Positions 1-64,000 of a DNA stretch of 64,000 bases are shown here, piece after piece (positions within the stretch are counted from its first letter, which is position 1; each line of letters starts with the position of its first letter). Source of the stretch: Podarcis gaigeae (taxonomy: Eukaryota); NCBI GenBank assembly GCA_964106915.2, contig OZ066917.1, one strand, 5' to 3'. The position numbers were made by a program, and so were the translations under genes. A model generated the notes under the pieces. It saw only the letters and a list, made by a program, of their open reading frames with translations, was not told where the DNA came from and did not search any database.

Positions 1-1345
1 GAGATATGCTATTCTGTGAGCCATTAACAAGACCTTGCAGGTTAACTATTCCAACTGGAAGATCAAAACTGTGCATTAAAATATCCCTCTATTTGGTCAT
101 CTAGGAAGCAGCTATCTTGATAAAAGATTGGGCATTTATTTTGGAACTAGAGCAGAAAATCTCACAAAATCAGTAAAATTACTGCTTAAACTCCTCTTAG
201 GAAAATATAGGTCCACCCATCAAACTAGCCAAATAGTTCTAGCATTCTGTTCATCCTCATAAGATGACTAAGACAGTGCAACAGTGAGCCATTTGCATCT
301 AGCATAGCTAATCTGGGTCATGGAACATACAGTACTTGATTGGATCCAGACTTAGTCATGAGTACCTTAAGTCCCATTTGATTTTTATTTATTTCATAAA
401 ATTGATACAGTGCTTGGTTGTAAAAATACAAACCTCAAAGGTTTTACCAAAGATAAAATAGTAAAATCGGAGGGGGGGGGAAGAGCACAATTCTACTTTA
501 AAACACATGAAAGTTAAAATACTAAAACAGATCAAAATTGCCTGAATGTTCTAAGCATCTGGGTAGACTTTTCTAAAAAGGAATGTTTTTAGCAGGCACC
601 AAAAAGAGTACCTGCTTTATTTGCATAGTGCCAAAGTGTAGGTACTGCCCCACTAAAGAATTGAATTCTTATAAACACAGAATGACTATTATTTGACACC
701 TGTTGTAGTGAGAATTCTACCAATCAAACAGACCAAAATTCCAATCAAGTAGGGTTAACGCAAACTTGTAGGTAAACTGGCCCCGAGTTGTTTTCCATTA
801 TAGATATTCTATGGTGTATTGTCACTTTCCTTGAAAATGCAAGGCAATGCCTCCAAGTGTTGTTGGACTACAACTCCCATCGTCCCTCTCACACAAACTG
901 GATTCCAGCAACGACTGGAGGGCACCATGTTGGCCACTGCTTGTGTAGGGCTTCAGCAGGAAGCACATTCTCATTTTGAGGTGACATCGGATCCTGATAA
1001 ATCTGACATTCCTTTGCCACCACAAATGACAGAGCTCAAGACAACGGTTGTTTATGTTCCTTAAAGTCACTGGCACTCACCATCAGAGGATGACGGCTGG
1101 GTAAAGGTTGCTGCATCAGTCAGTCACTTCATGTTTTTGCATTTTGTAGGTCAGTGAGTTTCTAACCAGTAGGCATACTTCGAAAAAGTCATAGTGGAGT
1201 GCACTGTGCAACAAAGTGTCACTCTAGATTTTATTCAAGTTTCTCTGTATGGGGGGGAAAGTGTTTGCCACCGAAGAGTACTTGAACTTTTCAAATTTTC
1301 CTCTGACTTCCCATAAAAAAGAATTAAGTCCTCTTTTTGAAGAAT

Positions 1346-1347
<2 letters not shown>

Positions 1348-1384
<37 letters not shown>
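1348..1384. repeat. (CT)n microsatellite
   Basis: Direct reading. Confidence 0.95.
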
Positions 1385-1386
<2 letters not shown>

Positions 1387-1445
1387 GTGTGTGTGATAGC
1401 AGGGATGAAGGAACCAACCTATCCTATTTTCAATCCATGTCATAA

Positions 1446-1975
1446 GTGTACATAAAGTGCCTTGTGCTAGTGCCTCCTCCAACCTGGGGAATTGTGCTGA
1501 ACGCCATGTCAGCTCCGAGTATGACCTCCTTCATCCTCGATCTGATTATGGATGAGGAGGCTGATCTGGTCTGCATCACTGAGACCTGGGTGAGTGAGCA
1601 GGTTGAAGTTGGTTTTCCCTGGCTATGCGCACCTGGGTACTTGGGTACAGCATCAAGGTAGAATTCAGGATCTGGGAGAGGGAGTTGCTGTAGTCTATAT
1701 AGTTTCAATCTCTCTCCAGGCTCTCTGTTCTGTGCTCTAGGTTAGATTGCTGCAACACATTATATGCCTATGAAGATGTTTCAGAAACTTCAACTGGTAC
1801 AGAATTCAGTGGCCAAGTTGCTCACCTGGCAAGACGCTTGTGAATGGGGTTTATTGGTTTGTTTTTGTTTTATTATGTATTTTATGTTCTCATTTTGTAC
1901 TTTTATGTTGTGACCCACCCTGTGATCTTTGGCTGAAGGGCAGTATGCAAATTTAATAAACAATGATAATAAATC
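1446..1975 (+). mobile_element. Degraded, internally deleted L2/CR1-group LINE (endonuclease N-terminal remnant joined to 3' end)
   Basis: ORF 1446-1661 contains VLNA...ILDLIMDEEADLVCITETW (APE endonuclease motif). It is followed by RLDCCN..LY..KLQLVQN-like sequence and an AATAAA/TAA-rich tail. Confidence 0.7.
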
Positions 1976-3371
1976 TGTAATGTCCTGTTAATCAGTATTT
2001 TTAAAAGTATTTAATATTGAGATAATTTATTATGTTTATTTTATTTATTTTCTCTCTCCATTTTTAAATGCATTTTTGAACCAAGAACTGGATTTGAAAA
2101 TTTGGGATTTCAAAAAGGAGATAGATAAATGAGTTCTGAGTTGTACATTGGTACAGAAGGTGCATATTAAAGAAGGTCATACTACAATTCATGAAGATCT
2201 TCAAGTATCCCTAATCTATCCATTTATAAGGAATTTTTAAAAATGTGACTGTAATCAGATATTGCCAATAGTTAGGACATATTCTCCCCTGTGTGACAGA
2301 CACCAGTTTCACATTGTTATTATTTTTAACACATCCTGTAGTTTATGCTTCTGTGACTTCTTCAATCTGTTAAGACCTGCACTACATTCCTTTTTATTTA
2401 TTTCAGTCATGACCTCTTAATTTCTTTATTGCCCTGATCTGGGTAGGGGATGTTTGTTTGTTTTTGTTAAGCATCTGAAAGCTTTCCCCTTTCATTTTTA
2501 TAATATTTCCTCATTTGACTGAGATGCCATTCCATGTTCAAACAGAAATTGAAAAAAGCTTGCACCAAAGACCTTGTTGTCAAACTTGCCCTCTATGAGC
2601 ACCACTAAATTATGAAAAATGTCCTTCAAGCTTACCCTGTCCTTCAGCGGCCTGCAGGAAACCCGCTTTATCATAGTGTAATTTACTGGCACCAGAAATA
2701 AGCTGAGTAAGGAAACAAGAGGTTGTAGAAATGTTAATTACGTTAAAGAAAGGTGCTCTCTATCATTCTGAGTTTCATTCTACTACGTGTTTTGTTTCTA
2801 GAGCTGGATCTTTTCAAAAGTCTTTGCCTGCCTCAGTTGGTTCTTTAGCAGTTGCTGAAACTGTATTTCGAAAGTGCTCAAACTTGGGCTACTGAACAAG
2901 GAAAATTTCTGCTTCTTTTTCAAAAAGTTTTAGTTTGTACTGTCATTGGTACATTTGAGGGGCAACCAGCTTTCCCCTTCACTCTGCATTATCATACATA
3001 TCTTTCAACTGCCCCTCATAAGCATCCTGTTCTTCTCTTCCTCATGGCAGCTGACAGTAACTTTATGGCAGTCAGTCAGACAGTAGATTGTCCACAGGAC
3101 TGCCAGAAGTGGTTAGCATTTTGATGGAAAATGATAGTTTTAAATATAGCTTTCAGTCAACATATTTACCATTCACAAACCCTGCATTGTTTTGCCTTTT
3201 TCAGTATTTATTTATTGGCTTCTCTTAAAAGTTTATATCCTGCTTTCTCCATTATGGGGTGTACATCTGAATCTGAATGTGTCCCACATGTGTATAAAAC
3301 TAACCTACAATATGGACATTTTGCATGGTGTCAGGATGCCCTACATTTAACCCTTATGCCTAACAAAGAGC

Positions 3372-4398
3372 TTGCATGCCAAGGCTCGGTTAGCCCCTGG
3401 TTTACCAGGGATTAAATAACTAGACAGTACACAGTATGCTGGTTTTATGGGACCAAATAATGTCACCACTTTATTGGTTATGGATGTGAAGGTTTGGCCA
3501 TAGGCATTGGGAGAAGCCACCATGAATTATGGTTATGGATGTGAAGGTTTGGCCATAGGCATTGGGAGAAGCCACCATGAATACCACTCCAGCCAGTCTG
3601 CTGGCAGTGTCTCTAAGGGTGAACCCAACCAACCTAGGACATCCTATGACCTATGTCAAATTGAGCCATCCCCTAAGTAGACCCTGTTGGAGGAGTGGGA
3701 GGGCCCTAGCCCCTGTCTGGGCATCGGACAGGAGCCACTCCTCCCAGATCCTTTTAAGAGGATACCCTTACCCATGGGGGGGGGCAGGCGGAGGCTACAA
3801 CCACCCCTCAATCCAAGATCTAAGATTACCCAATGCCTATGCACCTTATAAAGTTGTGACAATTGCTATGAGGTAGGCGAAAGACCAAATGGCTGGTGCC
3901 AGTTTGCCAAATGGGAAAAACCAACATAGTCCATAGCAAGGTTGTACCAACAGCAAAAAAACCTCTGAACTGAGGAAGCATGGGTGGGAGAACCGGTGAA
4001 GGAAGAAGTGGCTGAATGGCCTGGCAGACCGCCTTTTATCTTGGCCCTGGGTGTGTCACCACTGGGCAGTTGGCCCTGCGCCCAAGAAAATGCCCACAAG
4101 GTCCTGCTGCCATTGGCCAATTTGGCAGCAGGCAGACAATCTGGCCAGCCATTTGCTTGTACATGAGAGGGGATTGGGGCCCACCCACAAAGCTGCCCAC
4201 CATAGAAGGCAGACATATCACAGCAGTATAAAGCAAGCAGACGTATCACCTTCTCAGTGCCCAGGAAAAAACAGGACATCCCAATTTCTATTGTGAGATC
4301 TTGGCAGCCATTTTGGGTGCCACAATCTCTCATGCTCTGACACTTTTTGCGGGAGGAGAGCGAGGCACAGGTCACATGATGCACCCAGGAGTGCATCC
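3372..4398 (-). mobile_element. Non-autonomous derivative of a YR (DIRS/Ngaro-like) retrotransposon, divergent copy (element C)
   Basis: On the minus strand: 5' hairpin GATGCAC-tcctgg-GTGCATC (4378-4397), segment 3835-3920 homologous to 38175-38260, 12-bp inverted repeat 3555-3566/3829-3840, invariant CTAGGGCC, AATAAA, and terminus GGCATGCAA matching the other two copies. No coding capacity. Confidence 0.7.
3475..3582. repeat. Tandem duplication with 55-bp period inside element C
   Basis: tggttatggatgtgaaggtttggccataggcattgggagaagccaccatgaat occurs at 3475-3527 and 3530-3582. Confidence 0.95.
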
Positions 4399-5490
4399 TG
4401 GAAGACTTGTGTCCCAGTTTTCATCAGAAAAAGCTGGAAGGTATTTGTTTTTTACAGAGAAATGAAAGACAGAGAGTGTATGTGTGCTGCTTGGATGCAA
4501 AGGCACATAGAAAGCAACACAGGCTTAATGTTTTAATAATGGGGATATAATTTCCCCCCATATTTTTACAAATATATTCATTTTTATGTACACTTTCCCC
4601 TAATGCATGCAACCAACATTGGTTGGTTGGAGAACTGTATCACAAAATGCTGAAGGTTAGCTTTGTTTCATTTCTCATATTGTTTTGGAAAATGCAAATT
4701 TGTTAAATTCTGTTTAAATGCAAACAGAATCAAATTTATGCAGCATCCCTGTATTTGACATGTATAAAATTATAGAAGCATCAAGAGAATGTGATTACAT
4801 GGGATGTGGAAAAGGGAGAGGGACTTGCAGGAGCTTGTTCTTAAAGGCTCAGTTTTCTAAACAAAAACACTTGTACACATAGAAAAGAAAATATTTTAAT
4901 ACCTTGTAAGCAACAAAAGCAGAAGCTCTCAATTTCAGATGCAAAACAGGAGGAGGAGGAAGACCTGTAATCCATAACAACAGCATCTCAGCAAAATTAG
5001 ATTGGGAGGCAGAATTTTATTCAACATAACTATATTTAAAATTATAAAAACCCAGAAGCATAACAGCTGTTTTATACCAAAGTGGCGTGGTAAACAGGGA
5101 TTTACAGAAACAGTGGGGGGGGGCGCAATGCTGTCTGCAGTTATTATACACATTTTTATCCTTACAAAAGGAGAAAAAAGATAATTTTGAGAGGACACTT
5201 TTTTCTGCATACCTGTAAGCTAAAAAAAAAAACCCTCTGAAATATTTCCTGAGACTTCTCATTTTCCTGTATATAAAGAAATTGCTGCTGTTAATCTATT
5301 TTAACCCATCTGTTATAGCTACCCCAAGTGCCTAATTCTCCACTAAATGGGATGGAATACCTATTGATTTTCATCTTTTGAGATCCTATCTCTTGGTTCT
5401 GACCCCTGACGTGGATTGGAAATCCTCTTATTTCCTTGTGACACAATGTTTCCAGAATCTTCTAATAACATTCTGCTAACTTATCCATTA

Positions 5491-6084
5491 CAGTGGTACC
5501 TTGGTTCTCAAACTCCTTGGTACTCAAACAACTTGGAACCAAAACATGGCAAACCTGGAAGGAAGTGTTCTGATTTGCAAATGTTTTTTGGAAGCCGAAT
5601 GCTCTCCATTTTGAGTGTTACGCTTCCGATTTGAGTGCCACAATTCCATTTTGAATGCTACACTTCCGTTTTGAGTGTTACGCTGAAAACCTGAGTGTTA
5701 CGTTTCCGATTTGAGTGTCACACTTCCGTTTTGAGTGTTACACTAAGGTCTGTCTGTTTTTGCTATTTATTTTGCGTTTTTGTTTTTGCGGCTCTTTGTT
5801 TTTGTTTTGTTTTTGTGACTGTGGAACCTAGTTCAGCTGCTGATTGATTGACTGATTGTGTGACTGCAGTACATTTTTTATTGCTATCATTTTATGGATC
5901 AAAGGTCTCGTTAGATAGTAAAATAAATGTTAAATTGCTGTTTTAAAGGTTGTTTTTAAAAGTCTGAAATGGATTAATCTATTCTGCGTTGCTTTCTATG
6001 GAAAAGCACAACTTGGTTTTGGAACGCTTTGGTTTTGGAACGGACTTCCGGAATGGATTAAGTTTGAGAACCAAGGCCCCACTG
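5491..6084. mobile_element. Tc1/mariner (Tigger/pogo-like) non-autonomous DNA transposon with an internal ~21-bp minisatellite
   Basis: TIRs CAGTGGTACCTTGGTTCTCAAACT / AGTTTGAGAACCAAGGCCCCACTG, flanked by TA. Internal repeats ttccRttttgagtgttacRc at about 5606-5745. Confidence 0.85.
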
Positions 6085-7223
6085 TAATCTGTTAGAGTCC
6101 ATTGTGGTATTCTGGACCATTATTTGGGAATAAATGCCCTCATGTTTCTGCTGAAACATCTGAACATTCTGGCAGAAAATGAAGCCCGGCCACAAGGGAG
6201 TGTGTGTTGTGATGGTTGTCTCCTTGCCCAAATTGCAGAGCAAACAGAGTGCAGAAAGATCAGCTGCTGTTGACTAGTTGCTATTGGATATGGTGACCAC
6301 TGCAAGCGCCACTTAAATGCTGCCTCATTAAGAGAAGAATATGCAAGCAATCTCCTAATTTGTTGAGAAAAAGCACACCGTGATGGCAGTGTGGAACAGA
6401 CACCTTTTTCAATCAAGATGGTATAGCACCTTTCCACATCATAAGGGAAGTAATGGAATATTTGAAGCTTGGTGTTCTCCTTAGGCGTAATGAGCATATA
6501 CTGCAGTTCAGTTTGGGTCGGCTTTTTGAGAATACCACCTAAACAACAGATGTTGTTACTGGGAGAGATCCAATGTTCAGCATGAAAAACCAAGAACTTC
6601 AGAGAGAGTGCCTGCTTGCCAAAACCCCTATAATAAAAGGTGATAGCTTCTTTCAGGGATGCAAGGCAGAAAAATAAAACTCCCTTAATAAAAATCACTG
6701 GGAGGCCTCGATAGGCATCACTGGTAATCAGCAGGAAAAATTAGGAGTGAATCGGGAAAGCATGACCTGAACTGAGAGTTTTGTGTACATGACAGTGAAC
6801 CTACCCAAATGTAATTTGCTTCCTTTTGTTTCCTCAGCATGCAAGTTATTGAACATGTCAAGATTCGCTTTAATGTACTTCAGTGAAACCATATTCATCA
6901 TTTTGGGTATTCTTTATCTGTGATCTTAACATTTAAAGGCTGTTTCACGCATGACTTTCTTGTTCCAAGGAGAGTTAGAGATAATATCTATGTATGAAAA
7001 AACTGTTTTTCTCCACAAAAGTATGGAGTAAGTGCTTATTTGCCTTCAGTACATGGGATACAAAGCAACTTTCCTCTTATGCACATATACAAGCAAGTTT
7101 TACATCATATTGCTATGTTGTTATGGTGGGGGCCAATCACCTGTGAACCTGGGAATCACAAGTGAGGAGACTACTGCTTCACTCATGTCCCATGGGCATC
7201 TAATTGTGAGCAGAATACAGGAT

Positions 7224-7474
7224 NNNNNNNNNNNNNNNNNNNNNNNNNNNNNNNNNNNNNNNNNNNNNNNNNNNNNNNNNNNNNNNNNNNNNNNNNNNNN
7301 NNNNNNNNNNNNNNNNNNNNNNNNNNNNNNNNNNNNNNNNNNNNNNNNNNNNNNNNNNNNNNNNNNNNNNNNNNNNNNNNNNNNNNNNNNNNNNNNNNNN
7401 NNNNNNNNNNNNNNNNNNNNNNNNNNNNNNNNNNNNNNNNNNNNNNNNNNNNNNNNNNNNNNNNNNNNNNNNNN
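7224..7474. other. Assembly gap (N run)
   Basis: 251 N characters. Confidence 1.
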
Positions 7475-7676
7475 ATATAGAGATAGAGATATTTCAAATA
7501 GGTATATATACATGTGTGTGTCATTTTTTTAATTTACTGACCTATTTCGTATATTTTCATTTCCAGTGGTCTGTGTTTTGATGTTTTGAACGTTTGCTGT
7601 AAGCCACTTTGGACACAGCTCATTATGGAAAAGTGGCATATAAGCAAATTCAAGCAATCATTTATTCTTTTAAACT

Positions 7677-7712
7677 GTTTGTTTGTTTGTTTGTTTGTTT
7701 GTTTGTTTGTTT
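7677..7712. repeat. (GTTT)n microsatellite
   Basis: Direct reading. Confidence 0.95.
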
Positions 7713-8993
7713 GAAAACCTCAACAGATAAAGCTTAGAAGCCCACTGTGAGTCAGGAGCAGCTTAAAAAGGCCTGGACCTGACATATAATGAAGCCCATA
7801 CTTCTCAAGAAAGGAAAATTTGCATTTTAGGGTTTCCTCTTATTTCAAAATATCTTCTACCATCTACCAAACAGTTATGAGAGTGGAGAGAGAGACCAGT
7901 GCAGAGGTTTGGGAAATGTCTCATTTTCAGCAGTGTCCACATAAGGCTAATTTTTGTTTATATCCTTTTATTATTGGCAACACTGGCGAACAGGGGTTCC
8001 GTCCTACATCTCAAATGCAATGCCGCTGTAGCAATGACTGATTGCTGAGGCTATCTTAGCTTTCTAGGACTGGTGTGTTAGGAAAACAGAACAATTATAA
8101 GAAATGGCGTAGTCACTAAGCACCAATTCATACATGTGCACCATTTCAATCTCTTGGTTTGACTTGAGATATAAGCACAACACCACATCCTGCTATGCCC
8201 TGATATTTAATGAGCCTATTCCAGACATGTTTGCTAATACAGCAACTTGAAAGTCTGAGACTTAAACTGAAATTCATTTTGTTGTTGTTGCTCTAAATAA
8301 ATATCTGCATCAGAACTGTAAGTAAAGGCAGTATATGAAAACAACAGTCTTAGGAAACAAACACTTGCATGATGGTTTCTGCAGCTGCATAGGAAGCATG
8401 TGACCCCCCCTTTTTTCCTTTCTTTTTGCTTTTCTCTTTTTGACTGACAGGTGAAAAGCAAATCCATGGAACTGCTCAGAAACTCAATATTTAGATTGAC
8501 TTTGAGCTCTCATTCCTAGAAAGTTCAAGTTCTCAGAGTTCATGCCCCTCATAGATGTGTTCAATAGAGAGTTATTCTATCACTGGCTTGGGTAATAAAA
8601 GATTAAGTGAATCAATGAGAGAGGCATTAGTCTATAGATAAAATAGCAGGCGATGTTGATGAATTCTCCCACTTTTCTTTGTTGTTTAGTTCATTGTATA
8701 ATATTACTGACTGACAGGCCATTGCTTTTTCAACAAATCCTTTTAGAAAATGTTATTCCATGTATAGCATACACATGCAAAAAACCCCACGAATGCACTA
8801 TAAGTACTGCTTGCTAAGTTCTTCACTGTGGTTTCATATGGCTGCTATTTCCCCTCTATAATGGCATACCCATTTCCCAAGACATAAATCTCATTAAATT
8901 CAATGAGATTTACTACTGAGTCAACATATATATGATTGCATAGCATATCACCCATGAAGTGCAAATTTGGAGGTTCCTACTCAGCTGTGGAGT

Positions 8994-9342
8994 GGGACGC
9001 GGGTGGCGCTGTGGGTTAAACCACAGAGCCTAGGACTTGCCGATCAGAAGGTCGGTGGTTTGAATCCCCACAACGGGGTGAGCTCCCATTGTTCGGTCCC
9101 AGCTCCTGCCAACCTAGCAGTTCGAAAGCACCTCAAAGTGCAAGTAGATAAATAGTTACCGCTCCAGCGGGAAGGTAAACGGCGTTTCCGTGCACTGCTC
9201 TGGTTCTCCAGAAGTGGCTTAGTCATGCTGGCCACATGACCCGGAAGCTGTCTGCAGACAAACACTGGCTCCCTCGGCCAATAAAGCGAGATGAGCGCCG
9301 CAACCCCAGAGTCAGTCACGACTGGATCTAATGGTTACCTTT
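8994..9342 (+). mobile_element. Sauria-type (POM-like) tRNA-derived SINE, full length, with 13-bp TSD
   Basis: GGGACGCGGGTGGCGCTGTGG head (A box), GGTTTGAATCC (B box), typical Sauria SINE body, ACCTTT tail. TSD tactcagctgtgg at 8978-8990 and 9343-9355. Confidence 0.9.
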
Positions 9343-9354
9343 TACTCAGCTGTG

Positions 9355-9705
9355 GGGACGCAGGTGAGCACTATGCCACTTGGGCTTGCCGGACAAAAGG
9401 TTGGTGGTTTGAATTCCGGCGATGGGTAAGCGCCTGTTGTTCGGTCTCAGCTCCTGCCAACCTAGCAGTTCAAAAGCACATCCAAGTGCAAGTAGATAAA
9501 TAGGTACCACTCTGGTGGGAAGGTAAACAGTGTTTCTGTGTGCTGCTCTGGTTTCACCAGAAGTGGCTTAGTAATGTTGGCCACATGACCCGGAAAAACT
9601 GTCTGCAGAAGCAGACAAACGCCAGCTCCCTTGGCCTGTAAAGCGAGATGAGCGCCGCTACCCCAGAGTCGTTCACGATTGGACTTAATTGTCAGGGGTC
9701 CCTTC
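9355..9705 (+). mobile_element. Second, more diverged Sauria-type SINE directly downstream
   Basis: Colinear with 8994-9342 over its whole length and ends in gtcaggggtccctt. Confidence 0.88.
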
Positions 9706-12700
9706 CCAGTCTTCATGTGGAGCCTCTTCACACATGCAGTTTATACAGGGACTTCAAGAGATGGGCACACAAAAATCCCAGCTTTCTGTGTGTCATGGAA
9801 GTAACCTTTGGGGACTCCTTCCTTCCTTTCTGTGAGAGCCTTACAGATAGTTCCATTTAAAACTTATCTGGTAAATAGAGTCTCATGGTTTTGATGGAAC
9901 TTAGGCCCCATCTGCACTATACATTTAAAGCAGTATCATATCACTTTAAACAGTCATGGCTTCCCCCAAAGAATCTTGGGAAATGTGGTGTGTTACAGGT
10001 GCCAAGTGCTGTTAGGAAGGGGCTTTTGGATCCCCTTTCTCTCTAGGAATCTAGTCCAGTTCATTTTAAGCCACCGAGAGAGCCAAGCTGCAGGATCAGA
10101 TCTCTCAGGATCTCTCTCAAAGCAGGAGCCAAAGAGGAAATGCCTGCTACATACACAGGTGGTGGCAGCTCAGTGACACTTCAGGTTCCCAAACAACACT
10201 GGCAATGAAAGGTGAGGCAGCAACGCAAAGAAACTGGGCAGGGACCTAAGACGTTTGGACATGGAGCAGACACTCCCCGTTGTGTGCGATGTTGCTGAGC
10301 AGCTCGTAAGAGCATGCAAAGGAGAATCTGAAGTAGGTTGCTGCTTCTTTTTCCTAAGCCAGGAGACGGAAGGATCAATAAATGAAAAAGTTGAGAAAAG
10401 ATCTGAGGGTTTGGAGGAGGAGGGGGAGGAAAGGGTTGCATTTGGGAATTTAGAACTCTACATGACAAAGTGAAAAGCTGTGATGGCTTAAGGTTTTTCG
10501 TGACGGCCCCGGCATTTTGGGGGCAGTTGGAGACTATATGATTATTGCACCATGGAATGTATCAAAAGCAACTAGTCTGCAGGCAACTCAACTGTCAATA
10601 TTGCAAAGAGAATAAATAAACATATCTAATCACACACATGCAACAGTAAACTCAGAGCAGCCCAACTTCCATAATACCCACAAACTACTGTTCACCAATG
10701 TTACTTTCTGAAAGCATTGCAGGAAGATAATATATTCTGACTTTTCTACAGCCCAGAGGAATTTAGTAGATGGCCAAGACAGGTGCTTTTCCTATAAGCT
10801 CTTTCACTAATGTCACGTTGCTGCTGCATCTAGACAGCTGATGTTATCATGCTTTGAAATTGCCTTCTTTTCACTCTAATTTATTAACGTTAATTAAAGT
10901 GAAATATTGCTGTTACCCAGTCTGATTAGCATTAATGTTACTTCTTTTTAAAAAAAGTCAGAGGCAAGATGTTGGTTTAAGGAACAGTGTCAGATAAGAA
11001 AGAGCAGATGCACAAAGTTTATTTCCTGAGGACAGTCCTTCGAGAACCTCATTCTTTCTCCTCCTTTAGAGCCAGGGGAATACAATAAATGTACTATATA
11101 TTTACCTCCTTTCACCCTGGGGATGGCTTTTAAGTATGCTCTGGTGGTGCACATGAGATAAGCCAGCTAGTACCATTCCTCCAGATATTTATCTCACAAA
11201 CCTGATCAATAAATACATTTCTCCACAAGACCTGGTCTTGTGTTTTGTCTCCAAAACATTTTTTTAACTTGCCAGTGAAGCTCAAATGGTTTGCAATAGG
11301 ATACTTGGCCACTCTTAATCTAAATTGATTGTCCGTAGAAATGTGGCAATTTAATCTGAATAGCCTCTTGCATGTCCATTATTATGTTCTTATGAATTGA
11401 GACAATCTAAAAATGCACATTAAAAAGGCAGTATAGATTTGTTTGTTTGTTTACTTATTTATGAACATTTCTAGACTGCTTTTGAACATAGACAGCATTT
11501 AAGCAAAGATTAAAAGCCATGAAAGTGAAGAAATAGGACTACAGTGTTTTAATTAAGCACTATTCAAAACCAGGCAAAACCAATGCATTTTTACTGCCTG
11601 CCTAAAAGCCCTCAGAGACAGAACTAGTGTCACTTTTTCAGGTGTGTATGTCTGTCTAGCTCCAAGACATGGGTTTGGGCAATGACTTGTACCTCCTGAA
11701 GAAACAGATCGTGTAACCCAAACCACAATCTTTACTTTGCAGGTCATATGCCATGAATCAGACATAGCAATACCCTGTTATTAGTTTCTCTCCCTTTGCA
11801 ATGTTGATGATTCACACCCACCCATCGCCCAACATATACCACCAACAGATCTTGATTCAGCTGTTGTTTGGGCTTTGTTGATAGATGCAACATATTCTAC
11901 TGTGATCATTGCAGATTAAATCACTGTAATCAAAGTCAGGGGTTGATGAGCACTCCTACCCTCCACTTTTGCCATTTGGGCTGTAAATAATCTCATTTTT
12001 GTTCTTCTCCTTGCTGAGAGGCACAACCTGTGCCAGCTAACTGTGTTTTGACTATCTTTATGAACCCATACCATAAGATCTCCGGTTTTAGTAGCATGGG
12101 AGTGAGGAACCTATTGGCTCCAGGCATCATGGCCAGATAGTCAGGGATTATTGTAGTCCAGAAACAGGGCCACAGGTTCCCTTTAGCAGGACACCAACCA
12201 GGAAAGCTTTAAAAGGAGGCTTGACAAATTTCATTGAAAATAAAGCTATCAACAGGTGCTAGGCATGATGCCTATGTGCTACCTCCAGTATCTGAGGTGG
12301 TGGTGAGCAAAAGACTATGGTGCATATGTCCGGCTTATATCCTTTCTATAGAGACCAGGTTAGCCACTTCAACTCTCCAGGGTTTGCAGAGTTGCAGAGA
12401 CCTTTACATGGTGTGAACATCTGTGCTTCTTTTGAGCTGCAATCTTACCAGGCATCCTAAGCCTGCATGAGGAAGACTTCCATCCCAGAGATGCAGCATC
12501 TCTAATAGCTTGCAGCACATTAGTTCATTCTGAAGGAGATGTTGACATTTCCTCATTTAAACAGGAGACCCTGAGGGACTTTTCTATCATCACACCCGTT
12601 AATGGTGATCTGGGTCTTAATCTGGTGCTGCAGTATCTGAATCTAGGTGGCATAAAATTGCAAATGCCTGCAGCCTTTAGTCTTGACCTTTGGGATGGAA

Positions 12701-14719
12701 CCATTTCCCTTACTTGCAACACAGGCATGATGAGGTGTTTCTTTTCTAGCACGGAAAGAAAATGGTGATTGATTAGCATAAGAGAAAAATATATCACCTG
12801 TGAATTTATGACAGGTAAGTCAGTTCCTCCTGGGTTGTTCTAATAAATCACACACTGACGATCCACCTAGCTTCTCACTGCTAACATACATTGATATTTA
12901 TCCTTTTGCTGATTCTTTTTCTCTCACTGACTCATGTTTGAACGTATTTTGTTTGCTAGTTACTACGCGATGGAGCATCAACATTTGACAGCTCTTGAAT
13001 GTTCTTCCCTGCTTTAGCGGCCAAAACTATGTTAGCAGTTTACTTCTCTGTACTGCTTTGCTTACCATTCTGTTTCAGCATTTTTCCATTCAGGTTCCAG
13101 CTCCTCAGATTGTTTCTCCTGCTACTGAAGCCTACTGCAATCCTTGGTGGACTTGAACAGGGACTGCCTCAAGTCATTCAGAAAATAGTATGATAATCCA
13201 CGTTAAGCAAATCTACTGGGAGCTTTACCTGTAAGGGGGATTGCAAAATGAATTTATGCATGTCAAATACATTCTCTGGGAGGCACTGTGATTTTAATTT
13301 TATTACAAATACATTTTAATTTTATCATTGGATTTTTATGTGTTCCACTTTTATACATCCCATAGGTGTGGTTCCCATAGGTGAAATACTTTGAGGAATG
13401 GACCATTGCATGGTTTCTCCAAAGATAGAGCTGACATTTTCGAAACTCAGTATTCCTGCTGTTTCTCAGATCATCATATATCTGCTATTTGCAATGAACA
13501 GGAGCTTCAGGAAGAAATAGCATGTTTGAAGCAGGGGGTGCTGCTGTTGGAAGGTCAGAAGCAAAATACTGCCTCTCCCCACTGGCTGCTACTGTGGAAG
13601 GGGCAAGTACAGCTGCTATTCATTGAAAAATATTTTTTCCTGTTGCTTTTTTATTGGTTTCTGTTACAGATAATTAGAAAAGGGAAATAAGTATGGAGGG
13701 GAGAGGGAGAAAACGTTTGAACTAGAATCTCCAGAAAGTGTTATAATATTGTTGAGATGCAGGTAGGTCCTTAACCAACTATTTGTTCTTCTGCTCTATA
13801 GTCTCTTTTGAGGTCCACTCTCAGTGAAGAAACCATTTTGACGTGTATAATATTATGGCAAGGAATTTGAGTCTGCTTACATTAGCATCAAAAAGACTCC
13901 ACAGTCACTCCTTTAGCGAAAGGTGGTGCTGATGAGATAGTTCTGAATATTTCACTTGGGCAGAAACACTTTATGCAACTATTCATAGACCCCTGTTCAT
14001 GTGGGAGCAAACACACCAACATTTGTTTTTTTAATCAGTTAAGGCTGCCTTGTGCATCTTCATCTGTTTCGTTTGCTCAGTCAAAGCCTCTGACAGCCAG
14101 AGCTCAGTAAAGTTTCTGTTTGGTGAATTTCCATTTGATAGCATGATTATTGCTTCTGGATTATTAGCATGGTGATTCATTGTAGCCGAGAACGAAAGGG
14201 GGGAGGGGAAACAAATCACAGTGTTGGGTGTTCTGGAACATTACTTTATTGCACAGATGCATGCAAGTTTAATTAAATGCATAGGAGTAGATGCTGACTT
14301 TGTTGTTCTTAGAGATAACTCATCAAAATCTGTGGAATTTAAATCAGTCCCATTCAGTCCAATAGGTCTGCTGTAACTCTGGAACCAACCTACTGGTTCA
14401 AGTGCAAATATATTCATCCACAAGTTTAGGCTGCAGATAAACCCATAGCAGATTCCTTTCTCCTAGATAATCCTCTATGTTCACTGAAAAGTCCTGGGGA
14501 AGCAAGGAGGACATGGAGCAGGACCTCTTTGTTACAGTGTCCCTTTTGTAACATTCAGTCCCAAGAGAAGTCTGCTTGGCTGCTGTTTGAAATCATTTGC
14601 GTGTTGAGGTCCCCAATCCACCCCCCAAAATAACTCACAACGGACACGTAATTTTTGTTTAAGATTTTTGGCATGATTTTGGCCACAGCTTTATTAAAAT
14701 ACAAACTGTGAGTGGTTGT

Positions 14720-15056
14720 TTAGGCATTGGTTAAGACTATCTGTCCCCCCGCCTGGGGACAGAACTGACTTCCGGGCACCACCGAAAGACAGTGCGGGGG
14801 AAAGCAAGTCGGGGAAGAATTGGAGCTGAGGCACAGACCCTCAACTCTCACCTGCCTGCTCCCCGAAGGCTTGCCGGCCCTAGTCCCATTCCAGGGATTG
14901 GACGAAAAGATGGCAAGCCCCAGGATTCCTTTAACGGAATTCCCTTTCCACAGCAACCATGGAGGGGCAGGCCCAGCCTATCCTGAACCCCTCCATGGAG
15001 GGGTAGGCCCAGCCTATCCTAACCCCTCCTCCACCAGATTTATAACCAATGCCTAA
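14720..15056 (-). ncRNA. Putative structured RNA/ssDNA domain in the 3' UTR of element A
   Basis: Perfect 14-bp closing inverted repeat (14720-14733/15043-15056) enclosing several hairpins that co-vary with 38253-38548 and 3555-3840. Function unknown. Confidence 0.6.
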
Positions 15057-15078
15057 CCGCCAATCGAGCCCTTTACGC

Positions 15079-15675
15079 TCACAATCCCAACAGATTCTTC
15101 AACCCTTCAATTACCGCATCCAACCAGACATCATTCCCCAGCTTGGAAAGATGTACCCCATCATTGCGGTAAAGGGCCAGAGCCTTGAAGGTAATATCCT
15201 GGTGGTAAATCACCAAACCACCCAATTCCGTTACCTTCTTGCTCACTGCGGAATTAATGCACTTCCTGGCCCTTTCAGCAGCCTTGGGTTGAGAAATGCC
15301 CTGCCAATTGCTCCTTTGCAGCAATTGTGACCAAAATATTTTAACGGTAGGTATTAAGGTCACCAACTCCCCCAAGTCTCTTTGAATCGTGGAGCGCAAA
15401 GTAGAGCATTCAACCTTTGCCATATCATTCTCCCCCAACTGCACCACAATTGCCAAAGGGGGACCATGTGAAAGCACCCTCCGTTTAATTAGTGGGATGA
15501 ATTCACTCCACCACATTCCCTGTCTGGATATCCACGACACCTGTACGTGCTGTGGGAAGCCAAGATCCGGTCCCCTTCCAGACTGCCTCGCTCTGATGCC
15601 AGCCCAGTAAACGATGCTGTGCCCCACAATCCAGATACAGACTGGAGCGAGACCTACAGGGTGGAGAACAAGCAC
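15079..15675 (-). CDS. SGNH/GDSL-family hydrolase encoded by the YR retrotransposon
   Basis: Open 198-aa frame (non-ATG start in the track) with block I IWIVGHS, block III QLGEND and block V RNDGVHLS. Confidence 0.85.
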   Translation of the reverse strand: MLVLHPVGLAPVCIWIVGHSIVYWAGIRARQSGRGPDLGFPQHVQVSWISRQGMWWSEFIPLIKRRVLSHGPPLAIVVQLGENDMAKVECSTLRSTIQRDLGELVTLIPTVKIFWSQLLQRSNWQGISQPKAAERARKCINSAVSKKVTELGGLVIYHQDITFKALALYRNDGVHLSKLGNDVWLDAVIEGLKNLLGL

Positions 15676-15692
15676 GCATCAAATACAATAAT

Positions 15693-16350
15693 TCAACATC
15701 TCTTCCGCACGTAACCCTTAAATGCATCAGACTTCCACCGGCCCAAGTCCTTAATCCTGTAGGCCGACAACCCCCAATGGGCTGCTGTTGTAGCAGCACC
15801 AATGCGAAAGGAATGGGGTGCGAAACCATAAGCCGGGACCCCACAAGCAGAAATAACCTTACGCATTACCTTGGAAAACTGATGCCATGCCAAGGGACGA
15901 CCATTTTTGTGAATGAATAGTGGACCCTCCCCTGAGGGCCTCACTGCTAAGAATTTCCTCAAATCCTTAACCGGGCAAGAACCCGGCTCCCCAGTTACGG
16001 GGAGCCTTATAACTGCCCCCCAACCCAATTGGTCCGTTTTCGAGTTATGCACCATGATTCTCACTTCCACAGGGGATAAACATACATCCTGAAGCAGCAG
16101 CCCCCTGGAACCGCCATCTCGCCTAGCCTCCATGACCACTTCCCCCACCCGTAATGCGGCAAAGAATGCAATTGAAAAGGCCGCCGAAAAAAGGCGGGCC
16201 TCATACTTGGACCAACAAAAGACCCAACTGCTTTGCTAGGGGGAGCAAGATGACCCCAACCTTCCAAGGCCTTGCGCACTACATTCCTGCCTGCTGTCCT
16301 GTGAAGGTTGGAGCCTATTCCAACCTTCTGAGACCCTGCGCACGACACAC
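15693..16350 (-). pseudogene. Tyrosine recombinase of the retrotransposon (catalytic domain open, N-terminus frameshifted)
   Basis: CWSKYEARLFSAAFSIAFFAALRVGE (catalytic R), SKTDQ, CPV, HSFRIGAAT, LGRWKSDAFKGYVR (catalytic Y). The upstream VRKALEGW lies in a different frame. Confidence 0.9.
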
Positions 16351-16599
16351 TTTTAGAAGGGTCTCTAAAAAATTAAAGCTTTACTCTAGCAGACATTGCA
16401 GCGGACTGAATTCTGATAGTTTTAACACTGCATCCGATCTGCAGCAGGTGGGCGAATTACTGCAGGTCCTGCTCAGAGGATGGGGGCAGGTTCCTCTGAA
16501 TGGCCGAGGACTGCCAGCTAAATTTTAAGAAATCAGTCCAGGCCTTCTCATAAGACCTGAAGCTCTCCAACTGAAAAAACGGGATAGAGCGACAGCAAA

Positions 16600-17891
16600 A
16601 ACATTAGATGATCCCAAAATAAAGCGAGCAGAAACACAATATTAAACCTTAAGCAGTGTGAAGACTCTGCCAGAGCATGAGGACCGTTTTGCCAGGACTC
16701 TCATACTGCCTGGTTATCAGACCAAGACAGACCCGACGGCCCCTAAACTCCTCAGTCCAGATGTGCACTGACACTACAATGGGGAAAACTTGAGAAAAGT
16801 TAGGTTACATGTGATTGCCTTGCCCTGCCAGGCTCAAGGCCACTGTACATGACGATGAAGGGACCCCGGGCCATGAGACCACCTGGCCAAGCAGGAATGG
16901 AAGGGGCAGCCTGGAGCAAAACCACCCTGCATGCAAAATTTAACTGACCTAGGAATGATAGGATCTGACAAAGCAACACTTGCTTCATAGGAAGCACTAC
17001 AAGAATAACATCCTTCAAGGCAAACAGCTTTTCCACAGGCAAGCAGATGTTTGAGCAACGGTACCCAGCTAGCCCCCAAATACGTTAAAAGGGGCAGTAG
17101 GACCCACTGTCCTCCACTGCCAACAGAACACCCAGCTCCTCAGGGAATAAAGGGGCATCTAGTAAGCTAAGCAGAGGCTGGTGTCACATGAACCAGCCAT
17201 AATCCACATAATGATACCCCCAGTTAAACGAGTCTTGACTTGCAATGTTTAATCCAGAAAGGCGCTAAAGGACTCAAGTGCTGCACAGCCTATTGAGCAA
17301 CCCACTGGCATCGCCTTATCAATATAAGGACCATCCAATTAAAGCCTAACTACTTAAAATCTTGGGGGTGAACCGGCAGCAGCCTAACAGCCGATTCAAT
17401 ATCGCATAATGCCAACAAGGCACCTCCTCCAATTTGTTGGTAAGCTCAACTGCCTGATCCAAAGATGCATATTTCACGGAACAATTCCGGAGGGATAGCA
17501 TCATTCACTGAAGTGCCTTTGGGATGCGATAAGTATGGATCAGATGGAATTATATGGGACTTTCTTAGGGACGATCCCCAAAGGGGATAAATGAAAATCG
17601 GGACTAGAAGGAGAATCAAGGGGATCCCACGATACGTCCCAATGCAAGCTGCTTCCTAACCTTCTTTCTGGCTACCACAGGTAGCTCTCTAACTGGCTTT
17701 TGAGTTACTGTATTCTGAGCCACTGGCTGAAAAGCCAGAGGAATCCCAAACCTTAGGAAAAACCCTTCCCACAAGCACAAAGCTACTGACCCATCTAGAT
17801 AACCTTTTAGCCAGACTTTCAAGGGAGATATTTTTATGGAAATATGGGTGAGAGGTATTGAGTTATTGCTTGCCAGCCCCCGCTTGGGCAA
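16600..17891 (-). pseudogene. Reverse transcriptase (/RNase H region) of the YR retrotransposon, with many stops and frameshifts
   Basis: Fragments read GIVPKK, LSHPKGTSVNDAI, CDIESAVRLLPVHPQDF, YIDKAMPVGCSIGCAALESFS and LGQLNFACRVV. The YxDD motif is degenerate. Confidence 0.85.
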
Positions 17892-17894
17892 GAT

Positions 17895-18120
17895 GCCCTG
17901 CCTTGCGTTGCCACCATGATGTGTAAATTTACAGGGCCAACACTGGCCAGAAACCCTAAAGAAGGCCCAACAAAGCTGCCACCGGGCCAGCTTCCTGCAT
18001 ACCAGCTTCAGGTTCTATTGCTCAGGGAATTTCCATTCGAAATGTGGAGCTGCGCAAGTGGTCCACATGTCCCCGTCCCTGCGATCCTAGCGAGCTAAGG
18101 GGATGATGGCAGCCCTGCGT
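17895..18120 (-). pseudogene. gag-like ORF C-terminal Cys/His zinc-finger remnant
   Basis: Minus strand reads CWAFFRVSGQCWPCKFTHH, resembling the C-W-x-F-N..C..CKF-x-H motif of DIRS/Ngaro ORF1, immediately upstream of RT. Confidence 0.55.
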
Positions 18121-18206
18121 CTAACATTCCCATCATAGTGAATTACCACTTATAGAATAGTGGGGGTTGGAAGGGACTCCGAGGATCATCTAGTCCACTT
18201 TCCCAC

Positions 18207-18207
18207 A

Positions 18208-18263
<56 letters not shown>

Positions 18264-18530
18264 CTATTTGTACCTCTGGGCAGCTTCCAACAAAATATTA
18301 AAATACAGTAATGCATCAAACAGTAAAAGCTTCTATAACAGGGCTGCCTTAGATGTCTTCTAAAAGTCTAGTAGTAGACATCTGGTGGGAGGGTGTACCA
18401 CAGGGCAGGTGCCACTTCCAAGAAGGCCCTTCACCTGGTTACCTGTAACTTGGCTTCTCACAGTGAGGGAACCACCAGAAAGGCCCTCGGCGCTGGACCT
18501 CAGTGTCCGGGTAGAGTGATGAGGGAGCAT
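18207..18530 (-). mobile_element. L2 LINE 3' fragment with (TTA)n tail nested in the gag region of element A
   Basis: Reverse-complement match to 43690-44055. Encodes HHSTRTLRSSAEGL. (AAT)n tract at 18207-18262. Confidence 0.85.
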
Positions 18531-19473
18531 GCAGCTGTCCCATACAGGGACCAATCCTGCAACCTAGGCATTACCGGCACCATACGCTGAGCAGCTGAGC
18601 TATCCAGGATGATCCCTAAAGACCTGGAACAGCCTTACCCTGACCCTTGGAGAGGTCCAAGGTGATGTCTGAATCATCATCAGAGCCCAGGGATGGTTTA
18701 CCTGCAAGGAGGTGTAAGCATCATCCCTGCTCCGCTTTTTCCTGCCTCTGAAGACGCTTCCTTCTGGAAGCAGGCACCTGGGGCATCAACAAGTCAGGAG
18801 AGGCAAGCTCTGGAGGCATCTATAAAGGCCCTGTCATAGTCTGCAAAAAGAAAAAACCTAAACAATGTGAGGAACAGGTGAAAGCAATGCTTTGTGCACC
18901 ACATGGGGATGCTATTCAGGCCAGAAATGCTGCCAGAGGCCATCAAATTCTAGGGCCAAGCGGGCCAAGCTAGGCCAGACATAAATGTTTCCAATGAGAT
19001 AACAAACTCGAGGCAGCCCACCACCTGTCCAGGTACCCCTGCTTGCCCTTTAGAGGGAAGCACCTCCTCAAGAAACCCAAAGTTCTTTTTGGGAGCAATA
19101 TCACAAATGGGCCGAACTACCCAGCAACAAATTAGTCCAAAAGGAGCAGCTTGTTTTGCTTTGTTATAACAATGGCTAAGTGGGGGATATGAAGCCTGTC
19201 TCCCAGGTCCTAGTCCTGTACTCTAGCCACTAAGCCACAATGGCTTGTCTCAAAAATGGCAGTCGCCACTATCAGGGAAAAACAAACTTGAAGAAAATAA
19301 ACTTGTTCAGAAACAGCATAGTTAAAGAGCATACAAAGAGTGCTCATTGGAGGCACAGAGAGCCTCTGGCTCCACTCTGTCTGCCTAAGATATACATTAG
19401 CAACAAGTGAGCCTGCAAACAAACAGATACATTCTTAATAGAGAGAATGAGTCACATGTCACAGAAATTTAAC

Positions 19474-19950
19474 AATTTACTGTACTGCTAACTGTAGCAC
19501 GCTTAGGCTTGAGTGATATGTGCAGGCCGAGCAGGCTGTGAAAGCCTCCATGCTTCTGCTTTCTGCCTTTTTTGTCTCATTGCAATATTAAAGGAACACA
19601 AAATAGTGCTCCTGCCCAAGGCTAGATTAAAATTCAGCCAACAGCACTGCAATCACCCAAAATAAGGCCAACCTATGAGGATACTATAAACGAAAGTGAT
19701 TCCAAGTAAGCTGGGAATTTACTGTACTGCTAACTGTAGCAGGCTTAGACCTGAATGATATGTGCAGGCCGTGAAGGCCTCCTTGCTTCTGCTCTCTGCC
19801 TTTTTGTCTCATTGCAATATTAAAGGAACTCAAAATAGTGCTCCCGCCCAAGGCTAGATTAAAATTTGGCTAACAGCACTGCACACACCCAAAATAAAGC
19901 CAACCTATGGGGACACTTATAAATGAAAGTGATTCCAGGTAAGCTGGGAA
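19474..19950. repeat. Two tandem ~240-bp units in the 5' leader of element A
   Basis: aatttactgtactgctaactgtagca...gtaagctgggaa starts at 19474 and again at 19716. Confidence 0.95.
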
Positions 19951-20865
19951 CAGCCCTGACTAGCCCCACAATTAAGCAGGCGAAAATGGGGAAAACCTTT
20001 TTGCAAAAGAAAGCCCCGAATGGGGGCTCTCTCCCTATTGGGAAAAGCAAGCAAAGGAGGATTATGCACAGGCAGTGCTCACAGGTACAGGGAGAATCTT
20101 CCCAAAGGGCAGGGTAAGGTGTGGGGTGGGAAATCAAACAGAAAAAGGGGGGAAATTAAATTAATTAAGGGACTAGAGAAGATTAAAAAGAGGGGAAAAT
20201 AAAGAAATGTAACCAGACAATGAGAAGATCGCTCCACTGTCCTCCAGACGGTCCAAGTGCTCCAGGTGATCCGTTGCACGCAGCAAAAGAGAAAGTACAA
20301 GGCTGCGTGCAGAGTATTTAAACCTTTTACCCCTCCCACCAAAATTGCAACATAACTTTTGCCCCAGCAACTCGGCAATCCAATCAATGCCCCCTGGCCA
20401 TCTTGGAGAACTTACCCAGCAACAAAGGGGTGGCTCAGTAGACCCCGCCGCAACACGTGCTCTCCCTGAAGGAGAACACGCTTTCCACCAAGAGTGAAAA
20501 CTTTACGCTTATAGAAAATACAGCAATATGAAGACTTGCCTATTTTATTTGTGTATATTGTGTGTTCAGCTACACAATATGTATTGTGAACTTGTTTTAA
20601 TCTTTGTTTTAGAAGTTAGCTTTTGCTATTATTTGGTTTTGAACTTTTCATTGACTTTTATAAGAACTTAATATTATAGGAACATTAGATACTAGGTGGT
20701 GATAGACAGGAGGTCTTGCCTCTCTGTCTACACAGATTCCACCTGCCCACACTTGTTTGGCACAGATCCTCAAGTTATAGTTAATAAATAAAATATAATC
20801 ATTTACCAAACTAGATCTGCTGAGTCTTCATTCTAGATGTGTGAGCAAAAAGGTGTCTGAGAACA

Positions 20866-20921
20866 GGAAGGAAGGAAGGAAGGAAGGAAGGAAGGAAGGA
20901 AGGAAGGAAGGAAGGAAGGAA
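20866..20921. repeat. (GGAA)n microsatellite
   Basis: Direct reading. Confidence 0.95.
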
Positions 20922-20944
20922 TACTTTTGAAGCTTTTAAAAAGT

Positions 20945-21330
20945 ACATTTCAGGCAAGTTAGGGGGGGATGTGATAGAGGTGTATAAAAAAATTCATTGT
21001 ATGGAGAAGGCAGAAAGGGAGATGTTTCCCTACATCTTACATACAATACTAGGACCCAGGGACATTCAAGGAAGTTGAATGGTGAGATTGTTCACACAGT
21101 AAGTACATAGTTAAATTCTAGAACTTGCAATATAAGATGTGGTGTTTGCAGCCAGCTTAGATGGCTTTAAAAGGTAGTGAGAGAAATTCATGGAGGAAAG
21201 GGCTACTAATGGCTTCTAGTCATGATTGGAGGCCATATGTCTCTGAGTACCAGTTTCTGTGGATCATGAGTGGGAAGAGTGAATGCCAGACTAGACAGGC
21301 CTTTGGTCTGATCCAGCAGGGCTCAACTTG
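20945..21330 (+). mobile_element. Old CR1 LINE 3' fragment
   Basis: Degenerate LRGDVIEVYK..HGMEK..TRGHS.KL..GFK..L.KFMEE-like sequence, followed by a CR1-type 3' UTR (ggcctttggtctgatccagcaggg). Confidence 0.65.
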
Positions 21331-21662
21331 TTCTCTGTGCCAAGTAGCTAATTGGTGCTGCTGTCTAGCAGAAGCTGCCCAACAGCTGGTGAAAGTCAAA
21401 GGAGAACGAGGTAGACAGAGTTCATGGCTCAAATGAGATCACAGTGGGAAAAGTTATAGTGATCTGTGCATCTGGTTCAGGAGCATGGTGTACATAGCCA
21501 TAGGTGATAGATGTGGGATTTTACCCACCAAGCACTTTTTTGCACATGTGAGGTTTATGCACAGTTACCTTTTTCTTCAATCTTTGTTCATTTAGGACAA
21601 CAGTTTGTGGCCTTCAGTGCTGCACATAGAAGAGTATTGGCATCACCAGAGTAGAAGGAAGA

Positions 21663-21663
<1 letters not shown>

Positions 21664-21696
<33 letters not shown>
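21664..21696. repeat. (GT)n microsatellite
   Basis: Direct reading. Confidence 0.95.
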
Positions 21697-21698
<2 letters not shown>

Positions 21699-24600
21699 AA
21701 GTGAAATAATTTACATTGCTATGGAGAATGAGCAACATAACACTGTCAGAAAGTTCCCGACCTAGCTCGAAAATGTGATAATTTCAGAACACCAGAAATA
21801 ACATAAAATGACTTCTTGTAGACATAGCAGCTTTTCATTTTGGTAATAGTAAAATCAGTTTTATTGGAAGCTGAGATAAAAATTTATATCTTCCCGGCTA
21901 ATGGAATGCATAGCACTTATATAGCAATTGATCTCAAACAGCTTTTCGAGTTAGGTAAGCATTCGAGTTTTCATTTGTATCTTAAATTAGTTCCACTAGC
22001 TTCACAAGGAGGCCATAAGCCCACTAGAATAATGCAAACTTAAGTTCTACTGATGGCAAAGTTCATCTCCCACTGTTATACCACAGCATCAGTGCTGTAA
22101 TGCTCTAAGTACGTTGAATAAGAATTGTTGATAAGTACCATCCTCACTGCATTGAATCAAGTGAGTCCATAGTTACTTACCAGACTGACTCCATAAAGCT
22201 AGTTTACTAATGGAAAATAGCACTGTGGAAAATAACTTACATACAAGTTCAGCCAAATTGCCTCTTGCTTCCCACCAAGTATAGATGTTTGACAAAAGGG
22301 CAGAGGAACTAATGTAGTGTCACACTCATTAGTGCTGAAATAACATCGAAGATGGATGCCACCCCACTCAACTTTGTACCAGCAGAATCCATTATTCAAT
22401 AAATTATTAAATTAATAGACAGGCGATAACAATAAGTTTATGTCCTCATTTAATAAATTAATGAGAAGGAACTCAAATCATGGTTCTCTTCTGTCTATAG
22501 ATTTAATAATTTATACAATAATAATTTATTGATTCTACACTATTTCTACAGGAGATAAAATTCTCTCTCAATGGCCATCCATTATTGTCGGAAGCTATTA
22601 TATTTTTACCAGTCTTCTTACTGGCATAATATAAATGCAAGACGATTCCTCCTGATGTTTTGTTTTACTGCTGACATCAGGACACATTTTTAAAAAGGGT
22701 TAAAGAACCTTATTCAGACCTATGGCCTGTAGTAAACCCTGCAGAAATGAATATTTGAAAAGAGTGAAGGACATTATTGACTTTTTATCTGCTTCAGCAA
22801 ATTATGTCTTCTTATTGCTGATTTTGTAATTCATCGAAGTATACAACTGAAAAGATTGGTGGGGTGAAGCAACATTTTTGGTAGGCAACCTTTTCCTTTA
22901 AAAAAACCCCAAACCCTAACAGATTTACATCCACTATTGTTGCCCTTTTGGTGGTAGTGGTGGTGGTGATTTAATTAATCAGATGTCACGCTGTTTATAT
23001 TATATGGGAAACTAGAAGATAGGCAGCCAAAAATCTGCCTGTATCTTAAATTAATAAAACATTTTAGATAATAAAATCATAGAAATGTTGCTGGATATCA
23101 ATTACTACCTATTAATTACTTTTTGTAAAGAGTTGATTGTTCAAGTGAGCAATGTTTTTTTTTTCTGCTTCTCAAACTGAACTTTCCCATACCTAAAGTG
23201 AAACTTCTCTGTTTGAGATAATGGTAAAGTACGTTGTATTCATACTGCAGTGAGACCCTGGTATATATGAGGGTGCCTTAAATCGAATCAGATTACTATT
23301 CCACTGACCTCATTATTTTTTCTACACTGATTAGCAGTGTCTCACCAGGGTTTCAAACCAAAATCTTTCCCAAGCCTACTTGAAAGTGACAAGAAATGAT
23401 CCTAGGACCTTTCGCATGCAGTATTGCCATAAAGCCCTATTCAGGCTTTCTGCCTGGAAAGGGAAGATTAATCTGTGTAGGGGCCACAGGGCCACACAGG
23501 TCCCTCTATGTTGGGCAGAGAAGTTCTGGAGGAAGCTTCTACCCACAATCACTAGAATGTATTAAAAAATCTTGCTTTATCAGAGCTCCCAATTGCATGG
23601 GGGCTTCTACTTACATTTAAGTGAAAACAGGTGTAAGCTCCCTTCAGACCTTCCCTGCTCAATGTGGAAAGATCTAGAACGCACATGGGGATAGTGAGAC
23701 TGGCACGTGGAGTCTCTGACTTCCCTCACCCAATGAGAGTTCCTGTGTGGAGATAACAAATGAATGGGTCTTTTGCACTGGTTCTCAGACTTGGCCCGGA
23801 ATATGAACCTCAGCCAGTGGAGCTGAGGTAACAGTTGTGTAAGGCAAACAAAATGCTTGGGAGGAGAATAGAAAAGGCAAGAAATGTTCTGTCTCGAATA
23901 TACATTTGCTAGGGAAATGGTGCCTGAGCAACTGGGTGGCAAAGAACAGCAAGATATTATTTCTTTCATTTTCTAAAGGAAAGGTATATTCTCAATGCAG
24001 ATTCATCTGTGGCACAAGTGAGCTTGCAATAGGGTTGCTTGAAATGCTCAGAAGAAATTTTGTTTCATTATCCCCTTTTTAAAGAAAACCCAACATAGAT
24101 TTCCCAAGGATTTCCTTGGGCAATCCTTCTGGATTTCTCATGGTCTCACATGCGCTGTGGCATTTCTGCTACTAGTCTTTTATTAGCCAGTTCCCAGATG
24201 TTTCCACACAGACACATATTTTTCACAGTCTGTGTAGATTCCACCTGCAGCTTTTTAAAAAAATCCCTTTTCAGACCATATTAACACACCTGATGAATAT
24301 ACACAGGGTGGGGGAATGAGGTTTGGGTGCATGGGGCTTTTTTTTGTATTTTGTTTATACCTTGCGGTGAATGCACATACCATGAGGTTGGGTTTAATGC
24401 CACAATACTGCCTCCCCACCACTTTGTACATTCATTGAACACGTGAAGATTGTCAGAAAAACAGCCCCAGCTATCTGGATTTCTAGCTCTCAAGTAAGTC
24501 TATTTCACCCACAATTATATATGTAGATCATGGGGGTTGTACTTATAAGGTTCTATAAAGATCCACAAAGAGAGTAAAAACCACTTAAAGTCAAGACAGA

Positions 24601-24905
24601 GTTCAATAAATAAATAAAAGAACACCAGAACATAATCACAGCCTGCTAGATCAGGCTTACGAGCCCGTCTAGTCCAGCATCCTGGTCTCACAGTGGATGA
24701 CAAGATGCCAGCTGGAATCGTGCAGCAACTGAGATTTGAAAGCATTGTAGCTGCTCGCCTCCAGGTGCCATCACAATTAAAACATATAAAAGATAATCAT
24801 TAAAAATAGAATTAAAATAACATTAAATATATTAAAATGCAGGTAATAAAGCAGCACAACACTATTAAAAGTCATTATTAAACATGCAACAGACTTCCTG
24901 AAGCA

Positions 24906-24943
24906 CATACATACATACATACATACATACATACATACATACA
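24906..24943. repeat. (CATA)n microsatellite
   Basis: Direct reading. Confidence 0.95.
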
Positions 24944-25477
24944 TTCAAATACTGTATTCCAAATTTGATTGAACTTCATAATATTTTAGTTATTTTTGTA
25001 TCTATATATATGAATGTTGAAACTGTCAGTAATGCGGTGAAACAAACAAACATATCCAAATGAGGTATAAGAAGCCTTCGGCAATGTTTTCTTCTTTTTT
25101 CCCCAGGCTTCCCTAGGAAACCAATTAATTAACCTCTTTTGTATGTAATGGTTTACTTCATGTATAATTAAGAGTACAATTAATGGTTTATCAGTTTGGT
25201 TGTAAAATATTTAAAACATTTTTCAGTCATTTTAGTTTGGGAAACTTCCAGAAATTTGATAATTCAAAGCACTGTTTTAATGGCCTGAAGGATAGTTTTG
25301 ACAGACACTGCTCAAAGTCTCCTCACATAATCATCAAAAGAGTTTCCCCTTCTTGTTTAAGAGAATGGTTCTTTGTGACTATGTCAGTTCAAGGCCTGTT
25401 CTGAATTCTATTGAAAAGAGGTATCCGATTCCCCTTGAATCTCTGTTCTTTGTTTAAGGCCGAAGAGTGGTCTTGTA

Positions 25478-25607
25478 ACAGGGATGGGGAACATGTGGCC
25501 CTCCAGATGTTGGTGGACTTCAACTCTCATCAGCCCGAGATAGCATGTCTAGTTGTGGAAGCTGGAGTCCAATGCCACCTGAAGGGCCTGGGGTCCCCTA
25601 TGCCTGC
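25478..25607. mobile_element. Old palindromic hAT-type MITE (caggg...ggactacaactcccat family); related copies at about 860, 12095-12180, 48150-48270 and 51973-52105
   Basis: cagggatggggaacatgtggccctccagatg...gaagggcctggggtcccctatgcctg imperfect palindrome, with the motif recurring across the window. Confidence 0.55.
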
Positions 25608-26514
25608 CTTATTGCTTTTCATACCATTGGCCCAGACGAATTGAAGTAATGATTAGCAGGATCTCCAGTGGAGCTCTCCAGCTTACAAAGTCTGCCCCAT
25701 TGACCTAAATGGAGATGGCAACCTTGCATGTATATTCCTTTATATGAATTTACTCTTCTGTATTAAGTGAGTCTTCCCCCACACATGGAAGATCTATATG
25801 CACGGCAAAATACATAGGAGCATCTAAAATTGAAAATTGCTCCATTTATATCAACAGACCTGGGAAAATATACAAAGCAATTGTTTTGGGTGGATTATAC
25901 CCGGAAAATACAGCTGTAGCCTCTTTTCAAGCATCACCTTGCCCCAAACTATCATATGAGAAGGAGAGTGGGACTGTACTAAACTAAATTTTCAGCATGG
26001 CTTCTTAATACAACATTTGGACAGTGGGGGTGGGGGAGTTCGGACAGGTAATGCAACTGTGGGTATGAGGGCAGTTGGAGTGGTCCTGCTCTGACCCACA
26101 CATGACCATTAATGGTGTGAGGCATTGTGTTTGTAAGGTTGCTTTGTTTGATATTCAATCAGTCTCAATTATGAGTAAGTTCAATTATGAGTTTTGTTCA
26201 ATGCCTGTTTACAGAAATTGACTCCTCATTCCAAGGATGTCAAAAAGGGTTTATTACATTAAACCATAAAAGGCATGCCATCACTGATATAATGTTAACC
26301 TCGTCTGATAAAGTCAGAGAAGGCTTATCATACAGAAGATTCCAGAAAGACTGAGGTTATTAGGCCCTACCATATATACAACGTCAAAAGACAATAGACA
26401 AAGAAGGAGGAGTGGTTGAATATTCCCGAAGGTTCCACACAGAAGAATGAAACAAGGAAGCATGTTGCTGTAACTTTGGAAAGAAGTCTGATGTCAGGTT
26501 AGGTGTGGCCAATA

Positions 26515-26698
26515 CAGTGGTACCTCGGGTTAAATACTTAATTCGTTCCGGAGGTCCGTACTTATCCTGAAACTGTTCTTAACCTGAAGCACCGGAGCAC
26601 GATTTCTGTTCTCATCCTGAAGCAAAGTTCTTAACCTGAAGCAATATTTCTGGGTTAGCGTATGTAACCTGAAGCGTATGTAACCTGAGGTACCACTG
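26515..26698. mobile_element. Tc1/mariner (Tigger-like) MITE, short variant
   Basis: TIR CAGTGGTACCTCGGGTTA / TAACCTGAGGTACCACTG with TA TSD. Deletion derivative of 41003-41335. Confidence 0.9.
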
Positions 26699-29600
26699 TA
26701 CACAGATTTCAGTAGGTGTAGAAAACAGGGGCTAAAAAGTGAAGGAGTAAAGAGTACTTGGGTGTGGAGGTCAGACTCTAATGAGGAGAACTGGAATTAT
26801 AATTTATGACAAGAATGTAGTTTTCTCTTCTTCTTGGCCCCTCAGAAAGATAATAAATGTGCTAATTGCAATATGTCAACAGGACTTAGAATCCTGGTTG
26901 TATACCAACACAATGGTACTAAACTTCGCTTTGTCTTTTGTAGATGTGAAGTCTTAAGTCCAACCACCCCTGTTCGTATCTCTTAGAACCAGGATATATT
27001 GACAGCCCCTATCTCCATACTGTAGTTTGCAAATAATTCATGGAATATTGTTGCATTTGCTTTATATGCTAGTGTTAACAATGCATTCATTTGCCCATAT
27101 GTACACATCTGCAGTGCAGTATTTTTTATTTCTCCATCTGTTTGGGAAAGGCATTAAATATTCTTGTCCTCTGATTGCTCAGGATGATTGTTTTTGAATA
27201 CAATTGATCTCATCTTTTTTCTATTGCTAACAATGTCTATAAAAGCAAACTTCCTTGAATGACCATTGCACTGTTTACCTTCATTTCAAGAATATTAATT
27301 CAGTATATTTATTCTCTGGGTTTCTTAATAGATTTAAGCTTTCACAGAATTAGAATTACCATGCTTGTCACTGAGAAGGGAGGTACTATTTGTCTGATTT
27401 TTGCACAAAAAAACAGGACCTTTGGTGAAAAAAGAAATCAAAAGGGGAAAAAGTGCATGTTCACGTTTGCCAAGCCTTTACTGCAGTTTGCTGCCATTCT
27501 TTCCTCTCCCTACTTTGACATAAAAGTGGATAAAACCAACTAAAAATATGAAGGAAATGAATCTCTTCACATTCTTGTCTTCCTTGTTTAATCACATGGT
27601 TGATCAAGGTGACATCATCCACTGCCTAGCCAGTCAGTCTGGATACATGACCATATCAGTGAGAGCACACAAACCCAGTTGGAAGTGAGAGTGACATTAC
27701 CGGTATCAATCATAGCTTTCTGCATCACTGACTGTATCTGCTCTTCATGGGTAAACACTTTCACCCCCCTTCAAAGGGTTTCCCAGAAAATGGTAAAGGG
27801 AAAAGGGAAATGGGCTTTTCGATACTGCCTAGAATATTATCTCACTGCCTTACTTGAGATACTTTCCCCTTTGATTCCATTTTGGCTTTCAACAGTGTTT
27901 CTCACTCTTTCCAATAGTGGTCCTTCCGCTGCTCCTTCACAGTCTTTCATACATCTAAGTAGGATAATAGCTTTAAAAAAGAGAAATGAAACCTTCTGAA
28001 AAAGCAAAGGAAGGAAGTACATACTTCAACATCTAAAAAAATAAATGTTCAACTTCAGATTGGTACCACTCACTACAGGAAAGTAATATATTGCTTGCTT
28101 GTTTATATTATTTTGTTATATTATTTTCTTTTAAAAAGTTATTGTTTGGGGTATAAATATGCAGCCTATAAAGTAAGATTTATCTGTCAGATGCCCTATC
28201 CTAAATATGAACTGGCGCTTTTTTTATCGTTTAGACATTCTCAAAAGGATATAGGAATGGGCCTTTTTTCACAGATGCAGTTACACCTCCCACCCTATTC
28301 TTTATTCAGAGCATGAGAAAGAGACTTTTAAAACCATTCAATACTCATCCCTCCCCTTTCTTGATATGCATTATTTGCAACACGCTTAAAGCTGCATTTT
28401 CTTTTTCTTGGTTTCTTTCTTTTTCATAACATTACAGATCCAATTCATTTATTGGGGATGTTTAATCCTTTTACATTTATTGACAAAACTTTTATATTAT
28501 TCATTTTCTTTATTGATTTTGAAACAAATACTAAATATAAAAAGAGCAGATCATTTCTCCCCACCTCACCCAGGTTAGGTAAACGGAGCTATGACTTAAA
28601 CATAGAAGAAAATGAAGAGGTGGGATACAAGCAAGTTCTACTCAGAGTAGACCAACTGAAATTAATGGTCCTCACTTAGTCATGCCCATTAATTTTGATG
28701 GGTTTGCTCTGAGTAAAACCAACACTGGCTGCAACCCAGCACCTTTGATAATGTCTAACAATTGGCTTTGTTGATTGCACTTTCCAACCAGGCATCATGT
28801 TTAAGCGGTGTTACCCATAGAATCATAGTCTTAGTTATTTTTTTGTGAAAAGATGCAAACTCCCAACAACAATAAGGTTCCCTTACAGACCCATGCTTTA
28901 ACTTTTCCCTTACCCGTTCCCTTACCCATGCATTAACTTTTTGTGTTATGCTATTACTAAGGTAAGGTTCAGCTGAAATGTAGACTCATTGTTGCTATTT
29001 CTTGAAATGCTTCTTGAAATGCTAAGGGTGGCCACTCTGGCAAAAAATTGTGGCGATACTGCTGAAAAAAAACAGCTCCATAAGCAGCAACATGGAGGGT
29101 TGATTATAGGGGAAAAGGGGAGATGCAAAGTTTTGTAATAAAGCTCAGAACTTGAACCTGGGGGGGGGGGTGATGTGGCAACATCTATTTCACACAGTAT
29201 TCTGAACATGACTTCAGCATCAATGGCCAGAGGCATTTCCCTGAAAGTGCAAATCAGAGTTCAAAGCTCAGAATTTTCTCCAAAGACTGCATTAAAAAGC
29301 TCTGATCTGCACTCCTATTCAAAATGCAAGAAAAAAATTCTTAGGGAGGAAAGATATGCATGCATTTCTTGCGGAACTGGCAAATTACAGTTCTGTTTTA
29401 CGTGTGTGTGTGTGTGCGTGTGCAGAAAATACTGGAAGTATTAATGTGTCTATCTTCCTGAATGTTGTATGTTTTGATGTTTCATATTTGGCTGCATCCA
29501 AGATAATAAGAACATGAGTTAAATGCATCATGACTGATGTGTACAGGCTGATGGGACACACCATAATGTGAAATGTCATTGCCGAAATGTGGAAATGCCC

Positions 29601-30213
29601 AACATACCCCCCCAAAAAAAAATGATGAGAGGAAATAAGTCACTTGAGAGTAGCCACCCATAAAAAAAGGTTTCAATTAGGTGCTGCTTTGCTTGATAAA
29701 ATCTTGGAGCAGATAATTATGATGAATTAACAGTGTTGTCTGCTCGTAAATACTAGGGGTGTGCATGGCCCCCAAGGTTCACATTGCATCTGTGCAGAAA
29801 AGACCTGTTTCTGTATCTCTCTGTGTTTTCTTCACTTCTGTAATTTAGGTTTGACGTTGCTCTATATAAGGCAAACCTCTGTGGTCCCCATTCACTCTAT
29901 CGTGAATTCTTTTTATTAATTTTTGCTTAAATGATCAAAAAGAAAAACAATGACAGCACGGAAAAACAAAAACACGAAAAGAAAAACGGTTACAGCCATT
30001 ACATCGAAATAAAATAAAACAGATTTCTAAACATAATGACTATTTCCTTTTACATTTCTTTGCTTGTTCAATTGTCTCTTTATATCTCTAGATATTTTAA
30101 TCCTTCCTTTGTACACCTATTGACTTCCATCCCTACTGGTTTCAGGCTTTTTACATTAAATAATTTATTTCTCTTGCAGTTACTAATTATAATAGACTTA
30201 TACATCATAAGAT

Positions 30214-33200
30214 CTAAATCAATCCTGCTGTGGTTTTTATGTTCTTATAGTTCTCTTCAATGTAGGTCATGAATTTTTTCCAGTCATTCGTAAACTTTGT
30301 GTTTTTTTGGTTTCTAATTTTTTGTGTCATTTTTGCAAGTTGTACAAATTCAAATAACTTTGTTTGCCAATCTCTAATTTCTGGGATACTTTGGCTTTTC
30401 CATTTTTGGGCAATTAATAATCTGGCAGCAGCTGTGGCATATTGAAATAGTGTTTTATCTTCGTTTTTAATTTCATCCCCGATTATACCCAATAGGAAGG
30501 CCTCCGGCTTTTTAATAAAGGTATATTTAAATATTTTTTTTAGTTCATTATAAATGCCTTCCCAATATTTCTTCATTACTTCGCATGTCCACCACATGTG
30601 GAAAAAATTACCTTCTCTAGTTTTACATTTCCAACAAGACTTACTAGCTGTTTTGTACATCTTCCCCAGTTTTGCCGGGGTGATGTACCACCTGTACATC
30701 ATCTTTTCTAAGTTTTCCCTTAGTGTTGCACATGCTGTGAATTTCATTCCGTTAGTCCATAAATTCCGCCACTTATCATAGTCTATGTTATATCCCAGAT
30801 CCATTGCCCATCTAGTCATAACTTCCTTTATTTCTTCGTCTTTCGTATCCCACTCCAATAATAAGTCATACATTTTAGATAATAACTTACAATTACCCTC
30901 AATTATTTCTGTCTGGAATTTGGATTTCTTCTCGTTCATCCCTACTTTTTTGTGATCTGTCCATATTGCATTTATTTCGTGGAATTGTAGCCAACTTGTC
31001 AAATTACCTTTCAGCTCTTCATACGTTCTCATCTTCCATCTGTTTTCTGATCTTATTAATAGATCTTCATAGGTAAGTCTTTTTCCTTCCATATTTACTT
31101 TTTTAATCATTGAGATATCAACTGGCGAAAGCCACCAGGGTGTTTTTTCCTCTAGGAGCTTTTTGTTTTTCTCCCAGACTTCATAGAGAGGGCCCCTAAC
31201 GATGTGACTTGTGAATCCTTTATGTGATTTTCCTTTATTTTGCCACAAATAAAAATGCCAGCTAAACCTATTGTCAAACCCCTCAAGATCCAACAAATCG
31301 GAGTTTTCCAAATTAATCCAATCCCTAATCCAACAAAGACAGGCTGCCTCAAAATATAATTTCAGGTTGGGAACCGAAAAACCCCCTCTTTCTTTCCGGT
31401 CTGTCAAAAGTTTGAACCTAATTCTTGGCCTTTTTCCTTGCCATATAAATTTTGAGATAGTTCTTTGCCATTCTGTGAAAAGTTTGGATCCTCTAATCAC
31501 TGGTATGTTTTGAAAGAGATACAGCATTCTTGGAAGTAAGTTCATTTTTATTGCGGCCATCCTTCCCGTCCATGAAAGTTTCACTCTACTCCAGGTATCC
31601 AGGTCTTTCTTTATTTGTTTCCATGTCGTAAGATAATTATCTTGTATCAGATTTATATTTTTATTAGTTAGCCAAATTCCTAAATATTTTATTTTTTTTG
31701 CCACTTTAATTCCATATTGTGATTCTAATTTTTCATTTTCCTCTTTGCCCAAATTCTTCGTCAGCATTTTAGTCTTCCCTTTATTTAATTTAAAGCCAGA
31801 TACCTTACCAAATTCTTCTAGCATCTCCAAGGCCTTACCCACACTTTCTTGTGGACTTTCCAGTGACAGCATCAGGTCATCCGCATACGCTTTTAGCTTA
31901 TACTCTTTTGTTCCTAATTTGATCCCTTGGATCTCTGATGTAGCTCTTATTTTATTTGTAATTGCCTCTAGCGCCATAATAAATAAGAGCGGGGATAGAG
32001 GGCATCCTTGTCTAGTTCCTTTTTCTATTTTAAATGAGTTTGTTAGGTTGTTATTTATTATTAGTTTCGCCGATTGTTTCGAATATATCGCTTTTATTCC
32101 GTTCATGAACTCGCCCTCTAGCCCCGCTTTTTCCATGCTCTTCTGTAGGAACTGCCAAGAGACATTATCAAATGCCTTTTCAGCATCAACAAAGATCAGC
32201 GCTGCGGGTATCTCGCTTTTTCTTTCCAAGTACTCAATTATATTTATGGCATGCCTTACGTTATCTCTAAGTTGCCTGTTTGGAAGAAATCCTACCTGAT
32301 CTTTATGTATTAATTTCACTAGGCATTTCTTAAGCCTATTTGCCAACACCTCCGCAAATATTTTATAATCATTATTTAATAATGAAATGGGTCTGTAATT
32401 CTTAAGGTTCAGTTTGTCCATATCTGGTTTGGGGATCATCGTTATATAGGCCTCTCTCCAAGACTCTGGTATTTTCCCTTCTTTTAATATCTTATTCATG
32501 ATGTCACAAAGGACTGGGGTTAATTGGTTCTCTAATGCTTTATAATATTTCACTGATAGTCCATCCGGTCCCGGCGCTTTCCCTGGTTTCATCTTCTTTA
32601 TTGCTTCTTGAATCTCTTCTATTTTTATAGGGTTATTTAATTGAATTTTTTCTTCCTCCGTTATAGTCTTCCTGTTATAATCTTCTAGATATTTTTCTAT
32701 TTGAGTTATTTCCTCATCTTCTTTTTTATACAGCTTCTCATAATATTTCAGAAAGTTCTCCTTTATCTCTTTTGGGTCTTCAATTAGATGTTCTTCAACT
32801 TTTATCTTGTTTATTACTCTTTGCTCTTGCCTCCTTCTCAGCTGCCATGCTAGTAATTTACCCGTTTTGTTAGCTGACTCGAAATATTTTTGCTTCATTG
32901 CTTTAATTTTCCATTCTATTTCCTGGTTTGTTAACATTGAGTATTGCGATTGTAGCAGTTTAATTGTTTGCCTATTTTGTTCGTCCTTCGGGTTTACTAT
33001 TAATTTTTTCTCGCATTCTTTTAACTGGTTAAGAGTTTCTTCTTTCTTTTGTTCCCTTACTTTCTTCCTATAGCTGTTTTGCTGTATAAAAAACCCTCTT
33101 AAAACCGCTTTACTAGCATCCCAGACTATGTCTGGGGTTGTTTCATTATTGAGATTCAGGCTGAAATATTCTTTTAAGGTGTCTTTAGCTTTTTCTACAA

Positions 33201-33966
33201 CCTCTTCATTCTCTAATAGGTATTCATTCAATCTCCATCTAAATCCACCCTGTGATCTACCTTTTATTTCCAGTGCAACCGGGTTATGATCCGAGAAGGT
33301 TCTAGGTTGGATTTCACACTTTGTAGTTCTTAGCGTAAGCTCCCTAGAGACCCAAATTTGATCAATTCTACTCCAGCTCTTATATGGTTCTGAAAAGAAG
33401 GTAAATTGCTTCTCTATTGCATGTTTATATCTCCAGATGTCTACTAAATCTAAGTTTTCCTCCATGTTTTTAAAGGATTTCGGCAACTTCCCTTGTTTCT
33501 TTTTCCCCTTTTCTATTTGTTTGTCTAATTCCGGTTCTGGCACTCCATTAAAGTCTCCCATTAGGATCGTCTTGTTAGAATCTAATTCCAATAACATTTG
33601 TTCCAATTTCTTAAAGAATTCTGGCTTATTCAAATTTGGGGCATATACATTTATCACATTAAGTTTTTCACCTTGGAAGTTAATTTGTATTCCCAAGATT
33701 CTTCCTTCGTTATCTTTACAAATCACTTTGGGGTCCCATTTTTCTTTCACATAAATTACCACCCCTCTTTTCTTTTCCGTTGTACAGTTTGTAAACTCCT
33801 GGCCCAGCTTTTTATGTATCAGGATATGCTTATGCTTTTTAGTTACGTGGGTCTCCTGTAAACATATTAGGTCCAAATTCTTTCTTTTCAACACATTCAC
33901 AATTTTATTCCTTTTAACTTTTTCATTCAAACCGTTCACATTCCATGACAAAGTTTTCAAATTCAT
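30214..33966 (-). CDS. L1 ORF2p (APE endonuclease, reverse transcriptase, C-terminal Cys-rich domain), 1250 aa, open
   Basis: SWNVNGL, LQETH, GDFN, SRID, SDH (endonuclease); KAPGPDG, YRPISLLN, DAEKAFD, GTRQGCPLSP, YADD (RT); CWKC...HMWWTC. Confidence 0.97.
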   Translation of the reverse strand: MNLKTLSWNVNGLNEKVKRNKIVNVLKRKNLDLICLQETHVTKKHKHILIHKKLGQEFTNCTTEKKRGVVIYVKEKWDPKVICKDNEGRILGIQINFQGEKLNVINVYAPNLNKPEFFKKLEQMLLELDSNKTILMGDFNGVPEPELDKQIEKGKKKQGKLPKSFKNMEENLDLVDIWRYKHAIEKQFTFFSEPYKSWSRIDQIWVSRELTLRTTKCEIQPRTFSDHNPVALEIKGRSQGGFRWRLNEYLLENEEVVEKAKDTLKEYFSLNLNNETTPDIVWDASKAVLRGFFIQQNSYRKKVREQKKEETLNQLKECEKKLIVNPKDEQNRQTIKLLQSQYSMLTNQEIEWKIKAMKQKYFESANKTGKLLAWQLRRRQEQRVINKIKVEEHLIEDPKEIKENFLKYYEKLYKKEDEEITQIEKYLEDYNRKTITEEEKIQLNNPIKIEEIQEAIKKMKPGKAPGPDGLSVKYYKALENQLTPVLCDIMNKILKEGKIPESWREAYITMIPKPDMDKLNLKNYRPISLLNNDYKIFAEVLANRLKKCLVKLIHKDQVGFLPNRQLRDNVRHAINIIEYLERKSEIPAALIFVDAEKAFDNVSWQFLQKSMEKAGLEGEFMNGIKAIYSKQSAKLIINNNLTNSFKIEKGTRQGCPLSPLLFIMALEAITNKIRATSEIQGIKLGTKEYKLKAYADDLMLSLESPQESVGKALEMLEEFGKVSGFKLNKGKTKMLTKNLGKEENEKLESQYGIKVAKKIKYLGIWLTNKNINLIQDNYLTTWKQIKKDLDTWSRVKLSWTGRMAAIKMNLLPRMLYLFQNIPVIRGSKLFTEWQRTISKFIWQGKRPRIRFKLLTDRKERGGFSVPNLKLYFEAACLCWIRDWINLENSDLLDLEGFDNRFSWHFYLWQNKGKSHKGFTSHIVRGPLYEVWEKNKKLLEEKTPWWLSPVDISMIKKVNMEGKRLTYEDLLIRSENRWKMRTYEELKGNLTSWLQFHEINAIWTDHKKVGMNEKKSKFQTEIIEGNCKLLSKMYDLLLEWDTKDEEIKEVMTRWAMDLGYNIDYDKWRNLWTNGMKFTACATLRENLEKMMYRWYITPAKLGKMYKTASKSCWKCKTREGNFFHMWWTCEVMKKYWEGIYNELKKIFKYTFIKKPEAFLLGIIGDEIKNEDKTLFQYATAAARLLIAQKWKSQSIPEIRDWQTKLFEFVQLAKMTQKIRNQKNTKFTNDWKKFMTYIEENYKNIKTTAGLI

Positions 33967-34004
33967 TATAATGACTACTATTCAATCTACAAAAACTTAG
34001 TGTT

Positions 34005-35061
34005 TTAAATACGAGTGGTTTTGTTCTCTTCCTCCTCCTCTTCTGCTTCCTCCGCCGCTGCTTCCTCTTCTTCCTCTTCTTCGTCTACTTCTTCTTCCCT
34101 ACTTCTTCTTTCCTGGTCTCTGAACCCTTCTTGGTCTTTTCCTCTTTCCCCCTTCTTTCCTCTCCCCTCCAGGTCTCCACCCCTTCCCTCTTGTCTCTCC
34201 TCCATACCTCCCAATTCTTTCTCATATCTGCGCATAAATTTCTTCACTTCTTGTATCTCAGCAATTCTAAATTTTTTATCCTTATAGAAAAAAGAAATCC
34301 CTTCAGGAAACTCCCATCTATATTGTATATTGTTCTTTTTTAAGACATTTGTCAGATGTTTGTACCCTTCTCTTTTGCGCAGGAGTCTGGTTGGTATCTC
34401 TTTAAAAATAATGATCGGTTTACCATCAATAATTAATTTTTTCTGAAAACTTCTTTTTAATATCATGTTTTTCATTTCTATCGAGTTAAAGATAACCAGA
34501 CAGTCTCCTGCTATTTTTTTTAATTTCACTTGTTTAGCCCTTGTTTTAATTCTGAAAACGTTTTCCATCGTATATGCAACCTCTTCTTCTTTCAATTCTA
34601 GCCATTTCGCTAGCTCTTGGATCATTTTTTCTTTAATGTTTTCATTTATCTCTTCTATTCCCCTAAACTTCAGATTTAGCTGTTTTTGTTTCATTTCAAT
34701 CATCGCCAAATTATCTAAGATTTGGTCTTGGTTTTTATTTAAATTTTCTATCTCATCTCTTATCTGTCTCTTTTCTTTGTTCTTTCATTTCTTTCTGAAT
34801 TTTTTTGTTAGTTTCTTCCATAGCCTTCGAACGGGATGTCAGATCTTTAATTTTGCCTGACAGTTCTCCTACAGCTCCCTCTATTTTCTTGTCTATTAAC
34901 TCATGTATCTCTCCTAATTTTTTTTCCAGGTGTATTTCATTCTGTTTAAATTCTTCCTTTATTTTTAACCATAGAAAATCTAAATCCTTTATCTCCTCTT
35001 GGCGGGATGTTTTCCTTTCCAGTGGTGTTCCACCTACCTTTTTCCCATCTTTCCCTGCCAT
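34005..35061 (-). pseudogene. L1 ORF1p (coiled coil, RRM/CTD, acidic tail) split by one frameshift near 34770-34790
   Basis: MAGKDGKK... coiled-coil part (ORF 34753-35082) and the NLKFRGIEE...YRWEFP part (ORF 34005-34709) lie in different frames. Confidence 0.85.
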
Positions 35062-37486
35062 TTTCTTCTTCACCGGTTTCAAAATAGATGTCCTGCAATG
35101 CTTATTCTCTCCCCAAGGGGGCGCACACTCTGCACCCTATCTGCTAACTTATTAATCACTTTGTTCCAATACACTTTTATCCGTTCAGGTTGCCACTTCT
35201 AAAATACCAGTTACTAGATGGTAATGTTATTTTAGATGGTATTTATAAACAAGGAGCACCGTAAACAGTGAACAATGAGCTATATGGGAGTCAGACAGAG
35301 GGGGTAGATATGAAGGTCAGACAAAGCAAACAAAAATTCCCTCCAACAATTTTTATCCTTATTTTCTATCTAAACTTCTAAATTTCTTTTCCTAATTACT
35401 CCAATTCAAAATTTCCCCCAGAGTTTCCCCCAGAAGGCTATGTCAATACTTAAGAGTTAAACTCCCAAAAAGGGGAACAGCAAAAAACAAAGACAAAAAA
35501 TTCTCTCCAACCACAGGAGGCGTAGAAGCATCAGAGCTGTTCTTAGAAGGAAAGAGAGTTTTTTACAAACTGGGCAGGTAGTTGTGCCCAGTCTTGGCAA
35601 CACAGCTCAATGAAGACCACACCTTTGGGGTTCCAAATACGAAGAACAGGATAACACGAAATTTTTACTTGGCTTCTATCTCCTAATGTTAATGCTAGTA
35701 TTTATATTCTTCAGCCACTTGCTGGCTTAATCCAAATTCGGGTTGTAAGAGAAGGGTGTGGAAAAGACAGGGGCAGGAACACAGATGTCTTGGCGTCCTA
35801 AAATCCTATGGAGAGTCCTAAGGGAAAAAGGAAAAGGCAAAAAACAAGAGGGGAAAAAATAAAATAAAAAATAAAAAATCAGGTATTAATATGTCCTCAA
35901 TGTTCTGGTTTTGCTTCTCTCCTTTCAAGAGCCGAAAAATCTGAGTGTCAAAGTCTTTTTATGTCTCCAGTATTCAATCAGTCAGTCAGGATGATAAATT
36001 GGCTATAAGTCTGTAAGTGCGTCCTCTCAGCTCAGGAGAAGCAAGGGAGAGAGAGAAGAAAAAAGGTCCCCATTCACTCTAATGGGAAATCTAAACATGG
36101 CTATATCTTTCCCCCCTTTTGGCTAAAGTGGATAAAAATTCTTTTGTAATTTATTTATTTCTCAAGACTTACATTTTGCTTGATTGTAATTAAATCTCAA
36201 AGCAGCTTACAAAATTTACAGGTATAGGAAAGTCTCCAGAGCAGATACAGCCTGCCAAATTGCAGACAAACAGTTTTATGTGCTTCAGGGAAGCACTTGA
36301 GAGGTACCAAAGGGATATTGTCTCTCTGATCTTGGTGCTAACCACCAATGCTCTGAGAGATAAACCCTCTGCTTCCTCTTCAAGAGCAAGGAGCTCTCAC
36401 CCTCACCCACCTGCACTTGAGTCAGGGGAAAATGCTGCATTTTACAGCTGAAAAGCATGCAGAGGGATTATTTCTGATCTCACCACTGTGGTACTTAGCA
36501 CTAAGATTAATGTTAAAATATCCCTCCACCTGTAGAGAGAGCAGGGTGAAGGGTTTGATCTCCTGAAATTGGGAAAGAAAGCAGTCTGCCTGATCTCCCA
36601 GTAAGACAGGGAAATAAAGATATGGGGGCTAGTGGGACAATTTCTATGGCTTCTGTGGTTCTTTAAGGTATATTATGGCAGAGCTGAAAACTTGCCCTAG
36701 TGCTTTTGAAAATCACATTTTGATGCTCACTGCATATTTGTTCACGTTCCCAAACTGATCAATGTTTTTGTTTTGTTTTTCATAGTCATGGATGTTTCTC
36801 ATTTCCCTTCTTTTAAGTGGCCCAGGGTCACTTGCCAAGAATGTCACGGGCTAATGGCAGCCAGGCTTTTGTCTCACTCTCCTTGACTTCATTTGCCCTT
36901 GGTCTTCATCTGATCATAGTTACATGTAGAACCAGAACATTCTCAAATGAATGCAGTTTCCTCAGAGAGTTAAGTATTCTTCAAGGCCTTAGGTGTTTAT
37001 ATTGTTCCATTGTTTTGCATTGTTTATTTCCCGCTATTAAAAAAAATAATCCCTGCTACCTTCCATGTTATTTGCTGCATTCATTTCTTTATCCCTTGTG
37101 CCTATCAAAAAAATAAAGGGGTCATAGTGTGAAGGTAGGAAAGAGTCACCCTCTGTTAACAGCTAGCCGTTGTGGACTACTAATTCCAGACAGCCCATTA
37201 TTTCATATAGCGTGTTCTCCTTCATGAAGAGCACATGTTGCGGTGGGGGCTATCAAGACACACACTGTTGCTGGGCGGGAAAGAGATTGGCCACCATTAT
37301 CACTGAGCTCTTCTTGTTGCTGGGGAGAATTATATGTTGCCATTTTGTGATTGACAGCCGTAGCCTCTTTTTGCTGCGTGCATCGGATCACCCGCCCTCC
37401 CTCCCTATTTTCAGGGTTGTTTGCTTGACCCTGCTATGCCTGTCATGGGGTCGCCTGCTTTGGGACAGGGGCCCGGTAGGAATTTT

Positions 37487-38159
37487 TTTAAAATAAATAT
37501 TTATTAAAGTTTCAAAAAGTATATTAAAAACAAAACATAACAACAATACAAACAAACACAAACAAAAAACAAGTATAATTTCATTCCCTTATTTTCTTGT
37601 GCCTTACTTCCCCAACTTCCTCATACTTCCCCTTTCTGTATTCCAATTTCTAGTTATTAATTCAGCAAATCCTCACCCTTATTTTCCATCTAGTTTTTAA
37701 CCTTTCTTTTCTATTTACTTAAACCATTACAGCTGGAAACCACATAATTTCTAAACCAACGTCATTCTAGCATTCATTAATTTTACAATGTTTCCTAAGA
37801 TAGTCCTTAAATTTCTTCCAATCTTCTTCCGCTGTCTCTCTTCCCTGGTCTCTGATTCTGTCAGTCATTTCTGCCAGTCCCATGTAGTCTAGCACCTTCA
37901 TCTGCCATTCTTCCAAGGTGGGTAGATCTTGTGTCTTCCAATACTTTGCGATGAGTATTCTTGCTGCTGTTGTAGTATACATAAAAAATGTTCTATCCTT
38001 CTTTGACACCAATTGGCCGACCATACCCAGGAGAAAGGCCTCTGGTTTCTTCAAGAAGGTATATTTAAATACCTTTTTCATTTCATTATATATCATTTCC
38101 CAGAAATCCTTAATCCTTGGGCATGTCCACCAAAGGTGAAAGAATGTACCTTCAGTGGA
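37487..38159 (-). mobile_element. 5'-truncated L1 (different subfamily from 29900-36064) with 15-bp TSD
   Basis: ORF2 C-terminus FFHLWWTC...KKPEAFLLG...AARILIAKYWK, 3' UTR, AATAAA and short poly(A). TSD cccggtaggaatttt at 37472-37486 and 38160-38174. Confidence 0.93.
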
Positions 38160-38252
38160 CCCGGTAGGAATTTTGTCCATTTGGCTGATTGGCTGGTGCC
38201 ATTTGGTTTTTGCCTACTACGTAGCAAATCGTCACAACTTGCAAGGTTGCGG

Positions 38253-38548
38253 TTAGGCACTGGTTTTAATTGGTTGGTGGAGGGGAATAGATTGGCTGTG
38301 CCTGCCCCTCCAAATGCTGCTGCTGCAAGGGTATTCTGTTAAAGGAATCCAGGGGCTCACCATGCTTTTGTCTGAACCCCTGCCAAGGGGCTAGGGCCAT
38401 GCAAGAGCCCTGGGAGCATTTGGGGAGAGGTGAGGCATGGTACCCAGCTCCGTCTCTCTCCCCAAAATGTTTTCCCTTTCTGACTTTGCTGGTGGGCGAA
38501 TGTCAGTCTGTCCCTGTGCGGGGTCAGATGGTCGCAACCAATGCCTAA
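38253..38548 (+). ncRNA. Putative structured RNA/ssDNA domain of element B
   Basis: Closing stem ttaggcactggtt/aaccaatgcctaa (one mismatch), with internal hairpins homologous to 14720-15056. Confidence 0.6.
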
Positions 38549-41002
38549 GCAACCACTCACATTGCTCGTAATTTTAATAAAGTTGTGGCCAAAATTATGC
38601 CAAAAACCTTAAACTAAAATCATGTGTCAATTGTGTTTTATTTGGGGGGAGGGCTGTCTTGGGGATCTCGACATGCAATCTGGACATTTTTCAAAATAAT
38701 AGGTTATATGACTGCCTATTGGTTACACAAAATGTAAGAGGGACTCAGTGAATCTTGAGTGAATAAAGCTCTGTCAATACTTGCAAATTTAAAGAGGTAA
38801 ATGTCCCTCACTTTTATTTGCATGCTTATTTCACACAGATGCAAATTTTGCAATTTATAAACCATCAACTACTCATTTTATATGACCTTTCAGGGAAGTA
38901 TTTTAATACGTTTAAGACGGTTTGTGGATCCCAGAAAGAATAATATTAATGTAACTTTTATCGGTCCTGGAAAATATATGATTCACTTTCCACAGAATAA
39001 AGCAGAACATGATTGATCATCACATAGAAAAGCTTCTGCATCCATTTGTAAACATGTGGGAGCCACTCTCGGATTTTCCATTGGATACACACAGGGTGGG
39101 GTCAGTCCACAAATGGAGGGAAGTCCACATCCTTGGGGCAAGGATGAATGGCAATAGAAGTTCAAGCAGAGATAAAATTGATTAAGATGGAAAATCAGCT
39201 TCAGCTTCAGTTTCCAGGGGTGACAGACGCAAGGCAGGAGGATGTCTCTCTAAGATCTGATTTGGGTTTCACAACGGCAGTAACTCACTGCTTTATATTT
39301 CTGTAAACTATCAGGAGCAGTTATGGAATAGCCAGTCACTTCCTCCCTTTCTACTCCTCATAATACTGCTTTAGTTGAATCTCTAAGGCTGCAGACAAGT
39401 TGGAAAGGAGATTGAAACCATTTCCTTTTTATTTTATATCATGGTCAAAAAGGAGTTCCCAGTGTTCCCAACTTCTGGAACTAATGAAAGTAATAAAAAA
39501 ATTGGAGAGGTGTAAAACTGATATTTTAGCCACTGGCCTATATTGAAACCATTTATGATTAAATGATGCTTCATTCTTGTGGACTGCAAATGAAAGCAAG
39601 AGACAGAAAAGGGGTTAAGCATGCATTCGGTCTAGCCATACTATTTCATTAGATTGGACCCTGTTTAAAATCCTGGTGAGTCCTTTGAATTTCTGTTTTA
39701 TTTGCATTTATGTGTTTTTATACTGTCATTTATTGACTTGAGATCATGTTTTTGTTTTAATATTTTATTTAATGATGTTTGTTAGTGAGATTGTATATCA
39801 CTTTGAGATTTAATTTTGAAATATGAAGCTTTTTATAAATGTATTTAAATAAAATAAAATAATAAATAAATATGTGACCCACCCTGGGAACTTTGGTAAA
39901 GTGCAAATAATAAACGTATCTAATAATACACATTGGTATTTGTGTAGAAGCTAGAGTGACCTCCTGGAACTTTTCTCACAGGGAGAGCTGCCAGTCAAAT
40001 GCCATGGAGGCTGAAGGAGAAGAGTGGAGAAGCAAGGAAAATAATAAAGAATTTCCTTCTTCTCTCTGCCCAGTCTGTCCCAGTCACTGGTGGCAAGTCT
40101 CTCCACTTGTAAAGGATATGATGGAGGGGAAAGAAACTGCACACATCTCGGCTTCTTCTTTAGTCTGTGTTCCATAATGAAAATTCACAGTTAGATTTAT
40201 TTCAGACACTAGAGCTGTGGTGTCGAAAAATCTCAAAGCAATTGGGTAATGTGAGAAACCAAGGTGAGGAGGAGAAAGCCTAACAAGGAACCTCTATTAA
40301 TGCCTGAGTCCCTTGATAACAGCAATGACAGAAGTGTAATCCTGAAGTTGACTTCAGTATCAAGTAGATTTTCAATTAAACTGCATATGGCCAGAAGACT
40401 TAGCAGTTATCATAAGGATGAGCCCAGGACAATTGCCAAAAATCTGCATACTTAAAAATACTTAATTTCGTTTCATGGGAAGAAGATCATCTGTGACAAG
40501 GGAGCAGGTGCTACAAATCAGAATTGTAAAATAATATCTTGTAGGGACAAATTATCTGCGGTATGAATTTAGTGCAAACAAGTCAAAAAGTAGCTTATTC
40601 ATGGCATTTCAGCAGCGTTTCATTATTCTAATATATGAACTGGTTTGCCAAGTGTACAGAGATTTTGCAGGCCTTGAGAAATATGATTAATTTCTAAGGA
40701 AAGGAGTCGTGGAGATCATGCCCATCTAAAAGCCACATAGTTTGGCAACAAACCAACACAAAGTTCAGCACACTTAAGTCAACTGAAATCAATAGGGTTA
40801 AGTGCCTTTAGCTGTGTGTTGGATTGTTGCCTTTAACCTGGAAACCTTGTTTTTACAATACCAGAGCTGCAGGTACAAGTTCAGAGCTGTAATTTCTTCT
40901 TCTTTATGATCTCTAATTATTAGGAATGCCGCCAAAGTGCATCCCATGTCAGAAGTCTTTTGGGTGAGTCGGTGTGTTAGAGGCCCATTTTGAAAACAAG
41001 TA

Positions 41003-41335
41003 CAGTGGTACCTCGGGTTAAGTACTTAATTCGTTCCGGAGGTCCATTCTTAACCTGAAACTGTTCTTAACCTGAAGCACCACTTTAGCTAATGGGGCCT
41101 CCCGCTGCCGCCCCGCCGCCAGAGCACGATTTCTGTTCTCATCCTGAAGCAAAGTTCTTAACCCGAGGTACTATTTCTGGGTTAGCGGAGTCTGTAACCT
41201 GAAGCATATGTAACCTGAAGCGTATGTTCTCATCCTGAAGTAAAGTTCTTAACCTGAAGCACTATTTCTGGGTTAGCGGAGTCAGTAACCTGAAGCGTAT
41301 GTAACCTGAAGCTTATGTAACCTGAGGTACCACTG
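41003..41335. mobile_element. Tc1/mariner (Tigger-like) MITE with internal taacctgaagc repeats
   Basis: TIR CAGTGGTACCTCGGGTTA / TAACCTGAGGTACCACTG with TA TSD. Confidence 0.9.
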
Positions 41336-41764
41336 TAGAGTAGATGGTGACCCGTGAAGATCTGTTCCTCAGAACAGAGTTATTCAGATTTGCACAAAGA
41401 AAGCTAGCCATACTTAGGTATGGTTGGAGCAGCCTATTTCTGTTCTGAGTTAGTTTCATATGATCTCGATGATACATCTGTTCCAGCCTGTGTTTGTTTG
41501 CAAAATTTAAAATAAAATGTACGGGGAAATGTTGCAATTGAAATGCATGCACTTTTCTATAAAGTTTGCAATTCGTATGTGTTCTCCTAAAATACACAGT
41601 TTCTATGCTTTTCAGCTCAGTTCCCCCTAAAATACACATTTTTGTATTCTTTTTCTATATATAAATCGCACACTGTTTTAAAACCCAAACTGCATTACAA
41701 AATTCAGAGACATTTGTATCCTGATCCATAGCTCCATTCCAATCCACATTATATATTGTTGTTA

Positions 41765-42135
41765 CTAATTAATTAATTAATTAATTAATTACTATCCCAC
41801 CTATTGAGTGCTTGACAGGACTCAAGGCAGCTTATAGATAATAATAAGAACTGCTAAAACCACAAAAAAATAAGAATGAGTAGGTATTATATATAAATAT
41901 GTAAAATATATTTTAAAACTATACAAATAATTACAATAAAAATAGCATGGCACCAGCCCTTTCATTAAAAGCAGTTAGTTCCCCAAAGCCTGCTAAAACA
42001 AGAAAGTATTTGTCTGCCATCAGAAGGACAACAAGGAGGGAGCCAGTCCAACTTCTCTAGGGAAGGAGTTCCAAGAACTAGGAGCAGCCACAGAGAAGGC
42101 CCTCTCTTGTGCCTGTGAGGATGGTGGGACTGAGA
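41765..42135 (-). mobile_element. Old L2-type LINE 3' fragment
   Basis: The reverse complement encodes RAFSVAAPSSWNSFP...LLSF*WQTNTFLF, followed by an AT-rich UTR. Confidence 0.6.
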
Positions 42136-43689
42136 AAAGGACCAGAAGCAAAGAATTCACCTTAAAATGAGGATCACACAATTTCTCCTCCATTCTCTTT
42201 GCATGGACCCAGACTGATTGCGGAATTCTTCCAGATTCTACAGTTTACAACATAATTGAGTGGAGCAAAATGGAACTAATTAACACTGCCCTCCCACCTA
42301 AAGAAACAAAACTGGGTGCTTCTATGAATTCCATGTTCTAGTGCTAAGGAACTCTGTTTAAAGTGAATCCTGCAAAAACATATATTCCATAACTGAGAGC
42401 AATAAACGGCAGAGAGGAATCTGATCCATTTTTAATTGTTCAGAGTTAATGTATAATTTTATATAAATAGCTGCTTCATTTATATAGGATAGGAAGGGAT
42501 AGGAAGGGGATAACGAAGGAGACAAAGACGAGAGATGGATAAAACCTGGTGGTTCCGAGTTCATCTATTGATACTAAATAAGGGAAAATCCAAAGCCCAG
42601 CAGTTTTAATCCACAAAATCTCCCCACCTCAAGTTTCAAAATGTTTTTGCTGTTCATCAGATTTCATACTACTTCACATTAGCAGGTATATTCTCAACTT
42701 GATAAATACTAAGCCAAAGCAGAAATATTAGATTTTCTGTGCGTGGATATATGCTATCCTCTATTTGGAGAAATAGTTGGTTTTAATGGATTTTTCATGA
42801 AAGTTCACAGTGTGGGTTTTCCACTATCACTGGATACAAATCTTTTAAAAACTAAAAGATTTAACGCTATTCTAAAAAGATTGAAAGGACTTGCAGGTAC
42901 CTAAATGCAAAACTTTAAGAGCATTGGAGAAGTGGGCAGGATTGCTAGTTTTGCAGAGTGTCGCTGTGGAAATGCTCACCCCATCTCTTTCTTTGAAAAG
43001 GGAAGGGGAAGAAGTTCCAGATGGCAGTTTTTATCAAACGACCACATCAGTGCCTTGTCCTGCTCAAAGGCAGCAATATGAGGTCTGACACAAGGCATCA
43101 AAATGTAATATGAACTTCATAATGCACATCATTTCCTCCTTGGGAACTTGATTTCATTATAAAACTCGGTTGGAAGAAGCTACTATTTCATGTTTATCAT
43201 TGGAGTATAGCCTTGACCTTCACAAAATATCATTTTTCTTGCTCCTTTATTTTTTAAAAAATAAGATATTTGGATTATGTTTCACCCCACCTCATTATAC
43301 CCCCCTTTTCCTTCTTGTTGAGTTTGTATTGTGGTAGCATTTGTTTCTGACACATTTTGTTGTAAAGCAGGCATAGGGACAAAGGAAGCTGCCTTATACT
43401 GAGTCAGACCATTGGCTCAGCAGTGTCTACACAGACTGACTTTGCATCTCCAGGATTTCAGACAAGGCTCTCGCCCACCACTACCCAGAGATGCTGGGGA
43501 CTGAACCTGTTACTTTCTGCATACAAGGCAGTGGTAGGAAGGAACAGGATTCATCAAGCTGGGTGTTTGGGTAGACCAGAAGGACACCCACCTTGGCGAG
43601 CTTTTTCTGGTAGGCCTTGAACAGCTACACAAACCCATATTTGTGCTCAGCAAAAGCAGCTGTTGATGTGCTGAATGGAGCTGGGCAAG

Positions 43690-44013
43690 AAAATGGTCTC
43701 CACCCCAATCATTCCGCCCGGACACTGAGGTCCAGCACTGAGGGCCTTCTGGCGGTTCCCTCACTGCGAATAGCCAAGTTACAGGGAACCAGGCAGAGGG
43801 CCTTCTCGGTAGTGGTGCCCTCCCTGTGGAACGCCCTCCCACCAGATGTCAAAGAGAACAACAACTACTAGACTTTTAGAAGACATCTGAAGGCAGCCCT
43901 TTTAGGGAAGTTTTTAATGTTTGATGTATTACAGTATTTTAATATTTTGTTGGAAGCCGCCCCGAGTGGCTGGGAAAGCCCAGCCACATGGGTGGGGTAT
44001 AAATAAATTGTTG

Positions 44014-44055
<42 letters not shown>
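43690..44055 (+). mobile_element. L2 LINE 3' fragment with (TAT)n tail
   Basis: ARTLRSSTEGLLAVPS...RAFSVVVPSLWNALP...FRRHLKAALF is the L2 ORF2 C-terminus, followed by AATAAA and a TAT microsatellite. Confidence 0.88.
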
Positions 44056-44056
<1 letters not shown>

Positions 44057-45554
44057 GGCAAGAGAATTGCAAAGTGGATGCCAGTTCTGATGCTTACTAG
44101 AGGGTTCAGTCTTGCAGGGCTCTGCTTCCCCAGTGTGTCCCTGCAGGGAATGTGCTTGCAAAGTAGAGGCTGCGTGCCTCTCCTTCTCACCTGACACCAC
44201 ACTGACAGCCCTCTGACAATACTGGATTGCTATGGGCAACCCAACCCAATCCAGGGTGATCCAGAGTTATCTGCATTTGACTCTGCAAAACCACCACCAC
44301 CAGGCCAATGTCTCCTATTTGGTTTGGGATTTGGACAAATCAGATGCTCAGTCCTAGTCTCTATGGACCACCCTGTCTCATCTACCCTTGCATAACAAAT
44401 ACTTGTGTCCTTAGAGCAGGGGTAGGAACCTTTTTCAATGCCAGCATTGGTCAGGGTCAGAGGCAAAGGTAGTGGAGTAACATGTAAAATTTCACATGTA
44501 TAGGAGCCTGAGTTTTTACACAAATACCCCTTTCTTTCCTCCATCAAGGCAAGCAAGAGGCATGATAAAAACTCAAGGGCACATTCCAGCCAGGCAAAAC
44601 CACTCAAGGAGAGTGCAAAGCAGATGTAGCAGGGGGGGGGGTGGTCGGCCTGGGTGATGTATCAACACATTGCCTGTTAGGAAAACAGTCTTTAAGATAC
44701 ATATAAAAGTTCCTGGAAGCTTTAAAGAGGGTTCCAGAATTTTCTGTGTAGGAGTGGCACTCTAGTCCCTCTGCTAGCAGTGCCACTTTCAACATTAGGC
44801 AGCTGGTAGCAGAGGGACTCAGGAGCTTTGTCAGTTTCACCCATTATATACTGCTGGGTAAAGCTGCCATCACACACTGCCCCTCATACCACAGAGAGAG
44901 GAGCAAGCTGTATCACTAGGCCGATACAGCTTATCCCCCCCTCAGCTTCTTTAAACTGCTCCCACCCCCCAGCTAAGTGAGCCCTGATGTCTCACACGTG
45001 GGGGTGGGAGCCACTTGCATGCAAGTGAAAGGGACATTGGGGCTCACTCACTTGGGGGGTGGGAGTACCGGCACCTATTTTTCGGGGGGGGGGACACTGA
45101 TTCTGCCTATCACTACTCCTCATCCTCTTCATGCTTGCTGCCACCCAACCACTTCTTGGGGCCTTTCAGGTGAGACACAGCATATCCTCTTTGCCACCAC
45201 TGCTTCCCCTGCTCCTCTCAGTTGGTCAAGCAAACTGAATGTTGTGTTTCACCCTTCTTCCAGAGCAGGAGGGTTCAGTTCTGCTGTCTGAAGGGGTCTG
45301 GTTCATTTATTGACTGCTAGAGCTATCCAAAAGCCTATACAATAAAAAAAATAGAAATAGAATTTAACTTCTTGGCACTTTTATATTAAATGGTAACTTA
45401 AAGTGTTTAAAGCATCCCTAATTATCAATGAAATCTGCACCTGAAATGTCCATTTCAGATTTCCAGGTATTGTGTCTTAATTCTGTAATTACTGCTCTTC
45501 TGTAGTTCAATGAGTTACAGTAAATTATCCTGTGATATCAATATATAAAAAGAC

Positions 45555-46160
45555 AAGAACAGTAGAAGATCCTGCTGAATCAGGCCAAGGGCCTATCAAG
45601 TCAATCATCCTGCTTTCACCTTGGATAACCAGGTGCCAGGGGGAAGCCTGCAAGCGGGACCTCACCATAAGAGCACTCTCCCTAGAAATTGGTATTCAGA
45701 GATGTCTGACACCAGAGACAATACATCACCGCCATAGCTCATAGCACTTGATATCATTATTATACATTTGTCTAAACCTCTTTAAAGAAACATTTAAGAT
45801 TGTGACCATTCCTACCCCTTGCAGAGCAGATTTCATATGTTTAACTATGCATTGCACATCCCTTTTTCTGTTCTGAATCTTCCAGTCTTCAGCTTCATTG
45901 GACAGCCCCACATGCCAGTATTATGAGAGAGAAAAACGTCTCTCAACCCACTTACTCCACACCATTCATAATTTTCTAACCATTTTTTTTCTCAATTAAA
46001 AAGCCCTAAATGTTGCAACCTTTCCTTATAAGGGAATAATTCCATTCTTTTGATCGTTTTGGTTGCCCTTTTCTGAACCTTTTCCAGATCTACATATATC
46101 CTTTTTCAGATGAGGCATCCAGAACTGTACATAGTTCTCCACATGGAATTTCTATAATGG
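45555..46160 (-). mobile_element. Old CR1 LINE 3' fragment
   Basis: The reverse complement encodes YVQFWMPHLKKDI..LEKVQKRATKTIK..YKERLQHLGLFN, typical of the CR1 ORF2 end. Confidence 0.75.
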
Positions 46161-49100
46161 AATTATGGAATGGAACAGAATTATGATAGCTAAAAACATG
46201 CGAAAGTTGACATGGACTAGAAACAGATAGATTTGCTTATCTCCACGTTTCAGATGTGGCTAGATAGATAGATAGATATGGATTTGTGTGAAAGCTCCAC
46301 ATACCTGAGAGATTATTTCATGCTCAGTAGATCTCAACAACAAGGCTTCCCTTAGTTTACATCACCATTCAGTACCATTTTCCTTTCAACAGGAAACACA
46401 TATGCTCTTTGCTTTGGTGAATATGGGGAGAAATAGTGCTAACTCTTTGGTTCTTGCTTCCTCCACCAACCGGCATTTTAAGGAAACTGCTTACTTCCCC
46501 GACTCATAGCTCTGTGCTGCTCTCTGCTGTTTGCTTGAAACTTATCTGATAAAGTAGTAGCTTTTATAAAGATATATTAATGGGGTATAGGAAAATAAGG
46601 AGGAGGTTGTCCTCCTGCTCAGAACTCAGTCACTTAGCTACATTGGCATATTAAATATAATCAAGAGCAAACTGCCTTCATTACATTTAATTTTATTTTG
46701 GTGTGCCATTCTTTTGTGTAAAATAACTGAGCCCCATGTTTTTGGAATCCCTATATTCCCTTAAGCACATACATGTTTAGTTGTAAGCACAACACACTTT
46801 TTTTAAAAAAACCTGTCTTTATTTGTAAGATCCATGAGGAGAGATTCCCAAACATGCAGACTTTGTCATGCTGTTGTTGCATTTGAAAAAGAAAGAGGAC
46901 CCGACTTTCTAGATATAACTGAGGTTCTTTTTTTATAAGGTGGCACATATTTACACTATCACCTATTGTGATTGAATGATATATATTTGCCGATTAAGTG
47001 CTTGACTGATGGTTCCCAGCACGCCAGAATATTTATTCTTGAGTGATCAGCTTCCTCACCCTCAAGGGAGTCTCCATTCATTCTAATGCAGCAGATCTGC
47101 AGCTGCAATTTATTGAGCATGTTTATCTGTCTCCTTCATTGAAATGAACATGAACCCATGTGCATAACAAAAGCTCACTGCACAGAGCAGAGGAGTACAT
47201 GCAGTGCTCTTAATATCTCTTCTAGGGATGATCAAGGGCACAAGTTGCCTTTTTACTAGTGCTGTGCTAAAATACTATCACCCCTCCCTCCCTCCCTCAA
47301 TTCTCCGTCAATTAATGAGAAATGGAAGGGCATTTGAAAATTATCAAATGGGACGCAGGACCTGGATGGGGTGCAGGGGTTTTGGTGCACATACCTTACT
47401 CTCAAAGTGCCCTAGGGGTTGTTTTTGAAAGACCTTGCATTATATGAGTATGGCTCTTGTGGTCTGCACAATGTGGCCTTCCTGGATGCCAGGGTTTCCT
47501 GACATGCTTAGCTGGGCTATCCTGAGGATCATTATTCCTCATGACGCAGACTTTTTTTTAAGGTCAAAGGAAGCACTTCCCTTAAAACCAAAATCAATGA
47601 GTGCACCTATCTCTGGCAGCCAGTAGTAGGAGTGGCCACAGGCAAAAAATGGCAGTGGAATTGATGTGACACTTATCTTTGTACAGTAGGCTACATTTCA
47701 GCTATGCAAAAGTCAAAGGTTTCTACTCATACACATCTCTGCATCCTCCATCTAGGCAAAAAACAGCCATTACCACATTTTAAGGACATATTGAAGCTAG
47801 GCAACAGCACTTCTTCAGGCAGTGAAGGAGGACCAGTGTGGGGTATGGCCTGGGAAATGACTGTGTCCTGATGAAATAATTGAGAGCTGAGCAGAGAGGT
47901 ATCAAGTGCTGAATCTGGCTCCCATGCCCTGGGCCCCTAACTCACAGAATAAATTGAAGATCTTAGCTGAAGGCTTGATGTTTTAATTCATTTTTGTTTC
48001 CCTTATTGGGTTGTAGCCAATGTTATTTCAATTCAGAATAGACCCATTGAAACTAATGGACCTTATATAGTTTTTCCCCTCCTCAGATTTTGGGGTATAA
48101 GTAACTTGAGGGTTGCAAACTTGTTTGTTTTTTCTCTACTTCAAGTGCAAATAAACTTTGCCCTCCAGATGTTGCTGAACTTGTCACCCCATGTCATTGA
48201 CCATGCTTGCTGGGGCTGATAGGAGTTGTAGTTTAGCAAGATTTGGAGTGCCAAAGGGTCCCCCTATCTGTCCTACATCACCCGAGCTACATTTAATATT
48301 CACTGATTTAACCTGGTGAAATCAAAATAAGATAACCGGAAGCAGCTCCCTAGTTAAAGTGGAACTATTGCTTACTGCAAGGGAGAGTGGGAGTGGCAAG
48401 GTGACAGAGAGGTCAGCATGGTGCAAACACATTGGTGGAGGTAATGTGACACCACTGCCATTGTGTTTGCATCGTGCTGAGCTCTCCGCCACCTCATCCC
48501 TCCTCATAGCAATAGCAGCCCATCTGCTGGGAAGCTAGCACAGTGGCAAGCCGCTTCTGAAGACAACCATTCAACTTCCGTCCAATTCAATTGGATACTT
48601 CACATTAACTGTTGGTTGCCAACAAAGCAGTGGTGTTCAGGGAGAGATAGAGAAAGTAGTTAAGCAACTCTCATATGGAAGAACAAGGTTGGCAGCTTAT
48701 AGGGCTGAGCATTTAGCAAGCAGATGAAAGCTAATATCTTAAATCAGGGCAGAGGTCCTTTTAATTTCAGTGGACTTTGGTGGCAGCCAGTCTGATCAAA
48801 TGCAACACCCAGTGGTGAAACTGACATGTCTGCTGTTTAAAGATTTCCTTTGAGTAGCAACAGATAAGAGAACAATACACTCCAGCTCTTATCTACTGCA
48901 GTGAATACATTAGGTGGCAATGATAAGGTTGAAAATGAGGCATAGGCATGTTGAGTCTAATGACTTGTTAAGTGCAAGTGTCAGCTTCTTTTTTTAAAAG
49001 AAAACTTCAGGAAGAATTGCACAGTCCCTCCAAATTTATTTAAATTGCCACCCTCAACACACAAACAGAATATTATACATTAATTAAAATAAGAAAGTTG

Positions 49101-63015: not shown

Positions 63016-63840
63016 GTCAGGAGCAGGTGAGGAATAACTCACAAGGTGTCAGTGAAGTTAACTCATTATGCAAATAAACAAAACAGCTCAACCTTAGTAA
63101 GCACAACAACTCCTTCAAGTAGATCTTGCCCCAATTAGGCAGTTGGGAAGACTGAAGGTCTCTGCCTTCCCACAACTGTCAAGTCTCAATTTCCTTCAGA
63201 TCCTTCCCAAATAAACTGGGGCTCCTTCAACTTGTCTGTCTTTGCTCCACTCTCTTCTTACCTCTTCAGGTTCTGGGAGACCAGGGGGAGAAGAGCTGGT
63301 CACACCAGGAGGGGGAGACTCCCTGCCTTCTTCAGCAGTTGGCCTTTTCTCTGCCTCTTGGCCTCCCTCCTCTGCAGCCTCTGCTTTTGCCTCTGATTCT
63401 GGAGCCTCTGCTTTTGCCTCTAATTCTCTCACAGCCTCTTCTTGCTCACTAAACCCTCTTCAGCTTCCAGCACCTCCTTCTCCCAGTCTGCTCCCTATTC
63501 TCCCTCTGACCATTCATCATTGCTACACCACCACCAATCCCCTAGTTTTGAGCCTTTTCCCCTTGGGGGTTCCTCAGCTGGTGCTTCCCACCTATCCTCT
63601 ACATGCAGCCAGTCCATAACACCTGCCTCCTTCAAGCAGGCAGTGACCAGCCCCTCTCACAAGGAGGTATTAACCACTTCCCTGGCTCAGCCAGCTGTCC
63701 CCTTCCTGCTAATTTTTATCAGCCAAGATGGCCAAGATTCCAGAGCATGTGGTCACCCTTGCCAAATGCAAGCTCCTTGCCCATGACCTCGGGCCTTTAC
63801 TTTGAAACTAAAAGAAAATATCAAGCAAGTGACACTGACA
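63016..63840. mobile_element. Possible solo-LTR-like repeat (TGTCA...TGACA) with pyrimidine-rich core
   Basis: TGTCA and TGACA ends abutting the L2 fragment, with an E-rich low-complexity antisense frame. No TSD seen. Confidence 0.3.
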
Positions 63841-64000
63841 TATGTAACCTAAAACTAGCTCAAACAACTTTCTCTCAGATTTTATTTGAATCTGCCATCG
63901 AGATGAAGTCATAGTTTGCCGTACTAAGCAAATTTTAATGGCCCAAATTACAAGCTAGTAAAATTAGAGGTCATCTCACAAATAGTGAGAGACCTTGAAC

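What the first reader, a model, noticed from the sequence alone, without database searches (positions are those of the whole stretch)
14720..15056. Conserved, co-varying ~300-nt structured domain shared by three divergent YR-retroelements
Seen: elements A (14720-15056, minus), B (38253-38548, plus) and C (3555-3840, minus) each have a domain closed by a 12-14-bp inverted repeat with core TAGGCATTGG...CCAATGCCTA. In sense orientation the same series of helices occurs in the same order. H1 is GGAGGGG...CCCCTCC. H2 is ggaattcc-gttaaa-ggaatcc / gtattctgttaaaggaatcc / gtatcctcttaaaaggatc. A multi-part arm has an outer stem that differs in sequence but still pairs: ggggcttgcc/ggcaagcctt in A, gggctc..catg/catg..gagccc in B, ggaggagtgg/ccactcctcc in C. 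That stem encloses GTCYRA, an inner hairpin (tccc/ggga, cccc/gggg, gccc/gggc) and an invariant CTAGGGCC. A long arm follows (gggagcagg/cttgctttccc in A; gggagcatttggggagag/ctctccccaaaatgttttccc in B), then a last hairpin (tctgtccc/gggacaga; gccag/ctggc in C). Inference: pairing preserved despite sequence turnover implies a functional RNA or ssDNA fold needed in cis, such as an RT-binding or self-priming structure, packaging signal or ribozyme. A structured cassette bracketed by an inverted repeat next to an RT is reminiscent of retron a1/a2 architecture, but that is only an analogy. I know of no description of this fold, but cannot search.
Basis: partly seen in the sequence, partly recalled or inferred. 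Interest (0 to 1): 0.9.

Follow-up and report, generated by a model that had tools for sequence, protein, structure and literature searches.

The report
Folded RNA domain in Ngaro repeats
The three look-alike ~300-base segments are copies of the "B" terminal repeat of Ngaro-type jumping genes of lizards. The repeat keeps the same multi-hairpin RNA fold through compensating mutations, so the fold is probably needed for the element's own copying, although its exact job is unknown.

Summary
All three window segments (14721-15055 minus, 38254-38547 plus, 3556-3839 minus) are closed by TAGGCATTGG/CCAATGCCTA and hold the same series of hairpins.

**What it is.** It is not a free-standing cassette. 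It is the 5' three-quarters of the ~425-nt B repeat of Ngaro split direct repeats (A1-ORFs-B1-A2-spacer-B2). Intact Podarcis relatives carry it twice, after the SGNH-hydrolase ORF and again at the 3' end. An invariant AATAAAGTTGTGGCC follows 25-28 nt downstream. The window copies are collapsed forms: A-internal-B, and solo A-spacer-B.

**Evidence for a fold.**
- Twelve non-redundant copies from Lacertidae, an agamid and a gecko fold better than shuffles (z -2.8 to -7.9).
- A sequence-only alignment of six copies has 17 of 82 pairs with compensatory changes (8.6±2.0 in shuffles; 2-6 when partners are slid).
- Covariance-model alignments of each half agree.
- G·U outnumbers A·C 31:12, which points to the sense strand.
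- The closure is longer than reported. In B1 an outer helix pairs the hydrolase stop-codon region with the 3' flank and co-varies in five lineages.

**Known matches.** No Rfam, tRNA or literature match was found.

**Function.** Untested. It is most likely a cis-acting RNA platform for reverse transcription or strand transfer; a role in 3'-end processing is the main rival.

The parts
14721..15055 (-). Structured domain, copy A (arm to arm), inside the single B repeat of a collapsed Ngaro element
   Evidence: Sequence; fold z -5.85; covariance models R1 E 6.6e-31 and R2 E 8.5e-39
15046..15055 (-). 5' arm of closing helix P1 (TAGGCATTGG), copy A
   Evidence: pairs with 14721-14730, mean pair probability 0.88 in a +-150-nt context
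14721..14730 (-). 3' arm of P1 (CCAATGCCTA), copy A
15078..15083 (-). Decayed remnant of the 5' strand of outer helix P0 (TGTGAG), overlapping the hydrolase stop codon 15079-15081
   Evidence: Sequence; homologous to the 11-15-bp P0 of intact relatives
14707..14712 (-). Remnant of the 3' strand of P0 (CTCACA), copy A
14681..14695 (-). AATAAAGCTGTGGCC: poly(A)-signal-like 15-mer, invariant as AATAAAGTTGTGGCC in most copies and all lineages found
14596..15061 (-). Whole B repeat of element A; the element ends with ...CAACACGCAAA
   Evidence: Homology to L001 B1/B2; terminus
15082..15678 (-). SGNH/GDSL hydrolase ORF of element A (last ORF before B)
   Evidence: (Podarcis and Phrynocephalus SGNH hydrolase hits, E 3e-68)
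15693..16148 (-). Tyrosine-recombinase ORF fragment of element A
   Evidence: Pfam Phage_integrase, E 3.9e-4, below the curated cut-off; the intact homologue in L001 hits Phage_integrase and Phage_int_SAM_4 weakly, also below cut-off
20266..20485 (-). A1 repeat of element A; starts AAAGCGTGTT and holds a TTTAAATA TATA-like box
   Evidence: blastn to L001 A1; sequence
38254..38547 (+). Structured domain, copy B (in a B2-type repeat 38249-38678)
   Evidence: R1 E 4.9e-35, R2 E 2.5e-31
38231..38240 (+). Spacer 10-mer GTCACAACTT, predicted to pair with 38580-38589 (closing helix extended in the B2 context)
   Evidence: Pair probabilities 0.91-1.0; motif conserved in all spacer-bearing copies
38576..38590 (+). 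AATAAAGTTGTGGCC; its AAGTTGTGGC (38580-38589) is the partner of the spacer 10-mer
37209..37391 (+). A repeat of the solo A-spacer-B unit that holds copy B. The spacer is 37392-37486 and 38156-38248, split by a ~670-bp insertion flanked by duplicated CCCGGTAGGAATTTT
   Evidence: the abundant unrelated repeat ends at 38155
3556..3839 (-). Structured domain, copy C (divergent family, B2-type; spacer 3843-3919 upstream)
   Evidence: R1 E 8.6e-8; spacer homology
3462..3475 (-). AATAAAGTGGTGAC, the variant 3' motif of copy C; the spacer 10-mer partner lies at 3851-3860

Best explanation
The ~290-340-nt domain is the folded core of the B repeat of Ngaro-type tyrosine-recombinase retrotransposons of squamates. 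These elements are built A1-gag/RT-YR-SGNH hydrolase-B1-A2-spacer-B2. The domain runs from about 5 nt inside the 5' edge of B to about 25 nt before an invariant AAUAAAGUUGUGGCC. It is therefore present in the element's RNA once internally (B1, just after the last stop codon) and once at the 3' end (B2). On the sense strand it forms a multi-branch fold. A 12-22-bp closing helix P1 (the 'inverted repeat') encloses five to six hairpin arms. Flanking sequence lengthens the closure: in B1 by helix P0, which includes the hydrolase stop codon, and in B2 probably by the spacer. SHOWN: the identity as the B repeat; the excess thermodynamic stability; the covariation within Lacertidae; the co-variation of P0 across lacertids, an agamid and a gecko; the bias toward G.U; and the lack of any known RNA-family match. 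INFERRED: it acts in cis in the RNA during replication. The part of B upstream of the poly(A) site is the only sequence shared by the RNA's 3' end (B2) and an internal site (B1). I therefore think it most likely serves as the structured 3'-terminal platform where the element's RT is recruited or cDNA synthesis starts. It would also be the R-like region for the B2/B1 strand transfer or annealing that regenerates full ends. This is analogous to R2/LINE 3'UTR folds and to structured retroviral R regions. My confidence by layer is ~0.9 for the identity, ~0.85 for a selected sense-strand fold, and ~0.35-0.4 for this particular function.
For: Identity: in intact Podarcis elements the domain lies in direct repeats B1/B2 (98.8-99.5% identical), with A1=A2. 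The ORFs hit RT, tyrosine recombinase (weak Pfam hits below the curated cut-off) and SGNH hydrolase (also below cut-off in Pfam, but E 3e-68 to named SGNH hydrolases). Fold: z -2.8 to -7.9 in 12 copies. The closing stem has probability >=0.88 in 10 of 13 copies within +-150 nt. Covariation: alignment A3 (MAFFT only) has 91% of cells paired and 17 pairs with double changes, against 8.6+-2.0 in shuffles (0/500) and 2-6 when slid. The 5' half (12 rows, four families) has 21 of 33 pairs, against 7.2+-2.0 and 4-6 slid. The 3' half has 15 of 36, against 7.0+-1.8 and 1-6 slid. The model built on one family finds three other families (E 5e-9 to 4e-3). P1 changes: A-U to U-A in the arm core in Zootoca; U-A to G-C next to the core; different extensions in the agamid, the gecko and L002d. 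P0: matched flanks total -109.9 kcal/mol, against a derangement mean of -75.7; this is the best of 120 permutations, and P0 appears in MFE folds. Strand: G.U 31 vs A.C 12 at Watson-Crick-majority pairs; alifold -89.6 (sense) vs -74.6 (antisense). Open question it bears on: the primer of DIRS-order reverse transcription is unknown, and a 3' hairpin has been proposed for DIRS-1 (PMC7192593).
Against: There are no functional data. RNA reads from a related organism give only low depth on the conserved flanks and about zero on the interior, with no defined ends. Transcription limits, poly(A) site use and even expression are therefore unproven. Homology alone (B1=B2) would suffice for strand transfer, so the fold needs some further role that I cannot identify. 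The covariance-model alignments are fitted to the structure, and the A3 structure was derived from the same alignment, which inflates the counts somewhat. Only 12-13 copies were available, some of them decayed fossils. Helix-by-helix homology could not be shown for the gecko and the agamid. The antisense strand also folds well.
Confidence: 0.6

Rival explanations
1. The fold is a post-transcriptional element rather than a replication element. It would govern 3'-end formation or poly(A)-site choice between the identical signals in B1 and B2, or RNA export or stability. For example, it could bring the last stop codon close to the poly(A) tail by looping out ~300 nt, as in structure-mediated juxtaposition in HTLV-1 RexRE or NMD evasion.
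For: The domain ends 25-28 nt before an invariant AAUAAA-containing 15-mer. P0 puts the hydrolase stop codon in the closing helix, so the folded 3'UTR is effectively short. The two contexts close differently: the ORF end in B1, and the spacer 10-mer pairing with AAGUUGUGGC next to AAUAAA in B2. That difference could distinguish the two poly(A) sites. The bias is toward the sense strand.
Against: The poly(A) sites are not mapped. The B2-specific pairing involves two invariant motifs, so it has no covariation support. The adjacent GGUUGC/GCAACC pairing is not significant in a permutation check. A GU-rich block directly abutting AAUAAA is not the usual poly(A)-site layout.
Confidence: 0.25
2. The conserved features act at the DNA level. 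The two arms would be inverted binding sites for the tyrosine recombinase or an accessory protein, or the segment would be a promoter/enhancer or a cruciform within the repeat. On this reading the hairpins are by-products.
For: The 10-bp arm cores are nearly invariant while the interior diverges, as expected for protein-binding sites. A matched change in both arms (Zootoca) also fits two sites read by one protein. The domain lies ~120 bp from the palindromic B/A junction AACACGC-AAA-GCGTGTT, the likely crossover site.
Against: Covariation is spread over all internal helices, not only the arms. The G.U over A.C asymmetry (31 vs 12) and the better sense-strand energy indicate one folding strand. 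The arms bear no resemblance to the junction palindrome. P0 pairs coding sequence with the 3' flank using family-specific sequences, which a double-stranded DNA binding-site model does not predict.
Confidence: 0.07
3. The domain is a self-cleaving ribozyme or a precursor of small RNAs (for example a hairpin-derived miRNA or piRNA trigger).
For: There are conserved unpaired motifs (GUUAAA loop, CUAGGGCC, GUCYRA) in a multi-helix junction. The long arm resembles a pre-miRNA-like hairpin. Other retroelement classes do carry ribozymes.
Against: No ribozyme or miRNA family was found, even at E<=10. The CUGA-like motif is not conserved among families. RNA reads show no discrete ends.
Confidence: 0.04
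4. No selected fold exists. The helices would be chance products of a G+C-rich, G-run/C-run-rich repeat, and the apparent covariation would come from relatedness and alignment fitting.
For: The sequence is 51-64% G+C with G and C runs. The antisense strand also scores well. Shuffle controls ignore phylogeny, and two of the three alignments were fitted to the structure.
Against: Dinucleotide-preserving shuffles are beaten in all 12 copies. The slid-partner controls, which keep relatedness, give 2-6 compensatory pairs against 15-21 observed. Helices are kept with different sequences in four lacertid families. P0 and P1 are kept with different sequences in the agamid and the gecko.
Confidence: 0.04

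Closest known systems
Ngaro split direct repeats (A1-[ORFs]-B1A2B2; Goodwin & Poulter 2004, as summarised in PMC9210276, PMC8547959, PMC7192593)
   Same: The domain lies inside the B repeat. Intact Podarcis relatives show A1=A2 and B1=B2, with RT, YR and SGNH-hydrolase ORFs. Collapsed forms such as solo A-spacer-B occur, as reported for Cafeteria Ngaro elements.
   Different: The papers I could search describe the repeats only as repeats. None mentions a conserved, covarying secondary structure, the arm motif, the AATAAAGTTGTGGCC block, or helices linking B to the hydrolase stop codon or to the spacer.
DIRS-1 internal complementary region and the proposed 3' priming hairpin (PMC7192593)
   Same: Same order of elements. 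Both are cis-acting sequences near the 3' end needed to rebuild full ends from a shorter RNA. The primer of reverse transcription is unknown in both.
   Different: The ICR is complementary to the element's termini. Here the arms are complementary to each other, not to the termini (AAAGCGTGTT... / ...CAACACGCAAA). The DIRS-1 hairpin is 14 nt, whereas this is a ~300-nt multi-helix domain.
3'UTR folds of non-LTR retrotransposons recognised by their RT (R2 3'UTR; stem-loops of stringent-type LINEs) - from general knowledge
   Same: A structured RNA of a few hundred nt at the 3' end of the template. The structure is conserved while the sequence drifts. The location is just upstream of the 3' end.
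   Different: Those elements prime on nicked target DNA. Ngaro has no endonuclease and integrates with a tyrosine recombinase. Here the fold is duplicated internally (B1). No binding data exist.
Structured retroviral R regions and 3' elements (HIV-1 TAR and poly(A) hairpins; HTLV-1 RexRE bridging AAUAAA and the cleavage site) - from general knowledge
   Same: Repeated terminal sequence present at two places in the RNA. It is folded, adjacent to a poly(A) signal whose use must differ between the two copies, and involved in strand transfer.
   Different: The repeat geometry differs (internal + 3', not 5' + 3'). There is no sequence or Rfam similarity.
Retron msr/msd with a1/a2 inverted repeats
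   Same: An inverted repeat closes a structured non-coding segment in an RT-encoding element.
   Different: The retron ncRNA precedes a bacterial RT gene and primes from a branching G. Here the segment follows all ORFs, is a terminal repeat of a eukaryotic element, and lies kilobases from the RT. No defining retron feature is met.

Membership tests
Ngaro (DIRS-order YR retrotransposon) | Split direct repeats A1-[ORFs]-B1-A2-B2 | tested here: met
   Met in the intact relatives L001 and L002 that carry the same domain. The window copies themselves are collapsed: A-internal-B (14596-20485) and solo A-spacer-B (37209-38678).
Ngaro (DIRS-order YR retrotransposon) | Reverse transcriptase plus tyrosine recombinase ORFs | tested here: met
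   L001: RVT_1 E 6.2e-10 (above cut-off); Phage_integrase and Phage_int_SAM_4 E 1e-4 (weak, below the curated cut-off). Window element A: weak Phage_integrase, E 3.9e-4.
Ngaro (DIRS-order YR retrotransposon) | Extra SGNH-hydrolase ORF after YR (vertebrate Ngaro) and no methyltransferase domain | tested here: met
   The hydrolase ORF matches proteins named SGNH hydrolase and Lipase_GDSL_2 (below cut-off). No methyltransferase hit appeared in the same Pfam scans.
Any Rfam 15 family (ribozymes, miRNAs, cis-regulatory RNAs, tRNA) | Covariance-model score at or above the gathering threshold | tested here: not met
   No hits at gathering threshold in the window. None at E<=1 over the whole intact element. 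Only two chance-level hits at E 4-6 in copy A. ARAGORN found no tRNA.
DIRS internal complementary region | Complementarity to the outer ends of the element's terminal repeats | tested here: not met
   The arms pair with each other. The termini are AAAGCGTGTT... and ...CAACACGCAAA, which are unrelated to the arm sequence.
Retron msr-msd | ncRNA bracketed by a1/a2 immediately upstream of its RT gene; priming from a conserved branching G | tested here: not met
   The domain lies downstream of all ORFs and ~2-4 kb from the RT domain. Branching cannot be tested with these tools.
RT-recognised 3'UTR fold (R2/LINE type; a functional class) | Specific binding by the element's RT and a requirement for cDNA initiation | not testable with these tools
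   Only position and structural conservation could be shown.

The most novel reading that the evidence does not exclude
The B-repeat fold is the missing initiation device of tyrosine-recombinase retrotransposons: a structured platform at the RNA's 3' end on which the RT starts cDNA synthesis, by self-priming or protein/RNA-primed. Its two context-specific closures would act as a switch. Ribosomes terminating at the hydrolase stop codon melt P0 in B1, whereas the untranslated spacer locks B2. Only the 3' copy would then be competent for initiation, and the internal copy would serve as acceptor or template for end repair.
Probability: 0.15. Interest if true: 0.8.

Novelty: new member of a known kind. 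Interest (0 to 1): 0.58.

Why it matters
How DIRS-order (tyrosine-recombinase) retrotransposons start reverse transcription and rebuild their ends is still open. The one experimental system, DIRS-1, has no identified primer (PMC7192593). A ~300-nt RNA domain sits exactly in the sequence shared by the RNA's 3' end and an internal site, and its pairing is kept across lizard families that diverged deep in squamate history. It gives a concrete, mutable target for testing that step. It is also a candidate new RNA family for Rfam and for TE annotation. Finally, it explains why decayed copies in this genome look as if they fit neither Ngaro nor DIRS termini.

Tried and rejected
- The half models did not recognise the gecko or agamid interiors in the right register. 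I therefore claim only P0/P1 and general foldedness there.
- Five look-ups gave no Ngaro DNA. Three proteins were not on record. The Gekko multi-SGNH genes and a Garra gene are host genes with about 25-33% identity and no domain downstream.
- mafft-qinsi was unavailable.
- Ribozyme and tRNA-like origin were rejected on Rfam and ARAGORN.
- The GGAATTCC of hairpin 2 looks like a kappaB-type site (from memory). That sequence is not kept in other families, whereas the pairing is.
- Complementarity between the transcribed end of A and the sequence after the 3' motif appeared in one Podarcis fold but not in L004a, so I dropped it.
- B2-specific GGUUGC/GCAACC pairing: the matched assignment is only marginally best by hand comparison of the matrix, so it is not claimed.
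- RNA-seq laying at >=82% identity was uninformative about transcript ends.
- No coding potential: close copies differ by 1-2-nt indels.
- Complex prediction and structure tools were not relevant.

Full report
**Observation.**
They are more stable than dinucleotide shuffles, with z -5.85, -3.30 and -2.46. Copy A has a 38-nt internal duplication of the first hairpin. Copy C has a 55-bp tandem duplication that repeats the 3' arm.

**What the segments belong to.**
- The ORF that ends 23 nt upstream of copy A (15082-15678, minus) is an SGNH/GDSL hydrolase. Its best relatives are lacertid and agamid proteins (E 3e-68).
- The next ORF upstream has a weak tyrosine-recombinase hit.
- I fetched DNA around homologous proteins. 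Two intact Podarcis elements (L001, L002) carry the domain twice, about 810 bp apart, as part of 424-428-bp direct repeats (98.8% and 99.5% identical). A second pair of ~210-bp repeats lies at the 5' end and between the two copies.
- This is the canonical Ngaro architecture A1-[ORFs]-B1-A2-B2 (PMC9210276, PMC8547959).
- L001 encodes a zinc-finger/RT ORF, a tyrosine-recombinase ORF (weak Pfam hits below the curated cut-off) and the hydrolase ORF.
- B starts about 5 nt before the 5' arm, and the domain fills its first ~300 nt. An invariant AATAAAGTTGTGGCC follows 25-28 nt after the 3' arm.
- B ends ...CAACACGCAAA and abuts A (AAAGCGTGTT...). Together they form the palindrome AACACGC-AAA-GCGTGTT, presumably the recombinase crossover site.
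- A carries a TATA-like TTTAAATA about 50 nt before its 3' edge.
- A conserved ~175-nt spacer separates A2 from B2.

**The window copies are collapsed forms.**
- Element A is A1 (20485-20266)-internal-B (15061-14596) and ends with CAACACGCAAA. It has no A2 or B2.
- Copy B sits in a solo A-spacer-B unit (37209-38678). Its spacer is split by a ~670-bp insertion flanked by a 15-bp duplication.
- Copy C is a spacer-B2 fragment.
- Recombination between B1 and B2, or between A1 and A2, would give exactly these forms. Solo AB units are reported for Cafeteria Ngaro (PMC8547959).

**Copies compared.**
I analysed 12 non-redundant copies. They are the three in the window; six from Podarcis (L001, L002 x3, L004 x2); and one each from Zootoca (L009), Phrynocephalus (L003) and Eublepharis (L007). 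A 13th, divergent copy (L002:40094-39850) was found late.

**Is the fold real?**
- Stability: all 12 copies fold better than shuffles, z -2.8 to -7.9. The closing helix has pair probability >=0.88 in 10 of 13 contexts of +-150 nt. The exceptions have a duplicated arm nearby.
- Sequence-only alignment: a MAFFT alignment of six copies of one family (72-80% identical) gives an 82-pair consensus with 91% of cells paired. Seventeen pairs have changes on both sides, against 8.6+-2.0 in shuffles (0/500) and 2-6 when partners are slid by 1-3 columns.
- Half models: two half-domain covariance models built from that family find three further lacertid families (E 5e-9, 9e-8, 2e-5, 4e-3 for the 5' half).
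- On those alignments, 21 of 33 pairs (5' half) and 15 of 36 pairs (3' half) show compensatory changes. Shuffles give about 7 (0/500) and the slid controls give 1-6.
- Caveats: these alignments are fitted to the structure, the A3 structure was derived from A3 itself, and the sample is small.
- The models do not align the gecko or agamid interiors. Helix-level homology there is unproven, although both are strongly folded.

**Closing helix.**
The 10-bp arm core hardly varies, but where it varies it does so on both sides.
- Zootoca has TAGGCTTTGG/CCAAAGCCTA.
- The pair next to the core is U-A in seven copies, G-C in two and A-U in one.
- The agamid, the gecko and L002d extend the helix with unrelated complementary sequences.

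**The closure is longer than the finding.**
- In the B1 context, the last codons and the stop codon of the hydrolase ORF pair with the 11-15 nt just after the 3' arm. A small hairpin lies between this outer helix (P0) and P1.
- The sequences differ by lineage yet stay complementary in Podarcis (two families), Zootoca, Phrynocephalus and Eublepharis.
- Matched flanks total -109.9 kcal/mol, against -75.7 on average for mismatched assignments. The matched assignment is the best of 120 permutations. P0 appears in the MFE folds of three lineages.
- In the B2 context, the spacer 10-mer GUCACAACUU is complementary (one G.U) to AAGUUGUGGC inside the invariant 15-mer. It is predicted to pair in three of four copies. 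Both motifs are invariant, so this rests on complementarity only.

**Strand.**
At pairs whose majority is Watson-Crick, minority cells are G.U 31 times and A.C 12 times. That is roughly p 0.004 by my own binomial arithmetic. The consensus energy is -89.6 on the sense strand and -74.6 on the antisense strand. This favours the sense strand, meaning RNA or plus-strand DNA.

**Known families.**
- Rfam gives nothing at gathering threshold in the window and nothing at E<=1 over the intact element. It gives only chance-level hits in copy A.
- ARAGORN finds no tRNA-like gene.
- Full-text searches for Ngaro with RNA structure terms found no description. Repbase could not be searched.

**Expression.**
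RNA reads from a related organism were laid at >=82% identity on 37700-38900. Depth was low on the spacer, the arms and the 3' motif, and about zero on the divergent interior. One library showed a modest excess of the orientation expected for sense RNA, and no read-end pile-ups appeared. This neither supports nor refutes transcription limits. One DNA contig lacks the domain (joint 38241>38520).

**How it most likely works.**
- Shown: position, duplication, fold, covariation and strand bias.
- Inferred: the start site lies in A, from the TATA-like box. The 3' end lies shortly after AAUAAA in B2. If so, the RNA lacks most of A1 and the end of B2, and must regain them from the internal B1-A2 junction, as the ICR does for DIRS-1 (PMC7192593).
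- The part of B upstream of the poly(A) site, which is essentially this domain, is then the only sequence shared by the RNA's 3' end and an internal site. It is an R-like region.
- Homology alone would serve strand transfer, so selection on pairing implies a further role. I favour recognition by the RT or initiation of cDNA synthesis at the 3' copy (about 0.35-0.4).
- Control of 3'-end formation, export or stability is the main rival (0.25).
- DNA-level binding sites, a ribozyme or small-RNA precursor, and no function at all are minor rivals.

**Comparison and novelty.**
It works like the RT-recognised 3'UTR folds of R2/LINEs and like structured retroviral R regions. It is a member of none of them, and the retron analogy fails on every defining feature. 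I rate it a new structured RNA family inside a known repeat of a known element class.

**Limits.**
The only consensus lines were those the alignment tools printed for the non-coding domain. The N run at 7224-7474 was left untouched.

Noticed in passing
window 30214-33966 (-) and 34005-34709 (-): Apparently intact LINE ORF2 (1250 aa) with endonuclease and RT domains, with a 234-aa ORF just upstream. A candidate young non-LTR element.
   Followed up: partly
window 37487-38155: A ~670-bp insertion splits the Ngaro spacer and is flanked by duplicated CCCGGTAGGAATTTT. Its 37740-38155 part is a very abundant repeat in DNA contigs, is well covered by RNA reads on both strands, and resembles 30479-30615.
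   Followed up: partly
L001:12690-12712 (also window 14596 and 20485 termini): The B/A junction forms the perfect palindrome AACACGC-AAA-GCGTGTT. Element ends are AAAGCGTGTT... and ...CAACACGCAAA, so this is the likely tyrosine-recombinase crossover site with an AAA core.
   Followed up: partly
window 38231-38240 with 38580-38589; 3851-3860 with 3462-3471 (minus): The invariant spacer 10-mer GTCACAACTT is complementary to AAGTTGTGGC inside the invariant AATAAAGTTGTGGCC. This pairing is possible only for the B2 copy.
   Followed up: partly
L001:7626-12252: The three ORFs of the intact Podarcis Ngaro element abut (7626-10757, 10760-11641, 11647-12252). By my own frame arithmetic each is shifted by -1 relative to the previous one, which hints at frameshifting or reinitiation.
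   Followed up: no
window 38241-38520 (DNA contig of run X15): One genomic contig joins 38241 to 38520, a relative that lacks almost exactly the folded domain.
   Followed up: no
window 3475-3582 (-): A perfect 53-55-bp tandem duplication in copy C repeats the 3' arm and its flank, giving two alternative partners for the 5' arm.
   Followed up: partly
window 15049-15053 / 14723-14729 and equivalents: The 7-bp core of the arms (GCATTGG/CCAATGC) is, from memory only, the same as the acceptor stem of vertebrate tRNA-Gly(GCC). ARAGORN and Rfam see no tRNA-like fold. Unverified, and possibly chance.
   Followed up: partly
L005, L006 (Gekko), L008 (Garra): Host genes with several tandem SGNH-hydrolase domains (about 25-33% identical to the Ngaro hydrolase) and no Ngaro repeats. 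Possible domesticated or unrelated paralogues.
   Followed up: no
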